Origin: Naegleria gruberi
Lineage: Eukaryota
Assembly: GCA_000004985.1 (NCBI GenBank)
Contig: GG738849.1
DNA: 64,000 nucleotides
Reading direction: 5' to 3' (one strand)
A program made the position numbers and the translations under genes. How positions within the stretch are numbered: the first letter of the stretch is position 1; the number at the start of each line of letters is the position of its first letter. Below, one piece after another: positions 1-64,000 of this stretch. The notes beneath the pieces were generated by a model. It was not told the DNA's origin. It did no database searches and worked only from the letters and a program-made list of their open reading frames with translations.

Positions 1-387
1 GCCAAGCAAGTACCTTATACATGTGTTCAATTGACTTGTTTCTCATACACAACTGAATTCTTTTACGGAAATTTCCTTCCTAATCGTCTTGGAATGAAGA
101 AACAAGATTTGACCACTACTCAACAATTGAATTTGAGTGTTGGCGCTGGTATTCTAGCAGGTATGGTCTCATCCCTTGCTTCACACCCAGCAGATACTCT
201 TCTCAGCTTGGTTAATAAACCAGGCGAACAGAGAAATATTTTCCAAATCATGAAAGATATTGGGTTTAAGGGTGTTTGGAGAGGAGTGGTTCCACGTTGC
301 TTGATGGTGTCATTCTTGAGTGCTGGCATGTTTTTGGTTTATGACAGTTCTAAATTGGCTCTTGGTTTGCAAACTACTGGTGGTTAA
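1..387 (+). CDS. Mitochondrial phosphate carrier, C-terminal fragment of the mitochondrial carrier family; the gene starts upstream of the window.
   Basis: The frame is open from position 1. The translation '...ASHPADTLLSLVNKPGEQ...GFKGVWRGVVPR...' matches the conserved C-terminal repeat of SLC25A3/Mir1-type phosphate carriers (SHPADSVVSVLNK...GFKGVWKG), as I recall those sequences. Confidence 0.6.
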   Translation, partial: AKQVPYTCVQLTCFSYTTEFFYGNFLPNRLGMKKQDLTTTQQLNLSVGAGILAGMVSSLASHPADTLLSLVNKPGEQRNIFQIMKDIGFKGVWRGVVPRCLMVSFLSAGMFLVYDSSKLALGLQTTGG

Positions 388-477
388 ATTGTTAACCACA
401 AACACTTATGAAAACAAATTTGAACAAGTGAGCTGTTAATTCTGACGTGTAAATTATCATACAATTGTAATATACAT

Positions 478-1482
478 TTAATAAAGAATAAATCTACAAA
501 TATCCAAACAATTATCATTTTCAAACCCATCCACTTCAATCTTTTTCAATTTTTTGCAATGATCCATTAATGTTTGACATTCCACTTCTTTGAATAGCTT
601 GGTAATGGCCACATGTTCCAGGTTTGGACAAGATTTGTACAAGTTAATCCACATGCATGTTGCTGCATCATCATTGATAATATCATGCCCAAATAATTTC
701 AATATTCTCAGTTTTGGAAATTCCACATTTGAAATCTTGGTTAAAACATCTCCAATTGTCAAGCCACCGCATTGTAGACATAATTCCTGAAGTGAAAAGT
801 GACTACTCTCAATGCACTTATCAACACCAAGAAACATTTTACCATTCAGATACAAATGTTCAATTCTATTCTGTGGAATGTGAGACAAATCAAAATATGG
901 AGGTCTCTTTTCACTTCTCTCATTAAAATTATCCTGAAATCTCATATCCAAATTACTATGCAAAGAGAGGCAAGTCAATTTAGGGCACTGTTTAAAGATA
1001 CTTTGTAAATCTGTTGAATTAATATATACATTATTTAAAATTAGTTTCCTCATTGTATTTTTCATAAATCGACTTATAAAAACAGGTAGCTGAGTTTCCA
1101 ACATGTCACTATGTCTGAAAATATCATAACAAAACGAAACAGTTTCATATTTTGGAAATGTTCTAATTAAATTGTACATTTGTGGAATGGAATCAATCAA
1201 TAGACCATCAATGTGTTTTAAATCTCTCGTTGTTAATTTTAGAGCATGTTCTAATTGTAAATCAACATTTCCGCAAATATATTCCAATCGAGAGAATAAT
1301 TTAAGAAAATCAATAACGTAAATTCTTGAATTAATTCTTTTTGACATGTTTAGTACAGTAACAGAATTATAGTAACTGGCATTCCATTCCGAATTTATAA
1401 ATCTTGATAATTGTTTTTCATTATTAGTAAGAAATGTTTGTATGAGAGTTAATAATTCTGATGGCAAGGCAAGTTTAGTCAT
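478..1482 (-). CDS. F-box-like / leucine-rich-repeat protein
   Basis: A 334-aa ORF with an N-terminal 'LPSELLTLIQTFL' F-box-like motif, followed by Leu-rich repeats with regularly spaced C/N/L residues. Confidence 0.4.
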   Translation of the reverse strand: MTKLALPSELLTLIQTFLTNNEKQLSRFINSEWNASYYNSVTVLNMSKRINSRIYVIDFLKLFSRLEYICGNVDLQLEHALKLTTRDLKHIDGLLIDSIPQMYNLIRTFPKYETVSFCYDIFRHSDMLETQLPVFISRFMKNTMRKLILNNVYINSTDLQSIFKQCPKLTCLSLHSNLDMRFQDNFNERSEKRPPYFDLSHIPQNRIEHLYLNGKMFLGVDKCIESSHFSLQELCLQCGGLTIGDVLTKISNVEFPKLRILKLFGHDIINDDAATCMWINLYKSCPNLEHVAITKLFKEVECQTLMDHCKKLKKIEVDGFENDNCLDICRFILY

Positions 1483-1591
1483 TTTTTTTTAATGGAAAGC
1501 TGGTGATAGGTTATGTTACAATAACCATATTTGATCGACTTGATTCTCATACCAATGAAACATTACTCTCAAAAGTATTTAGAGAAATAAT

Positions 1592-3397
1592 TTATTTTTG
1601 AATCTTAATAGTTCCCTTCAACTTTTCAATCTTCTTCTTGAGTTCTTCAATAGGTAATGGAGTGTAAATCTTCTTGCCTGTCTTTTGATAGTACAATAAT
1701 GAAGGACTATAATATCCATTAACACCCATAGTAACATAACCATTTTGCAAGATCAAGTTTGGATTGACCAAATTGAATCCTGGTAAAACACTTGAAAAGT
1801 CAACCAATTGAACACCAGCAGCCAAATCTTGATTCAAAATTGGCAAGTAAGCATCAATCAAAGCAACTTGAATAATTTGTTGCAAACTGGTTACACTAAT
1901 TGGTCCAATCCATGATTGAGAAACTGAGAGTTGGAATTGAGGATTAGCAATTTGAGCAGTAAAGTACAACTTGGATCCAGAAGAAACAACCAACTTTGGA
2001 CTATCAAGAGTAGCATTAGCAACGAGTGAAATAATAAAAGCATTGGTGGAAGATCCATCTTGATTCAAAACTTGGAATTCAACATTACCATAGAAGAAGG
2101 CAGTAATACTTCCACCATTGTTTTGAGTAATCTTAATATTTGGATATTGACCAGGATTACCAGCAGTATTACTATAGACAAATAAGTTAACAAGCTTATT
2201 TGGATAGGCATTGTATAATTGAGGAAGCAACAATTTCAAACTTGTAGTATTCAATTGAATTGGAGAGTTGGATGGAATCATTGTTGGTGTAACATAGGTT
2301 TGCATTTGATTGCTAGAATACAAGGCATAGAGAAGTGAGTTAATAACAAAATCAGTTCCATAAGCATCAATCAAATCATCAATTTGAGTTGGGGCAACCT
2401 TTGGAAGTTGAACATGACCAAATGGGAGAGGAGCAGATGGTCCCTTGTTTGGATCGTAGAAAGTAGCTCTAGTAGCAATAACCAAGAAATTATTACTTTG
2501 AACATCACATTCAGTCAAACGATAGTCTACAATAACTTTGAAATTGTTTGAACCAACAGTCATATTCAAAGTTGGAATAAGGTTAGCAGTTTGAATGTCA
2601 GCATTGGCTTTAGCAACAGAGGAACTGACAGCATTTTGAATGGCTGATTGAACAGATGATTTGATTTGGGAAGAGAAGAGGGATTGCAATAAATCCAAAA
2701 TCCATCCAGATCCTCCTGAAATGTTAATATTCAAATTACCCAAATCAACAGTATTAGTAGTGACTTGGAATTGTGGTTTACCACTGTTAATATCTAAAGT
2801 AATGAGAACAGTTTCTTGAATTTGGATGGTATTGGTAGAAACAACAACAGTTCCTGATCCAGAAGAGTGTGGCCAACTTTGTTGACGATAAGCCCAGTTA
2901 GCATTGATTGTTAATTGAGCATTTTGATCAGAGAGAGTGACTTGATTTGGTTGTTGCATCAATACTTGCAAATTACCCAATGAAACTCCAGCAATTTTAA
3001 TATTTGTAACACTAATGTCAACATCACCAATAATACTGACATGTTCTGTTTCAACCATATTTCAATCAGTAATTATATAATGATTTTACATTTCAACCAA
3101 TGATTATAAATTATTCAGTTAACAAAAATGTGTTAATAATATTATTTCAATATATATATATAAATTATAAAAATAATTAAATATTAAACACGTACGAGTA
3201 AACTTCATATCAGCAATAGTTTGTTCTTCAATAGTTTTAGCAAATAATGGACTTTCCTTTGTCAATAATTCATTCAAATCCGAGTCAGACAAGAAGGCAC
3301 GAACAGTTGATAATTGTCCCATTGCTTCCTGAATATTCATCATCATTGCGATCAACCCCAAAAGAAGGAGAAGCACAAGACTAGCAGATGATCTCAT
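1592..3397 (-). CDS. Secreted BPI/LBP/CETP-family lipid-binding protein. It has two exons: a signal-peptide exon, an intron of about 150 nt, then the main exon.
   Basis: Exon 1 (3397 down to about 3196) encodes a signal peptide, 'MRSSASLVLLLLLGLIA'. The donor is ACTC|GTACGT, the acceptor is AACAG near 3039, and the frame is conserved into ORF 1592..3058. The N/S/T/Q-rich body has 'SGKPQF' and 'SGWILDLLQSLFSSQIKSSVQSAIQNAV', which resemble the BPI N-terminal barrel (SGKPTI..., [24 protein letters not shown]). Confidence 0.55.
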
Positions 3398-3968
3398 CTA
3401 TATATATTTTTATCATCATTGACAAGTTATCATCATCATAGAATTTCATCATTGTGTATTGGTGTGATATCGTGTGTTGTGATCACACATACGAAGTGGT
3501 TAGTTTTTTGGGTTAAAAAAGCACTACCTACATTGTTTTTGTTTTTTTTCAAAGTGAAACTTTCAAGTGTTATTACTTGATGGGATGAAGACATGAAGAC
3601 AATGGAGTAAGACAAGTCTTGTGGGGAAAAAACTCTCCGAACCAATGATGAATTATCGAATCTTATGAATCATTATAATATGTAATAGAGATTTTACAAT
3701 GTGGTTTATATGATGAGTTGACACACACATTTAAAATATAATTTTCAAATCACTAAGGGTTCAGGGAAGAAGTTAAAAAGTTAAAGTGACGAGTCCAAAA
3801 AATACCTTCACTACAACTTTACATATTAAATTGATGAAAAATTGCAAGATGTAATATTATTTAATTATTTTCAAATTGAAAATCTGAAATCAGTATTAAA
3901 ATTTACAGCTTGATAATATTGCTTTGCAGATGATTATTCTATTGTCGTTTTCACTTTAGAATAAAAAA

Positions 3969-5474
3969 ATGTCATCACCCCAATTAGAAAATTACAAGTT
4001 TCAAGTATTTAAAGGACACACTGGTTTGCCAACATGTGAATATTTTGCCAGAGAACAATCCACCAATGAACAAGTTATTAATTTCCTCTCCACAAAATTA
4101 AATGATAGAAAATTAGCAGAAGAATTGGATCAATCCGATACTCTTGCTCACATGAGAAATGAATTCAACTATCCAGATATGATTCCAAAGGAATTAATTT
4201 GTCAAGTTGATGAAAACTCCTCTGATGAATGTGTGGAAAAGAAAATTATTTATTTCTGTGGTAATTCACTTGGACTTCAACCAAAGTGCCTTTCAAAGAA
4301 TATTGAAAAGGAATTACAAAAGTGGGCACATATTGGTGTTGAAGGACATTTCAGTGCATCGTTTGGAACTAACAAATGGTTTGAAGTTGAAGAATCTGTG
4401 AAGAATGCAATGGCTAAGGTTGTTGGAGCTAAACCAATTGAAGTTACTGTTATGAATAGTTTAACTGCTAATTTACAAGTTTTACTCACTTCTTTCTATA
4501 GACCAACTGCACAAAAATACAAGATTTTAGTTGAACAATATCCATTCCCAAGTGATATGCATGCTGTGACCTCTCATGTCAGATGCAGAATTGAAGAATT
4601 GAGAAGTATGTTGGGAAGTCATTTGTCAAGTGATGAAATTGTTGAAAAGTGTATCACTCTTGTTGGTCCAAGAGAAGGAGAAGAAATTATTAGATCTGAA
4701 GATATTGTGGAATGTTTAAAGAGTGATTCCTCTATTGCACTTTCACTTGTTGGAGGAGTTCAATTCATGACTGGTCAATGTTTTGATATGAAAACTATTG
4801 CACAAACTTGTCAAGAGTTGGATATTGTTTGTGGATTTGATTTGGCACATGCTGCTGGTAATATTGATTTGAGACTTCATGATTGGGGAGTTGATTTTGC
4901 ATGTTGGTGTTCTTACAAGTATTTGAATAGTGGACCAGGTGGAATTAGTGGAATTTTTGTACATGAAAAACATTCAAATGAAACTATGGAACAAAGACCA
5001 AGATTTATGGGTTGGTGGGCAAGAGAAAAGGCAACTCGTTTTTCACTTTCGACCAAGTTTGAACCTCAACCAGGTGCAGCTGGATTCCAAATGTCGAATC
5101 CTTGCATTTTAAGTATGACTGCTATTCTTTCGAGTTTGAGAGTTTTTGAAATGGCTGAAAAAGATGGCCAAATAATGAGCGTTTTGAGAAGCAAATCTAA
5201 TTTGTTAACTACTTATTTAGAATTGCTCATTAGACAAGAGTTGAGTGACAAGATCTTTATCCTCACACCATCAAATCCAAATGCTAGAGGTTGTCAATTA
5301 TCTATTAGAGTTTTGCACAAGAATTTGGACTATGTTGATTCTGAACTCAAGAAGAGAGGAGTCATTATTGACATTAGAGAGCCAGATATTATCAGAGTAT
5401 CTCCAACACCTCTCTATAATCAATTTGTTGAAGTTTATGATTTTGTTCAACTTTTGAAAGAAATTTTGAATTAA
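3969..5474 (+). CDS. KYNU: Kynureninase (PLP-dependent, tryptophan catabolism), single exon, 501 aa
   Basis: A full-length ORF with the conserved N-terminal 'IYFCGNSLGLQPK' and the overall length and motif order of kynureninase. Confidence 0.8.
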   Translation: MSSPQLENYKFQVFKGHTGLPTCEYFAREQSTNEQVINFLSTKLNDRKLAEELDQSDTLAHMRNEFNYPDMIPKELICQVDENSSDECVEKKIIYFCGNSLGLQPKCLSKNIEKELQKWAHIGVEGHFSASFGTNKWFEVEESVKNAMAKVVGAKPIEVTVMNSLTANLQVLLTSFYRPTAQKYKILVEQYPFPSDMHAVTSHVRCRIEELRSMLGSHLSSDEIVEKCITLVGPREGEEIIRSEDIVECLKSDSSIALSLVGGVQFMTGQCFDMKTIAQTCQELDIVCGFDLAHAAGNIDLRLHDWGVDFACWCSYKYLNSGPGGISGIFVHEKHSNETMEQRPRFMGWWAREKATRFSLSTKFEPQPGAAGFQMSNPCILSMTAILSSLRVFEMAEKDGQIMSVLRSKSNLLTTYLELLIRQELSDKIFILTPSNPNARGCQLSIRVLHKNLDYVDSELKKRGVIIDIREPDIIRVSPTPLYNQFVEVYDFVQLLKEILN

Positions 5475-5482
5475 ATAATTTA

Positions 5483-8446
5483 TCATTTTAATTGTTTGTG
5501 ACTGGCATTACTTGTGTTCAGTTTGGAATTAATTTTGTGTAAAGATCTTGGAGAGACAGTTCCCTGTTTGATAATATTCAATTCCTCACTCTTTTTAAGA
5601 ATTTTCCTCTCAACATCTGGATCAATATCTTTAATTTCCTTTCTCTTCTTATCTATTAAAACTTTCTTAATAAATGACTCAGATAATAGCTTTGGTTTTA
5701 CAGAAAAACTGAAACTTTTTTCTGAAGCTGACAAACCAGATCTTGGTGACTCGTCGTGGAATTCATTTTCCCATTTCTCTAACAGAGTCATTTCCTTCTT
5801 TTCATTTTTCATTTTGAAATGAGTTTTCTTATTGTAAATTACTGTATTTGAGAAGAGTCCATCTCCGCCTACAGGTTTAACAAATGATTCACTTTCTTTT
5901 TTGTATAGTATATGATTGGTTATTCCTTCATCCTGTTTGGCAGTGAGAAATTCTCTTAATCTGTGTTGAGTATCGACACTACTTGGCTGATGAGGAATAC
6001 CTCCAATCAAGCCGTCCAAATACCCGCTATAGAAATGTTTGTGACGTAGGGGGACATAGTTTCGTGTTGGACGGTTGCCTGACTTGATTTTGAAGCTAAG
6101 ATTGTGATCAGAAACTTGGGTGATTAAGCAATCCACCAGATCGTGATTTTCCTTCTTTTCTCGCACAAATGAAAGGAGGAATAGTAGAAATCTTTGAATT
6201 TTTGAAAAGAGTAGATATTTCCTCATTTTCTTCTTCCTTTCCTTCTCGAAAAATTGAAGGAAAATTCTGATAAATTGGGAAAAGGATTGAATATTCGAAA
6301 AGCAAATATTATTTCCAAAATCCAAATGTTTGTGACCACTAACAATGGATCGTTCATGTCTAATCAACAATTCCTCCATTACATCTGGAGAATATTTACA
6401 AAATTCTAGTAATCCTTTGGCAGAAACTGATTTCAAATGGCTCAACAAGTTACTATTACAAAAAATTAAAATATAATGTTCTGCTACCATTTCCAAATCT
6501 AAATTACTCCAAATGTGGTCTTTGGAGAGAATATTTGTCAACATTTGGAAACAACTTATACGCTGATACAGATAGCTGTTGTAATCTTCATTACATCTGA
6601 TAACATTGAGTGCCTTACTGTACAAAATGTTCCAAAAATCAAATATTGGTGAGTTGGCTATTACATTAAAATACTTAATTATCTAAACACTATATGAGTC
6701 AACTTACAATGTTGTGCATAAGCAGCAATAAGTGCAACTACCTTTCCAGAAAGACTGAAATTAGTAGAGGTGATACTTTCAATAATTCGTTGTAGCTTTT
6801 TTTCTGACAAAATTTTCAAATTAGCATTACCAGAGCTTCCCTTATTGGCTGCAATTGTATTGTTATCATAAATATTTTCCAAATAACAACAACTTACCAC
6901 TATTTACATAGGATATAACAATATTTAGGCAGAGAATTATCTTTTTCTGATCATGATTTTGACTTTCTAGAATATCCAACATTTTGTTAATGGCTCCAGA
7001 ATGCATGAAATATAATCTAAACTCTTGTGTATCAGAAATGTCTGATAGAATATGTAAAACCCCCATAAACACATCGTATTCATCAATGTCAGTATGTGAT
7101 GTTGTTATGAAACAATTCACTGCTGCCTTTACAATCCCATACTGTTTCACAAAAATTGTGGCATATTCCTTATTTCTTAACATTCTGGCAAGGGTTTTCA
7201 CTCCCCAATATTTTGAAGTTCTATCTTTGAAAGCTAATTGTGGGGAAAGTATATCGCCACCACCTGCATCAATAATTTCCTTCTGGAATCTTTCTATGGC
7301 TGACATGTGGTACACTACTTCGTCGCAAACTCGTCTCACATCCCTTGAGATTGTTTCCTTGATAGTTGTCAATAGAGATGGTACAAAAGTTGTGGAGAAG
7401 AGGTGAGACTTTTCATAGATCCAATCCTTCTTTACAAATGATCTGAGAACAACAACTTGAATGAGCTCGCATGAATTTGATCTCAAAATCCATTCTACAA
7501 ATTCCAAGTTTTGATATCTATCAATAAGAGCTATAATCTTGTGTTGTTTGGATTCTCTCACTATACAATCAAATGTCTTGGCAATACAGTGTTTGGTTAA
7601 ATAGTCACGTTCTTGATATCTGTTCATCAAAAATACTATCATTTGATGGTTGTCCAGAAATGGATCAATCGTGTACTGATTATTAATTAAATTGAAACAA
7701 GTATTGGCAGCTGATCTTTTCGTCTCCACATGAGTAATGGAGGTGTTCATGAGTGATCTCAACATATTGACCAATTCTAATTTTTCTGCATGCATCATAC
7801 TCACAGCAATTTTCTCAAATTTTGTAAAATTACCAAATACTTTAGCTATCAAATCAACCATTGTAATATCTACTTCTCTGTATCCTTCTATATGTTTCCT
7901 CAATACATCCCCCAATAGTTCCAATCCCCAAACTTCAATCACTCTCGAAGCACAATCTCCTCTCAAATCAGACATGGCAAGAGTTTTAAAAACTTCTTGC
8001 AATAGTTCAATATTTTGTTCCTTTTTAAGGAGACACATTATTGGAAGGAGAGCTCCATCAGAAACAAATCTTCCACTGCTACAAGGATGTTGAGCTAATA
8101 ATCCAGCACATCTAACTGCCACTATCTGACATGGAACATTCATTGATGAAATAATTGGTGCCAACACTTTGAAACATTGTTTTTCCTTAACCAATTTCTG
8201 AGTATATTCCTTCTCCTTCGCCAAATTACATAATGCCATCAAACAATACTGAATAATTTGTAAATTCTCTACATTTCCAATTAGATGTAAGATGGCATCC
8301 AAGGCATCAATGACCAATAAGAGCTTTGTTTTCTGCTCCGATAAATAAAAAAACAATTTACTACTCTCCAATTTAGAATCCTCTCCTCCTTTAAACGAAA
8401 TTAAAATGTAATGATCGATGGTTCCTCCCGAAGTATTGGCTCTCAT
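5483..8446 (-). CDS. Armadillo/HEAT-like repeat protein. It is one gene of three exons, merged from three ORF-track fragments, of roughly 940 aa.
   Basis: ORFs 6866..8446, 6679..6900 and 5483..6625 join in frame through two short introns. They are GGTAAGTTG...TTGCAG near 6897-6851 and GTAAGTTGACTC...TAATAG near 6706-6655. The predicted protein consists of helical repeats. Confidence 0.45.
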
Positions 8447-8673
8447 TATTATGATTTAAAATTATTATTATTATATTAATATTGTATTTAAACTACTATC
8501 AATCATAATCAGTTTCTTTCTTTTATTCTAAAATACTTGAAATCTGTAATAAAACGGTTGAAAATTCAGTTAGAGATAACATCCTTTGATGGAGGTTTCT
8601 TGTTTAATCTTTAAATTTTCAAATTTATAGCCGTTTATGAAGAGTTTCATTTTTTATTAATTAAATAAGAAAA

Positions 8674-9011
8674 ATGTCTAAATGGCAAGAGAAGTGGAAA
8701 CGTTCGGAGAGGGAAGAAGTAGACAATATGAAAAAGAAGGATATTACCTCTCCAGATAATATTGTTTGTATTTTTCAATAATATATATTTTAATATTTAA
8801 TTTCAAAATTAATGCAAATATTATACAAATTAAATATGTATTATATTAAAAATAGTTTACACTTGTATTGGGTGTTGGTATCATTGGATTGGGTGCTTTA
8901 TTATTTAATACTTTTTTTGCTAACGTAGACAGTGATGGAAATGAAATCAAGGTAAAAGCAATCACTGCCGATTATGATAACACTGTTTATCATCCCGAAG
9001 AGGAACTCTAG
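8674..9011 (+). CDS. Candidate small single-TM protein of about 82 aa in two exons. The ORF track misses it because each exon is short.
   Basis: The ATG is at 8674. Exon 1 ends at 8763, before GTTTGT, and the intron ends at AATAG 8855. Exon 2 (8856..9011) encodes 'FTLVLGVGIIGLGALLFNTFF...' and runs to TAG. The intron grammar matches confirmed introns elsewhere in the window. Confidence 0.3.
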
Positions 9012-9101
9012 AAGAAGAGAATTTGAATTACAATTTTTCATCATGTGAGAACACTGTGAGATAATGGATCATTGATGAATTGATGAAGAATTTGATGGGC
9101 A

Positions 9102-11579
9102 ATGAACTTGGATCTATGCATACTGGCATGTTCGTCAACAGACAAAACACAACAATTAAAAATGTCAGCACTTCAACCATCTGTGGAACCCATTCGATTT
9201 ATTGGTCAGAAATCAGAGAGTGGCAATACACCAACAATAAATGTTCCATTTAAATCTATTGTTAGTCATGCAATGGCATCAACTATTGTGGATCCGTTCA
9301 GTAATAAGAATGAAGATATTCCCTTCTCTCTCTTTCTATTTGGTGGTCAGATAAATAACAAAAGAAGTGACGGAATGTTTGAGTGTCGTATTGAAAAGAT
9401 GGTTGCCTATGATGAGAAGGAAGTTCAAGATTTATTATTGGAAACAAAAGTTGCCAATAATTCAATGTTGACCATTACAGAATTTATCACTTGTGAGAAG
9501 AGGGATGGTTGTTGGCCATCTGCTCGATCTCATCATCAAATGGTTTATAGACCACCTAATGATGAACATATTGATGGAAGTTTGGTTTTATTTGGTGGAC
9601 AAGATAGTCAATTTAAAGCACTTGGAGATTTATATGAATTTGATATTCATACTAGAGAGTGGAAACAAATAGTTGAACAATCTGGTCAATTGTGGCCTAC
9701 TCGTAGACATGGACATTCAATGATATATAGACCTAGTAAGGACAGTCTTGTAATTTTGGGAGGTGTTGATACACTAAACAGAACTATTTTTGAACCATTC
9801 GAATATCTATTCCCTGAAAAAAAATGGAAAAAGATTGAATTAATAGCCAAGACTGGTAGTGCACTCTCCCTGACAAGCACTTCCTCTATTGATCCACTCT
9901 GTTTAAGGCCTCGTGCTAATCATTCTGCTGTTTTGTACAATGCTCAAAATTCAAGATTTGTTCAATTTCACACTTTGAACAATGCAGAAACTGTTGAGGA
10001 TGGAACTCAAGATGTTATGATTATATTTGGAGGTAATAATGAACAGGATTATTACAATGACATGTTTTCTATCAATCTTGGTACTTTGAACGTCGATATT
10101 ATTATGAGTTCGCATCGTATTAATGTCTATCCTCGAATGAAACATACGTGCATTATTACACGAGGTGAAAAGGCCTTGGTTATTGGTGGAAACAGAAAAG
10201 CCAGATATGATGAAATGAAAGTCGTCTCTGGAAAGACTTCAAAATCATTCTTCATGAGTGTTTTGGGAAGTATAGCACCAAAATCCAGCATTGATGCACC
10301 AATTCTCAATGGAATGGTAGCCAGAAATTTAATTACCGATTTTACTGTTAAAAATCAAGAAGCAGAACTTGATTTTAATGACATTTCACATCATACCACA
10401 TGCAGTGTTTCTCCTTCATGCTTTATCTTTGTTGGTGGTCAATTCAATAATGTTGGCGAAAAGATGACCACCAATACAAAGAATGACAAGATTTGGGTTT
10501 GCAATTTGGGTCAGTACTCTGAAACTATTGAAAAATTACAGAATGCTGAACAAAAGAAAGAATTTGGAAAGGAGTTTTACAGAAGAATGCTAGACAATTT
10601 GGGAGAGTATGGACCTATCGGATATGATTTGAGAGTTAACGTACTCAATGAAAAGACGTTCCTTGTTCACAAATTTATGCTCTCCAGATTTGAATATTTT
10701 AGAAAGCTCATCAAAGAACACTCCTCTCATCAAGTTGGAGGCATTGTTGAGATACCAATTTCTGATGCTTCAGTTGATACAATCAGTAATGTCATTGACT
10801 ACATTTATGGTATTGAACCACCAGTTTTTAGCAATCCAGAAGAAGTCCAAATCCTGACCAAATATTGTGAGAAACACTCTATGGGATCAATTGTCAAATA
10901 TACTCATGGAAAGGTTTATCTCCAAAGATCGGATTATGAATCCTACTTGCCAGAAATTCAATTACTTTTATTCTTCAAGAGAGTGTACATGGGAGAATTC
11001 CCTGAATTGCATCAATATTTCAATTCTACTGTTCGTCTAATTACTCAAGGTGAAAATGCAGAAAACACCAATATTGATATTCAACTTCCTTTGCAAATTC
11101 TTGTAAATAATGATTTTTTCCATGGATGTTTAAGAGACTTGTATATCAAACACAAACTGCACGGTCAAGATTCTCAAAATTACATTATTGAAATTGATAA
11201 TTCAATTTTCCCATTCCTCGACACTAGCTATTTTCCAATTATTGAAAGATATATTGCCACTCTCTATCAGGCACCAGTTCATATTTTTAGCTCTGAAGGA
11301 GAAGCTGTAGTTTCACAACTCATTCAATTATATTTGGTCAGTAATTTATTGAGTGATACATATATGGAAGTATTGATTATGGACTCAATCAAGAGAAGAA
11401 TTTCATTTGAAAATGCATTCCAATTGTTATGTTTTGCTTATCAACATCAATCACCTAATGAAGTTGTATTCATTTACAATGAATGTATTCGAAAGTTGAA
11501 GGAAGTTATTCCGTTGGAAGATGTGAACAAAATAATCAATTTCCTCAATCAAGAATACGCCAAACAATTTGATATTTAA
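9102..11579 (+). CDS. Kelch-repeat beta-propeller protein with a BTB/POZ domain. The true start may be the internal Met near 9163.
   Basis: There are six Kelch-like blades ('LFLFGGQIN', 'LVLFGGQDSQ', 'LVILGGVD', 'MIIFGGNNE', 'ALVIGGNRK', 'FIFVGGQFNN'), followed by a BTB-like segment ('LVHKFMLSRFEYFRKLIKEH...'). Confidence 0.6.
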   Translation: MNLDLCILACSSTDKTQQLKMSALQPSVEPIRFIGQKSESGNTPTINVPFKSIVSHAMASTIVDPFSNKNEDIPFSLFLFGGQINNKRSDGMFECRIEKMVAYDEKEVQDLLLETKVANNSMLTITEFITCEKRDGCWPSARSHHQMVYRPPNDEHIDGSLVLFGGQDSQFKALGDLYEFDIHTREWKQIVEQSGQLWPTRRHGHSMIYRPSKDSLVILGGVDTLNRTIFEPFEYLFPEKKWKKIELIAKTGSALSLTSTSSIDPLCLRPRANHSAVLYNAQNSRFVQFHTLNNAETVEDGTQDVMIIFGGNNEQDYYNDMFSINLGTLNVDIIMSSHRINVYPRMKHTCIITRGEKALVIGGNRKARYDEMKVVSGKTSKSFFMSVLGSIAPKSSIDAPILNGMVARNLITDFTVKNQEAELDFNDISHHTTCSVSPSCFIFVGGQFNNVGEKMTTNTKNDKIWVCNLGQYSETIEKLQNAEQKKEFGKEFYRRMLDNLGEYGPIGYDLRVNVLNEKTFLVHKFMLSRFEYFRKLIKEHSSHQVGGIVEIPISDASVDTISNVIDYIYGIEPPVFSNPEEVQILTKYCEKHSMGSIVKYTHGKVYLQRSDYESYLPEIQLLLFFKRVYMGEFPELHQYFNSTVRLITQGENAENTNIDIQLPLQILVNNDFFHGCLRDLYIKHKLHGQDSQNYIIEIDNSIFPFLDTSYFPIIERYIATLYQAPVHIFSSEGEAVVSQLIQLYLVSNLLSDTYMEVLIMDSIKRRISFENAFQLLCFAYQHQSPNEVVFIYNECIRKLKEVIPLEDVNKIINFLNQEYAKQFDI

Positions 11580-11702
11580 TAATAAACATGTAGCATTTCC
11601 ATAATAATAACAAACCAAAAGAGGTACTGTTATCTTGGATTCTATCCATGTAGATTATCACAACGAGAAAATTTCCAAACAAAAAAGCCAAAACAAAAAA
11701 CA

Positions 11703-12503
11703 ATGGTAGAATCTTCATTAAGTATCACAGACGGTATTGAATGGTTGAAGCAAGAACATCAACTTATCAGACAATTATTCGATTCATGGCATAACTCTCA
11801 CATACAGCACGAACGAAATGCTATCGTTGAAAAGTTTATCAGTGAAATCTGTATCCATGCAAGTATTGAGGAAAGATATGTCTATCCATTAATTGAGGAG
11901 AAAGTTCGTGGTAGATATGGTAAACTATTATCAGATAGAAACTATCTCGATGACCAATTGAATAAGGAAATGCTTCAATTCCTAATGGACAATGTCAATG
12001 AATTGAAGAATGATAATGAAAGAAACATGTTCAATAAGGTAGTTGAGAAATTCATCACCATTGAAACTGATCACTTGAAACAAGAGGAGGATGATGTCTT
12101 TCCACTCTTGAAATTAGCACTCACATCTCAAGAGCTGAAAGAAATGTGTGACAATCTCAAGAATGGACGAACATCAGCTCCAACTCATCCTCATCCAATG
12201 AGCCCAATGAAGTTTGGTAGTAAAATCTTGCATCCAATTGCTGGAGCATTCGATAAGATTATGGATAATATGGGAATGGGTCTGAATCAACATTTAGATT
12301 TACCTCCACTTACTGAAACAATTGAAGAATCTGTCAGCACTCAAGCAAAACCATTATTGGAATTTGATACTCCAACTACAATTGGAAATGTTGAGAGTAA
12401 GCAAATGACTGATGTACCATTGACTACCTTGCAAGAACCAAAACAAAAACAACCAATCTATGTGGAGAATGAATCAATTTTCGATACTCCTTCTAATTTG
12501 TAA
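11703..12503 (+). CDS. Hemerythrin-like (HHE cation-binding) domain protein
   Basis: The N-terminal ~150 aa have spaced H/E residues in a four-helix pattern ('IEWLKQEHQLIRQLFD', 'HASIEERYVYP', 'ETDHLKQEEDDVFP') typical of hemerythrin-like domains. The C-terminal tail is low-complexity. Confidence 0.45.
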   Translation: MVESSLSITDGIEWLKQEHQLIRQLFDSWHNSHIQHERNAIVEKFISEICIHASIEERYVYPLIEEKVRGRYGKLLSDRNYLDDQLNKEMLQFLMDNVNELKNDNERNMFNKVVEKFITIETDHLKQEEDDVFPLLKLALTSQELKEMCDNLKNGRTSAPTHPHPMSPMKFGSKILHPIAGAFDKIMDNMGMGLNQHLDLPPLTETIEESVSTQAKPLLEFDTPTTIGNVESKQMTDVPLTTLQEPKQKQPIYVENESIFDTPSNL

Positions 12504-12607
12504 ATATCTTGAATAAAAAACTGCATTGCAAATCTATTGTTTCAATCTTTGTTCATTCCTTGACATTTCAATTCATTTGGTTGTTATTTCATTACAGAAC
12601 TGTTGGT

Positions 12608-14380
12608 TTATTTCTTTTTGGGATTGAAAGAATGAAAAGTCAAACCTGTTGATTGATCCTTAATAGGTTGTTCTGTCTGGTCAAATGAGTGGAAAGTCCA
12701 AGAAGAGGAAGAAATACTAGCCGAATGCATGTTTGATTTCTTAGGAGATTGTTCAGCAGAATTAACGGATGGATAGTTTGCAACAATTTGAATGGGTTGT
12801 GAATTATTGTTCGTCCAAACAGGAGGAGCAGTACCACTAACAATCTGTATTGTTGTTGCAGGTTTTCTTTCCTGTTGTGTTGAATTTGCAACATTGTTAG
12901 CAGTGGTACCTGTTGCTGCTGAGACATTCTTATTGGAAAGTGATGATTGCTGACTATTCGATTGTTGTTGTTGAATTGATAGAGTATTACTTGGAACACA
13001 ACCTTCAAAATCAGAATTTGTAAAGGTTGGGAAATTGCTAGTTACAATAGATTTAGATGATTTGCTAACCTTGGCAGCTGAACCTTCTACATTATTTCCT
13101 GTGCTGTTTCTCTTTTTTGGATTTGGTGAATCGCTATTCTTCATCATTATTTGATTGGATGGCATGTAATCAATGTGTGATAATGGTTGTGCATAATTAT
13201 TGGAATAGTCAGTAATTTTGAATTGACCTAAAGGAGGTTGAGAAACGTGGAATTGATGAGTAATATTCTTAGTAGCATTAGTTTGATTATTATTATTTAC
13301 AATTTGAGTGGACGGTTGTGCCTTAATTGGTTCATAATTTGAAAATTGAATTGTTTGTGACTGATTAGTGGAAGGTTGATAGTTTGTAAATTTAGTATTG
13401 TTTGTTTTTTTCAGTGATGTTACATTTGGTTGTTGCACTGTTTGCTGTTCTGATAAATTAATTGTTGACATCATTGGTGGAGAAGATTGAATTGGTTGTT
13501 GTGGTTGTGGATTTGCAAAATTATGAAATGTAAAATTGTTTGGAATGTTTGATTCTTTTGGTTTGTTGTTCTTCTTCTTGGATTGACCTGGTTGCATGGG
13601 AGACGATTGATTGACTTGTTCAACAAAAACCAGTGGTTGATTATTTATCATTACCTGTTCCGAAATGGTAGTAGTTGTAATAGTGTTATTACCAATTGAT
13701 TGTTGTTGAATTCGTTGTTGATGTTGTGGTTCAAAGACTTGTTGAGAATCATTTCCTCCTTGTTTGTTGAAATTATGGAACACTAGAGTTGTATTCATTC
13801 CATTGTTATTATTATTGGATGACATCAATGTTGTCTTTGATTGTTGTTGTTGAATGGATATCATATTATTAGAAGATGGAAGGAGGGAATAATTATTATT
13901 CAATGATGGTGATGATGTACTAGTGGTGGTGGTTATGATTGTTTGTTGTAAATTATTGTTATCCTCTCCATTCTGATTGATGGAGGATGTATTATTTCTA
14001 TTCAGCATTGAAAGTATCACCGATTGATTGTTATTATTACTTGCACTCATCAGCATGATATTATTATTAGTCTTATTAATATTCATTTGTATCGATGGTG
14101 GTATATTCTCAAGAGTGTTGTTATCTTTTGATTGAATTGTTGATGTGATTGTTGTTGTTGGTGGTGGTGGTTGATAGTTTACATTTGAACAAGTATCATT
14201 GGTAAGGGTTTCTTCCCCTCCGCTTATTGGTAGAGTTGTTAAGTTATCATTGGTGGAAGCTTCTACATTCTGACCATCAGATGGTTCCATGACATTCCTC
14301 AGCAATGATGATGCCGATTCTGATTCTGATGCTGGCGATGGTGCAATATTATTGAATTGCTGACTTGTTGCTTGGCTCAT
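12608..14380 (-). CDS. N/Q/S/T-rich low-complexity protein with recurring (T)FH(N/S)F short motifs
   Basis: A 590-aa ORF with poly-N and poly-Q runs. The motifs 'VFHNFNK', 'FTFHNFANP', 'THQFHV', 'WTFHSFDQ' and 'LTFHSFNP' recur. Confidence 0.4.
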   Translation of the reverse strand: MSQATSQQFNNIAPSPASESESASSLLRNVMEPSDGQNVEASTNDNLTTLPISGGEETLTNDTCSNVNYQPPPPTTTITSTIQSKDNNTLENIPPSIQMNINKTNNNIMLMSASNNNNQSVILSMLNRNNTSSINQNGEDNNNLQQTIITTTTSTSSPSLNNNYSLLPSSNNMISIQQQQSKTTLMSSNNNNNGMNTTLVFHNFNKQGGNDSQQVFEPQHQQRIQQQSIGNNTITTTTISEQVMINNQPLVFVEQVNQSSPMQPGQSKKKNNKPKESNIPNNFTFHNFANPQPQQPIQSSPPMMSTINLSEQQTVQQPNVTSLKKTNNTKFTNYQPSTNQSQTIQFSNYEPIKAQPSTQIVNNNNQTNATKNITHQFHVSQPPLGQFKITDYSNNYAQPLSHIDYMPSNQIMMKNSDSPNPKKRNSTGNNVEGSAAKVSKSSKSIVTSNFPTFTNSDFEGCVPSNTLSIQQQQSNSQQSSLSNKNVSAATGTTANNVANSTQQERKPATTIQIVSGTAPPVWTNNNSQPIQIVANYPSVNSAEQSPKKSNMHSASISSSSWTFHSFDQTEQPIKDQSTGLTFHSFNPKKK

Positions 14381-14561
14381 TTTTTTATGCTATTTGCCAT
14401 TTGGGTAGGGAAGTACAAATTTGTAGCATGTTCTAAAAAGCTCAAAAATTCGCAATAAGGAATAAGGGTTTGAATCTTTACAAATAATATTATAATGAGA
14501 ATAAATTACATGGACAATTAACAATATAATAGGTCATTGTTGTAATTCGTTAACAATTTTA

Positions 14562-15455
14562 CTAGAGAACGTCCTCATCATCATCAAACATGTTATTTGA
14601 ACTCATTCCCTCACCAGACATGTCTTCTTCACTGGTGGGTGAATTAATAATGTCAATATATATCTCTGATTGTTGCTCTCTTTTAACTAAAAAATCAATT
14701 TCAACCTGAGACATTAAGCCATTACCATCAAATGATAAAGTATGATTGGTGGCAAATGCTGGTTTGTTTAAATAACTTTGGAAAGTAATCTTTACCTTGA
14801 CTGTGAAATATCCCCAACCAAATCTTGTCAACTCAAATGGTGCTTTATCCACAACAACTACATTGGGTTTAAATGTTGGATGAAGTCTATATTCTACACT
14901 ATGAATGAAATCCGAAACATTCTCTCGACTGTCCATTCTGACAAACATGGTCCACTTGTGAATGTTTTGATCCGACCTAGATATTACCGTATGCTCGTTT
15001 CCAATAAAGAATGACTTACGAATTGTTTGTGTCTGTACATATTCTCTTCTCTCCTTCTCCACTTCCAATCTTCTCATCTCGTATTGTTCTTTAAAAAGCA
15101 TGGGTAGTACATTCCGAAGTGTTAAAAGAGGACGAATATTCTTTAACGTAATCAGTGAATTATTACCATCACTGAATGGGGCTCTACAACAGGGACATGC
15201 ATTCATAGAACCATTACTAGCTAATAATCTTTCAATGCAAAATTTACAAAAGGTGTGACCACAGTGGAATCCTACAGGTTCGTATAATAAATTTAAACAG
15301 AGTGGACATTCAAAATCTGATATTACCGGATTACTGTTGTTGTTGTTATTACTACTATTTATCGGAGTGGTGTTATTTCCTGTGCTTGTTTGTTGACGTG
15401 ATGTGGTTGTTGTTGTTAATGGATTCAGACTGTTGTTATTATTATTGATAAACAT
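14562..15455 (-). CDS. RING (C3HC4) finger fused to a C-terminal YEATS domain
   Basis: 'CPLCLNLLYEPVGFHCGHTFCKFCIERL...CPCCR' is a canonical RING. 'HKWTMFVRMD...VEYRLHPTFKPNVVVVDKAPFELTRFGWGYFTVKVKITF' matches the YEATS core (H-W-T-V, LH.SF, PFE.TE.GWGEF.I.I.IFF). Confidence 0.65.
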   Translation of the reverse strand: MFINNNNNSLNPLTTTTTSRQQTSTGNNTTPINSSNNNNNSNPVISDFECPLCLNLLYEPVGFHCGHTFCKFCIERLLASNGSMNACPCCRAPFSDGNNSLITLKNIRPLLTLRNVLPMLFKEQYEMRRLEVEKERREYVQTQTIRKSFFIGNEHTVISRSDQNIHKWTMFVRMDSRENVSDFIHSVEYRLHPTFKPNVVVVDKAPFELTRFGWGYFTVKVKITFQSYLNKPAFATNHTLSFDGNGLMSQVEIDFLVKREQQSEIYIDIINSPTSEEDMSGEGMSSNNMFDDDEDVL

Positions 15456-16055
15456 AATTTAAATTAATATTATATTAATGTACAAGGAAAGTTGATGAAA
15501 AAATCGAAAAATTGCAAAGCAACAGTTAGGAAATTGCTGCGTTTACTTTTTTTCTTTTTTTTATTTAAATTCGTTAAACAACATATCAAATTTCTGGTTA
15601 TAAGCTTGAAACATGTTTTTTGATTAAAGATGACTTGCAAGGTTCACCACTGAGTTTGTTTGCTTTTTGGTATTATCAAGGAATTTCCTCTCTTATTTAC
15701 AAATATGATTGGCGCAACAAAGTCATACAATTAAGGGTTTTACTTAAGTTCTGTAATTGTAATCAAAATGTTCAGTAGTTAATGTTCTTACTTCGTCGCC
15801 AAGTACCCACTATTAATAATAGTCTTGATGGAATCTTACCAAAGAAATAATAGAAGGTAACTAGAAGGATCGATACCAACAACCATTGGGCACCAACCTT
15901 TAATGAACACACCTGCTGTTACCCAGGTAATGAAAAACTTGTCGATTGGATGAACTAAAAAACACTTTGAAAAAAATATCATCATCGCCAAATTAGCTTG
16001 CACAAACAAGTTCGTTGCTGAATCTTTGATTATCCCATAGCACTCTAGACATTTA

Positions 16056-18456
16056 ATGCTTCCACAACAAGGAATGACTTCAGGTACATCTGCTTCATCC
16101 TCTATCAGTGGTACTGAGCACGTTAATTTTCAGGAAATTGTTTCATCACTCCATAATGAAAATGCTATAGAATCAGCCCTTTACAAGGATGCTTCCAATG
16201 TTATCACTGATAGATTGGAGTTTGGCATTACTGTTGATGCTATTCTTGTTAAACCTAATGTTGAAGGAAGTAATGATACCGTTGTTGAAAAGATTTGCAA
16301 TGCTGTCAATGAAAATGGTGTTTCTATGCTCAGATCAGCTCTCGGAACAACAGTCATTGATCAAGGTACTATTAGAGTTGTTATGCACAATGGTCGTGTT
16401 GAAGTTTGTGGACCAGGTAAGTTTTATTGTGGTTGTGATGAAATTTTTAACACATACTTTTGGATATTCTTCCAATATCATGTTGTGATGATCATTTCTA
16501 CCATTATAATTTACATTGAAATAATAACAGGAAGATACATGAGAATTAATCCAAGAGCTCACTGGAGTGACACCTACAATTTGGAAAATGATGTTATTGT
16601 TCACGAAACTTTGAAAATTATTCGTATAAGAAAGGGTTATTATGGCTTGGCTAATTTGAACGGACAACCTTTAATTCTCGGAGAGGGTTTGCACGTTAGA
16701 AATACCAGATTATTCTCTTTTAAGGAAGCTAAGGAAATTAACCAAGAAAGAATTGAACATGGTACCATTAATATTTTGAGAATTCCTCAAGGGTACTATG
16801 GTAAGGTTATTGAGAATAACATTCCTAAATTGTTGAAGGCAGGTAATTATGTCGTTGATAGTGCTCTCTTCAGTTATCATGGTTTAGTTTCAATTAACGA
16901 AACTCATATCAAGCACTCTACCATTCAAATTATCAGAATTCCAAAGAGTTCTATTGGTTTAGTCACTGTTGGAACCAAGCCTTCATTATTGCAAGAAGGA
17001 TTGTATATTTTCAATGATCAAAATGTTACTTATAATGGAATGAAGGATATTACAGACTCAGTAATTAGACATCCTCCAATTACTAGATTTAGAGTTACTT
17101 TGGGTGAGTTGGCTCTCTGTTGGTACAAGAGTGTCCCTGTCTTTATTTCTGGTGAGTAGTTTTTCTTGATTGTTATGATGATTTTAACACTTTTCAATCC
17201 AGAACCTCAAGTTTATGAAGTTAACAGTACTGACTTTTTATTCGAAAAGTGTGTACCTGTGAAAACCAAGACTATTATTTTGGGTTCATCAATGAGAATT
17301 ATTGTTAATGAAGGTGAAGTTTGTGTTACTTACAAACGAGGTAAACTGGATATTCTTAATCCAGGTACCTTTGTTTTCACTAATGAATTGGATCGTACAT
17401 TCGAATCATACATGTCAACTAGATTAATGTCCATTCCTTTGATTGAAGATGTTTCCAAGGAAACCTTCTTGAGATGTGACACTCGTGACTTTGTTGAAGT
17501 TGGTATTAGAGCTGCTGTTTCATTTAGAATTTCTGATCCAAAATTGACTTTAACTATTGGTAAGTAGTAGTATTTTTGAAAACAGTTCTTATATCTTCTC
17601 AGTTGGTAATGAAGCTCAAACCATCAAATTAATTAAGGATCAAAGTATTGCTGCTTTGCAAGCCATTGTTAGATCTACTGCATTGAATCAATTGGCTCAA
17701 AACAAGACCATTCCAGCCTCTGAACTTAAAGAACAAAATACTCAAACAAGTGATCACAGTGATCCTAATGTTTCTTCAAATCCATCAGCTCCACAATTCT
17801 TTGAAAACCTTCACGATGAATTCATTTCAAAACTCCATGACACCTTCAAGAAGAGTTATGGTATTGAAATTGATAATATCCGTATTGAAGATTTCCAAAT
17901 TATAAATCAAGAATTGGCAACAAACATTTCCAAACAAGCCATCATTACTGCTGAAACCAGTACCAAATTGGCCAACTTGGAAGCTCAAAGAGAAATTGAA
18001 TTGGCTGGTCAAGAAAGATTGAATTCTATCAACTCTATCAAGGCTACTGCTGAAGCTTTCAAATTAAAGACTGAAACTGAAGCCAAGAATAATGCTACCA
18101 TTATTGAAGCTGAAACTAAGGCCATTGAAATCAAGACACTTGCCAAGGCCAGAGCTGAAGCTCTCACTATTGAAGCAGAAGCTGAAGCCAAAGCTATTGA
18201 AATTAAGGCTCTTGCTGAAAAGAAGAGAGCTGAATATTTGAGTTCAACTGAATTTGGTAAACAAGAAGCTCTCTTGACAAAACACCACGACATGGTTGTT
18301 CAAGCCATGAAGAGTGTTTCTCAAGTTGTTTACCTTCCTAGTGATGCAAATATGGGTTGCTTGCCTTTGCAAATGTTTGGCATGCAAGGTGGAATTCCTA
18401 ATTTCGATAGTATTACTAAGGATGCTGGCAGAAGTAATGGTAGAAAAAAAGACTAA
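16056..18456 (+). CDS. SPFH-superfamily protein, flotillin/vacuolin/major-vault-protein-like, in four exons. It has internal ~50-aa beta repeats and an EA-rich C-terminal helix.
   Basis: Exon 1 is 16056..16416 (donor G|GTAAGT). Exon 2 is 16531..17159 (acceptor AACAG, donor G|GTGAGT). Exon 3 is 17211..17559 (donor G|GTAAGT). Exon 4 is 17603..18456. The repeats are 'IIRIRKGYYGL', 'ILRIPQGYYGKV' and 'IIRIPKSSIGLV'. The C-terminus, 'EAEAEAKAIEIKALAEKKRAEY', is like the flotillin domain or the MVP cap helix. Confidence 0.55.
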
Positions 18457-19099
18457 GACTCTAAGTAATTTGTAAATAAAATAGAAAAGATTGTAATAAT
18501 TACATTTTTAATAAATATCAATCACTGCTTCCTCCATAAATCGGATAACAAAAAATCAACTGTTTCATGATTGATGTGTGACTTTTTGACTCTTCATCAA
18601 GCAAAAAACAAGACTGAAAACCAATAAGAATCAAAAAAATGATCACATCCACACTCCTCTTCTCTCTCCACATTGGAATCAGTTATTACAAACATTATTC
18701 CTTTGTGAGTGGATATAATCAAGTAATGGAAAAACACAAACAAACTTTTGTGACCGATGAAACTCTACTCACCATTCTATCACCCTATTTTCTATTGTTA
18801 ATATTGGAAAATATTCTATCGAGTATATTATTGGATTTACCTATTGTATTATTATTGGCTATTAGTTTATTAATTGGTATGTGTATTAATCTATCATTAT
18901 TAAAACAGTTTAAATATATATTAACATTTTATAACAATATATATAATCATCAAAATATTAACATTTTACAATCTATTATCAATATATATTTGTTTTTAAT
19001 ATATGAAAAGTTGGAGGATTATATTATAAGAAACCATCTCCTATTGTTAGTGTAGCGTCATCCTCATCAACATCATCCTCATTAACTATATATTCAATT

Positions 19100-20815
19100 G
19101 TGTCCAATCTTGTTATTGACAGTTTATTCATTTCACTTTTATTAATTGAATCAAGTGGAAATTTCTACAAAATCCTATTAGCAATCATGTATATTATTAC
19201 TGCCTTTGGACTTGTCAAGACACTTTCCTATACCATCTACTATTCACATACTCAATTACTTGTCAAATTAGCTCAATTTTTCATTCCAATTAGAATTAAT
19301 TCTGAAATTAGACAAATTGCTCATGATTTGTACAAATTTGATTTTAATTCTTTGATTGCCTATGTAATGACTTTATTTTCTATTGTAATTATATTGTTAC
19401 CTTTGGCATCTGGTGGTCAGGAATTGAAAGGAAAGTTGATTATTTTATTTGGAACTAGTTTATTACAATTAGTTCATTTACCACAAATTCAACATTATTT
19501 ACAAAAAGCAATTTCATTGGATGAATTTGTTAAATCTAAATTGACTAGTATTGTTCCTGTTGGTGGTAGTACTGAACATTCTCAACCAAAGACAAGCCAA
19601 GTAGTTTCGAATATTTCCTCCTCATCTTCTGTTAAAGAAAAGGCTAAATTATTCGAAAATAATAAGGAACAACCACAACAACAACCTATTGTTGAAAAGA
19701 AGCCAGTTATTGTCAAGAAACCAATTGAACAACCTTCAGCAACTAGTCAACCTGCTCAACCAAAACAAGTTTCCAAATTGGCCTCAACTAGTACAACATC
19801 TTCTACTATTGAAAAGGAACAACCAACCATTGTAAAACCTTCTACTGTAGTTGCCACTGAATCTATTTCTAAGAAACCAGTTGAAAAGCCTTCAAATAAT
19901 ATTCCAACTAGTCAACCAGAAATTTCTAAACCAATTATTCCAAAAGAAACAATTCCACCAAAAGAAGATACCAAATTAACTATCACACCATCAGAATCTT
20001 CTACTAATGCTGCCAATGTGAGTGGTGGTGTTAAAATTTCCAAACTCAATCTCTCACAACTTTCCAATATTCCACCTTCCACTGATAATGCAACTTCTGC
20101 TGAAACTCTTTCATCTGCCAGAGATTCTTCACGTGACAGTGGTTCTCTCTCAGCTAGACGTTCAGGTTCCTTTGTAAATATCATGAAAAATGTTCAATCT
20201 CCAAGGGATTCAATGAATTCACCTCGAAATACTTCAGCACTTGATGGAGTGACAAGTCCACGTGGTACTGCTTTGTTATCACCAAGAAATAGTAGTAATT
20301 TCAGTCAGATTGCTGAGAGAATGAAACAAAAATTGAATTTGAAACCTAAAGTTGAATCAAATGGGCCAGTGGTTGAAAGTTCATCTACTCAATTGGGACA
20401 AACTCAAAAATTGCATGAATCTCCTAATACTATGGACAAATTCAAGAAGGCTAAACTGGCTCAACCTCGTAAAGAACGTACACGTGCCAATGTCAAACAA
20501 TTACTCAATAACGTCCAAGAATCCAATGAAAATTTAATAGAGCTACCTAAACAAGACGATTTTGAAAAATTAGAACAAGCATCTAAAAATGAAAAGAAAT
20601 TTGGACTCACCAATCCAATCTTTAGATTACCTCCTCCTCAATCATCTATTTTACCATCTGCATCCTCAACTGTTGAAGAAAAAGAAGAAAAAAAGGTTAA
20701 TCTCGATAAGGTTATTGGAAAATCAAAACAACAACAAGGAATGGGTGGAATTGACTTACAATCTGTATTGAATGCAAGAAACAAATTAAAGAAAACAGGA
20801 GAAGAATTGAAATAA
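19100..20815 (+). CDS. Multi-pass membrane protein with a long S/T/P/K-rich C-terminal tail. The 5' end is uncertain and may include a small exon near 18639.
   Basis: There are three or four hydrophobic helices at the N-terminus, followed by about 400 aa of low-complexity S/T/P-rich sequence. The frame stays open upstream of 19100. Confidence 0.35.
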   Translation: MSNLVIDSLFISLLLIESSGNFYKILLAIMYIITAFGLVKTLSYTIYYSHTQLLVKLAQFFIPIRINSEIRQIAHDLYKFDFNSLIAYVMTLFSIVIILLPLASGGQELKGKLIILFGTSLLQLVHLPQIQHYLQKAISLDEFVKSKLTSIVPVGGSTEHSQPKTSQVVSNISSSSSVKEKAKLFENNKEQPQQQPIVEKKPVIVKKPIEQPSATSQPAQPKQVSKLASTSTTSSTIEKEQPTIVKPSTVVATESISKKPVEKPSNNIPTSQPEISKPIIPKETIPPKEDTKLTITPSESSTNAANVSGGVKISKLNLSQLSNIPPSTDNATSAETLSSARDSSRDSGSLSARRSGSFVNIMKNVQSPRDSMNSPRNTSALDGVTSPRGTALLSPRNSSNFSQIAERMKQKLNLKPKVESNGPVVESSSTQLGQTQKLHESPNTMDKFKKAKLAQPRKERTRANVKQLLNNVQESNENLIELPKQDDFEKLEQASKNEKKFGLTNPIFRLPPPQSSILPSASSTVEEKEEKKVNLDKVIGKSKQQQGMGGIDLQSVLNARNKLKKTGEELK

Positions 20816-20887
20816 ATATCCAATAAAACATTTCCATCAAAAATCATTAAAATGTCATTTTGAAATCGTCAACTTTCTAGAAAAAAA

Positions 20888-23847
20888 ATGCTAACGAAAC
20901 TAAAGAACTCTTTCAGAAAGAAGGGAGCATCCAATTCTACTGAAGAATCGTCTTCCTCCTCTGAAAACATTGGTAATCAGTCCATTACTAGATCATTTCA
21001 CAATTTAATTCAAGACAAAACAGAAAAAACTCAAGAAGTGAAAGAAACTAAACAACGAAGAGAAAGTGAAGGATATCTATTGTTACATTTGATAGGAGCA
21101 AGTAATTTACCATCGGCTGATGCTAACGGATTGTCAGGTATGTTGTGATGAAAAAAATTGATGAATTTTAATTGATGATGAAAATTTGATGGATGACATT
21201 TAGATCCATTCTGTAGTATCAAGATTAAAAACACAGGTCTCAGTGAATCAGAGGAACAATATCAAAAAACTGAAGTAATTAAGAAAGAATTGAATCCACA
21301 TTGGAATTCATTCTTTTTCTTTGATGTGATTGAATTTAATGGAACTTTTGTAGAGTTTGAGGTTTATGATTATGATAGACTTTCAAAGAATGAGTAGGTT
21401 TTTATTTACTTTGGTTGAATTTTCTAATTTTGGAAATTTTACAAAACAATTTAAATAATTTAAAATATTTAAAAATATAAATTTAAAACAACAAGTTTAT
21501 TGGGAGGATGTGCATTTAATATTAAACTATTAACACCATGTGTTCAAACAGAATTATCTATTGGATTAGATACTAAAGGAACAGTTGACTGTAACATGAT
21601 GTACATTCCACAAACAACTTTTGGTTTCTTGATGAAGAAATGTATTGAAACAAAGAACATGTACATTGATAGGGATTTCCCTGCCACCACTACATCCATT
21701 TGTCATAATGAAACCTTTTTATCAAGTAAGGGAATTGACCCTTCTTCCATTAGTAAGTTTTTCACACATACACACACTTTAAAATTCTTAAAATTCTTCA
21801 TAATTTCAAACGCACAGATTGGATGAGACCTAAAGAATTCTGTAAAGGATCTCTGAGACCAGAACTTTTCCTAGCAGGTGTTGAACCAGCAGATATCAGA
21901 CAAGGTAAAATTGGTGATTGTTACTTTTTGGGAGCTATTGCAGTTGCAGCATTGCATCCAAAATTAATCAAATCCTTGTTTATTCCATCTGCCTATAATG
22001 AATATGGTATCTATCAGATTAAAATGTTTTATAATGGTATTTGGCAAGAGGTCATTATTGATGATTATGTTCCAGTGGTTGTCTCTTCAAAGATTGAACA
22101 AAAATCAAGAAGTAATTATGCACCACTTTTTGTAAGATCAACTGATTTGGAAGAATTATGGGTAATTTTATTGGAAAAGGCATATGCTAAATTACATGGA
22201 TCATATGAAGATATTGAAGGTGCTCATTCAATTCGTGAAGCATTTGAACATTTAACTGGTGGTTGGTCAGATGCTATCGAATTAGCTCCATACATGAACG
22301 GTAAAAAATCAAATACTGACCTATTTAATAACATGTTGGAATGGAAAAAGAATAGACATTTGATGGCAACTTCAACTGCTAGTGATAATGATTTTGATTT
22401 TGAGAATTATCTTGTTCCTAATGATAATGGTATAGTTCCAAAACATGCCTATTCAATTCTAGATGTTCGTTATGTTTCAAAAGAGGAAAGTCCTGAAAAT
22501 ATTCCATATCAACTTGTCAAATTGAGAAATACATGGGGTAAAACTGAGTGGAAAGGTAAATTCGCTGATGATTGGGAAGGATGGACTGATGCATTGGCTA
22601 AAAAACTCAATCAGGTTAATAGTGATGATGGTTCTTTCTGGATGAGCATTGATGATTACGTTGAACAATTTAATTACTTGTACATTTGTCGTGTTCCAAT
22701 CACTGATGGATTTATTAGAGAAATTTCAGCAATTCCAGTTGATTTGGATATTAAAAAGATGATTAAGGAAAGAGCTAGTAATGCACACATTATTTTCGAT
22801 AAGAGAGGAGGAGCATGTGAGTGGAATCAAGAACTTTATCAAAATGCAGGTGGACAAATTTATTTCAAGGAGAGTTTCTTCCAAAACCCACAATTTAGAT
22901 TGACCATTGATTTACCACCATCTTTAGCGAATCAAGATGATACAGCAAGTATTTCAGATTTTAAATCAAACATGATTCGTATCATTGTTTCTATTCGTAT
23001 AGTTGACGATGAAAAGACAAAGGATGCCAAACGAAAGAAACAAACCAAACCAAATCCTCTAGGTCTATACGTTTTCAGAAATAGAAAGGCACAAAAATCT
23101 GGCAAGTATGCCTTAATGGACTTTCCAGATAATGCAGCTGATAGAGTTGGAGAAACCAACATGAAGAAATTGAGTCGTGATGCTGTGGAAATTTATCTCC
23201 CAAGACCAAATCCAAAGAAATACGAACAGGAGAAACAAGAAGGATTGCACGATTATACCATTGTGGCAAGTCGTTGGTATCCTAATACAGAAGGTTCATT
23301 TGCTATTCAAGTTTGTTCAGATTACAAACATTTACAGTTTGAGGCAATTGATGGATCTCAATCAGCAGCTGCATTTTGTAAAAAGGTTATTAAGAGTGAG
23401 TGGAATGGAGTGGACTCATGTGGAGCTCATTGGCAAACATCAACCTTTTCTACCAATCCAAAATTCCTTATTCAATGTAAGGAAATTCCTAACCACCCAC
23501 AAGGTAGTGAAGATTCTCAATTTATTAGAAATGCTGTGAATATTTATGTGGAATCTGAGAATGGAAAGATACCATTCTTTCCCTATGTAGTTTCATTGGT
23601 CAAGTTTAAAAAGTGGATGCAACAATCTGTACTGCAACCAATCACTGAAGATCAATGTGTTCTATTTCCACCTAATGGAAATGAGTTCTTTACCATTCGT
23701 CATTCTTTTGATTGTGAGTTGGCCTGCAGAAGAGATAAACCAGTTTCATACTTGCTCATCTTGGGAACACCTTACAAGATGGCTGGAAAATTTACAATTG
23801 TTGTTAAGGCTGAACAAGAAATTACTATTGAACAAGTTTCACTCTAA
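20888..23847 (+). CDS. Calpain (CysPc protease core plus a domain-III-like region) with an N-terminal C2 domain, in four exons
   Basis: Exon 1 is 20888..21137 (donor GTATGT). Exon 2 is 21203..21393, with the C2 motif '...SDPFCSIKIKNTG...' split across the first junction (donor GTAGGT). Exon 3 is 21495..21725 (donor GTAAGG). Exon 4 is 21818..23847. Reading across the junctions gives '...NETFLSNWMRPKEFC' and the active site 'QGKIGDCYFLGAIA'. Confidence 0.7.
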
Positions 23848-24039
23848 TACAATAATTTATTAATTTACAATTAAAAAAAAATGTTAATGATTAGTACAAT
23901 AGTTTGGATTTTCAGTTGGAATTTGATTTTTTATTCCTTACTGGATACTTTCTTTGTGTAGGATTGTTGCCCTCGATAATATAAGTGGAATAGTAAAAAA
24001 AGATTAGATAAGCTAATTGGAAAATATTATAAAATCCAT

Positions 24040-27000
24040 TTATAAGAAATCAAGAGTTTCTTCTGTTGTGTGATGAGTGTGAGAATGAGAGGAATGATGG
24101 TTACGAGAGTGATCCATGAGGGAACCAACAATTTCATCATCCTTACTCATGTATGAACTGAAACGGAGATGACTCAAGAGGGCATCCTTCAATTGATTAA
24201 TGTTTTGTTCTTCAAGATTGGCGCTCTTTTCCTCCTTTTCTTCCTTTTCACCACTTTCTGCCTTCTCTAAAGTGTATGATCTCAGAGTTGGGAAGAAGGT
24301 AATATATTGCTTTTGAGCCAACTCGGCAACATATTGCTCAATACCTGTATATTCATCTTTTGGTTTCTTTTCGAGATAGATTAAAAAGTAAACATAATTC
24401 CACATGTTGTGTTCCTTCTTAATGTGTCCTTCAAAGGTAATACCTTCATTGGCACGAACGTCGAATCTGGACTTTTCATTAGAACATATAAAGCAGAAAC
24501 CTGACTTTTCCTCATCCAATTCTTGTTTCTCTTCTCTTCTTTCACTGAAACTTTCAAGCACAATACCGAAAACAACATTGACCAAAATAATGATAATCAA
24601 GAGTGAAAAGTACAAATCAATAAAGATACGGGTGACATCAAGTGGGTATGGATCAGTAATATCTTCCCAGAAACCACCTCCACGAAGACCATAATTGACA
24701 ATGGACATGAAGCATGTTAATGTTTCCTTACAAACAATAACCTTGTTGAAAACAAACTGATCATACTTGAAGGAAAACATGAGGAAGGTGTGAACAATCA
24801 TGGCAAATGCAGTCAAGACACCAGTGTAGAATAACTTTTCATAATTTTGACCAATGGCAACAATAATATCCAATAAACCATCAGGAGATAAGAAGATTAT
24901 TTCAAATGTCAATATAATATATGCCAAAGGTGTTACAAATATACCAATCAAAATCATGCAGAAATAGATTAAAATCCACCACAAGTAAGGATCTTGAGCA
25001 GTGTACAGGGCAAACTTTCTGAAAAATTCACGATCCTTATGCAATGTATCCCACGATTGATCCTTCTCCAGTTTGAATTTCTTCTTAATGTTCAACATTA
25101 GGAAGAAGTACAAGTGTATTCCCAATAATCCAAAGGTTAACAATAATAGTATGAGACCCAATATTTCAACCACAATACCAATAGGCATATAATTAAAACT
25201 ATTTCTATACTGTATGCCATCTGGTAGGGCAATACCTGGAACAACTACTGGACCAGAAATTGAATCAAACTGTTTAGTATATGTAGCAGTGACCAGAATA
25301 TTAATGAGTACTGCAATCAAAAACACTCCAACCTTAATCTTGTACCAATTCTTTTCTATAAATTTCCATCCTCTTGCTTTCAAACTATTTGGATTGTCCA
25401 TAAGACTCTTCAAGTGCATCATTTCAATTCTTGCAATTTGATAAGTCCAATCAAAGAGGGATTTCACCTTGGTTTGTGGAGATTCTCTGTTACAGCTTTC
25501 AACAAACTCATCCTTGGTAGATTCTTGTAAATGTCTACATTGTTTGATGATTTTAAAGTGAACGATTTCTAATTGGTTATCTCTAATGACTTCTATGGTA
25601 CCAACTCTTGATTCATAGTAATTGAGCCATGCCTTTTCTCCTTCATCCATTTGACTAATAGTCTTGTCTTCCGAGTCAAGATAGTCTGGAGTAATTTCAT
25701 TGAAATCAAAGTCCAAATATTTAAGGAGAATGAAAATAGAAATACCAATGTTTTGGGATTTCTTGATGCAAGTACGAACATCAGCAGGATTAGGCGTTTC
25801 TGTCTTGTTTTCAAAAGCAAGTATTTTCTTGATTTTTTCCTTATATTCTGAATGACCGTCTGTGAATAAAATCATGAGTTTGCATAATGACTTGAAATCT
25901 AGGGACTTTTTGATATGATTCTTTGAAATTTTGTTACCACCTTCTAACATACTGGTAAGAAGAATGATAATCTTTTCAATCAGCTCTAGTTCATCCTCAA
26001 CCTTCAAGTGATCAACAAATTCACCTTCCAAATCGTCATCTGGGAAGTCCATATCCTTATCTTCTGGATCAAGAGATTTTCTACCCAAAATTTCATTAAT
26101 GACAGTCATTAATCTGGTTGAGGAGGCAAGTTCAATAGATGTTTCAATACAAGGACCTTGAATCATTTCATTGAGAGTATCGAATGCTTGAATAAAGTTT
26201 TCAGCACTGTCTTCGCTCAAATACTTGAACAAACCCAAAACATAGTCAATACATTCGGAAACTAGATTTACGGAAATCTTATTGAAAGGTTGATTGTAGA
26301 GCATTTGTTGATTTGGCAAGTAGTGACCTTCACACAACAACTTTAAAAAGAGCAAGACATCCTTTGCATTGGTTGTATCATGTTGAGCATCTTGGGAATT
26401 ATTTCTCTTTCTTATAGAGAAGTATTCCTTAACTTCGTAGGTTGATTGTCTGAGACGGTTCTTCATGGCCATAAAGAATGACTCATAATTGCCACTTCTG
26501 ACAATAGTACCAACAACCTTTCTGGTTTCAACTGAGGTCAACATTTCATGAGAGAGTTTGAGAGCTGGAACAACAATTTCATAATCCGCTGTCAAAAGTT
26601 GCAAGACCAATTCTGGTATTCCATTTTCAACAGAAAATTCTGGCTTTTGATCTTTGATAGCATACTTGATGGTTTCAATAGCTCCAATAAAGGTCTCAAC
26701 TAAATCTTTGGTAATACCAATGGACATGATTCTTTGTAAAACCCCAATTAGTGTCTTGAATTGACCTTCATAGGCGTTAACAAACAATTTGGCCAGATCT
26801 GAGAAGATTGATTCTGCACTTTGAGCTTGAATTGATTCAATGAAAAGCTTGAAACGTTTGGCTACTTCGTTACCAACATCAACTGTGAGTGCCTTGTTTT
26901 GAATGGCTTGTGGTGGAACAATCTTGACAAGGGCATTTCTCTTTACTTGCAAGAACTTGACCTCCAATTCGTGGGAAATTCTTGTACGTTGGTGAATTTC

Positions 27001-30000
27001 ATAAAAGCACTTATCAATATCCTTTCTATAGTTTTCATTAGCAGTATATTTGTACAATTCTATGAGGTTGGTCAAAATTTCTTCAATAATTTGCAATGTA
27101 TCACTCTCGTTGGACTCTTTTGCATTGGAGAGAGTTTCTTTGGAATAATAATTAATAAAGTAATTAGTCAGGAGTGGAATAATAATTGAATAAATGTACT
27201 TTTCACTGACATAGTACTCGGCACTAATATCATCATTGTCATCCTGAGGAAGATCATTTCTGAGTGGAGGTAATTGATACGTGACATCTCTTTCTAATTT
27301 ACAAATATTTCTACCCTTGCAGTCAATATAATATTTAATTTCTTCCTTGATTCTCTTGAAGAGACGCCAAATAGTAGTATTGGCAATAACGTCATTGGAT
27401 TTCTTCTCTGTATTAATGTATAATTCGTTGAGCAAGCTCATGAGAGGATCTCTTACTAGAGGAATCAACTTTTCAGATAATAAAGAAATACAATCATCAA
27501 ATGACAAGATGGATTGAATTTTGACTTCTGCCTCCTTTACGGTACCCAAGGTACAATCACTGAGTAAGTATAACATGTTAATGTGATAGTTCAAAAGAGA
27601 ACCTGAAACTTTGTATTCCTTGTTGAGAATTCTTTGTCTTCTCTCCTCTATACCAACATCATCGTTGAAGAGAACAATGATATCTTTTCTTTCTGTTGAA
27701 AGGTAGATGGCAATAATATCTTGGTTTCTTTGTAAATTGGAAGTACCAATTCTCGTTAAAACTCTTAAAAAGTTTAAATGCCAAGACTTTTTACCCAACT
27801 CTCCAATCTTGTCAATATATTTGTGGATAAGTTTTTCGTCCAAGTTGATGAGGAGTTGCTTATTATCTCTCACAATTTCACATAACAATTCACTGGTATC
27901 TAATTTATCGGAGAAGATACCAATCAAAAAGGCAATGTGAGAGAAGAGCTCTGATTGATTTTCAGTATTACTTCTAACAAATTCTGTCAGCACTAAAACC
28001 GCTTTTTGATAAATATTACTCTTGATGTTTTCTGGGTAAATTTTAGTGAGGCAGAGAATCATGAGTTCGTGAATTTGCAAATTTCTCAGAATGCTTTGAG
28101 CACTATGGCCATACTTTTTCACGTCGGCAAGAATTCCCTTGATGGTATTCTTGAATTCCTTATATTCTTTAGAATCTCTACCACCAGAGAAAGTGGCATT
28201 ATTGACCAGATTGTTCAACTTGTTATAATAATTGAAAATAGTTTCATAGGATTGGACTAACTTTGGTGTGGTCAATAAAACTAATCTTTCCAAGTTATTC
28301 TTCAATTCAATATCTTGCATGGATGAACGAAGTAAAATCTTGAGAGCCTTGATTGGAAGTTCATTATTTTGATACTTGAGTAAGAAGAGCATTGTTGGAA
28401 TGAATTTTAAAGGAGGAAGACTTGAATTGCTATGAGTATAATCTGTCTTATCAAATTGGAAGAATGAAATATTCTTAATCTTCATCGCTAAAGTATCCAT
28501 CATTCTGGTGTTATTGTCGTCAGACTTGGCTTTGAAAAAGTCAAGAATCAAACTAATACGATAGTCAATACGCATATCAATAACATAGAGTAGAATGTCA
28601 CAAATTCTATTCTTAATCTTGATAATTAGACGATTGTTTTCCGAATCTACAAAGTTCAACTCTTCGTTGGCATCAGTTGTGGCCTTTAGGGTTGCCAATA
28701 ATAAGTGAATAATGTTGGAAATTTCTTCCTGATCAGTGGTATAACTTTCGTCCAACTTTTTGTGTTCCAAATCATCACCATATGGATTGTAAGCTCTGTA
28801 CAAGAAGAGTTTGTGGCAAATCTTAACTAATTGATAGCTAAACCATTGATCTTGGTTGGTAGTGAGTTTTCTATTGGCAGAAACGAAAAAGTGTTTGTAA
28901 ATAAAGTCCTTCAGTCTCTTATGTTGATATCTGTAATCTTCAAAGGTAGTAGTGGTTCTAAGTGTACTGTTACTGTTTGTCCACTTTCTAGTAAGTTTAA
29001 TTGCAGGTACTTGTTCAATACCAACAGCATCAACATACAAATATTCCATCAAATTGGAAAAAGCAGAACGAATACTCAGAGGAGCAGTTGCATCTTCAAT
29101 ACATTTCAATACCAAATCGTATGGGAAAATTCTTTGAACAAAGGGAATAGCCATTGTATTCTTACCAGAACACAATGAGGCGAAAAATCTGATTGAGCTT
29201 ATCATAAATTCGAAATATTCAGTCTCACAAAAGTGTTTAAGTGATTTGGTTTCACCTGTTGAAGGGATATCCACAATAGGTTTCCCCTCCTCAATTCTTG
29301 GTACAATGAAAAGTCTTGGATGTTTTTGGATGGCATCAGATAAAAGTTCTACCAATCTGTTTTGATTCTTTTGGATTGGTCTTTCCTCACATTTACATAA
29401 AATTGTCAAAAGTTTGAGGTAGAGATCCTTCTTTCTGGTATTTTCAACTAAAAGATTGAAAAATCCCTCAATTTGACTCGATGAAATACTGTCCAATAGC
29501 TCCATATTATCCTTAATCATACCAATCAAAAGTTCTGTATTGGTCTGACCAATAGAGTTGGCAAAATCTTTGGAAGAGTTTAGGACAACTTCTGAAGATT
29601 CTCCCAAGATGTGATTTTGTAATTCGTGGAAATACTTTTCAAAGACGTATAAACTGTTTGGTACGTGAAGAAGTGTAATTTGTCTGATAGATCTGAAACT
29701 ATATTGATAAAGTTGATCCCATTTGTCATCCTTGCCAAATATTTCACCAGAATCCTTGATAACTTGCATAATAGTGTCAATGAGACCAATATCTCTGAAT
29801 GCAGATTGCCTCTCAGGATATGGAATACCTTCTCTTTTCATTACATCTTGTTGAGTACTTTCAGTACAAAATCTGATAATGTGACGTAACATTTCTAAAA
29901 CAGATTCAATGTCAACACGTTGTGGTTGTTGAATGGATGTTTCCTTTTTCATCTTTCTAAAGTTACTCACAATTCTAAAAATTTGATAAACAATAGTAAA

Positions 30001-31814
30001 GTCCTTCAATTCCTTCTCTGAAGCTAAAAAGATAGAAAAAACATCTGTTTCCTTTTTTCTATAATCAAAAGTCAAATCTATAAACATGGTATTATCATTT
30101 ACATTGAACATTTGTGGAGCAAGAGAGCTACGTCTATTTGATACAGAGTCTTTTCTGAAAAGACTTCCACGACCACTTCCAGTATTATTCGAATCATTCT
30201 TTGAAGATCTTTCTGCTGCGTGAAGCCATGTGTCAGTTCTCAAGTGACGAATTCTGACAAGATTTTTTCTTTCAACAGGTTGACCATATCCAACGGCCTC
30301 TGATGCACCAACTTCAGGTGAGTGCAATGTGAAGAGAGTATCGTCGTTGGCCTCTTTGATTAGACCAGGTCTAAGAACTTGTTTTAAGGTTTTCTTAATT
30401 TTCAACCAACCACGTGCTGTTTGAGAACCATCATTAGCATCTGAAACTTCAGTCTTTTGAATACATAGATATTGTCCTGAAGGCAAGTGTTTTAACCTGA
30501 AAGGCACACTATATCTGACGAAACCGCCTTTGAATTTATCCACATTTTCAATCTCGAATAAAGCGTTCACAGATGAGAGAGCATATTTCTCAGTAAATAA
30601 TTTTACAAACTCCTTTTGTTGGAATAAATACCCTTCAGCATCCTTGTGAAACAATCTGATAACATCTCCAGTTTTTAAATAAGCCTTTGCTGAATAGACT
30701 GAATAGGGTGTATACAGATTAATTCTCCAAACATTTGATGAATTAGATGCTGTAGCATTCACTTCATTTCTATTATCTCTATTCACTAAAGGTTTGTTAT
30801 AAACCACTTGTGAAAAGTGGAGAGTATGTTTTGATTTTTCATTGAATAGAACAATCTTATCGGACAATCTTACAGGTTCATTCTCTTGTCTAAATTTGAA
30901 ATGTGGCATAATTTGAAAGAATGTTCTACTTCCACTAGTTGCCAATGAAATTGCAATACAAGCCTTTTCTAATTCTGCATTGGTACGAAGAACTGTTAAA
31001 TATTCTTGTGATTGTACGTGTAATAATTGAATTCTAGCACCGTATGATACTACTTTTCCGAGAGCCTATAATGTATTCCGACAAATCATAGAATGTTATA
31101 TCAAATATGAAATCCAAAAAAAAATTATTTATCCAATTAATCAAATAATTAATAGAATGAACATTTTTTTTCAATTGTTTTTTTAAAAATTATTAATTTG
31201 TGTAACATTCTACTAATACATACCTTTTGGGCTTCTATTATATTTTGTTGTTCTTCTCTTTCCATTTTGATTTTCAACTTTTTAGATTCTACACTCTTCT
31301 CTGGATGTTTATTCGAGTTGATCATTGAGAGAATATTCTTTCCGTACTTCATGGATGTTCTTCTGGAGGCAAATAGAGCCTCTCCCAAGGCACTTGTTGA
31401 AGACATCTTGTTATCCACAAATTCATTATATCTTTTGAGAGCCGAATAGGAACCTCCCTTCATGACTACGAATAAACTTTCCTTTGAACTTGCTGATTGA
31501 CTATCAATTTCTGATGATGAAGTGAATGGAGTTGCTCCACATCGAATTGGATTTAATCCTCTAATTGAAAGATAGGATTTTTCATCTTCGTATACTAGAG
31601 AAATAACATCTCCATATCGAAGGAATAAATTTTGATTAGAATTTGATGAGGATGATGTAATAGATGACGAAACGATGGCAATTGATGAATTACTAGAATT
31701 TGTTGTTGTTGTATTGGAATTGTTGGAGAGGAGAAGAGACTGCTGATTGCTAGAGTTGGCTGCCTGCAATGCCACAGACATCAACATTGAATTGTTCGCT
31801 GAAAGTGCAGACAT
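24040..31814 (-). CDS. ITPR: Inositol 1,4,5-trisphosphate receptor-like Ca2+ release channel of about 2540 aa, in two exons
   Basis: Exon 1 (31814 down to about 31225) carries an N-terminal suppressor or MIR-like segment, 'FLRYGDVISLVYEDEKSYLSIRGLNPIRC'. The intron is GTATGT...TTATAG, about 155 nt long. Exon 2 (31068..24040) continues 'ALGKVVSYGARIQLLHVQSQEYLTVLRTN', which is like human [29 protein letters not shown]. The C-terminus has the selectivity filter 'GLRGGGFWED', 'CFICS', and 'TFEGHIKKEHNMWNYVYFLIYL...EYTGIEQYVAE', which is nearly identical to vertebrate IP3R. Confidence 0.85.
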
Positions 31815-31972
31815 TTTTTGTTTTGATGGGTGACTTTCAGTTCATCACTGAAATTAGCACAATCCACAATCAACATACAACGAATCTAATATTCCGATTC
31901 TCTTCAAAACGAGCTCATTGAGATAGTGGATAAATATTTGTGAATAACAATGTACCCTGATGTTTATATATA

Positions 31973-34141
31973 CTATTGATCCAGATCCACATTCATATTC
32001 AATTGGGAGAAGGACTTTTTAAGTGAAATAGTAGATCCAAAATAACGTAAAATACCAGTATCACACTCTTGTATGTGCATTGGCAAGTTTTCTCCAACAT
32101 GTCTCTTATTGGCCTGAATGAAAAACTTGGCCCTTCTTGACCAGTCGTGAATTAATGATTTCAAAATATTCTGTTCAATATCGTAGAGAGTATTGTAATC
32201 CATATTGGAGGTTGTGGAATATTGTTGGACGTGTGTAAAAATTGTTTGGAAAAAGAGTTTTTCAATTTCCTTGCCTAGAGTTGTTTCCTTATATTCTTGC
32301 TCGGTATGAATTGATATCTCCTCGATATCATTCGACGAATATCCCTCAATATCAAGTAGAATGACAAATCTAAAATCAACACTATCCTCAGTGATTTGAA
32401 CATGTTTAGGTACTGTGAGAAAATTGGCATCATATGGGAACACATAGGATTCACTGTCTTGAACCATTTTGGCACATTCCTTTGGAACGATGGTTGTGAA
32501 GAGCCGGCAAATCTCATTCCTCATTTGAACATTGTCACTCCTAACTATTAATTGGTTCCCTATGAGAACATTATAGATGAGTGATTTGATCATTTCCTCA
32601 CTTTGAGTGTAAGACTCTTCATTTGCATCATCAGTATCAGCAAGCTCGATACCAATAAATAAATTTCTCTCCAGTAAAACCTTATTGAAAAGGCTCTTTT
32701 TAACCATTTTTGAAAAATCTGACAACAAGTTAAAACAGCCATTTGCTGGTGTGGATGGTGAATCACTTTCATTCGAGGTAATGCTAGAATTACTAATAAA
32801 TGACCTAATCCTTGGCATTTCACAAGATGGAATCGAATAATTATTGTACATGTCTAATTTTTGATAATTTGAATTATCCAATTCAATTTCAGATAATTTG
32901 CTGTAAAATGATTGTAATAATCCAGAAAAGCAATTGTGTAAATCCGAATAAAAATCTGGATAATTCAATAAAAGAGGTAAATCTCTCATAGGACCTTTGG
33001 AACGTTTTTGTCTGAATACATCTGCTGAGAGTGGACCTCCAGAATGGAAAAATCTATAACCATGATCCTCAGCATTAGTACCATCCTCATTGAGAGCATT
33101 AGAGGAACCTGATCGCTTTTGTTTTTCCTTCTCCTCTAAAAATATTTGTTGAGAACGAGCTCGAATAAGCTTGACAATTCTACCCATACCACTATTGAGG
33201 AAGGGCCAACTAATTGTAAGCATTGAAAGAGAAGTATCCATTAATACTATGGCAAACCATCTGGCAAACCCTCTTGCCATACTATCCTTAACTTTGAAAA
33301 TATAGGCAAAATTGTATCCATTAATTTCATCACCAAATAGAACTGGGCCCTCTCTTCCTTGACCCACTGAAATTTCTGCTGATGTGCTACGAATGGCTAA
33401 AGTTTTAAAGTGAGCTGAAAATTTTGAACTTTCTTGATGTGAACTCACAAAAATTTGCTCATTATCTCGATCTATTGTTAATTGCTCAATTGAGGATAAC
33501 ATTAATAATTGATTAAAATGGTCATTTTCCTCCTGTTGATTTGAGTTGTGTTCTTTTCCGAACAAGTTAGGATAGTATTTTTTGAGATGCAACATTAAAT
33601 CTTTAGAGGCAAGGGACGAAATTGTTTGAGGATGATCTAGATTTTCCAAATTAGTGATATCCAAATTATTGGTAGAAGATGAGTTGCTATTTGATTCTTG
33701 TAATGGTGTTGTTGAAGTGATTTCACTACCGTTTGGTGTTGGACTAGTTGTGGAAGAAGGAGGAGAACTTGTTGAGGTGGATGATGTTTTGTGTTGTTCT
33801 GTAACTTGGTGACGATGGTGATGTTGATGATGACTCACTATTTGAGTTGTCTTGTGTTGTTCAAGGACGAATTTCTCTAAATGTGAAATATCATGAATAT
33901 TATTAATCATTTGAGTGCAATAGACAAATGAAGGTCCTTTTTGTTCACAAAACTGGGCTAACACAATAGCATGCTTGTTGTATATATTCACTGTATTGGA
34001 ATTGGCACCACTATTTGCATTATTCATGATGGAAGATAATTTACTGGAAGGATTAACTCTCATACTTTTCGAAATGTTTCTCTGCTTTGGTGAAATATCC
34101 ATTATTTCCGAAGTATGTCTCGTCATTACTCTCTGAAACAT
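31973..34141 (-). CDS. FLCN: Folliculin (FLCN/BHD) homologue, longin plus DENN-like
   Basis: 'HAIVLAQFCEQKGPSFVYCTQ' matches human [23 protein letters not shown]. 'GQGREGPVLFGDEINGYNFAYIFKVKDSMARGFARWFAIVLMD...SWPFL' matches [45 protein letters not shown]...SWPFL. Confidence 0.75.
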   Translation of the reverse strand: MFQRVMTRHTSEIMDISPKQRNISKSMRVNPSSKLSSIMNNANSGANSNTVNIYNKHAIVLAQFCEQKGPSFVYCTQMINNIHDISHLEKFVLEQHKTTQIVSHHQHHHRHQVTEQHKTSSTSTSSPPSSTTSPTPNGSEITSTTPLQESNSNSSSTNNLDITNLENLDHPQTISSLASKDLMLHLKKYYPNLFGKEHNSNQQEENDHFNQLLMLSSIEQLTIDRDNEQIFVSSHQESSKFSAHFKTLAIRSTSAEISVGQGREGPVLFGDEINGYNFAYIFKVKDSMARGFARWFAIVLMDTSLSMLTISWPFLNSGMGRIVKLIRARSQQIFLEEKEKQKRSGSSNALNEDGTNAEDHGYRFFHSGGPLSADVFRQKRSKGPMRDLPLLLNYPDFYSDLHNCFSGLLQSFYSKLSEIELDNSNYQKLDMYNNYSIPSCEMPRIRSFISNSSITSNESDSPSTPANGCFNLLSDFSKMVKKSLFNKVLLERNLFIGIELADTDDANEESYTQSEEMIKSLIYNVLIGNQLIVRSDNVQMRNEICRLFTTIVPKECAKMVQDSESYVFPYDANFLTVPKHVQITEDSVDFRFVILLDIEGYSSNDIEEISIHTEQEYKETTLGKEIEKLFFQTIFTHVQQYSTTSNMDYNTLYDIEQNILKSLIHDWSRRAKFFIQANKRHVGENLPMHIQECDTGILRYFGSTISLKKSFSQLNMNVDLDQ

Positions 34142-34898
34142 TCCATTATTATTTTGTTATTGTGATGAGAATTATTTGATGTTGTGAGTGGGCTTCCGGA
34201 TTGATCACTTCCCATAAAACAAGAGCTATTTACACTATTCATCATGAGTGTTGTTGATGCTGTACTGACATTTCCTGTACTACTGCTACCATTACTTTGC
34301 ATTGAGAAGGGTATTCCGGAAATATTATTTTCTTGTTGTTGCTGGTTAGGAGTTGTTTCAAATTGTTGTTGTCTATCTGATGAGTTTGTTTGTTGATTGG
34401 TTGGGGTGAGAGTGCTTCTTCGTTGTGCTCCTACTTTAATCATTCTCTTCCTTGCTGTTGATGATGTTGTAGTTGAAGCATTGTTTGGAGTAATACTCCC
34501 ACCAGAAGAATTGTTTGATTTTGAATCGTTGTTATTATTATTGTTGATGGATCCACTAACAGCAACACTGTTACCACTCCCAGAAGGGTTTAAAGGGGAG
34601 GATGTTTTGTTATTGATCATCTTGGAAATTTAAATTATCAAACAAACTCCTGGTGATGGAGTTGTTGTTGAGATTGTTTTTTGTTGTGTGATTTAAAAGA
34701 AACAAGAAACAATAACGCGAATTTTCCCAATCCTCTATCAAATTGGTCAAAGATAAAAGTACCTATTGTAAAAAGTGCTGGAAAGACTCCTTTAAGTTGT
34801 TATTTAAATATTTTGTTTGAGGAGAATAGAATTTATAGATTCGGAAAGTATTACAGATTTTTATGGATGATTAATTGATAAATAATATCAAATGATTT

Positions 34899-35322
34899 TT
34901 AAGCATGAAGGAATGAATAGGTAAAAACCCAACTCAAGATGAATAAACTCAGAGCAGGAAATAAACCTTCGGTAATGACAGTCGATGCTGAATCAATAAC
35001 ATCGTCAGAAACTCGCATAATAGTAAAAGCAACACTGTAGGCAATTAAAGAAACGGATACTCCAAAGCTTGTAAAGCCAATAAATCCGATAATTGGAATT
35101 ATACCAAAAACAATTCCACAAATGATGGCATAAATTTGTTTAATCCAAAAAATTGCTATTAATCATAATTTGATGTGATGATAAATTGATGATAAGCGAA
35201 AAATAATATTATAATATGATCAAGATGATGATAAGATTAAATTGACAATAACAAGACATACTATTTAAAACTTCTTCCTTGTCCTTCCATTCCGATTTGC
35301 TCAACAATTTTCCTAGAGACAT
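34899..35322 (-). CDS. Small two-TM membrane protein of 105 aa, EMC6 / Rab5-interacting-protein-like, in two exons. It is absent from the ORF track.
   Basis: Exon 1 is 35322..35262 ('MSLGKLLSKSEWKDKEEVLN'). The intron runs from GTATGT to TTAATAG (35261..35156). Exon 2 is 35155..34899 ('IFWIKQIYAIICGIVFGIIPIIGF...GLFPALSLFILSWVFTYSFLHA'). The two helices and the C-terminal 'GLF...W.F.Y..H' resemble EMC6. Confidence 0.4.
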
Positions 35323-35523
35323 TTTTTTAATTTTTTAATTATCAAAATTTTGATATTCAATTAATTAATTTCTGCTTTACAATAGTAATTAACACACCAT
35401 GTAAAACTAAGGTGACCAAGTTGGATAATAGAATTGTAGGAACTGCATTAGCAAATAGAACAGTCCGAAAGAAATAATAAATAATTTGAATATCTTAATT
35501 TTAGAATTTAAGAATACAAAAAA

Positions 35524-36152
35524 ATGTCCACTACAACAAACAACAGATTTCTCAATAGAAATCCTGAAAAATCGGAATACAACCAATACTGGTACTCTAA
35601 AGACACAATTGGAACATTTGTGAAAGTAATAGAGGATCATCTTAGAGAAGATCCATCAAATAGAGCGGTTTTTATGTCAACTCCATCAGTTTACTTTTCA
35701 TTGAGTGCAGATCTTCAAAAACAGGCTAAATTATTTGAGGTATGAGAGTCTCTATTTCAATGCTTAATTATCTTTTAATTGCTGTTTACTCTTTCTAGTT
35801 TGATAAAAAATGGGAAAAGGATCAAGGATTTGTTTTTTGGGATTTTAATCAACCTGAGGTATTTAGTGAAGAATTGAATGAAAGTTGTACAATTGCCCTA
35901 ATTGATCCTCCATTTATTACAAGAGAAGTTTGGGAAAAGTATGCAACATGTGCATTGAAAGTTTTGAAACCAAATGGAAAATTAATTTGTTCTACAATTT
36001 CAGAAAATGAGGTCATGATGGATGAATTATTAAAAGTTAAGCCTGTAATTTATCAACCATCCATTCCACACCTTGTTTATCAATATAATTTATATACTAA
36101 CTTTAACCATGATGCATTGAGTTGTGTAAATGATGAACTTGTAAATTATTAA
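35524..36152 (+). CDS. EEF1AKMT1: EEF1A lysine methyltransferase 1 (N6AMT2/Efm5 family, DPPF motif), in two exons
   Basis: Exon 1 is 35524..35739 (donor GTATGA) and exon 2 is 35799..36152 (acceptor CTTTCTAG). 'QYWYSKDT', 'FMSTPSVY', 'FEFDKKW', 'WDFNQP' and 'IALIDPPF' match human QFWYSQET, CVSAPSVY, FEYDKRF, YDYNNP and IVIADPPY. Confidence 0.65.
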
Positions 36153-36259
36153 ATAATTATTAAATTAAAAAATTTAAAAAGATAATTAAAATAAAAAATA
36201 AGTTTTAAAAATTTATAAATATATTTATAGTCAAAATATTTGTTAAATAAGTCTCACAA

Positions 36260-38573
36260 TTATTCATACCTCCAAACTCTTGCTCGGAAATCACCACTAC
36301 CAGTTGCAAAAAGTGGACGTTTTGGATTCAAAGAAACACTAATAACAGAATTCTTGTGACCTTGAAGCATCAAATGTAAAACATTACTACGAGGATCCCA
36401 GAATTGAACACTTCTATCCTTTGAACCACTGACCAACCATTTACCATCAGGTGAATAAGCAACACTGAGAACAAAATCTCTGTGACCAGAGAGAGAGGCG
36501 ATACAAGAAGCGGATTTGATATCCCAAATCTTTAAGGTTCTATCTAAAGAACCAGAGGCAAGTGTTTTACCATCAGGAGAGAAGGCAACACTATAAACAG
36601 AATCATCATGGCCACCATTTCCACTAAAAGCTTCAATTAAATCACCAGTAGCCATATCCCACAATCGTACAACACAATCCAATGATCCTGTAGCAACAGT
36701 TTTACCATCAGGAGAAATAGCAACACTAGTAACACCTTCACGTGGACCAATTTCTTCATTACCACATGTATGTCTACATTCACCAGATTCCATATCCCAA
36801 ATTTTAGCTTTACCATCACCACTGCCACTAACTAAAAATCTACTATCAGGAGAGAAATCAAGTGAATAAATATCTAATTCGTGTCCTTCTAATGAACGGT
36901 AAATTTGCTTTGATTCAACATCCCAAATTTTAACAGTCTTATCATCAGCACCTGCAACAAGGTATTTACTGTCAGGAGAGAAACAAACACTTCTAATGTA
37001 TGAATCTTCTTTCATACCTCCTTCAACAATATCATCATCATTTGATATCTTCTTTGGAGGTTCTTCACGTTCATCATCTTCATGTTGTACACTACTTCCG
37101 ACAGGTCCAATTGTTGAAAAGGTTCCAAATTTCTTTCCTGTATCAACATCAAAAACAATAGCTTGTTTGTTACTTCCAGTTGCCAAATATCTACCACATG
37201 AACTGAATTTAACACAACAAACAACACTTTCTTGATCTAAATTATGATACAAGCTCATATTTAAATTTGTTGTTGCTGTAACTTGTGGATTATAAACAAC
37301 AACCCAATCATTTCCTTCTTTCTTTACAACATTATCATTACTTCTCTGATCGAATAAATTAACCTGATTTGTTGTTGGGGTTGGTTGAGGAGGAGGAACA
37401 TTCCCATTTGGTTGTGCGCTTTGTAAGTTAGGATTTCCATTAGTTTGTTGTGGAGGATTATGAATCTGAGAATTATTTACTGATTTTGGTCTCTCAATGA
37501 ATGCTTGTGATGGTTGACTTACATTATTATTGACTGATGGCACCGAAGGTGTGTTATTTCCATTTTTTGGTGGTTGAATAGAAGGTAATGAAGATCCATT
37601 TGGAGGTACGTTATGCATTGGCATCAACATATCATTTGGAGGTAAAGCTTGTCCATTTACAGGTGGAAATGGGCTTGCTCGTTGTTGTTGTTGTGGTGGT
37701 TGTTTGTTGCCTTGTTGATATGAATCATGATATGGAGGTAAATGATTCATTCCACCATTTGGAGGTGGTGGATTACCACCAATAGGTGGAAGTGGAGGTG
37801 AAGAACCATTAAGTGGAGGTTGATTTAGATTGGAAGGAGGTTGACTCGACATCATGGATGGTAATGATTGTGAAGATGGTGGTAAATTTGGTGGTGGTAA
37901 TGTAGATAATCCAGGAGCATTTGTAAAGTTTTCTCTTCCCATACCGTGCATTGGAGGTGGTTGTGAGTAATTAGGTGGTGGAACTTGTCCATTTGATACA
38001 GGTGGATATCCATGTACATTATCTTGTTGTTGTTGTTGACCCAGTTGTTGTTTAAGTTCATGAATAGTAGCATTAAGTTGTTGAATACGTTCTTCATAAC
38101 TGTTGCACAAGAAAATTGTATTAATATCAACAAAACAATGTTGGAGAGTGAAAATATTTTAAAAATAAGAATTGGTGTTAATAATGACATGACATGATTA
38201 CTTACTGTTGTTTAGAGGCAGTAAAAGCATTTTCTAGATCGAAAATAGCGTTGTGCATAACTTGGAAATCTCCAAGTTGACTCTCTAATTTTCTTTCCAA
38301 TTCTTCCTTAAGATGTTTAATATTTAAATATTCTTGTTCTAATGTCAAGTAATCTTTCTTGATTTGTTCCATCCAATCAACAACTCTCTCACCTCCAACA
38401 AAAGGAACGTGGGAAGTTGGACCTCCACTTGGGTGAACTGGGTGTGATACAACAGAAGAATGTGGAGGTTGATTTACAATTTGTTGTGGACCATGTGGAT
38501 TAGCCATTGGTGGTTGGTGATGGAGGTGGCCTGGAGGTGGACCTCTTGAAGGTGGGGCATTGTGACCAAACAT
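36260..38573 (-). CDS. TUP1: Tup1/Groucho-type transcriptional corepressor. It has a Tup_N coiled coil, a Q/P-rich linker and seven WD40 repeats, in two exons.
   Basis: Exon 1 (38573..about 38226) encodes 'WMEQIKKDYLTLEQEYLNIKHLKEELERKLESQ', a Tup1 N-terminal domain. The donor is CAACA|GTAAGT and the acceptor is TGTGCAACAG near 38119. Exon 2 has a long P/Q/N tract followed by WD repeats ('GHELDIYSLDFSPDSRFLVSGSGDGKAKIWD'). Confidence 0.7.
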
Positions 38574-38990
38574 TTTACTATTAAAACAACAATCAACAAT
38601 GAAAGGAAACGATTAAACGTGTTGATGACGTTGTATTTTTTTTAAATAAAAATATATTGGAAAATATTTTAAATTAGCGATAATCGCACAATTTGAAGTT
38701 TTTGAAACAATTTTCTTCTCAATAGAAGCAATTAGATATTGATTTTAGATACAATTCAATTAAATCAAAGCATTTAGTTTATTTGGAAATTATGAAATAT
38801 CATAAAGACTTGATGTTGTTGGAAAGGAAATCAATGACTAGATTTTCTTCTTATCATACAATATCTTGTTAATAACATTCTGAGAATCACACAACTTGCT
38901 CAAAGTAGAAATCTTACTTCAAGTAGCACATCATAATGTCTTTTCATGTGAGGTGATCAATAGTACTCTTAAATTTGTCAAACTAATAGG

Positions 38991-41599
38991 TTACACATTT
39001 TCTTGAAGTCTAAATTGTAAATGTTCATACAAATCATTGGAAACTACATGAATGTCAGTTGCACTAGGACTGCCTTGTTGTTGGCTGGTAAGGAAGAATA
39101 ATACTTTATCACCATTGTTTGGAAGGATAGATGCCTTATTGAAATTCTTGATATGGAAAAATACGAGTGGAATTCTGTCAACTTCAGGCATATTTGAAGG
39201 ATGTGCCATAACGTTAATCTTACCAAATGTTTCCTTTTTGCCAATAATTTCTCCAAGACAATAGTTAAATTGAGAAATTAGTTCATCTGGTAAATCACCA
39301 AGTTCGAATAATTTTCGTGCTATTGGCTTTTCTTGTGGAGGTGAATCTGTGTCGGCCTCATAAGGACTTGGTTGTAGTAATATATTCTTTGATTCTCCTT
39401 TGATGGTACTTTGTATGGATCCAGATGCAGATGTTGATGATCCTTTAGATTTAGTTGGCTGGGTGGTAGTTGTTTTCTTCTTCTTTGATTGTCTAACTTT
39501 GAAAGTAATGTTAGTACCATGAGATTCTTTTAACTTTTTCAAATCTTCCTTTAGCTGACCGAATAATTCTGGGAAGTTTTGTGGAACGTTTTGTAATCTT
39601 TCTATAAGCTCAATATTCTGAGCGTATTCATTTCCTGAAATTGTTTGGAATTGAATCAAATCCCCCAATTGTAAGTTTTCAATTCTACATCTCAAAGAGG
39701 AAGTAGATGTGAGAATCTTTCCAAATGGCTTTTCCAATTCAATCACAATACCTATGTCATATCCAGTTTTGATAGTAAAGTCAACACGTTTGTAAAGTTG
39801 AGCTTTCTTTAATTTTTCAGTTTCTTCCAAGGCTTTATCATTAAACTTCTTTCTTTCCACAGCTTTGGCAAATTTACCTACATTAAATGTTAGAGAATTT
39901 TAAATTTTAAAATATTAAACATACCTACGCTGAGGACAACCTTAATTTCCTCTGGTTCTTGTTGTGTTGTATTTGATATTGCTTCGTTTTGTTTTGTCTC
40001 AGCTGATGTTGTAGAAGATGAACTAGTATCTGGTAAAGTACTCTGTTTTGTGGTTCTAGTCTTCTTTTGAGGAACAATGTTCTCATTGGAAGTTTGATCC
40101 TTTGTGTTATTAATTTCCTTATTGGCAGATTTCTTCTTTGATTTGGTTGTAGGTGCATTATTGACCACAGGCGCACTCAAGGTTGTAGTTTTTGGTGTCT
40201 CTGAAAGTTTTTCATAATAGGCCAGCTGTTCACCATAACCTCCACATGCTTCTGTTGGACAAGTAATACTTCTATCATTATTTCTGTTAGCTCTGTAATA
40301 CTTTAGCCAACATTCCTTGTGGAAATTGAGCTTGCACTTATTAGAACAAGTACAAATATAAAAATCATCTTTGTTTGTAATTGTTCTACCACCAGATTGG
40401 TTACAGAATAAACAAGTACCCAATTCAATAATTTCAATTTGAGGCTCATTAGAGGTGTTGGATGGTACTTCAACTTTTGGTGTTGATGTAGGTTGTTGCT
40501 CTTGCAAAAGTTGTTGTCTTTTCTGTTCCTCTCTCTGTTTCTTATTTTCTTTTCTCTTTTTAGATTCTTCTAATTTGGCCTTATATTCTTCCCATTCTTT
40601 CTTATTCTTTTCAGTATTTCTTGGAGCTCTTCGTTTAACTGTTTCAGGAATGGTGCTGCTAGTTGGGTCCTTCTGGTTCTGCATTCTTCTCATTTGAGTA
40701 GCTTGGAAAAAGTCTTCATCGTCACTATCTTCTCCACTGTGAAAAGAATCAGAATCGTCATCACTATTTGAATCATCCTCAATTAAATCAGGTAGATCAC
40801 TATCATCATCTTCCTCATCTTCATCATCCACTAAACCAGGCATGCCTTCATCACTTGTTTCTACTAGAGGAGGTAATTCATCCTCACTATCGTCCTCTTC
40901 ATTATCAGTATCCATTAGTGGTGGAGGTAGAGAGTCGTCGTCACTATTTTCGTCATTTTCATCTACATCCTCCCAATCATCTTCATTCTCTTCATCATCA
41001 GTTGTATCTACTAGAGGTGGTAATTCATCCTCTTCCGATTGTGTTTTTAGACTTGGATTGGTAATTACTTCTGGCTGGTTTTTGAGTTTTTGATCATCTT
41101 GTTTCTCCTCTTCATCATCGATATCAACTAAAGGTGGTAATTCATCCTCTGCACTATCCTTGTCTAATTTCTCTTCTTCATCCTCAGTATCCACCAATGG
41201 AGGCAAAACATCTTCTTCAGCCTTCTCCTCTTCATCATCAGTTTCCATTAGTGGAGGTAATTCATCCTCTTCCTCGTCATCAGTATCCATTAGAGGTGGC
41301 AAATCTTCACCATCGGAATGATCACCAGAATCTGTTGCTTTTGATTCACTATTTCTGGTAGTAATATTATCAGAGCTTGAAGCCTTGTTGTTACTAACTT
41401 CCTCTTTATCATCAGTATCCATAAGTGGAGGTAATTCATCCTCTTCCTCATTATCGGTATCCATCAGAGGTGGCAATTCATCTTCATTATCAGTGCCAAC
41501 CAAAGGAGGTTGGTCTGATTCTTCTTCCTCGTCCGTATCCATTAGAGGTGGTAAGTCTTCTTCCTCCTCTTCATTATCGGTATCTATCAGAGGTGGCAA
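38991..41599 (-). CDS. Highly acidic tandem-repeat protein with about 14 (D/E)ELPPL(M/V)DTD units and a PHD-like Cys/His finger, in two exons
   Basis: ORFs 39890..41599 and 38991..39860 join across GTATGT...TGTAG (39884..about 39837) in conserved frame. The repeat unit is 'EDELPPLMDTDNEEE'. The finger is 'CLFCNQ...CTCSNKCKLNFHKEC...CPTEAC'. Confidence 0.5.
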
Positions 41600-42068
41600 T
41601 TCATCCTCATCAACACTTCTCGAAGCCTAGTTTTGATTTCCGATATTTAATCACAATTAAAAAACCTACTGTATTATGTTTGTTCATTTTTTTATTTTAT
41701 TTAGGCTTGCTTTTCACAAAGAAGAAGCTAGGCTTGTAATAATGAGTATTGTGAATAAGCCTTACACTTGAAATACAATACATGTTGTCAAGATTTATGT
41801 CTTTCAAACACTTCCCTCAATGTGTGAGTTTGAATGAACCTTGTTAATGAACTTTGTACTCGGTTTCTTCCTTTCTCTTTATCACAAGTGATGAACTTGT
41901 TATTATATTTCATTAAAAAAAATAATTAGAATTGCTCTCCACGAGTAGATCAAGTCGTCGTGTATAAATCATCATCAGTATCAACATTCAAATTTTCATC
42001 ATACAACCAACAGGTTTTTTTTAAAAAGAATAGTCACATTTGTATAGTATAATAATAAAATCAGAAAA

Positions 42069-43518
42069 ATGTTACCATCATCAAGAACAGAACCTTTAAC
42101 AGAATTACAAAGAAAGGCAATTATTCCTGTTCGTTCCGATATTGCAACAAGTGCATCGGAAGATTATGAAAAGGGATGGAGAAATTTGGAACAATATGTT
42201 GATGAAGTTATTTCATTTAGTTCTAGTTATAGGTTTGTTTTGTAATTATGAATCATTTGAATTTAATTTTTCAAAATCAGTGGGCAATCAGGTGGTAGTT
42301 ATGGACCTGATAATTTGAAAGGAAAACCAAAAACATATCCAAGACATCAAAGTTCTGGAGCATCATGGTGTCCTCAAACTGTAAATTCTAATCAAGTAAG
42401 TAATGAGAACTAACAATAATAATTGAACTTTTTAATTGCAGCATGTTATTGTAAAATTCCATCATCCAGTTTATGTAAATGAAGTACACATTTATGAGAC
42501 ATCTTTTCCTGGATCTGTAGTCAAAATTTCATGTAAAGTAAAACAACAAAATGAGGAAGCAGTTGTTCCTGAAAAGAAATCATTCTTAAGAAAGGCAATA
42601 GAAAAAGTTATAGGGAAGGACGGAGAGGTATGTCACTAAATTATTTGCCATTCTCTTATTCAATTTTTTCATAATTCAATGTTGAACTCTTACAAGTGGG
42701 TTGTGTTATTTGAAAGACCTGATGCTGTATTTGTTACTGGTGCACAAGATTTTTCACCAGAACTTTCTAATAAGGGAACTTACTCTGATACTATTAGAAT
42801 TGACATGAAATTGGGTGCAAATTGGAGTGAAATTGATGCCATCAAACTTGTTGGTAAAACAAAAGTGGATTTGCCAAAAATTACTAAACTGGGAGCAATC
42901 TATAAGAAGATGTTTGATGATGCTCTCTTTACAGATTTGAACATTGTTCACAAACAATCAGGAAATACCCTCAGAGTTCACAAGTCAATTATGACTTCCC
43001 GATCAGAATATTTCAAAGTTATATGTGAAAGTGAAATGATTGAATCTAAAACCTCAATTATTGAATTTGAAGAAGATGTACCATTCAATACCTTTAAGGA
43101 TGTCGTTGAATTTATTTACAGTAATCACATTAATATTAATCAGGAAAATATTTATCAAGTATATCTTTTAGCAGATCAATTTTTAATTGGTTCTTTATCA
43201 ACTTATTGTGGAAGACTCTTCTCCACTTGGATGGATGGAGAGAATGCCTTTGAAATGGCAAGAATGGCTAAAAAGCACTGTTGCCACAAGCTCAATGAAG
43301 TGGCTTTAGAATACATTGTTGATAATTATACATTACTCTTCTTAAATCCTCAATTTGAAGATTTAGAACATGAAGATGTGATTACAATCTGTAGGAGACT
43401 TGCTGAAAGACACAACTCTAAAGATCAAGAAGCAAACCCTAAACCAAATACCAACACCAGTGAGACTGTTAGCGAGTGTACAGAAGACCCATGCTCAGAA
43501 GAGATTTGTGATGAGTAA
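42069..43518 (+). CDS. BTB/POZ plus BACK domain protein with an N-terminal galactose-binding-like (discoidin/DOC-type) beta-sandwich, in four exons
   Basis: The ATG is at 42069. Introns are GTTTGT...AATCAG (about 42234-42279), GTAAGT...TTGCAG (about 42397-42440) and GTATGT...TTACAAG (about 42629-42700). The sandwich motif is 'HVIVKFHHPVYVNEVHIYETSFPGSVVKIS'. The BTB is 'LNIVHKQSGNTLRVHKSIMTSRSEYFKVIC...'. Confidence 0.55.
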
Positions 43519-43531
43519 AGTTTGTAAATAT

Positions 43532-45306
43532 TTAACTATTAATTATCTTTTCTGAAATTGTAGAAGGACAATACAGTTTAACCATTTCAGATGAAGGACA
43601 CAACAAGTAAATCAATCCACTTGTGACCAATAACATGGACAAATCAAGAGTGTTGAAATTAACAGATCTATAAAACAAGCCAATCAACACTTGACTTGCT
43701 GCATATTCAATAATAATCAAAATCATTTGTAAAAACACAAACAGAGCAGCCACAAATATTATCATGATAGCTCTTGTAAATTTGATTTGGAATATTGACA
43801 AATTATTAGCCTTTTTCAATTGAATGAATAATTTACCACCAAATACTGAAAAACCAACAACCAAAAAGATGGTCAAAACAACTGTCAGAATGAAAAATGT
43901 CAAATTGAATATTTTTGCTATTGAGGGTAGTCCAATATAAATCAAAGGTAATACCAATAAGAGACCGAACGTGAGTAAGAATGTTGCTAGTATGATTTTC
44001 AAATACTTGTGAATGGTTATTGAATTTGCTCCAACAGAATTTTTGCTATTTGTTTGTAATAACAAGTTGACCCACATTACAAAAATACAAAATAGAGCTG
44101 AGAATAAGCACAGTAAACTGATAGCTCTAAAGAAACCAGATCCTATTCATTAGCAATGATGGTATTCAATTTTAAACTTTCCAATAGAAATTGAATAAAC
44201 TTACCGATTGACGATTTTGCCTGAAACATTCCAACAGTTGCTAAACTTAGTAAATTTTCCAAAGCAGAGAAAATCAAATGCAACATTAGAAACACAATAA
44301 TTAACCATGAAATTGAAATCACCTCTTCCAACACCGCTTTTTGAATTGGCATTAAATTATTCTTCATATTCACTTTTGCATTCTTAACATTTCTGTAAAT
44401 GGTTGGAATCACCAATGTGAAAACACAAACGACCATCAATAACAAAGTCAACACAAAGCAAATAATTGGATAAGCTCTGAAAGTGAATGGAATAAACAAT
44501 GTGGAAAAGTAGTCACACTTGAAAGCATATTGCAATTGACCACATGAACATTGCCATGGAAGAAATACGTCCTGATTCAGTAGGGAAATGCCATGAAGAA
44601 GTGGAATTTCAAGTTCTGATTCTTGATTGTAATCTAATTGATGAACTGTAGAGGCTGTGAGTGAATCTATCGTTAGAGTTTGAAAATTATTGGGTGGTTG
44701 ATTGTAATTACAAAAATTTGCACTCACAAATGTAAAGCATTGTGTAGAATTGAGTGTCGTGTGAAAAGATATAAAGTCATCTCTATTGCAGTATTGACAA
44801 TAGTTGACCAAGTAGGCCAGTTCTGCAATGACTTGTCTTGTTTTTTGACTGGACGAAACATTGTAATGTTGGAGAAGATTATTCTTTACAGTGGAACTAA
44901 TGTTATTGCTCTGTTCAAAACTCTTTCCAATAAGTTGGGGTATACTATTACAAAAAAGTGAGGAACACGAATCAATGTTATATTTTGTAAAGAGTTGATT
45001 AGTCACAACAGCACTACACAGTTCTGAATATTTCGAATCAAAGAAGGGATAAAATAGAGAGAATTGAACCGTATCCTCATATCTATAATTTACAGTTGTT
45101 TCGTTTGGAATAACGATAGAAGTACATGTGAGAAGAGAGTATTGTTGTTGTGATGATGAGGAGGAGGATGGAATGTAGATCATTGAGCAATTACTCACTC
45201 TGTTAGCTCTGGTAAGTGAAGAGTGGACGAAAGAAAGCGAAATATTAAACAAGCAGACGATCAACAAGAGAAAGCAACAAAACACAGGTGAGCAGTGTTT
45301 TTTCAT
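43532..45306 (-). CDS. 7TM receptor-like protein with a signal peptide and a Cys-rich ectodomain of about 240 aa. This is tandem paralogue A, in two exons.
   Basis: ORFs 44143..45306 and 43532..44077 join via ATC G|GTAAGT...GAATAG (about 44205..44143), giving '...IGSGFFRAISLLCLF'. I count seven hydrophobic helices in total. Confidence 0.5.
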
Positions 45307-45539
45307 TCTACTGGTATCAAATGGTTCTGTTTTTTAAAAAACTTGTTTTCTTTGTTCTTTGAAGAAGAGACAATAGATCTTGGGTTTCGCTTTGTTTATA
45401 ATGCTCAAATTTCCACTTCTTTATTTGTAAATCTAGTGTCGGATAGTTCTAAGCGGCTAGCCATATTAGTGACTGAAAGGCAGACCTTAGAAAGAATGGT
45501 TTTTATTTTAAAGTTCAAAATGGTCATGCATGGAAACAC

Positions 45540-47513
45540 TTAATGTTGATAACCTTGTGAGAGCGGTTGGGTTAATGTTGTTTCTCCTGATGTTAATTTG
45601 TAGCTTGTTCCTAATTGATATGGATTCGATTCGGATTGACTTGAATCTTCCTCTGGTTCTACTTGCTTGTTTCTTCCACTCTTTTTGGTAATATAGTCCT
45701 GATATTTCTGTAGAGTAGCATCCTTGATACATGGACAGAATATTTGTCTAAATTCTGCATTTGGTGTCATTTGATAAATGATACCACTAGCCAATAAACA
45801 CATACTTAAATCCAATGTATTGAAATTCACACTTCTATAAAATAAACCAAACACAACTTGACTAGCTCCATATTCAATGATAATGAAAATTATTTCAATT
45901 AGAACAATAGCATTGGTTACCATCAAGAACATGACAAACTTGGTAAATTTGATTTGGAAAATTGATAAATTATTTGCAATCTTGAGTTTAAAATACAGTT
46001 TGGCTCCAAACAAGATGAAGAGAATGGTGAAGAAAATGGTAGAGGCTGCAGTAAGTGTAAAGAATGTCAAGTTAAATGTTTTGGTAAAACCTCTAATTGG
46101 ACTAGATTGAAGACCAGTATAAACAAATGGTAAAATTGAAAGTCCTAAAACAAATAAATAGAATAAACCTAGAGTAATTTTCAAACCAATGTGAACTTTG
46201 ATAGAATCTGTTGAAGTTCTCATTGATCCTAATAGTAAATTTAGCCACATGACTAGAATGGAGAATAGGGCAGAAATTAACCACAATAAACTCAATGATC
46301 TAAAGAATCCAGCACCTATAATTTCAATTTAATAAGTGTGAATGATAAAATAAAATTACTTACCAACTTTTGTCTTGGTTTCAAAAACACTAATGACAGC
46401 AAAATTCAAACCATTTTCAATGGCCAAAAACAAAAAGTAAAAGAATATCATAATGATAATGATCCAACTCAAAGAGAATATTTCCTCAAAAATAGCTTTT
46501 GGATAGGAGGTGAGATTAAACTTCATCTTGTGAGAAATCTTTTTGACATTTCTATAAGCAAGTGGAATGACATTACAAACAATAGTGGCAATGGCAAGCA
46601 ATGTTGGTACAATGAATGCAATAATTGGGTAGGCTTTGAAAGTGAATGGAATAAAATTTGTTGAAAAGTAATCACACTTGAAACCATAATCGTTACCTCC
46701 ACAATAGCAAATCCATGGATACGTATCATCTGAATCAAGTAATGAATGTCCGTGTACTAGTGGTGCTTGAATTGAATTCTTTGGAATTTCAGTTCCATAA
46801 TTACAGAAATTTTTAGCAGTAACATATCTAAAAGGTGAAGGAGTAACTATTGTTGAAATATTTGAATGGAATTCATTAAAGTCAGGTCTAGAACAATATT
46901 GACAATAATTCATAATCCAAGCTAGTTCAGTCACTGCCTTGTTTCTTCCATTTTTTGAAGAGATGCCATAAGTTGAATTCAAGTATGAGAGTGTTGAATT
47001 GACAAGTTTTGGAAAATTGTCAACATATGCTTGATAACAAGAAGAAATTCCATATGTTTTGAAGAGTGTTTCCTTCACATACTTTTCATCACAAAGTTGA
47101 TATTCCTTTGTATCAAAAAACTTGTAGAAAACTGTGAAAAACACAGAATCTTCATATCTAAAAGCAAATGTATTTTCATCCCAAGCTGTAATAGATGAAC
47201 AAGATAATGCCTGTTGATTACCATTATTATTATTAATATTAACATATGTACAACCACTCCAGTCATCACTTGACAACACACTACTATTATTTAAAATTAC
47301 AATTAAACCAATCAATAAAACCAATGATTGAATTTGTTTCCGAAAGTCCTTCATCTTGATGATCATTCTATTGTTGTTGTTGTTGTTACTACTTCTCCCC
47401 GTCATCGGTTGTGTGTTTCTCTTAGGGCAGCAAGAGAGAGCAGGAGGAATTAATTTTACTCGAGTGAAGTAGTGGAATTTTTTAGAAAGTTGTTCTTTCA
47501 AAGTACCAACCAC
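45540..47513 (-). CDS. 7TM receptor-like protein with a Cys-rich ectodomain. This is tandem paralogue B, in two exons.
   Basis: ORFs 46356..47513 and 45540..46295 join via GTT G|GTAAGT...TATAG (about 46355..46304), giving '...VGAGFFRSLSLLWLI'. It is colinear with paralogue A, sharing 'CQYC.R.DF', 'KCDYFST.FIPFT.(R/K)AYPII' and 'NLSIFQIKFT...FGLFYRSVNFNTLDLSM'. Confidence 0.5.
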
Positions 47514-47830
47514 TCACTCAGATCAAGAGAGAGATTACGATCACACAGAATGTTCAATATGAAACACTGACACGGTTGAATAAGGAAGAAAAACCAAAAG
47601 AGTGTTTATTTAATTTTTTTTAAATTTTTAAAAAAACAAAAAGATCTTGTTGGAAGAATTCTTGTTTGTACATTAAGAGTTGTTCTCTTGCTTGGTGAGA
47701 AAAAGAAACAGGAGGTTCTGTTCTTCTCGTACTCTGATTAATCTAAGATAAACGGTTATTTTGTAGTTGGAATCTATTTTCCGATTATTATTATTATTTT
47801 GTGATTATAATTGTATTGATTGAATAATTA

Positions 47831-48754
47831 ATGGGTTCATCATCCTCTTTAGAAGAGGTTAATAATTCTGAAAAACATCAACAACAACAACATGTAAATA
47901 TACCAGATAATATTGGACAGTTTTTATGCGATGTAAATTTAATTAATTATTTATCTATCAACTTTTTGTATAACAGACGTTTTTACTTATATTTCCTTGT
48001 GATGAACAGGGATTTCTACGAGAATGTAAAGGAGGAACAAATGAAATATATTCCACAAAATTATTTAAATGTAAATTTATATCGTGTATATTATGATGAT
48101 AATGTTAGCGGAAACACTTTGGAAGATCATAGGAAAATGTTATTAAATAATGGTGGTAATGGTGGTACTATTGATCATTCTCAACAAACCAGTTTTATTC
48201 TACCTGATTTAGTGGTTAATAATTCGGAAATTACAAGACAATGGAAAATACTGAATCTTAAATTATTCTATCAGTTTTTTGAAAGAGCCAAGAATGATTG
48301 TCATGTTCATCAATTAATAACAAAGGAACAAAGTAAGAAATTTGAGAGAAACGATCAAGAAAATAAGAGAATTACTATTTCACTTTCATCAACAGTATTG
48401 GATCCAAATTTACCGGAAAAAGTGGCCCAAGAATTGGCAAGCCCTACAACACAAGTTGACCATACTGATTCTACATTTGATGAAAATTTATGTTGCATTT
48501 GTTTGGATGCTCCCATTTCAATAACAACAGGTTGTTGTAATGCTCAATTTTGTGAGAGATGTCTTACTGATTGGAATAAGAAGAATACAACTTGTCCTAT
48601 GTGTCGAAAACCTTTGGATGTCAATAATAGAGAGGAACAATCCGATGCATGGGTTACTATTCAGAAGGAAGATTTCATTCTCCCTAGAGAAGAGGTTGCC
48701 AATCAGTTTATTAGATTTGTTAGTATCAAATTGAACCATACTATTCTGTGGTAA
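47831..48754 (+). CDS. RING-type zinc-finger protein
   Basis: A 307-aa ORF whose C-terminal 'CCICLDAPISITTGCCNAQFCERCLTDWNKKNTTCPMCRKP' is a RING-like cross-brace. Confidence 0.45.
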   Translation: MGSSSSLEEVNNSEKHQQQQHVNIPDNIGQFLCDVNLINYLSINFLYNRRFYLYFLVMNRDFYENVKEEQMKYIPQNYLNVNLYRVYYDDNVSGNTLEDHRKMLLNNGGNGGTIDHSQQTSFILPDLVVNNSEITRQWKILNLKLFYQFFERAKNDCHVHQLITKEQSKKFERNDQENKRITISLSSTVLDPNLPEKVAQELASPTTQVDHTDSTFDENLCCICLDAPISITTGCCNAQFCERCLTDWNKKNTTCPMCRKPLDVNNREEQSDAWVTIQKEDFILPREEVANQFIRFVSIKLNHTILW

Positions 48755-48881
48755 TCAAGTATAATATAACAATAACGAATTTTCACTTGTGTGGTGAAAA
48801 TTATTTGTAAAGTGTGGTTCCTTTGAGTTCGTTTTTTGAAATCAAGCACAGTTGAACTTTCTAATCTAAAATTAAAAAAAA

Positions 48882-50468
48882 ATGCGCAACTTTCTGCAGC
48901 GAATTTTCAATTTTTCTCAACCAAGTACCTCTGATTGCTCTGGTGATGTGGAAGCTCACTCCAATACTCTTCCAACAAGTAGTACTAGTAACAACGATAA
49001 CAACAACAACAACACAATTATTACAAGTAGTAAAAAATCAAAAAAATCATCAACAACAGGAATGTGTAACCATATAGTTGCTGATCGTTTGACTCACGTG
49101 GCCAGAATTACTGAATCCTATAGGAAGATTCATTACTATCCTCAAACAACATCTAATTTTTTCTTCGTACTGAGAAATACTTCATATTCTCCAAACACTA
49201 TGATTGGTAGTGATGGTTATATTACTCCAGAATCATTTGATAAGGTTTTACTTCCAAACGATTTCATTGGAATCAGTCAAATTTTATGTGTCTCATCAAA
49301 GATTTATGTTTTGGAAGAGGGAACAGGAAGAGTTTGTGTATTTGATGGAATTTCAATGCTTGGATTTATGAACCCATTCGATGGTACTAAATTGAAAGTA
49401 GTTGCAATTAGAGGAGATACATATGGTATGCTATTTTGGGTCTATGACACTGAGAAAGATTGTTTCCTATTGTACGGTGGTGATCAAAATCACTATGATA
49501 ATGTTGGTGCAGCTATTAATGATCCAATGACTGCTGTTTTGGCATACGATCCAAGTACTGATCGTTCTAGTACTAAAATCATTACACACGTTGAATGTGC
49601 CTATTCCTTGAGTTTTTGTGTCACTAATGGAGTTGAAATTAGATGTTCAGGTCAAATTATTTGGTGTCGGTAAGTATTTTATTTTGATTCATATTCATAT
49701 ATTGAAATAATATTTAAAAACAGTCCAAATAACACATCAACAACATGGGATAGTATTGTTTTTACAACAAGGGCTCCTATAATAGATTTACAAACACACA
49801 GGTTTGTTTTTGAATATATTTGAAAATATTGACTAATATCAAAAAATAGTTTTGGATTTGTTTCTTTATTGTCGGATTCGACTGTTTGTGTTGGAGGATC
49901 TAATAATCATTACGAATCAATGCATGATACTGTTGGAAGTTATCTCGATATTCGATACATTACTGGATTGAGCTATGTACCGAAACAAATCTTTGCATCA
50001 AATTATTCTACAATTGTAAAAACAACAGAGGATAAGTTTGTGGAATATGGTAGAGGTTTTGCAAATGGAAATGCTCAAACTGGAGCTGAGGGAACGCCTT
50101 TCCAAATCATTTCTCCAAATTTTGATATTGTAAAAAATTTGCAAATGGACCAAATTTATTTGAAAGGTGGAATGATTATTTCGTTTGAAGAATCACCAGA
50201 TCCTAGATTTATCTATACAGAAGGTGGAGTTAATGGAGTAGTGAAGTTGTCCAAGTTATTTTCACCATCAATCGTTGTTGGTGGTAGAGTACATTGTGCT
50301 GCCAATACAAGCTATTTTGTGTTTTATGAAGGAATAGAGAAGGGAATGAATTTGGAAATGGGACGTAAATTATTTGAAATTGCATCTAGAGAAGACAAAC
50401 CTTTATGTGATATATTAATTTGTGCTAGAGATGTTAGTTATATTTCCTATGCTGATGAGACTGATTAA
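48882..50468 (+). CDS. Three-exon gene of unknown function, about 495 aa
   Basis: Exon 1 is 48882..about 49671 (donor CG|GTAAGT). Exon 2 is about 49735..49798 (acceptor AAAACAG, donor AG|GTTTGT). Exon 3 is about 49849..50468 (acceptor AAATAG). The frame is maintained across all junctions ('...WCR PNNTSTTWDSIVFTTRAPIIDLQTHR SFGFVSLLSDSTVCVGG...'). Confidence 0.4.
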
Positions 50469-50496
50469 TAATTGTAATATAAATATACTTGAAAAT

Positions 50497-53400
50497 TTAT
50501 TTCAATACCGAAGCAATTCTAGTTCCCATCATTAAACCATTGCCCAGACCTAGTTCATAATCAATTTCAAAATCACTTACAACTCGTTTATCCAACATTT
50601 GTTCAATGAAAGAGCTGCTTTCTTCTTCATTGGTAGCATCAAGTAGGAAAGTATTAGAAATAATAAGTGATCTAATATTTGGAGTGGCAAACGAAAAATC
50701 CAAGTATTTAGAAATAATGGTTAATGCATAATTATGCTCAGAAGAACCTTCTTTCAAACCAAGTCTTGGATTAAGAATACTCATCTCATTCTTGTTCAAT
50801 TTTGTTTGGGTAAGCTCTGAGAAGTCTTCTTGATTGGTACTTCTTCTTGTTATTCCCAAATCAATGCTGGATCGTTTTGAAAGATTTTCTTGCTTGATTA
50901 GGAATGACCCACTTTTCACTTTTTCCAAGAAAATATCCTTATGTGTAAATATCAAGTATGGAACACATTTAGGATTGTTAAGTAAAATATTAGACATTAG
51001 CTCGTGGAAGTAAATTATGGATTGGGCAAGACTCTTCACATCATCTTGATCTTCTCCATTTTCACTTGAGGATATTGTTAACTCTGGTGGCATGTCGTAA
51101 TTAGAAATATTTACAGTATAGAACACTACATCATATTTTGATTTGTTCCTCATTCTCCATTGTTGAATGAATCTTTCTTTGGATCCTCTCGAAACAGTTA
51201 TTGTACATTTTTGACCTGCCAAATAAAATACATCTGTTAACAAGTTGACAGTCGTGTAGGTTTTTAAGAATACAGGAAAACTTATTTTAGGAACTATTGT
51301 GTTCTTTCTTGGTGATTGCAAATAAATAGAGGCAAAATTGTTTTTGTGAACTTGATCCAAATATTCCATCAAATAGTACAAGTTCTGTAACTTGCTGCTG
51401 TTCTCCGATTTGAGATAATTTTCATTCCAAATTTCTTTCATTTCCTTATTAGTCCAATGATTTTGTAGAGTAATGATAATTTCCTCATTCAATAATCTTA
51501 TCGTGGATTGAATATCAGCTTTCAATACTTGAATACACCATGTATATAAATTCTTGGATTCTGAATCAAGATCTGAAACACGATCCATTAAATCTTCCTC
51601 TATATTTCGATTTTCATCATTTTGGTTGTTAATTTTAAATGATGTAGAGTTTGTTGAATTTCTAGGACTGTCAATTCCTCGTAAAGTGAGAGTTGCCGAC
51701 TTTTTCTTGGTTATTATTGATGATCTGTGTGGTTCTATATTTTTTGCCTTAAGTTGAACATTTCTCAGCTCTAAAATCTTTTTCCATGCTGATGCTATCG
51801 ATTTCACATAATAGTTGAACATTAAAGATGGAGAGAGGACCTTATCTCCAGTTGGGTTGCTTTCTCTTCTCTGAATAATTTTCACCATGTGATTGAATAT
51901 TGTACTTTTTGAACTTGGTCCAACTCCATAAAATCCAAATCGAATATTTGTGACTGGCGTAATGAATTTACCAAATATTTTTGTCAACTTGTCCCAAATA
52001 TCATCATCATGTTTAAACGAAATAACGCAAGAGTCTTCCAATAGTTGAGTTTTTCTTCCATGAGATACAGATTCATCTTCTAGAAATCTATTAGTTACAG
52101 TTTCGAGGAGCTTCTTCCTAGATTTGGGTGGCACAAAGATCATTTCTTTTGGTGAGGAGGCACTTCTTCTCCTTGAAATATTTGAAGCACTTAATAGTGT
52201 AGATGTTCCAGTAATTATGGAAGGATGAGAAGATGTTTTGGTAATCATGGAACTCTCTGAGGTAATCTGAAGAGTTAGTGAAGCACCAACTGGTTCTAAA
52301 TTTTCATTGGTGAGAAATATTTTGGAAATGTCCTTCTGGAATGATTTTAAATCATCGTCTGCCTGACATGACTCTACTCCAGATCCAAAAGATGGCATTC
52401 TTGTGATGGCAGGAGAGGAGCTTAGTGCCATATCAGCCTTACTACCAATTAAAATAATAGGACATGATTTGAATCGTTCATCTTGATTTAATCTTCTCCA
52501 ATCTGACATTGTATTCATTGCTAATCTATATTTTGACTGATCTACAAAAAATTCATACAGTGAAAATACAAAGAATATCATATCTATCTTCTTGTTACCA
52601 TTCAATTCAAATAAATTCATTGCATTAATCATTTCATCCAAATTTTCACATTCCACAATATTAATAGTATTACCCTTGTATTTAATAAAGGTATGTTCAG
52701 TTTTAGAGGTTGAAATCACATCTCCTATAATTTTATCAGATGCCAGTAAGAGTCTATAATCTGAATTTCTATTAATATTCATTTCTTTGATAGTATTTCT
52801 ATAGGAAAGTATTTGTAAAAAGTTAGACAAGAAAGGAAGTTCCAAACCATCAACTTTGAGAAAGTCTTGAACTGTGAATAGTTTCATAGAGGAATTTCTG
52901 AATGAATAGGATTTTTTTGCTGAGAATTTCTTATTGGAAGAAATATTTAAATGGGAAAGTAACTGTTTCAATTGTACTAGTGTTGGAATCTCTTCAAAAT
53001 TGACATTGGCTTCATGTCTCTGATCCCAAACTGTTAGTTTAAATATTTGATGTTGTTTGGCCAATTCGTAGAATCCTTCAAATCTAACATCTTCTGGCTC
53101 ACTATTAGCAATTCTTTCCACAATATCAAGATATTCATTATCTGAATCTTGAACAAATTCTTCCCATCCCAATATCTTTTTTAAAGGTGGAGGAAAAAGA
53201 AACTTGTTAATAGTATCTGGATGATACAATATCAGTAAAGTTTCCAATTCTAATTGCCACGCAAAATATTGTAAAATCCTAAAAGCCATAATTGATTTTG
53301 AATCCACACTCTCCAATTCTTGAATATTCTCAAAGGAGGGTGATTTCTTTCCAGTTGTTGGTGAATAGGATCTGAAATTGTTGATGAATTGTGATAATTT

Positions 53401-54099
53401 CGAAGAGCTTTGTGCAACATTCAATGATGAAGTAGAGACTGATTGCGAATTGGTAGTTTCCGATTGTTGTCTTGGTGATGAAGATAATGATCGATAGGTT
53501 TCCGTTCCACTCGAAGTCAATGCACACTCATCAGTGGTAGAGGATGAAAATTTCCAACTAGATTTTCTTGGTGTAATATTGGAGCTACTAGTTGAGCTGC
53601 TATCAAGTAATTTTGGTGAAGGAGGTTGATTATACACCTCCGATTGATCCAACATTAACAAGACTCTACTCAATGATGATTTACCACTTCCTTTCCTTCC
53701 CACAACAAATACATGCTTATCCGATCGTTGAATAACATTTTGTTGATAGTAATTTTCATAATTATCTACCAGACCAGAAGAACTTAGTGTACTATTCGAT
53801 CTGGTAATATTTAAATAATTATTATTATTATTATTATTGATGTGATGATACTCGTTATTTCCGGTAGAAGAACTCCCACCGTTATTATTAGGTTCTGGAG
53901 TTTCATTTTTCTTTTTTAAAATGTTGAGGAGAGGAATGATACTTGGTTTCGTGGAAGATGAAGTGGAGGATTGTGTTGGTGAAATGTCAATATTGATGAT
54001 GCCATCTTGGGATTCGTTCTTGGCAGGTTCAATGTCTGACATTTTTTTTAAAACATTGCCTGTCAAAGATTGAAAAAGGAACTTACTCCATTGTTGCAA
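50497..54099 (-). CDS. Large Ser-rich protein of 1200 aa with two tandem, degenerate G-alpha-like GTPase domains
   Basis: The C-terminal domain has 'FYGVGPSSKSTIFNHMVKII' (G-alpha LLGAGESGKSTIVKQMKII), 'VSRGSKER' where DVGGQRSER is expected, 'VVFYTVNISNYD' (IIFCVALSDYD) and 'LIFTHKDIF' (ILFLNKKDLF). The N-terminal domain has 'VVGRKGSGKSS', '...TVWDQRHE...', 'IFFVFSLYEF' and 'ILIGSKADM'. Confidence 0.5.
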   Translation of the reverse strand: MQQWSKFLFQSLTGNVLKKMSDIEPAKNESQDGIINIDISPTQSSTSSSTKPSIIPLLNILKKKNETPEPNNNGGSSSTGNNEYHHINNNNNNNYLNITRSNSTLSSSGLVDNYENYYQQNVIQRSDKHVFVVGRKGSGKSSLSRVLLMLDQSEVYNQPPSPKLLDSSSTSSSNITPRKSSWKFSSSTTDECALTSSGTETYRSLSSSPRQQSETTNSQSVSTSSLNVAQSSSKLSQFINNFRSYSPTTGKKSPSFENIQELESVDSKSIMAFRILQYFAWQLELETLLILYHPDTINKFLFPPPLKKILGWEEFVQDSDNEYLDIVERIANSEPEDVRFEGFYELAKQHQIFKLTVWDQRHEANVNFEEIPTLVQLKQLLSHLNISSNKKFSAKKSYSFRNSSMKLFTVQDFLKVDGLELPFLSNFLQILSYRNTIKEMNINRNSDYRLLLASDKIIGDVISTSKTEHTFIKYKGNTINIVECENLDEMINAMNLFELNGNKKIDMIFFVFSLYEFFVDQSKYRLAMNTMSDWRRLNQDERFKSCPIILIGSKADMALSSSPAITRMPSFGSGVESCQADDDLKSFQKDISKIFLTNENLEPVGASLTLQITSESSMITKTSSHPSIITGTSTLLSASNISRRRSASSPKEMIFVPPKSRKKLLETVTNRFLEDESVSHGRKTQLLEDSCVISFKHDDDIWDKLTKIFGKFITPVTNIRFGFYGVGPSSKSTIFNHMVKIIQRRESNPTGDKVLSPSLMFNYYVKSIASAWKKILELRNVQLKAKNIEPHRSSIITKKKSATLTLRGIDSPRNSTNSTSFKINNQNDENRNIEEDLMDRVSDLDSESKNLYTWCIQVLKADIQSTIRLLNEEIIITLQNHWTNKEMKEIWNENYLKSENSSKLQNLYYLMEYLDQVHKNNFASIYLQSPRKNTIVPKISFPVFLKTYTTVNLLTDVFYLAGQKCTITVSRGSKERFIQQWRMRNKSKYDVVFYTVNISNYDMPPELTISSSENGEDQDDVKSLAQSIIYFHELMSNILLNNPKCVPYLIFTHKDIFLEKVKSGSFLIKQENLSKRSSIDLGITRRSTNQEDFSELTQTKLNKNEMSILNPRLGLKEGSSEHNYALTIISKYLDFSFATPNIRSLIISNTFLLDATNEEESSSFIEQMLDKRVVSDFEIDYELGLGNGLMMGTRIASVLK

Positions 54100-54197
54100 C
54101 TCATTAAAATATCAGTAAATTTTATCTGATGAAGAAAGTAAGAAATATTTAACTTCACATATAGGGTTTGTTATTGACAGAAGAAATGGTGTCATTC

Positions 54198-57020
54198 TTA
54201 ACTATTTGAAGTACAAGTTCCCATAAATCTCTCAATCAATAACAAAATTGCTGGAAAGAGTGACAATACATTAAAAAGCAGAATACCTTGTCCCAGTATG
54301 ACGATATCAAAAAAGTACTTTTTCACCATCCTTATCTCATGGAATGCCAATGGAAATATACTAACAATAGTTGATAGAGAACAGATTAACAGAGGAAAGG
54401 CCAATAGTGTGTATGTCTTTTTTGTTCTCTTTGTTAGTAAGAATGCCCTTGTGATTTGAAACAGATATTCTGAAAACAAACCAATTTGGAGTGTGAAATT
54501 CATAATCGATAGACCATTAATTGGAATTCCCAATAATCTTAATCCAGCAATTAATTCAAGTACATTGATCAAAGTTAGAAAGCATGTAAGTATTGAGCAA
54601 ATTATAATGCTAATGAAAAGTGATAATTTCCCTTTTTTGATCATTGGAATTTCGAATAAAGATGTGACAAGTGTGGATATAATTGCTACAGATAGAATTG
54701 CAAGTGCAGATATAATTCCAACATTCAATGGATCACTTCCAAATGATTCAAATATCAAATCCATGTCATTGACAATAAATGAGTTTGAGCTCGTTAAACC
54801 AATGGCTGGATAATCACTTGCTATTTGTTTCATAAAAGCTGCATTTTCCTGTACGATTTCATTTGTAACTTGTGAATTTAAAACATTCTTATTTGAAAAA
54901 ACAATTCTGGCAGCTTTCACATCCTTCAACAATGGTTTGGAAATGACAAAACTTGCAAGATTACTAAACGTGTGGTGTTGTGTAAATTCATCCATCCATT
55001 CATTAAATAATTGAGGTGGGATTTTAAATTTGTTAGCTTTGTATTCATCTCTATGTGTGCTAATGAAAAACGTCCAAGTCTTGAAGTAAGAAAACCAATT
55101 GATTTGAGTTTTCATAAAAGGAGGAGGGGATTCAATGATCTTTTCAAGTAAATTAGCCATTGATGTAGATGAGAAATCTATCTGATCAGTTGAATTCTCC
55201 CTAACGTACATAACTAGATAACCAGGGTACTCCAAATCTCCATGATGTGCATGATAATTGTCTAGAAATGAAGTCAACTGAGATGATTTTGCATATAGAT
55301 CTGTCATTGCAAATGGTTCTTCATCAATTGTTGCAATTACAACTACAGAACAAATTAATAAACCAAGGGAAATTAAAATTATGAGAATGTGACTTGAGAA
55401 ATATTTGGGCTTTTCAAATACTATTTTAAATATTGAGTACATTATCTTTTCCACTTTACTACGTGGTATCTCTCCCTTTTGTTCTGTAATTGCTTGTTCT
55501 GTTTCTAATTGTGAAGATAGATGTTGCAAAATTTCTTCATTTTGAGGAGGAACGTTCTCCAGATTTGACAATTCTTCCTCTTCGTTGGTCCTTTGATTTG
55601 TATTGATATTTTGGTCTGTTTCTGGAATTGTTGCATATATTAATTGAATATTCCTTGTATTAAACTTATATTCTAACACTAGTAAAGGCGTAATTCCAAA
55701 TATGGCTGTGAAAAAAAGGAAAACAACAGAAAATAATGTTTGCCATGCAACACTAACATAATGTACCTTATGAAAACGTACAACATACCTAATAGCCATG
55801 GAAATAGGATGCTTCATCACAAATACCACAAAAAGTAAAATGCAACACATAACGGTAAGTGTAAAAATCAATGCAGACAAAACTTCTCTATAATACTTTG
55901 AGGAATTTTTAACAAACTTTCCAAAATTAGTTACATTTTCTTCTATTGGTTTCAACTCTTTCAAATATTCTCTATATCTATTGAAATAGGCCTGTAAAAT
56001 AAACAATCCATCAGAGCCAATTCCCACTAAAAATAAAGGAAGAGCTTGCGCACTGAGTGGATTCAAATTACAATTACACAAAATATTGGCAATACCAAAA
56101 GAGGAGAAAATATCCAATGAAATTAGGATAATACTAATAAATCCAACAAGAATTCTCATAATTATTGAATCGCTCCTTTCTCCTCTCATGAAAACAAGTG
56201 TAGCAACAACCATACCTAGAGTTATTGAAAAACTAATCAAAAACATTGGGCCCACACTCACAAAGGTTTCTGTAATATCTTCACTTAATGAATATTGACA
56301 ATTGAAAAATAATGAAACATTTCTAGGAGTAGAATCCGATTCTATATTCATAGACTTCATTTCTTGAATTTCCTGTTTCATGTTTTTTGTAAACTCTTTC
56401 TCCCAACTGATAATGTCATCTTCAAGGTCTGATACTAAAAGCGCATAATATTTAAATGATTTTGCACTTATAATAGTTGTTTTGATTGGGTTCCACTGTA
56501 CAGATCCCAAAATTGATTCAGCATTTAACAACTCACCATTTGCCAATTTTTTTGGAATTGACAAGGTTCTATGAATGTTCGAATCTTTCATTAAATTGGC
56601 AATATTATAGTTCCAAAAGGCCATAACATCAAGAGCCACGCATCCACTAGATGACATCCTCATGCAAATATCCTCAAACCTTATAATTTTCCCTTCTCTG
56701 TTTGTTGAATTCATTTCAGAAATTCGTGTAATTATTTCGTGAAAATATAAAATTGACTCTTTTGAAATAATGTCCTTCGAATTATCTTCATTCACTGCTA
56801 ATATGATAGTTGCAGCTCTCATATATTTATATTTGGGGAATAAGCTATTCATCAAACCTTTTTTTAATTTTGCAGGTGATGATGAATAGGTGAGGAGAGC
56901 GAATGGATCGGAATCAATTTTTAATTTCCACACACTCAAACCACAAGTTAAAAACAAGATGAATGAGCAAGTGAGAAGACAAGAGATTGGAAATTTTGCT
57001 GGAAGTGTAAGAATGGTCAT
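54198..57020 (-). CDS. Patched/NPC1/Dispatched-like RND-family membrane protein with a sterol-sensing-domain-like region
   Basis: A 940-aa ORF with about 12 TM helices in two bundles, each preceded by a loop. 'FLVGIGSDGLFIL' corresponds to the conserved GxGxDD/N motif of Patched-family proteins. Confidence 0.6.
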   Translation of the reverse strand: MTILTLPAKFPISCLLTCSFILFLTCGLSVWKLKIDSDPFALLTYSSSPAKLKKGLMNSLFPKYKYMRAATIILAVNEDNSKDIISKESILYFHEIITRISEMNSTNREGKIIRFEDICMRMSSSGCVALDVMAFWNYNIANLMKDSNIHRTLSIPKKLANGELLNAESILGSVQWNPIKTTIISAKSFKYYALLVSDLEDDIISWEKEFTKNMKQEIQEMKSMNIESDSTPRNVSLFFNCQYSLSEDITETFVSVGPMFLISFSITLGMVVATLVFMRGERSDSIIMRILVGFISIILISLDIFSSFGIANILCNCNLNPLSAQALPLFLVGIGSDGLFILQAYFNRYREYLKELKPIEENVTNFGKFVKNSSKYYREVLSALIFTLTVMCCILLFVVFVMKHPISMAIRYVVRFHKVHYVSVAWQTLFSVVFLFFTAIFGITPLLVLEYKFNTRNIQLIYATIPETDQNINTNQRTNEEEELSNLENVPPQNEEILQHLSSQLETEQAITEQKGEIPRSKVEKIMYSIFKIVFEKPKYFSSHILIILISLGLLICSVVVIATIDEEPFAMTDLYAKSSQLTSFLDNYHAHHGDLEYPGYLVMYVRENSTDQIDFSSTSMANLLEKIIESPPPFMKTQINWFSYFKTWTFFISTHRDEYKANKFKIPPQLFNEWMDEFTQHHTFSNLASFVISKPLLKDVKAARIVFSNKNVLNSQVTNEIVQENAAFMKQIASDYPAIGLTSSNSFIVNDMDLIFESFGSDPLNVGIISALAILSVAIISTLVTSLFEIPMIKKGKLSLFISIIICSILTCFLTLINVLELIAGLRLLGIPINGLSIMNFTLQIGLFSEYLFQITRAFLLTKRTKKTYTLLAFPLLICSLSTIVSIFPLAFHEIRMVKKYFFDIVILGQGILLFNVLSLFPAILLLIERFMGTCTSNS

Positions 57021-57073
57021 ACGATGATTCAGGTTAATTTTTTTTGTAATTAAGGCGATTGTTATTAATTTAA

Positions 57074-57103
57074 ATATTCATGTTTTTATTGTTTTTCTCA
57101 TAT
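57074..57103. repeat. Left copy of a ~24-30-bp direct repeat bracketing the subtelomeric calpain gene
   Basis: 'atattcatgtttttattgtttttctcat' recurs at 59497..59526 as 'atattttcatgtttttattgtttttctcat'. Confidence 0.6.
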
Positions 57104-57151
57104 GAAACTGTTAGTTTGTCAGTTCCTCTTCGCAGAATTATTATATAATAG

Positions 57152-59296
57152 ATGCTATCAGAACATGTCGCGCCCATGAACTTTTTTATAACCCAGGCAA
57201 GAACTAGAACAGTAGAGACCTTCTTGGAGAACCTTAAAAAAATGTTCAACAACAATGCATTCATTCCGTACGGAGGACAAGCTCCATCATCGAATAATAT
57301 AATTTATAATAGTGGTCCTTATCCAACACAACCAACAATGGATCCTACGGTAAACTATCAACAAGTATCGAATTATGTGTATCCACAATATCCGTATTTT
57401 AACTATGCACAAGTACCAACTACAAGCAATTGGATTCCGAACTCGTATCAGGATCCTAATTTTCAGTACAATGGACAATACCCTCAACAATTTCCTCAAC
57501 ATTATCCTCAACAATTTATTGTACCTAACCAATCAACTGTTCCGATTATCCCTAATCAACAAATAGTTCCGCCTCAACCTCCACAACCAACTTCAAATGT
57601 TGAGCCTCCACAGCCACATATCAAACCTCCTCAACCAAATACAATTGAAAAATCAGAACCAAAGGTTCCAGTGCCTCAACCAACTGTCAAGCCAATAATT
57701 GAACCAAAGCAACCAGTTGTAAAGCCACAACCTGCAAAGCCAATTGATGAATCAAAGCCAATCATAAAACCTCCCCAACCAAAACACCCAATTTCTCAAC
57801 CTGTCATTACATCAATGGTTCAACAAAAACCTGTACCCCTTCCTCAACTAAAGGAACCTTTTACTGATCCAGAATTTCCACCAAATGAAAAATCTCTTGG
57901 TTCCAGTAAGAAGAAAAAGATCAATTTTGGTAAATTTAAAAGATTATCAGAAATATTTGCTAAGCCTCAGTTGGTTGTCGATGGTATTGATGTGTCAGAT
58001 ATATGTCAAGGCTCTTTTGGAGATTGTTGGTTATTGAGCTCATTGGCTACAGTTGCTAGATTTCCACATTATATTGCCCATTTGTTTGTAAATGCAAATA
58101 TCCCTATGGGTCAGTATGTTGTTAGATTATTTTGGAGAAATGAATGGCGTTGCATTGTAGTGGATGACTATGTTCCTGTAGATAAAAATGGCAAGCTAAT
58201 GGTCGTTCACTCAAAGAATGAGAATGAGTTGTGGCCTATTATTGTTGAAAAGGCGATAGCAAAGTTATTAGGAAGTTATGCAAACATTGAAGGAGGTGAG
58301 GGTCCTCTGGGGATGTATTTGTTTACTGGATGCCTTCCTCAATATGAACATATTGTGCAACCGAATTCAAAATCCAGAAATGGAGGCCTTTCATTGCCGG
58401 AAACTTGGCAATGTATTATCAAATCATTTAATGATGGAAATGTTATTGGATTTGGGTCATCTCATAATGAACGTGGAGATGAATATATATCAATAACGGG
58501 AATAGTGGGATCTCATTATTATGCACTTGTGGATGCAATAGAATACAAGGGAAACCAATTGGTGAGATTGAGAAATCCTTGGGGTTCAACTGAATGGAAA
58601 GGTGAGTGGTCAGATTCTTCCAAGCAAATGACTCCACAAGTGAAAAAAGACTTGAACGAACGTGTCACTGAAATGTCCTGCTTGGTACAGCAATTATGTT
58701 GTCACGGTCAACTATTTTGTCGTTCTCAATCTGGTAAAATGAAGAGTGAGGAAGTGAAAAATGATGGCATGTTTTGGATTTCCTTTCAAGATCTTGTTCT
58801 TAGGTTCAATACAATGACCATTGGTCATTTGGTGAATATTGACTATTTATCCAATGAGAGCAATGTTTTTGGGCTTCAATTTAATCATGAACTTCTGCAA
58901 AGAATTCATAAATCATCAACTTATCCTCAAATCAAACAAATCTTCAAGTATGATGCTAAAGACGTGGTAAGAGATGATAAGGTATCTGGGAAATACTTAA
59001 CACAAAGGTTTACACTTTCTATTGATAGAGAATCAAGAGTTATTTTCGCACTGAGGATGATACACAGCGACATGGTGAAGTACAATACTTGTTTACAGCT
59101 GGTTTGTCAGAGTTTGAACATTGTTAGTACAGGTTTATATGTTTTTAACGGAACTACAAGATCTATACCACCAGGAAAGCACCCATTCACAGTTCATTCA
59201 GAGAATAGAGATGGAAAATTTTCTGATATTGAAGTTGTGGTATTTTGGGAAAATAGACAGGCTCATATTGCTATTAGTGAAGACCAACTTAGATAG
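57152..59296 (+). CDS. Calpain paralogue with a Q/P/Y-rich N-terminus, CysPc core and domain-III-like region, single exon
   Basis: 'FTDPEFPPNEKSL...DICQGSFGDCWLLSSLATVA' has the calpain active-site Cys. It is colinear with the 20888..23847 calpain ('YVPV...ELW.I..EKA.AKL.GSY..IEGG', '...LRN(P/T)WG.TEWKG'). Confidence 0.7.
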   Translation: MLSEHVAPMNFFITQARTRTVETFLENLKKMFNNNAFIPYGGQAPSSNNIIYNSGPYPTQPTMDPTVNYQQVSNYVYPQYPYFNYAQVPTTSNWIPNSYQDPNFQYNGQYPQQFPQHYPQQFIVPNQSTVPIIPNQQIVPPQPPQPTSNVEPPQPHIKPPQPNTIEKSEPKVPVPQPTVKPIIEPKQPVVKPQPAKPIDESKPIIKPPQPKHPISQPVITSMVQQKPVPLPQLKEPFTDPEFPPNEKSLGSSKKKKINFGKFKRLSEIFAKPQLVVDGIDVSDICQGSFGDCWLLSSLATVARFPHYIAHLFVNANIPMGQYVVRLFWRNEWRCIVVDDYVPVDKNGKLMVVHSKNENELWPIIVEKAIAKLLGSYANIEGGEGPLGMYLFTGCLPQYEHIVQPNSKSRNGGLSLPETWQCIIKSFNDGNVIGFGSSHNERGDEYISITGIVGSHYYALVDAIEYKGNQLVRLRNPWGSTEWKGEWSDSSKQMTPQVKKDLNERVTEMSCLVQQLCCHGQLFCRSQSGKMKSEEVKNDGMFWISFQDLVLRFNTMTIGHLVNIDYLSNESNVFGLQFNHELLQRIHKSSTYPQIKQIFKYDAKDVVRDDKVSGKYLTQRFTLSIDRESRVIFALRMIHSDMVKYNTCLQLVCQSLNIVSTGLYVFNGTTRSIPPGKHPFTVHSENRDGKFSDIEVVVFWENRQAHIAISEDQLR

Positions 59297-59496
59297 ACAA
59301 CTGGAGAGTAACACTGTGTCATCATCTTCCAAATTTGTACCAATAATCATGTTGTCAATTTACTAAGTTCCGATTTGATGTAGAGTTGATTAATAGCCCT
59401 ATTACAATCAAACAATAAAACAACAATTCATAATGTTTATTATGATATTGAATGTATAATTTCGAGTCTTGTATAATTGTGAAAATCATGGATCTG

Positions 59497-59526
59497 ATAT
59501 TTTCATGTTTTTATTGTTTTTCTCAT
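59497..59526. repeat. Right copy of the direct repeat bracketing the calpain gene
   Basis: The same 24-nt core, 'tcatgtttttattgtttttctcat', as at 57079..57102. Confidence 0.6.
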
Positions 59527-59856
59527 GATGTGGATATTGTCTTCTCACTGAAACATCACGAATAGCATGTCATTCATCCATTCTCTACCAGATAATTATC
59601 TTTTCCAGTAATTTTCACTATTGGATATTTTACTTTTAATATTTGTGATACTTTACTATTATATTCAACAAATAAGGGATGAGAAACATTCATTAGAAGA
59701 AGATAGATTCCCAGTGATATATTCTCCACCAAAAGTCTCTATACAATTTATTACTTCAATATCTGACAAATTAATTGAGATAGAAGGTATTTCATCAACT
59801 CATATCAAAATAGCTGGAGTTGAACTACCTTGAAAAATAATAAATTGTAATTTTAT

Positions 59857-59889
59857 TAGTCTCTAAAATCATAACGACCTTAGAGACTA
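59857..59889. repeat. Perfect 10-bp inverted repeat (hairpin) with a 13-nt loop
   Basis: 'tagtctctaa' (59857-59866) and 'ttagagacta' (59880-59889) are exact reverse complements. Confidence 0.5.
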
Positions 59890-60171
59890 GCTGTTCAACC
59901 ATCTAGTTCTGTTCAGTGTTTGGACGAGTTTGGTTCGGGCTAAGTGGTTGGGACAGCTGTTGCCTTTGGTAGGCAGAAGTGTATTTTTTGTTTTTGATGA
60001 AGGAGTCAGTGGGACGATTGTACCATGATGAATTTTTGTAGCAGTTACTAACATATACTGCGAGAGATTTGTAGATATCTAGGGCCACAGCCTTAGGGAG
60101 TCGTTTGTGATTGGCCCAAATGGACCAATTTTGCTTTGTGCATCGACCGTCATATTCAATGTTAAGGTTTT

Positions 60172-60214
60172 GTTAGGATTCAGAGTTGATTTATTTGGGT
60201 TATTTAAGAGATTA
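60172..60214. repeat. Subtelomeric dispersed 43-bp repeat, copy 1
   Basis: 'gttaggattcagagttgatttatttgggttatttaagagatta' is identical to the copy at 60790..60832. Confidence 0.7.
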
Positions 60215-60789
60215 TGTTTCGATAGTAAACACACAAAATAAAGTTCAACTAATATTTAGACAATTGGGTATTAAAGCTCAGGGGCTGAACCACCTTTAAT
60301 GGTGAAACAGCCTGGAACCTGCTTTGAAGGATGTAAATCTTTATTGAGCAGGTCCCGAGATAATTAAAATTTGTCTGTAAAAAAAAACTTATCAATAGTT
60401 GACCTAAGGATAAGAAAAAAACGTCAGACCAGCGATAAATGTGAATATGAGAAGAAATGTTAGTGAAATAAAGAAAATTTTACAATGTTTCCGAAACATT
60501 GATGAAAACCTCACTCAGAAATTAATCCTTTACCAAAGATTAATGAGCGCAACGGTTTTTGGGAGGGAGTGGTGGGTCCACTCTTTGTTTAGGATGAGAT
60601 GGAGATGATACTGCGTGTTGTTTCCTTTGTGGAGTTCTTGTTATTACCAGACATTTCGAATAATTTTTTGAGCATGGAAAATTTTTAACAACTCGGAATT
60701 GAGGTCGCTTATTAAGCATATCGGAATATTTTCACTTTATTTTGTAATTTACAATCAGAAACAAGTCCATTCCTCATAGGTTGGGGTTG

Positions 60790-60832
60790 GTTAGGATTCA
60801 GAGTTGATTTATTTGGGTTATTTAAGAGATTA
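60790..60832. repeat. Subtelomeric dispersed 43-bp repeat, copy 2
   Basis: Identical to 60172..60214, and both are preceded by a 'ggtt(k)gttagg' lead-in. Confidence 0.7.
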
Positions 60833-60895
60833 CTTAGTGAAGATTCATATCATTGATTATATTTCTTATAATCTATTAATGATGTAAATTAGATG

Positions 60896-60921
60896 GTGTT
60901 GGGTTGGTGGGGTTTGGGTGA
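60896..60921. repeat. Interstitial degenerate telomere-like tract
   Basis: 'gtgttgggttggtggggtttgggtg', built from G2-4T1-3 units about 2.7 kb internal to the terminal array. A weaker copy, 'aggttgggtttggtt', lies at about 61153. Confidence 0.5.
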
Positions 60922-61288
60922 GTTTTATACACTTTCATACAATAGAGTGATATTGAAATGTACCCTTTGATATTTCTGGATGGGTAGTATGATTTAGTGA
61001 TGATTCCGACAATAAAAATCATATATTGTTCATATAATTATCAAGATATTGTATAATTTATTAAATATAAAGTGGGTAATATTGAATATTCTTTGTAGGA
61101 GCGGAAGCACTTATTCTTGTCAGTTGGAGTCAGTATTGTATTAAGGTTGGGTTTGGTTATCGTTTCGTACTCATTGGATCTTCATTATTATTGAAATACA
61201 TAATCAATGATATACATCATTAAATAGGTTACAATCTCAGCTATCCAGTGGGCTATAGATTGTGTATAGTTTCTTATCTAATTATTGA

Positions 61289-62867
61289 NNNNNNNNNNNN
61301 NNNNNNNNNNNNNNNNNNNNNNNNNNNNNNNNNNNNNNNNNNNNNNNNNNNNNNNNNNNNNNNNNNNNNNNNNNNNNNNNNNNNNNNNNNNNNNNNNNNN
61401 NNNNNNNNNNNNNNNNNNNNNNNNNNNNNNNNNNNNNNNNNNNNNNNNNNNNNNNNNNNNNNNNNNNNNNNNNNNNNNNNNNNNNNNNNNNNNNNNNNNN
61501 NNNNNNNNNNNNNNNNNNNNNNNNNNNNNNNNNNNNNNNNNNNNNNNNNNNNNNNNNNNNNNNNNNNNNNNNNNNNNNNNNNNNNNNNNNNNNNNNNNNN
61601 NNNNNNNNNNNNNNNNNNNNNNNNNNNNNNNNNNNNNNNNNNNNNNNNNNNNNNNNNNNNNNNNNNNNNNNNNNNNNNNNNNNNNNNNNNNNNNNNNNNN
61701 NNNNNNNNNNNNNNNNNNNNNNNNNNNNNNNNNNNNNNNNNNNNNNNNNNNNNNNNNNNNNNNNNNNNNNNNNNNNNNNNNNNNNNNNNNNNNNNNNNNN
61801 NNNNNNNNNNNNNNNNNNNNNNNNNNNNNNNNNNNNNNNNNNNNNNNNNNNNNNNNNNNNNNNNNNNNNNNNNNNNNNNNNNNNNNNNNNNNNNNNNNNN
61901 NNNNNNNNNNNNNNNNNNNNNNNNNNNNNNNNNNNNNNNNNNNNNNNNNNNNNNNNNNNNNNNNNNNNNNNNNNNNNNNNNNNNNNNNNNNNNNNNNNNN
62001 NNNNNNNNNNNNNNNNNNNNNNNNNNNNNNNNNNNNNNNNNNNNNNNNNNNNNNNNNNNNNNNNNNNNNNNNNNNNNNNNNNNNNNNNNNNNNNNNNNNN
62101 NNNNNNNNNNNNNNNNNNNNNNNNNNNNNNNNNNNNNNNNNNNNNNNNNNNNNNNNNNNNNNNNNNNNNNNNNNNNNNNNNNNNNNNNNNNNNNNNNNNN
62201 NNNNNNNNNNNNNNNNNNNNNNNNNNNNNNNNNNNNNNNNNNNNNNNNNNNNNNNNNNNNNNNNNNNNNNNNNNNNNNNNNNNNNNNNNNNNNNNNNNNN
62301 NNNNNNNNNNNNNNNNNNNNNNNNNNNNNNNNNNNNNNNNNNNNNNNNNNNNNNNNNNNNNNNNNNNNNNNNNNNNNNNNNNNNNNNNNNNNNNNNNNNN
62401 NNNNNNNNNNNNNNNNNNNNNNNNNNNNNNNNNNNNNNNNNNNNNNNNNNNNNNNNNNNNNNNNNNNNNNNNNNNNNNNNNNNNNNNNNNNNNNNNNNNN
62501 NNNNNNNNNNNNNNNNNNNNNNNNNNNNNNNNNNNNNNNNNNNNNNNNNNNNNNNNNNNNNNNNNNNNNNNNNNNNNNNNNNNNNNNNNNNNNNNNNNNN
62601 NNNNNNNNNNNNNNNNNNNNNNNNNNNNNNNNNNNNNNNNNNNNNNNNNNNNNNNNNNNNNNNNNNNNNNNNNNNNNNNNNNNNNNNNNNNNNNNNNNNN
62701 NNNNNNNNNNNNNNNNNNNNNNNNNNNNNNNNNNNNNNNNNNNNNNNNNNNNNNNNNNNNNNNNNNNNNNNNNNNNNNNNNNNNNNNNNNNNNNNNNNNN
62801 NNNNNNNNNNNNNNNNNNNNNNNNNNNNNNNNNNNNNNNNNNNNNNNNNNNNNNNNNNNNNNNNNNN
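61289..62867. other. Assembly gap, a run of 1579 N
   Basis: The N run is contiguous. ORF-track entries across it, translated as X, are artefacts. Confidence 0.95.
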
Positions 62868-63510
62868 TACTCATCGAATGGAGCATGTTCTTATGTATAT
62901 TGTTGGTTGAAGTGATGTATTTGATAGAGTAGGTCTGACTTGTCTTTCCTTAATCAACTTTGTAAAGTCAACATTTACATTCCCATGGTACCATTTCTGA
63001 TTACTAGGACATGAAATTAAATTCTATATCATTATAGATCATCTACATTATGATGGTAAAGTTTCAATAGGTGGTCCTTTTTCCAGATTTCCACATATTC
63101 ATACAAGTTCATACAAGTTGACCCTATGATGGTTGAGGGAAGAAATCTTTAAATATGAAAGTTAAAATAAATTTGATATTCGATGTTTACTCATCAAATG
63201 GAACATTTTCATGTCAGGATTCAATATGTTTTCATGAGAAACTCAAAAGTTATTGTTGACCTATTGTACCTCACAACTTCCCTTTTCACTTGATACTATA
63301 CTTTTATACCTACAGACATGAACTATTGAAATTTCATATGAAAGTGATTATAAATGTTGTTAATGATGATATAAACTATATAATCTCATTAAAGGATTTT
63401 GAAATTATCATTCTTCCTATGGTTTCATTTTATAATTTTTAATCTGACATTATTTACAAAGTTAATATTTTATAAATTGAAAAACTAAATATAATACATT
63501 GTTCTACTCA
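62868..63510. repeat. Degenerate subtelomeric repeat with a period of about 320 bp, covering at least two units
   Basis: 'tactcatcgaatggagcatgttcttatgtat' (62868..) matches 'tactcatcaaatggaacattttcatgtcagg' (63189..) imperfectly. A third partial copy, 'tactcatcatttacaatcgaatg', lies near 63503. Confidence 0.4.
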
Positions 63511-63615
63511 TCATTTACAATCGAATGTATAATATTCAATAATTTGGGCTAGGGTTTGAACTTTGAAACATTGGGTCTGGTATTTCAATTTTAGGTTCAA
63601 AGGTTTAGATTTTTA

Positions 63616-64000
63616 GGTTTGGGTTTGGGTTTGGGTTTGGGTTTGGGTTTGGGTTTGGGTTTGGGTTTGGGTTTGGGTTTGGGTTTGGGTTTGGGTTTGG
63701 GTTTGGGTTTGGGTTTGGGTTTGGGTTTGGGTTTGGGTTTGGGTTTGGGTTTGGGTTTGGGTTTGGGTTTGGGTTTGGGTTTGGGTTTGGGTTTGGGTTT
63801 GGGTTTGGGTTTGGGTTTGGGTTTGGGTTTGGGTTTGGGTTTGGGTTTGGGTTTGGGTTTGGGTTTGGGTTTGGGTTTGGGTTTGGGTTTGGGTTTGGGT
63901 TTGGGTTTGGGTTTGGGTTTGGGTTTGGGTTTGGGTTTGGGTTTGGGTTTGGGTTTGGGTTTGGGTTTGGGTTTGGGTTTGGGTTTGGGTTTGGGTTTGG
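63616..64000 (+). repeat. Terminal telomere-type array (GGGTTT)n of about 64 perfect units, with the G-rich strand running 5'->3' toward the end. It is truncated by the window edge.
   Basis: A perfect hexamer array from 63616 to the last base. A degenerate transition, 'gggctagggtttgaac...ggtttagatttttaggtttggg', precedes it at 63548..63615. Confidence 0.9.

Follow-up and report, generated by a model that had tools for sequence, protein, structure and literature searches.

A RING finger joined to a YEATS domain in Naegleria gruberi: a probable acyl-lysine-directed ubiquitin ligase from a conserved eukaryotic family

Naegleria gruberi (Heterolobosea, Discoba) encodes a small protein in which a RING finger is followed, across a helical linker, by a YEATS domain. 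Our analysis leads us to regard the open reading frame for this protein as a genuine single-exon gene from a conserved eukaryotic family of RING-linker-YEATS proteins; its product is probably an acyl-lysine-directed RING E3 ligase, and we would put the probability of this reading at roughly 0.6. Our confidence is high for the anatomy of the protein and moderate for its mechanism. The family is widespread and apparently unstudied, and its sequences are already public with both Pfam annotations attached to them.

The gene lies on the minus strand of the 64,000-nucleotide stretch of DNA that was analysed (hereafter the window), and the coordinates of its parts are collected in Table 1. Its product matches, at 100% identity and 100% coverage, an uncharacterized N. 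gruberi "predicted protein" (NAEGRDRAFT_63139 = EFC49131.1 = XP_002681875.1 = UniProt D2V2W3), the deposited gene model of which is the same plain, intron-less reading frame. This exact match places the gene in Discoba and sets aside the dictyostelid or amoebozoan setting that had been implied in a first-pass annotation made from the DNA sequence. Because an in-frame stop codon is found two codons 5' of the ATG, the reading frame cannot be extended upstream without an intron, and a GC content of 0.35, as compared to 0.33 for the window, indicates that the composition is native. The orthologue in N. lovaniensis is a single uninterrupted reading frame of 852 nt, the product of which is 65% identical to the N. 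gruberi protein over 217 residues; when the surroundings of the two genes were compared over 8 kb on either side, the RING-YEATS gene itself was the sole match. Our searches of the literature brought up no account of a RING-YEATS protein, no mention of the accessions listed above and no biochemical or localisation reports on any member of the family, a passing mention in subscription journals being possible.

Table 1. Features of the RING-YEATS gene of N. gruberi, in coordinates of the window
Feature	Residues	Position	Strand	Basis
Complete single-exon gene, 297 codons + stop		14562..15455	minus	ATG-to-stop ORF list; database identity
N/T/S-rich low-complexity N-terminus	1-44	15324..15455	minus	predicted disordered, not conserved
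C3HC4 RING finger	47-95	15171..15317	minus	five Pfam RING models
Post-RING segment and two linker helices	96-141	15033..15170	minus	AF2 model, TRIM21 alignment
YEATS immunoglobulin-like beta-sandwich	142-258	14682..15032	minus	modelled fold
YEATS Pfam core	164-243	14727-14966	minus	Pfam PF03366
First pocket loop, LHPTF	191-195	14871..14885	minus	alignment to YEATS2; codons verified
Second pocket loop, GWGYF	213-217	14805..14819	minus	alignment to YEATS2, family alignment
C-terminal helix and disordered tail	259-297	14565..14681	minus	AF2 model
Acidic motif F-DDDED-VL (position given for DDDED)	290-297	14571-14585	minus	sequence

The first-pass annotation had described a C3HC4 RING ahead of a YEATS core in one intron-free reading frame of 297 codons, and this description stands, since the Pfam calls for both domains pass. 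For the RING, five models score above their cut-offs and jointly span the residues given in Table 1 (in bits, with the cut-off in brackets: zf-C3HC4 29.9 (21), zf-RING_UBOX 33.7 (25.2), zf-C3HC4_2 32.9 (27), zf-C3HC4_3 30.4 (27) and zf-C3HC4_4 32.9 (30)). The set of eight zinc ligands is complete (C50, C53, C65, H67, C70, C73, C87 and C90), is spaced as in the cross-brace pattern that was used as a test (C-x2-C-x(9-39)-C-x-H-x2-C-x2-C-x(4-48)-C-x2-C) and is invariant in an alignment of 18 family members. When compared to sequences in the PDB, the N-terminal half of the protein matches the RINGs of BRCA1, TRIM21, RNF125, RNF168 and TRAF6; the closest is that of BRCA1 (E=1.8e-11), with which it shares ~50% identity, including the motif FCKFC, over a gapless alignment of 48 residues (BRCA1 21-68).

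For the YEATS domain, which had been placed at about residues 150-250, the Pfam model PF03366 calls residues 164-243 with E=3.2e-24 and 85.1 bits (cut-off 22), a match that extends over profile positions 2-79 of 80 and that has counterparts in all 18 aligned relatives. The C-terminal half of the protein finds YEATS2 (1.6e-15), Yaf9 and GAS41 among PDB sequences. A residue-by-residue alignment equates H192, T194 and F195 of the first pocket loop with H259/S261/Y262 of YEATS2 and H59/T61/F62 of Taf14, and W214, G215 and F217 of the second loop with YEATS2 W282/G283/F285, W214 corresponding also to Taf14 W81. These six residues are invariant or nearly so both in the 18-member alignment and in an alignment of the YEATS domains only. 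In YEATS2, crotonyl-lysine is clamped between Y262 and W282 and is hydrogen-bonded via S261 and W282, and its binding is weakened by the substitutions H259A, S261A, Y262A, W282A and F285A and abolished by G283A (PMC4856769); in Taf14, the cage consists of T61, F62 and W81, and the pocket also includes H59 (PMC4573853). As judged by these alignments, the pocket of the RING-YEATS protein is of the Taf14/YEATS2 type (Thr/Ser plus Trp) and is predicted to be lined with threonine like that of Taf14. A preference for crotonyl-lysine has been associated with pockets of this type (PMC4856769; PMC6212594).

An AlphaFold2 model of the N. gruberi protein, built from the 18-sequence family alignment, has a mean pLDDT of 80, with values >90 for most of residues 45-250, and a structure comparison of the model confirmed both folds, the RING and the immunoglobulin-like beta-sandwich of the YEATS domain. 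The pTM of the model is only 0.60, so the placement of the two domains relative to each other is uncertain. The ~46 residues between RING and YEATS begin with a post-RING motif, LKNIRP..L, that resembles the LKNxRP of TRIM21 (the alignment to TRIM21 runs through residue ~126) and continue into helices at residues 111-120 and 122-140, for which pLDDT is 82-97; R128, within the second of these, does not vary among the 18 aligned members. From the last RING cysteine to the pocket histidine, the distance in 160 family proteins has a median of 93 residues and a range of 61-144. The termini are less orderly. The N-terminus has a pLDDT of about 41 for residues 1-39 and is unalignable between family members, and at the other end a helix (residues 259-270) leads into the tail, with pLDDT of 48-61 after residue 260. 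Near the C-terminus, runs of D/E can be aligned between several members from Heterolobosea, fungi and metagenomes; only 46 of the 160 proteins have at least 4 such residues in a row, and the acidic run is therefore not a core feature of the family. No obvious classical nuclear localisation signal was noticed in an informal look at the N. gruberi protein.

In the mechanism that we propose, the YEATS beta-sandwich would dock on an acylated lysine (of acetyl or crotonyl type), most likely in the histone H3 tail, with F195 and W214 sandwiching the acyl group and with T194 and the W214 backbone hydrogen-bonding to the acyl-amide. The BRCA1/TRIM-like RING, held at a constrained distance by the helical linker, would recruit E2~ubiquitin, with L52 and P88 as the E2 contact and R91 as the linchpin, and ubiquitin would be passed to lysines on the same nucleosome, to a neighbouring chromatin protein or to the ligase itself. 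One small polypeptide would in this way act as a direct relay from acylation to ubiquitination. We favour histone tails as the ligand, since histone acylation is what all of the characterised eukaryotic YEATS domains read. The idea of a reader-coupled ubiquitin ligase was already put forward in the first-pass annotation, and it remains the most economical reading, given that both the pocket and the E2-binding residues are conserved; the two activities themselves, acyl-lysine binding and ubiquitin ligation, we infer, along with histone or chromatin substrates and a nuclear location.

The identity of the substrate is the point at which a rival reading fares best. Reader and ligase might act together on acylated proteins other than histones, away from chromatin, as an E3 that recognises an "acyl-degron" in turnover or signalling. 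In AF9, H3R8 is gripped by D103. In Taf14 this grip is provided by D104 (PMC4573853). The aspartate is not conserved at the aligned position in the N. gruberi protein, which has H238/T239 there in what is a weak alignment made by eye, and histone-site specificity is thus not inferable from the sequence. Action on non-histone targets would be in keeping with this replacement and also with a Pfam scan that found neither a module for binding DNA or nucleosomes nor a domain for docking to partners (AHD, ET or coiled coil), with the tendency of TRIM-like RINGs to act on non-histone substrates and with the presence, among the PDB matches, of GAS41 bound to an acetylated peptide of the YFV capsid (PDB 9x8u/9x8s). 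We nevertheless consider it unlikely, as the characterised eukaryotic YEATS proteins are all associated with chromatin (PMC4573853, PMC4856769) and the structural neighbours of the RING, as found by fold comparison of the model, include the nucleosome-directed E3s RNF168, RING1B/PCGF and UHRF1.

A second rival concerns the RING, which could be a module for dimerisation or partner binding, like those of BARD1 or BMI1/PCGF, in a protein that serves as a reader or adaptor subunit and brings a separate ligase or complex to acylated lysines. RINGs of the partner kind, with little or no activity of their own, are generally degenerate at the E2-contact and linchpin positions. In well-studied RING E3s (RNF4, BIRC7, TRIM25 and BRCA1), the E2 is touched by a hydrophobic residue after the first cysteine and by a proline after the seventh ligand, and an arginine or lysine after the last cysteine acts as a linchpin that stabilises the closed form of E2~Ub. 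The corresponding residues in the N. gruberi RING are L52, P88 and R91, which align to I26, P62 and K65 of BRCA1 in the gapless alignment. Throughout the 160 family proteins the hydrophobic contact is kept in all but one (159/160), the linchpin position is R or K in 158/160 and the proline is present in 152/160, and this conservation favours a RING that is predicted to be catalytically competent rather than purely structural. We accordingly think it improbable that the RING is an inert partner module. A competent RING may still have a dimerisation or partner requirement of its own: the RING of BRCA1, the closest in sequence to that of the RING-YEATS protein, is fully active only with a heterodimeric partner, and the RING-YEATS protein may therefore not act alone.

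The third possibility is that the YEATS fold has some role apart from acyl-lysine recognition, either as a generic surface for protein or DNA or as the substrate-recognition immunoglobulin domain of an otherwise ordinary RING E3. Some YEATS domains also bind DNA (PMC6212594), and in one rotifer paralogue, from Rotaria sordida (P0015), GWG is replaced by GRG. Among all of the pockets found in the retrieved proteins, however, HPTF is present in 201 of 217 and GWGxF in 216 of 217. Conservation at this level indicates that the pocket is under strong selection and would be hard to explain without selection on the acyl-lysine pocket, and this alternative can be given very little weight.

The RING-YEATS architecture is not confined to Naegleria. 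In a profile search of 1.84 billion cluster representatives, 202 proteins were matched at E<=1e-30, and most of the 150 matches listed out of these 202 align in one stretch from the RING through the YEATS domain; the N. gruberi protein scores 351 bits against the family profile, of which it is itself one of the 18 source sequences. In every one of the 160 retrieved proteins that have both motifs, the RING precedes the YEATS domain. The signature of the family consists, in order, of the C3HC4 RING, a helical linker with an invariant arginine and a YEATS domain with the motifs IGN.H, LHPTF and GWGxF, and the N. gruberi protein carries every invariant column of the 18-member alignment. A first homology search returned proteins with the same Pfam content from other Heterolobosea (N. 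lovaniensis, Willaertia magna and Acrasis kona), from bdelloid rotifers (Adineta and Rotaria), from Allomyces and from a dothideomycete, together with many metagenomic proteins. Further members came from a profile search of the named database and from cluster look-ups: Blastocladiomycota (three Allomyces species, Paraphysoderma and Sorochytrium), many Pezizomycotina (Zymoseptoria tritici, Aureobasidium, Hortaea, Baudoinia, Pseudocercospora, Zasmidium, Lasiodiplodia, Microdochium, Monosporascus, Pestalotiopsis and Knufia), Saitoella, the green algae Micractinium, Parachlorella and Edaphochlamys, and a protein from an Amoeba proteus transcriptome. The named members thus span six or more lineages, and there are no vertebrate, land-plant, budding-yeast or dictyostelid proteins among the named matches, the last being the group in which orthologues with the same fusion had been anticipated. 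All of the family members found are eukaryotic. The size of the family and its taxonomic coherence speak for selection over a long time on the two domains in combination.

In a rough neighbour-joining tree, the Ascomycota, Blastocladiomycota, most of the green algae, the rotifers and the Heterolobosea form separate clades, and this topology fits a history that was mainly one of vertical descent with losses, the deep branching not being settled by the tree. In the rotifers, the pocket motif of the gene is interrupted by a spliceosomal intron of ~54 nt, and the gene is therefore a resident eukaryotic one there. Spread by giant viruses was considered as a source of the patchy distribution and found no support; a viral structure library gave generic RING matches only, and a scan of viral contigs yielded no relatives. 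Variants with the tandem order RING-YEATS-YEATS also occur (P0035, P0038, P0040, P0185 and P0187), and two YEATS domains behind one RING suggest a multivalent reader that feeds one catalytic module. A Logan contig that encodes a tandem-YEATS relative looks like a transcript but has an Illumina adapter at its end and no poly(A). Close metagenomic relatives are found on genomic MEGAHIT contigs.

That the fusion is an artefact, whether of chance read-through between adjacent genes, of an error in the assembly or gene model or of a decaying pseudogene, is scarcely credible: merged gene models are known among the annotations of the family (Edaphochlamys P0083, which joins H4 to RING-YEATS, and Baudoinia P0230, with extra ADH domains), but the N. 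gruberi reading frame continues between the two domains with zero stops and with the invariant linker arginine in place, the architecture recurs in all of the two-domain relatives from at least six lineages, the N. lovaniensis gene is likewise one reading frame, and TransDecoder-complete reading frames with both domains have been derived from transcriptomes of relatives (P0037, from TSA GILK01004171, and the Amoeba proteus Trinity isoform P0266). A single transcription unit for the two domains in N. gruberi has strong indirect support from these transcriptome-derived frames, from the conserved linker and from the constancy of domain order. As for Edaphochlamys P0083, a natural histone H4-RING-YEATS fusion was considered and rejected, as the genomic H4 reading frame ends in the normal YGFGG-stop and the deposited model is a merge.

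A broader proposal, which we advance tentatively and do not regard as the expected outcome, is that RING-YEATS proteins are ancient, repeatedly lost chromatin enzymes in which one polypeptide of ~220-300 residues turns histone acylation (acetyl or crotonyl) into local ubiquitination. If so, they would be the first enzymes with a YEATS domain and would form a minimal "read-write" module that is complete in itself, and loss of the family from the model animals, plants and yeasts would account for the lack of studies on it. To our knowledge, the YEATS proteins characterised to date are all non-catalytic and serve as subunits by which acetyltransferase, remodelling or elongation complexes are recruited, and a YEATS domain fused to a seemingly competent ligase would add a new output, ubiquitination, to the reading of acyl-lysine. 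The RING-YEATS proteins would then offer a compact natural system for crosstalk between acylation and ubiquitin, in organisms that are at least partly tractable (Zymoseptoria tritici, Aureobasidium, Allomyces, Naegleria and Adineta vaga) and with small members, of ~220 residues, that should express easily.

With regard to known systems, the first-pass annotation was right that the known YEATS proteins are without a RING: there is no RING-bearing YEATS protein in the PDB, and we know of no characterised one. Its description of the architecture as outside the textbooks holds in that sense, but the architecture is not unique, as a sizeable unnamed family is already present in the public databases. 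The canonical YEATS readers (YEATS2, Yaf9/GAS41, AF9/ENL, Taf14 and Sas5) share with the RING-YEATS proteins the domain family, the fold and the pocket residues. Each of them is a subunit, itself non-catalytic, of a HAT, remodeller or elongation complex, with an N-terminal YEATS domain and with docking modules (AHD, ET or coiled coil), whereas in the RING-YEATS proteins the YEATS domain follows a RING, and the Pfam scan of the N. gruberi protein showed neither AHD nor ET. A profile made from the YEATS domains of the family gives 81 bits for YEATS2, 77 for Yaf9, 75 for plant TAF14b and 71 for GAS41, with lower scores for AF9/ENL (about 60), Taf14 (46) and Sas5 (36). Assignment to one canonical subfamily was tried and rejected, the scores of YEATS2, Yaf9 and plant TAF14b being nearly tied, and the absence of a favoured subfamily indicates that the RING-YEATS proteins are a separate clade. 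They do not belong to a canonical subfamily, since the domain order differs, AHD and ET are absent and the profile scores are nearly equal. Their relatives in the databases carry automatic, inconsistent names such as "RING-type domain-containing protein", "Protein AF-9 homolog", "YEATS domain-containing protein 2" and "transcription initiation factor IIF auxiliary subunit"; as no canonical subfamily fits, the AF-9 and YEATS2 names are misleading, and the present finding corrects these along with that of the TFIIF auxiliary subunit. The prokaryotic YEATS domains (pYEATS, PF20305) are more distant, their Pfam model overlapping residues 168-226 at 47.6 bits, as compared to 85.1 bits for the eukaryotic model on the same stretch.

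Among the RING ligases, the closest parallel in working is with the TIF1-family TRIMs (TRIM24, TRIM28, TRIM33 and TRIM66), which combine an N-terminal C3HC4 RING and a reader of acyl- or acetyl-lysine in one polypeptide and couple the reading of chromatin marks to ubiquitin or SUMO ligase activity; the RING-YEATS RING is also TRIM-like in sequence, as is the LKNxRP helix that comes after it. The TIF1 reader, however, is a C-terminal PHD-bromodomain, the bromodomain being a bundle of helices without homology to YEATS, and TIF1 proteins have B-boxes and a long coiled coil. B-box, coiled coil, PHD and bromodomain were all absent from the N. gruberi protein in the Pfam scan (E<=1), and at 297 residues it is far smaller. 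It is thus TIF1-like in its predicted working and is not a member of the TRIM/TIF1 group. UHRF1 likewise has readers and a RING in one protein, but UHRF1, UHRF2 and the plant ORTH/VIM proteins have no YEATS domain and place the RING C-terminally, with tandem Tudor, PHD and SRA domains as their readers of H3K9me3, unmodified H3R2 and hemimethylated DNA. BRCA1, the closest by RING sequence, is a nucleosome-directed (H2A) E3 of 1863 residues with BRCT repeats, for which H4K20me0 is read by the partner BARD1; none of these features is found in the RING-YEATS protein. Fusions of a RING to a bromodomain, PHD or Tudor reader are well known, and the RING-YEATS proteins therefore represent an extension of a theme and not a new principle: an uncharacterised addition to the reader-coupled RING ligases, in which the shuffling of reader and RING domains is a familiar motif.

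Among the named hits of the RING-YEATS family, no animals other than bdelloid rotifers occur. The gene of Adineta vaga (see the table) has one intron of ~54 nt, placed directly after ...TRIGW and within the GWG motif of the acyl-lysine pocket. The intron accounts for P0016-P0020, a group of "truncated" database proteins of 171-173 aa, which are first-exon ORF calls. In P0015, from Rotaria sordida, GRG replaces GWG at the column of W214 in the alignment of 18 family members (A1), and the cage tryptophan is lost; in this degenerate-tetraploid genome, P0015 may represent a paralogue that is degenerating or has been neofunctionalised.

A different domain arrangement is found in P0038, P0040, P0185, P0187 and the L002 variant, in which a single RING precedes a tandem pair of YEATS domains, each of which has its HPTF/GWG pocket intact. 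The Logan contig that encodes L002 (1169 nt) resembles a transcript but ends in Illumina adapter sequence. In the EukProt transcriptome of Amoeba proteus, a RING-YEATS transcript is represented by several Trinity isoforms (P0262, P0266 and P0267), possibly derived from contaminating prey organisms; the P0262 isoform departs after PPFEV and is without the second pocket loop, a divergence that may reflect intron retention.

Coordinates of RING-YEATS loci in other organisms and of features in the window
Feature	Sequence	Position	Strand
Edaphochlamys debaryana RING-YEATS + H4 region (L005)	JAEHOE010000001.1	2501-5671	
One-RING, two-tandem-YEATS variant (L002)	Logan SRR22100206	16-1074	
Adineta vaga RING-YEATS gene (L004)	CP075497.1	3001-3729	
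ARM-repeat (ARMC5-like) protein ORF	window	6866-8446	-
Kelch-repeat + BTB protein ORF	window	9102-11579	+
Hemerythrin-domain protein ORF	window	11703-12503	+
Adjacent ORF, 590 aa, N/Q/S/T-rich	window	12608-14380	-
Adjacent ORF	window	16056-17159	+
Assembly gap, run of N, 1579 bases	window	61289-62867	

The Edaphochlamys debaryana protein P0083, deposited under the name "Histone H4", is a merge of a complete H4 gene with the RING-YEATS gene downstream; in the genome the H4 ORF ends normally (YGFGG-stop). A divergent H3/H4 pair adjoins this RING-YEATS gene and a histone-deacetylase gene lies ~2 kb farther along, a neighbourhood that is probably coincidental. In the window, the two ORFs adjoining the N. 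gruberi gene are without a Pfam match, and the Kelch-repeat and BTB protein is a possible Cullin-3 adaptor. Because of the run of N, the composition profile shows GC values of 0.05-0.08 here and spurious long "ORFs" are listed at 61248-62915.

The first homology search also matched the N. gruberi protein, over its RING and post-RING part, to eurotiomycete RING proteins of 450-480 aa from Aspergillus, Arachnomyces and Histoplasma (P0032-P0034; E=3e-5 to 6e-4). These proteins lack the YEATS domain and may be related ligases that carry another C-terminal module.

Follow-up and report, generated by a model that had tools for sequence, protein, structure and literature searches.

Recent cryo-EM work establishes SPFH proteins as membrane-capping half-cages (PMC13100048, 2026), which form through the SPFH domain and the helix (PMC13100048, PMC12624060). 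Stomatin, HflK/C and QmcA-type proteins are about 250-420 aa long and have a transmembrane helix or a hairpin ahead of the SPFH domain, while in flotillin this domain lies at the extreme N-terminus, with hydrophobic or acylated membrane insertion and no β-modules upstream. The major vault protein (MVP) is regarded as the sole exception, since what lies in front of its SPFH domain is a set of "unique" tandem β-domains rather than a membrane anchor (PMC13100048, 2026), and its repeat domains have been called "unique to the vault" (PMC13100048). Some MVP-like proteins have fewer than nine repeats: the Band-7 MVP homologues of Saprospira and Enhygromyxa, and Asgard MVP homologues with only five (PMC12962969). 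In Dictyostelium, vacuolins A, B and C are described as SPFH proteins whose PHB domain is "more central" and whose C-terminal coiled coils oligomerise (10.1101/582049); the passages on vacuolins in this literature make no mention of a repeat architecture.

Here we describe a gene from a 64,000-nt stretch of Naegleria gruberi DNA (the window) whose product, D2V2W4, places six β-modules in front of an SPFH core and a long helix. The family to which it belongs is neither flotillin nor MVP, but a lineage of SPFH proteins not described before, in which the protomer has a vault-like architecture. A modular SPFH architecture of this kind is not described in PMC13100048, nor is it suggested by the other titles and abstracts that we consulted on SPFH, vault-like proteins and N-terminal repeats, and a literature search with the accessions of the gene returned no papers.

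Combining open reading frames with in-frame splicing, we obtained a gene with its ATG at 16056 and the end of its stop codon at 18456 on the plus strand. The spliced 730-aa protein is 100% identical to N. gruberi XP_002681710.1 (UniProt D2V2W4), which is annotated as a "prohibitin domain-containing protein", and its splice junctions agree with contiguous homologs. The initial annotation had marked exactly this interval, and one four-exon gene fills it from start to stop. Because intron 1 is in frame, reading through it adds 38 spurious residues to the raw open reading frame. D2V2W4 has a paralog, D2VT39. Another 730-aa protein, P0015, was considered as an identical transcript and ruled out because it is a 47%-identical homolog. 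The 694-aa D2VC38, a doubtful MVP relative from PSI-BLAST (Daly et al. 2012), was likewise ruled out as this gene, which encodes the 730-aa D2V2W4 and has D2VT39 as its paralog. The features of the locus are as follows.

16056-18456, plus strand: whole gene, four exons (16056-16416, 16531-17151, 17203-17559 and 17603-18456), 730-aa product.
16056-16190, plus strand: Ser-rich N-terminal segment, aa 1-45, poorly conserved and predicted to be disordered.
16191-16337, plus strand: small N-terminal region, aa 46-94, conserved and containing helices, 'ITDxLE...LLVKPN...VN..G'.
16338-16607, plus strand: β-module R0, aa 95-146, degenerate and spanning intron 1; repeat HMM i-E 4.9e-5.
16417-16530, plus strand: intron 1, 114 nt, phase 1, GTAAGT...AG.
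16608-16763, plus strand: β-module R1, aa 147-198, 'IIRIRKGYYGL...'.
16764-16919, plus strand: β-module R2, aa 199-250, 'ILRIPQGYYGKV...'.
16920-17078, plus strand: β-module R3, aa 251-303, 'IIRIPKSSIGLV...'.
17079-17288, plus strand: β-module R4, aa 304-356, 'ITRFRVTLGELAL...', spanning intron 2; repeat HMM i-E 1.3e-14.
17152-17202, plus strand: intron 2, 51 nt, phase 1, GTGAGT...AG.
17289-17447, plus strand: β-module R5, aa 357-409, first part of the Band_7 domain; repeat HMM i-E 7e-4.
17448-17907, plus strand: SPFH α/β core, aa 410-548, including a disordered insert (about aa 484-510); spans intron 3.
17560-17602, plus strand: intron 3, 43 nt, phase 1, GTAAGT...AG.
17908-18309, plus strand: long EA-rich helical region, aa 549-682, about 130 residues, the counterpart of the region that forms the coiled coil or cap helix in SPFH cage proteins.
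18310-18399, plus strand: C-terminal motif 'VVYLPSDANMGCLPLQMFG', aa 683-712, conserved; the aligned C-terminal segment in HflK reads 'KVLVNDKGGNLMVLPLDQML'.

The most conspicuous part of the protein is its array of β-modules. Three strings quoted in the initial annotation do occur, at aa 150-160, 202-213 and 254-265, giving a period of 52 aa, and the pairwise BLOSUM62 local scores of R1, R2 and R3 (84-92; z = 15-18) were reached by none of 500 shuffles. Three or four repeats had been counted initially; the repeats are real, but the number was too low, since profile methods find six modules of about 52 aa (R0-R5), with R1-R3 obvious and R4 and R0 added by profiles. R1-R4 match one another in hhalign at 97.6-99.5% (R4 against R1-R3 at 97.6-98.3%), and the iterated repeat HMM recovers them at i-E 1e-14 to 1e-22. 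An extra copy of the R4 type is present in one family member, P0003.

The two outer modules were recovered with a profile pooled from R1-R4. It scored 35.0 against R0 (null 9.1±2.0, 0/100 shuffles) and 43.0 against R5 (E 9e-10; null 9.0±2.1, maximum 15.3, 0/100). R5 is also where the Band_7 domain begins: mapped through the Band_7 matches of three members, position 2 of the Pfam profile falls on aa 361 of D2V2W4. Single modules scanned against Pfam gave no Band_7 match, so the link between modules and Band_7 depends on the within-family profile comparison with its shuffle null and on this mapping. On that footing all six modules are shown to be mutually homologous, with the last, R5, as the start of Band_7, and the modules are tandem duplications of the SPFH N-terminal β-subdomain. 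The resemblance of the repeats to the start of SPFH domains, noticed at the outset, reflects demonstrable homology. A repeat-only structure model built from exon 2 has a pLDDT of 90.6 and a pTM of 0.72; the β-array is predicted with high confidence, and R1-R3 adopt β-structure in it. A profile of 37 repeat units had no matches among PDB sequences.

Downstream of the modules, the protein follows the plan of stomatin, HflK/C and QmcA-type cage proteins, namely a homologous SPFH α/β core and then a long helix. A profile of 110 family sequences matches stomatin SPFH at E 5e-12 and HflK at 5e-11, and a Foldseek search with the model of an ortholog returned HflC (4e-10) and stomatin (6e-10), as well as erlin and prohibitin, over a range of 4e-10 to 1e-7. 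Taken singly, D2V2W4 had no Pfam match at E<=10, and phmmer against the PDB gave only insignificant IFI204 matches; its membership therefore rests on family-level profiles and structure. Band_7 was matched in 4 of 12 close relatives and in 7 of the 10 more distant members tested. By these profiles and predicted structures the family is part of the SPFH/Band 7 superfamily (Pfam PF01145, clan CL0433), and the SPFH-like character first ascribed to the protein is upheld.

The EA-rich C-terminus, initially likened to flotillin or to the MVP cap helix, is indeed a long helix of SPFH type. In the AlphaFold2 model of the N. fowleri ortholog, helices cover residues 561-694, and the helical part of the family profile aligns with HflK 252-400, flotillin-1 244-390 (E 1e-7) and MVP 632-800. 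In the C-terminal motif, Y690 is invariant and N696 near-invariant across the family. HflK shares this element too: its 'KVLVND..NLMVLPLDQML' aligns with the family's 'kvvylpsnan..pl..lf', the motif written 'VVYLPS...LPLQ'.

The N-terminus is where D2V2W4 departs from these anchored proteins. It has five extra copies of the N-terminal β-subdomain and a small helical N-terminal region in place of their anchor, within 730 aa. No transmembrane or hairpin segment was found (maximum 19-residue Kyte-Doolittle mean, 1.14), the N-terminus lacks Met-Gly, and there is no hydrophobic or obvious lipidation segment; D2V2W4 may be lipidated. MVP, the known exception within the SPFH clan, is likewise without a membrane-anchoring element (PMC13100048). 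The residues equivalent to aa 1-45 have a pLDDT of about 30-50 in the ortholog model and no conservation across homologs. The adjoining aa 46-94 are kept across the family, with helices at 77-80 and 90-105 in the ortholog model, and their position predicts that they would lie at the open rim of any assembly.

Comparison with MVP required a full-length model, for which we used that of the N. fowleri ortholog (66% identical to D2V2W4); with a pTM of 0.46, it leaves the relative placement of rod, SPFH domain and helix uncertain. MVP chains took ranks 1-12 in the Foldseek search with this model (E 4e-15 to 1.5e-10, about 690-800 aligned columns), with all other SPFH cage proteins behind them and flotillin at rank 38. 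In the model, the two proteins are collinear: tandem β-domains of about 50-55 aa lead into an SPFH-type shoulder, a long helix and a C-terminal closure. The differences are that MVP has nine repeats and D2V2W4 six modules, and that the SPFH core of D2V2W4 is stomatin/HflK-like. The family profile matched the cap helix and shoulder end of MVP (residues 632-800) and left the rest of MVP unmatched. With the structure prediction proposed at the outset and this structural search, the suggested likeness to MVP stands for the layout of the whole chain; the repeats gave no significant sequence or fold match to those of MVP.

This distinction bears on whether D2V2W4 could belong to the MVP/vault lineage, as a true but highly divergent member or as a sister, with modules homologous to MVP repeats and protomers that form closed, membrane-free vault-like particles. 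Several observations point that way. Over the whole chain, no other SPFH protein matches the structure as well as MVP does, the modules fall within the MVP range in length (~52 aa) and count (2-9), and D2V2W4 lacks a membrane anchor. The existence of Asgard MVP homologues with only five repeats (PMC12962969) also fits, as do the best MVP match in hhalign, repeat R1, and the top Foldseek probability of MVP in the repeat-only search (0.47, a fold match that is not significant). The repeats themselves gave a different picture. Vault (PF01505 and related) was not matched at E<=10 in D2V2W4 and 11 relatives or in 37 isolated modules, nor at E<=1 in 10 further members; MVP_shoulder (PF11978) was never matched in D2V2W4, its close relatives or the 10 further members. 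The repeat HMM with filters off found nothing in human MVP, and hhalign scores of modules against MVP repeats were not above those of shuffles. A direct relationship of the modules to vault repeats did not emerge from these comparisons. The bacterial and Asgard MVP-like proteins, which resemble D2V2W4 in having N-terminal repeats, a long helix and a domain of Band-7-like or shoulder type, differ in just this respect: they show MVP homology by sequence or as reciprocal structural best matches, whereas the D2V2W4 family has no detectable MVP-repeat signal and its repeats come from its own SPFH N-terminus. N. gruberi also carries separate MVP genes. We consider membership in the vault lineage unlikely.

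D2V2W4 might instead be the functional equivalent, possibly the ortholog, of Dictyostelium vacuolins or of flotillin, a scaffold of endo-lysosomal or phagosomal membrane microdomains in which the modules are a mere spacer or membrane-binding region. Among proteins studied by experiment, and going by the passages that describe them, only the vacuolins compare with D2V2W4 in gross layout: these SPFH proteins, also from an amoeba, have a centrally placed PHB domain that follows an N-terminal extension, and coiled coils (10.1101/582049), a likeness drawn from the literature description. The family is abundant in phagotrophic amoebae, its helical region aligns with flotillin-1, and two short members, P0056 and P0061, have Cys-rich hydrophobic stretches upstream of the modules, which suggests lipid anchoring in some members. 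Set against this, D2V2W4 itself has no such hydrophobic or lipidation segment, and no vacuolin-named protein was among the matches from homolog searches and cluster look-ups. Flotillin-1/2 share the SPFH superfamily and an EA-rich helical region, but D2V2W4 has about 356 residues of modules before its SPFH domain. The HMM scan for Band_7, Flot, Vault and MVP_shoulder that had been proposed gave none of the four in D2V2W4 (including Flot, PF15975), and in members only Band_7 and weak, sub-threshold Flot (3 of 12 members, best E 0.0046). With its low structural rank, flotillin identity does not hold up, and the result named beforehand as refuting the initial reading, a clean assignment to an ordinary flotillin or vacuolin, did not come out of the Pfam scans. 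Equivalence to vacuolins or flotillin seems to us improbable.

The explanation we favour, and hold to be somewhat on the probable side, is that D2V2W4 represents an SPFH branch with a tandemly duplicated N-terminal β-subdomain, whose protomers form a tall vault-like cage. By analogy with other SPFH proteins, we infer the oligomerisation, cage formation and localisation of D2V2W4, and the assembly would probably be a tall homo-oligomeric cage. Protomers would pack laterally by way of the SPFH domain and helix, as they do in all SPFH proteins of known structure, and build a large ring or dome with its apex closed by the C-terminal motif. The stacked β-modules would then extend the wall to a tall barrel, as the repeats of MVP do in vaults, and their number would set wall height. 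At the open rim, the conserved N-terminal region could touch either a membrane, as in a half-cage of flotillin or vacuolin type, or a second half-cage, as in a vault.

The favoured explanation thus offers a testable model for turning a short SPFH dome into a tall barrel, and the number of modules, which the repeat HMM puts at 2-9 per member, forms a natural series in which module number could be tested against cage height. P0056, for example, has four modules and P0014 nine, and the family as a whole supplies more than 500 module units. The lineage is large, widespread and unstudied, has an MVP-like kind of architecture, and allows its repeats to be traced to their origin: the N-terminal β-subdomain of the SPFH domain itself was duplicated. 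If a link to the MVP repeats were true, the source of the vault repeats would be explained. It is tempting to go further and see in the family an extant relative of the path along which vaults evolved, with MVP repeats likewise derived as tandem copies of the N-terminal β-subdomain of an SPFH domain. Protists would then have a second type of tall SPFH cage resembling vaults, not seen so far, which giant viruses and intracellular bacteria carry as well; we regard this extension as doubtful.

At 50% identity the family comprises 1,265 representatives. They are distributed over Heterolobosea, Amoebozoa, Metamonada and Rhizaria, together with a giant virus and a Rickettsiella, and the last two occurrences suggest that amoebae and their intracellular parasites may exchange members of the family.

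A single protein-coding gene fills 16056-18456 (+) exactly. Its raw open reading frames are interrupted by three short introns:

16417-16530 (+), intron 1, 114 nt, phase 1, canonical GT..AG
17152-17202 (+), intron 2, phase 1, canonical GT..AG
17560-17602 (+), intron 3, phase 1, canonical GT..AG

Because intron 1 is 114 nt long and in frame, it adds 38 spurious residues to the raw translation. The spliced product has 730 aa, all three splice junctions agree with contiguous homologs (GPG/RYM, FIS/EPQ, LTI/VGN), and every residue is identical to XP_002681710.1 (EFC48966.1; UniProt D2V2W4), a gene previously annotated solely as a generic prohibitin-domain protein. D2V2W4 was absent from our homolog searches because its 90% cluster representative is a 206-aa fragment. 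It has a paralog in N. gruberi (D2VT39, 78% identical) and an ortholog in N. fowleri (FDP41_005976, 66% identical).

[quoted passage not shown] Pairwise alignments among R1, R2 and R3 give z = 15-18, scores reached in 0 of 500 shuffles. When family sub-alignments are compared with hhalign, homology of R4 (aa 304-356) with R1-R3 is seen at 97.6-98.3%, while R5 (aa 357-409) proves related to R1-R4 (89-95%) and R0 (aa 95-146) to R3 (91%). Column-shuffled nulls served to calibrate these links. Pooled into one profile, R1-R4 score 43.0 against R5 (null 9.0±2.1, maximum 15.3, 0/100) and 35.0 against R0 (null 9.1±2.0, maximum 18.3, 0/100). An HMM iterated on 521 units recovers all six modules in D2V2W4.

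Position 2 of the Pfam Band_7 profile maps to query residue 361 via three independent members whose Band_7 match begins at that profile position. Judged from this sequence mapping, R5 is the start of D2V2W4's own SPFH domain, which makes the modules tandem duplicates of the SPFH N-terminal β-subdomain. The proposed likeness to the start of SPFH domains thus amounts to homology, through the R5/Band_7 mapping and the profiles. Isolated modules do not reach the Band_7 model in Pfam, so the link between modules and SPFH domain is within-family evidence.

Downstream of R5 sits the SPFH α/β core. The profile of 110 family sequences matches the SPFH domains of stomatins (5e-12) and HflK (5e-11), followed by QmcA, PH1511 stomatin, HflC, erlin and prohibitin. 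The core is followed by about 130 residues of Glu/Ala-rich helix, which the initial annotation likened to flotillin or the MVP cap helix. It does align with helical parts of flotillin-1 (residues 244-390) and MVP (residues 632-800), but also of HflK, and since such regions are low-complexity coiled coils, the matches are architectural rather than diagnostic. At the C-terminus, a conserved tail (VVYLPSDANMGCLPLQMFG) can be aligned to the C-terminal segment of HflK (KVLVNDKGGNLMVLPLDQML); we take this segment to close the apex of a cage, as in HflK/C and stomatin structures. Ahead of R0 lie a disordered Ser-rich segment and then a small conserved region with helices. D2V2W4 has no transmembrane-grade hydrophobic segment (hydropathy averaged over 19 residues peaks at 1.14), and it does not begin with Met-Gly. 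Its core, helix and C-terminal motif make it a member of the SPFH superfamily, but it lacks the usual membrane anchor.

Does the protein have a vacuolin, flotillin or MVP intermediate architecture, as was suggested? An AlphaFold2 model of the N. fowleri ortholog, built with the family alignment, has pLDDT of about 90 across residues 70-490, with an overall pTM of only 0.46. In Foldseek against the PDB, MVP takes the first 12 ranks for this full-length model, with E from 4e-15 to 1.5e-10 and 10-13% identity over 690-799 aligned columns, followed by HflC, stomatin, erlin, QmcA and prohibitin over about 250-350 columns. Among solved SPFH proteins, MVP is therefore the closest in whole-chain layout. 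Flotillin, another option raised, appears only at rank 38 (6e-7), and D2V2W4 is not a flotillin. Exon 2 of the window gene (aa 122-327; R1-R3 together with the end of R0 and the beginning of R4) is modeled at pLDDT 90.6 and pTM 0.72 as an all-β array with a strict period of 52 residues and six strands in each period. The repeat-only model gave no significant Foldseek match: unrelated β-rich proteins scored best (E 0.04), with MVP at rank 26 (E 0.2).

No sequence measure makes D2V2W4 an MVP. No family member tested matches the Pfam Vault or MVP_shoulder models, and the iterated repeat HMM does not match a human MVP sequence, identical to PDB chain 11dr_A at 893 of 893 residues, even with filters disabled and a cutoff of E<=10. 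The top hhalign match in MVP is residues 6-48, the very IIRIPPYHYIHV repeat singled out initially; it scores 15.2 (probability 0.9%), a value equalled or exceeded in 3 of 20 shuffles of MVP 1-520, so this likeness, real as a string, is not separable from chance. D2V2W4 thus resembles MVP in architecture, and homology between their repeats is not demonstrable. N. gruberi also encodes MVPs separately: D2V5B9 and D2W0Z9 are short and carry an MVP_shoulder domain (PMC3595041). That MVP repeats share the SPFH-duplication origin, with D2V2W4-type proteins forming a second class of vault-like cage, seems to us improbable, though of high interest if true. Going by published descriptions, only the vacuolins, among proteins studied experimentally, share a similar gross layout.

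Word-indexed searches suggested about a dozen family members; an exhaustive profile search returned 1,265 representatives at 50% identity (E<=1e-3), 325 of them at E<=1e-30. Those of at least 560 aa carry 2 to 9 modules (mode 5). Homolog P0014 (Phalansterium) has 9, and homolog P0053 has 8, with near-perfect 'HGSIHIVRVPxGKxAKIW' units. Members include:

Heterolobosea: Naegleria
Amoebozoa: Physarum, Phalansterium, Soliformovum
Metamonada: Carpediemonas, Hexamita
Rhizaria: Amorphochlora, Elphidium
Giant virus: P0019, Harvfovirus MAG, AYV80399.1
Bacteria: P0121, Rickettsiella endosymbiont, WP_342227790.1, on a 1.68-Mb bacterial contig
Bacteria: P0095, Oligoflexales MAG

In what is otherwise a family of protists, their presence in a giant virus and in intracellular or predatory bacteria suggests horizontal transfer between amoebae and their parasites. 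Two short members of about 590-600 aa with 4 modules, P0056 (aa ~83-105) and P0061 (aa ~80-95), have a Cys-rich hydrophobic stretch before the modules (e.g., SCFCKMMSVLCCPIIPCLWCNRC) that resembles a palmitoylated membrane hairpin and is absent from D2V2W4. The family may hold both membrane- or lipid-anchored and anchor-less forms, D2V2W4 being anchor-less.

SPFH proteins of known structure all oligomerise laterally via the SPFH domain and helix (PMC13100048, PMC12624060). By analogy, D2V2W4 protomers would associate sideways through the same parts into a ring or dome, the β-modules would lengthen its wall, and the N-terminal region would lie at the open rim, contacting either a membrane (vacuolin- or flotillin-like) or a second half-cage (vault-like). 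The repeat anatomy and its origin we regard as very probable, and much surer than the cage. The overall picture, in which the observed anatomy (duplicated modules, SPFH core, helix, C-terminal motif, no anchor, vault-like layout) is joined to lateral assembly with a module-extended wall, is somewhat favored; for the putative cage itself the balance is roughly even. A literature search on the accessions found no paper mentioning them. PMC13100048 contains no such architecture, nor do titles and abstracts of the other papers listed in a targeted search suggest it; the repeat architecture, its SPFH N-terminal origin and the family size appear to be undescribed.

Three N/Q/S/T-rich low-complexity ORFs flank the gene:

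12608-14380 (-)
14562-15455 (-)
19100-20815 (+)

One of them (297 aa) starts with a Cys/His-rich, RING-like motif; none of the three has an obvious functional tie to the SPFH gene. The whole 64,000-nt window yielded no tRNA genes. Its GC content is roughly 33%, which fits N. gruberi as the source, as do the synteny with N. fowleri and the terminal TTTGGG array described below. In N. fowleri, the ortholog (locus L001, 8001-11642) takes up about 3.6 kb to encode 742 aa. Its coding sequence matches 16056-18456 in about eight separate open segments, which implies that introns are far more numerous there than in N. gruberi, with its three, and that the orthologs differ markedly in intron density. 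An 871-aa gene adjoining it (L001 12889-15822) has two adjacent paralogous homologs in the window at 43565-47297 (41-64% identity), which indicates loose synteny with N. fowleri and local tandem duplication in N. gruberi. At the extreme 3' end, 63612-64000 holds 65 tandem TTTGGG copies (99% matches), the G-rich strand directed toward the window end; ahead of them, at 60001-63611, lie about 3.6 kb with a GC content of roughly 20% and strong GC skew. As TTTGGG is the candidate telomere repeat of N. gruberi (PMC3622300), it appears that the window runs through an AT-rich subtelomere to the end of a chromosome.

Follow-up and report, generated by a model that had tools for sequence, protein, structure and literature searches.

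A probable right-hand chromosome end of Naegleria gruberi, with a TTTGGG array, a degenerate transition and internal telomere-like tracts

Does the hexamer array at the edge of a 64,000-nucleotide stretch of Naegleria gruberi DNA (contig GG738849.1 of assembly GCA_000004985.1; hereafter the window) mark the end of a chromosome, and what kind of DNA lies next to it? A first-pass annotation, made from the letters of the sequence, had read this region as a chromosome end composed of a T3G3 telomere, a transition, a subtelomere and interstitial telomere-like DNA. Every test that we ran agreed with this central reading, while the dictyostelid framing of the annotation did not hold and the ~320-bp repeat that it described is weakly supported. 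The best explanation, to which we assign a probability of roughly 0.88, is that the window closes with the right-hand end of an N. gruberi nuclear chromosome, in the form given by an 850,158-bp scaffold of the JGI draft, and that the (TTTGGG)n array constitutes its actual telomere. The true terminal position is something we infer from the orientation of the array, the architecture around it, the placement of the window and the literature, the sequence being visible to position 64000. The features discussed below are collected in Table 1.

Table 1. Features at the right-hand end of the window, ordered from the last gene to the window edge.
Feature	Position	Strand	Basis or property
Calpain-family cysteine protease, 714 aa, last gene before the end	57152..59296	+	Peptidase_C2, E = 4e-65
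Proximal gene-free subtelomeric DNA	59297..61288		32% GC, + strand G > C
49-nt direct repeat, copy 1 (holds 43-mer 60172-60214)	60166..60214	+	Repeat search
Interstitial telomere-like tract, GGTTGGGGTTGGTT	60779..60792	+	Motif scan and similarity to (TTTGGG)n
49-nt direct repeat, copy 2 (holds 43-mer 60790-60832)	60784..60832	+	Repeat search
Interstitial telomere-like G/T-only tract, TGGTGTTGGGTTGGTGGGGTTTGGGTG	60894..60920	+	27 nt; motif scan
Interstitial telomere-like G/T-only tract, GGTTGGGTTTGGTT	61145..61158	+	Motif scan and similarity to (TTTGGG)n
Assembly gap, 1,579 N	61289..62867		Read from sequence
Distal subtelomeric block	62868..63542	+	27.8% GC; head-motif copies; ORF scan
Telomere-like transition, degenerate	63543..63617	+	Best 75-nt window versus (TTTGGG)n
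Telomeric array, TTTGGG units	63618..64000	+	No mismatch over 383 nt; TRF

The identity of the host follows from the genes. Four open reading frames (ORFs) of the window are 100% identical to annotated proteins of N. gruberi (Heterolobosea) from one scaffold of 850,158 bp, the NEG-M scaffold with NAEGRDRAFT_30605, _56956, _56957 and _63139. The first reading had seen dictyostelid-like genes in this DNA; the four ORFs are instead exact N. gruberi proteins, which rules out a dictyostelid origin. The contrast with the rDNA-derived ends of Dictyostelium discoideum, put forward as a clue to the taxon, is irrelevant for a Naegleria gruberi host. The D. discoideum ends share with the present one only that they are chromosome ends of a protist; they belong to another organism, and here a simple hexamer array stands at the end. 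Additionally, an Rfam scan of positions 55000-64000 up to E = 1 returned no match, rRNA included, and thus gave no sign of an rDNA-derived end of the Dictyostelium type. A ciliate origin (Paramecium), suspected from the G3T3 repeat, is ruled out by the standard-code ORFs and the N. gruberi protein matches; with the standard genetic code, reading frames stay open over as many as 2,341 aa. Recognizing the window as an N. gruberi scaffold end and not as dictyostelid DNA is of value mainly as a correct label.

The array itself comprises 63.8 error-free TTTGGG units (383 nt) reaching the window edge, as the run of perfect T3G3 hexamers described earlier had implied, and TRF calls it at 63612-64000 with period 6, 64.8 copies and 99% matches. 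TTTGGG is found on the + strand, with the G-rich strand running 5'->3' outward to the 3' window edge. The locus shows three features of a canonical telomerase-type telomere: a short T/G-rich unit (5-8 nt in such telomeres) repeated in tandem, a G-rich strand directed 5'->3' toward the end of the molecule, and degeneracy at the proximal border only, with the distal array free of errors. The degenerate border had also been noticed in the first reading, and the 75 nt that it occupies form the most telomere-like window, scoring 17 against (TTTGGG)n and ranking first above 2,473 other 75-nt windows. Its variant units are TTTGGG, CTAGGG, TTGGG, TTTTAGG, TTTAGA and TTTTTAGG, with non-telomeric bases between them.

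An array that ends at a window edge may, in principle, be an internal TTTGGG microsatellite or a fossil telomere with unique sequence beyond the window. The window shows nothing past 64000, and in a metagenome comparison set of 120 loci containing (TTTGGG)8 the array was internal in 67, mostly on GC-rich contigs. We nevertheless regard an internal position as very unlikely for the present array, which is perfect over 383 nt, degenerate on the proximal side only and preceded by an AT-rich, gene-free flank. N. gruberi arrays are, moreover, placed at scaffold termini in the literature (PMC3622300). By our own estimate, an internal 389-nt array would meet the edge of a random 64-kb window in ~0.6% of cases, which favours a window anchored at the scaffold end. 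The probability that the array derives from a cloning vector or an adapter, a concern raised with the first reading, or from faulty assembly is practically negligible, and no point in support of such an origin was found. No vector or plasmid similarity was detected among 72,556 plasmid records, the array grades via degenerate units into genomic DNA, and in unrelated assemblies of metagenomes TTTGGG stands at the ends of many independent contigs.

The DNA inside the telomere has the character of a subtelomere. Proximal to the transition lie ~4.3 kb of AT-rich, gene-free DNA, and distal to position 59296 no genes, tRNAs or Rfam RNAs were found; the last gene before it encodes a calpain-family protease whose closest matches are Naegleria paralogues with 54% identity. 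In the proximal part (59297-61288) ORFs do not exceed 81 aa, and neither a tRNA nor an Rfam match was found; the distal block (62868-63542) has no ORF of at least 60 aa.

Within the proximal part, a telomere-like tract had been reported at 60896. It proved to be 27 nt of G and T only, at 60894-60920, and ranks second among the windows compared with (TTTGGG)n; two further tracts, at 60779 and 61145, accompany it. All three have the same orientation as the telomere and are the highest-ranked (TTTGGG)n-like windows after the junction. The motif GGTT[TG]GG occurs five times in 59301-61288 versus five times in the other 59.3 kb, which corresponds to a ~30-fold enrichment. The proximal DNA thus holds short degenerate tracts, away from the terminus and beyond chance, as expected of interstitial telomeric sequences. 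The internal G/T tracts are probably interstitial remnants of telomeric DNA, as is typical of subtelomeres.

The same region contains the two identical 43-mers, 618 bp apart, that had been picked out in the first reading and for which 0 are expected in shuffles. The full direct repeat extends to 49 nt, with 96% identity between copies, sharp edges and copy 2 located 618 nt downstream of copy 1, and the sequences flanking the two copies are dissimilar (z = 0.9 and -0.5). The tract at 60779-60792 overlaps the 5' end of copy 2. A metagenome scan with the 43-mer gave 0 matches.

For the ~320-bp degenerate repeat proposed distal to the gap, the spacing was recovered and the repeat body was not. A head motif of ~26 nt, TACTCATC[GA]AATGGA[GA]CAT.TTC, is present at 62868 and 63188 and, in a looser form, at 63505 and 61168; it recurs at intervals of 320 nt (62868->63188) and 317 nt (63188->63505). 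The bodies of the units show no clear likeness. When the two ~320-nt units are aligned locally, the best match extends over the first 28 nt only, and its score of 30 is within the range of shuffles (22.4 +/- 3.1, maximum 33); a permissive global alignment scored above shuffles, at 31 against 13.9 +/- 3.6, with one shuffle reaching 33. MAFFT alignment of the units revealed no conserved body, and both TRF and a general repeat search missed the repeat. To speak of a ~320-bp subtelomeric repeat is to overstate a weakly supported pattern.

The 1.6-kb N gap seen in the first reading measures 1,579 nt (61289-62867) and lies between the telomere and the genes, such that the telomere-bearing distal contig (62868-64000, 1.1 kb) is linked to the rest of the scaffold solely across it. 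The idea from the first reading that the gap is a collapsed repeat array is speculative. Since the telomere contig and the gene-bearing part meet only over this gap, the assignment to a chromosome arm depends on the read pairing of the assembler. A real N. gruberi telomere could, in this way, have been placed on the wrong arm, if the read pairs that linked the 1.1-kb contig fall in subtelomeric repeats common to several chromosomes. Past the gap, the contig starts exactly at the TACTCATC motif and a looser copy is located 121 nt before the gap; the presence of the motif at or near both sides would be compatible with the assembly having broken inside repeated DNA. However, the proximal side is subtelomeric by itself, being gene-free and holding three telomere-like tracts in the same orientation, and the visible repeat units are too diverged to mislead a Sanger assembler. 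We consider misplacement improbable and retain the end of this scaffold as the preferred location of the telomere.

Comparison with known telomere repeats leads back to the same organism. Fulneckova et al. (2013, Genome Biol Evol, PMC3622300) proposed TTTGGG, on the evidence of scaffold ends, as the candidate telomere repeat of N. gruberi, and the TTTGGG telomere of this species is, in that sense, already known. Organism, repeat unit and type of evidence (JGI scaffold-terminus arrays) coincide, and the scaffold termini behind that proposal almost certainly include the end of the window. For N. gruberi the main text of that paper gives the repeat unit alone; relative to it, the transition, the internal G/T tracts and the 49-nt repeat described here are added detail and not a different phenomenon. 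The TTTGGG cap agrees with the 2013 proposal and raises no new question. In the literature searched, no experimental data on Naegleria telomeres or telomerase (Bal31 sensitivity, TRAP, telomerase RNA) were found, and the repeat is so far an in-silico candidate. An end resolved together with its transition and subtelomere is useful for the design of probes and primers, and for checking future telomere-to-telomere assemblies.

Compared with other systems, the array resembles the telomeres of Tetrahymena (TTGGGG) and human (TTAGGG) in its 6-nt T/G-rich unit, its outward G-strand and its degenerate proximal border, and differs from them by one base, as their G or A is a T in the TTTGGG of N. gruberi. 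Interstitial degenerate telomere tracts between blocks are a feature of yeast X/Y' junctions and of human subtelomeres, and sharing between chromosome ends is the defining trait of both systems. The N. gruberi end is similar to them in that, a few kb inward, short degenerate tracts with the orientation of the telomere stand beside duplicated elements in gene-poor DNA, but its scale is far smaller: the zone measures ~4 kb, the tracts are 14-27 nt long and a single repeat of 49 nt is present. Paramecium macronuclear telomeres are an irregular G3T3/G4T2 (TTTGGG/TTGGGG) mixture (PMC3082875, PMC3408717). TTTGGG is one of the two Paramecium units, and both are G-rich hexamers capable of forming G-quadruplexes (PMC3082875, PMC3408717); the Paramecium mixture, however, arises from an error-prone telomerase, whereas not one TTGGGG was found among the 63.8 units (383 nt) of the present array, and the host is a heterolobosean with standard-code genes and no ciliate code (TAA/TAG as Gln).

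If the array is the telomere proper, telomerase would extend its G-rich 3' end by copying a CCCAAA-type template in the RNA subunit, and telomere-capping proteins would then bind the array. A single faithful template would fit, since the repeat is homogeneous. The TTTGGG repeats may also form G-quadruplexes; (GGGTTT)3GGG forms stable ones, as do other telomeric repeats (PMC3082875). The 75-nt transition would represent the proximal stretch of the array that is oldest and has mutated, renewal by telomerase having ended there. The G/T tracts of the same orientation are probably left over from earlier telomeres or from recombination in the subtelomere, one of them being attached to the duplicated 49-nt element.

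A bolder and rather unlikely version of this history would have the G/T tracts and the 49-nt repeat as fossils of repeated truncation, telomere healing and later distal recombination, with the 49-nt element being a conserved telomere-associated sequence common to N. gruberi ends, which might serve, for instance, in protein binding or as an origin. Should the fossils of truncation and healing be real, they would offer an initial view of the dynamics of chromosome ends in Heterolobosea, a group in which telomere biology is experimentally unstudied.

The metagenome comparison also gave a view of TTTGGG arrays elsewhere. Compared by blastn and tblastx, the window and the 120 (TTTGGG)8 loci showed no similarity. 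Arrays at metagenome contig ends were in telomere orientation in 42 cases versus 11 in the wrong orientation, and in the data set JAESGV01 all 20 of 20 contig-end arrays were in telomere orientation; these counts speak for the telomeric reading of the N. gruberi array. An AFG1-like ATPase from JAESGV01 had its best named matches in Acrasis kona (43%) and glomeromycete fungi (~37%).

The feature is very probably a chromosome end, as the first-pass annotation read it, but that annotation was wrong about the group of organisms. The T3G3 array that it described does run to the window edge free of any deviation (Table), with the last base of the window still inside it when 58000-64000 is read directly, and Tandem Repeats Finder (TRF) reports 64.8 copies of period 6 at 63612-64000, with 99% matches. 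As TTTGGG lies on the + strand, the G-rich strand points outwards 5' to 3', the orientation typical of telomeres. The degenerate units said to precede the array are also present: similarity to (TTTGGG)n was computed and ranked for 2,473 75-nt windows across the 64 kb, and the transition ranks first.

Table. Features of the chromosome end, of the remaining window and of metagenome loci with TTTGGG arrays.
Feature	Coordinates	Strand	Details
Telomeric array	63618-64000	+	383 nt, 63.8 TTTGGG units, zero deviations
Transition	63543-63617		Variant units TTTGGG, CTAGGG, TTGGG, TTTTAGG, TTTAGA and TTTTTAGG, interspersed with other bases
N gap	61289-62867		1,579 nt
G/T-only tract	61145-61158		Orientation as terminal array
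G/T-only run	60894-60920		27 nt, orientation as terminal array
G/T-only tract	60779-60792		Orientation as terminal array
49-nt repeat	copies at 60166 and 60784		96% identity, contains the 43-mers
Calpain-family protease	57152-59296	+	714 aa, Peptidase_C2, E = 4e-65; last gene before telomere
IP3/ryanodine-receptor-like channel	24043-30909	-	2,289 aa; MIR, RIH, RIH_assoc; 30-40 kb from end
Second calpain	21823-23844	+	Peptidase_C2 + Calpain_III; 30-40 kb from end
ORFs of metagenome locus L042	1-3762, 5671-8631, 8705-11509	+, -, -	By eye Pol-like or PPR-like
ORF of metagenome locus L108	3557-7603	+	Long, repeat-rich, by eye PPR-like
Capped loci of metagenome data set JAESGV01			L003, L012, L013, L019, L038, L039, L041, L042, L050, L057, L059, L064, L069, L080, L085, L087, L088, L093, L101, L108

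The array has the correct outward orientation, its distal part is perfect with degeneracy confined to the proximal part, and its flank is AT-rich and gene-free. A random window edge would fall inside a 389-nt array with an estimated chance of ~0.6%, which suggests that the window edge coincides with the end of the scaffold. With sequence seen up to base 64000, this indirect evidence is consistent with a truly terminal array. A plasmid/vector search with 62868-63700 gave zero matches.

An ordinary telomere is the best-supported account of these sequence features. Following general telomere biology for the enzymology and history, telomerase would lengthen the 3' end of the G-strand from a CCCAAA-type RNA template, and the uniform units are consistent with a single faithful template. 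Proximal units would escape renewal and build up mutations, which would account for the degeneracy of the transition zone, while the internal G/T tracts would be interstitial telomeric sequences derived from earlier ends or from subtelomeric recombination.

The feature is real and its repeat unit already described: Fulneckova et al. 2013 placed such arrays at N. gruberi scaffold termini in a search of genome assemblies in which scaffold ends were inspected by eye where standard repeat strings failed, and the original N. gruberi genome paper is described as lacking telomere information (PMC3622300). In a comparison with known telomere repeats, TTTGGG matches the candidate unit reported there for N. 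gruberi. No later Naegleria telomere or telomerase data were found in the literature searched, and the novelty of the subtelomeric details is limited to description. The telomeres of Paramecium are built from TTTGGG and a second unit, TTGGGG, which an error-prone telomerase adds in irregular order (PMC3082875, PMC3408717), whereas the present array includes zero TTGGGG units. In vitro, (GGGTTT)3GGG forms a stable G-quadruplex (PMC3082875).

Scanning metagenome contigs for (TTTGGG)8 gave at least 120 loci, none of which, among those listed, resembles the window. Among the loci listed, the array stands at a contig end in telomere orientation in 42 cases versus 11 in the wrong orientation. All 20 JAESGV01 contigs among the loci listed are capped by near-pure TTTGGG in the correct orientation (in 4 of the 20, the proximal edge of the array includes a few variant units), with an abrupt junction to unrelated unique DNA, sometimes directly beside coding DNA. 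Judged from these sequences, at least one environmental eukaryote uses TTTGGG as a terminal repeat. GC of the capped contigs ranges from 20 to 39%, so they may come from more than one organism. The ORF adjoining the telomere of L042 is retrotransposon Pol-like by eye, with protease, reverse transcriptase and integrase motifs. Further, L042 and L108 include long repeat-rich ORFs that by eye are PPR-like with a DYW-type C-terminus (…HSEKLA…C.DCH…), a domain that besides plants is known from a few protists, including Naegleria and Acrasis. Together with an AFG1-like ATPase of JAESGV01 whose top named matches are Acrasis kona (43% identity) and glomeromycete fungi (~37%), the PPR-like ORFs give at most a weak hint of a heterolobosean host.

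Distal to 59296, ORFs do not exceed 81 aa, no tRNA was found, a search of Rfam at E values up to 1 gave no match, and GC drops to 32%, then 28%. The telomere-like tract noted at 60896 proved to be one of three G/T tracts, which are the top (TTTGGG)n-like windows of the 64 kb, second only to the junction; the 2 kb of 59301-61288 carry five GGTT[TG]GG motifs, as many as the other 59.3 kb. The two identical 43-mers (starts 60172 and 60790) and the 1.6-kb gap were likewise borne out, with zero such pairs expected from shuffles; the flanks of the surrounding 49-nt repeat are no more similar on either side than shuffled sequence.

The claimed ~320-bp repeat was overstated. A ~26-nt head motif starting TACTCATC does recur, with clear copies at 62868 and 63188 and looser ones at 63505 and 61168, but neither TRF nor the repeat finder reported the repeat, and a MAFFT alignment revealed no conserved body between units. 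The best local match of 62868-63188 to 63189-63520 is the first 28 nt alone, and its score of 30 lies within the shuffle range (mean 22.4, sd 3.1, maximum 33). A permissive global alignment scored 31, above shuffles (13.9 +/- 3.6; one reached 33) and comparisons with an adjacent AT-rich segment (14-15), so a very old duplication is possible. The post-gap contig begins exactly with the head motif, and the looser copy at 61168 lies 121 nt ahead of the gap, which may mean that the assembly broke within repetitive sequence. About five units of 320-340 nt would fit into the 1,700 nt that separate these two copies.

A contig of its own, 1.1 kb long, carries the telomere together with 0.75 kb of its flank and is linked to the genes solely across the gap. 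This contig is a telomere whether or not it belongs to this arm, an assignment that depends on the assembler's read pairs. A gross misjoin is unlikely, since the proximal side looks subtelomeric on its own.

The genes claimed to be dictyostelid-like are those of Naegleria. The kynureninase ORF (3969-5471, +) is identical to N. gruberi XP_002681707.1 at 431/431 residues, and three more ORFs match XP_002681708.1, XP_002681874.1 and XP_002681875.1 exactly. All four proteins are recorded on a single 850,158-bp contig, which on sequence identity makes the window part of a scaffold from the published draft genome of N. gruberi NEG-M; the sized N gap would be in keeping with such a draft. The terminal calpain is closest to N. 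gruberi and N. lovaniensis paralogues (54% identity); the protein collection searched includes neither an identical nor a nearly identical sequence. As its neighbours match N. gruberi proteins exactly, this gene is probably missing from the published annotation.

The annotated kynureninase (431 aa) begins at residue 71 of a 501-aa ORF; its start was probably placed too far downstream, since homologues in N. lovaniensis and Willaertia span 99% of the longer ORF. The remaining window is dense in long ORFs, open under the standard code and up to 2,341 aa, at 33% GC. In each of two adjacent loci, 43535-45333 (-) and 45543-47513 (-), an ORF of ~390 aa precedes a multi-pass membrane ORF of ~200-260 aa, and neither locus has a Pfam match. 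The loci are visibly alike, sharing motifs such as DYFST.FIPFTF.AYPII and LSIFQIKFT, and look like a tandem-duplicated two-exon gene.
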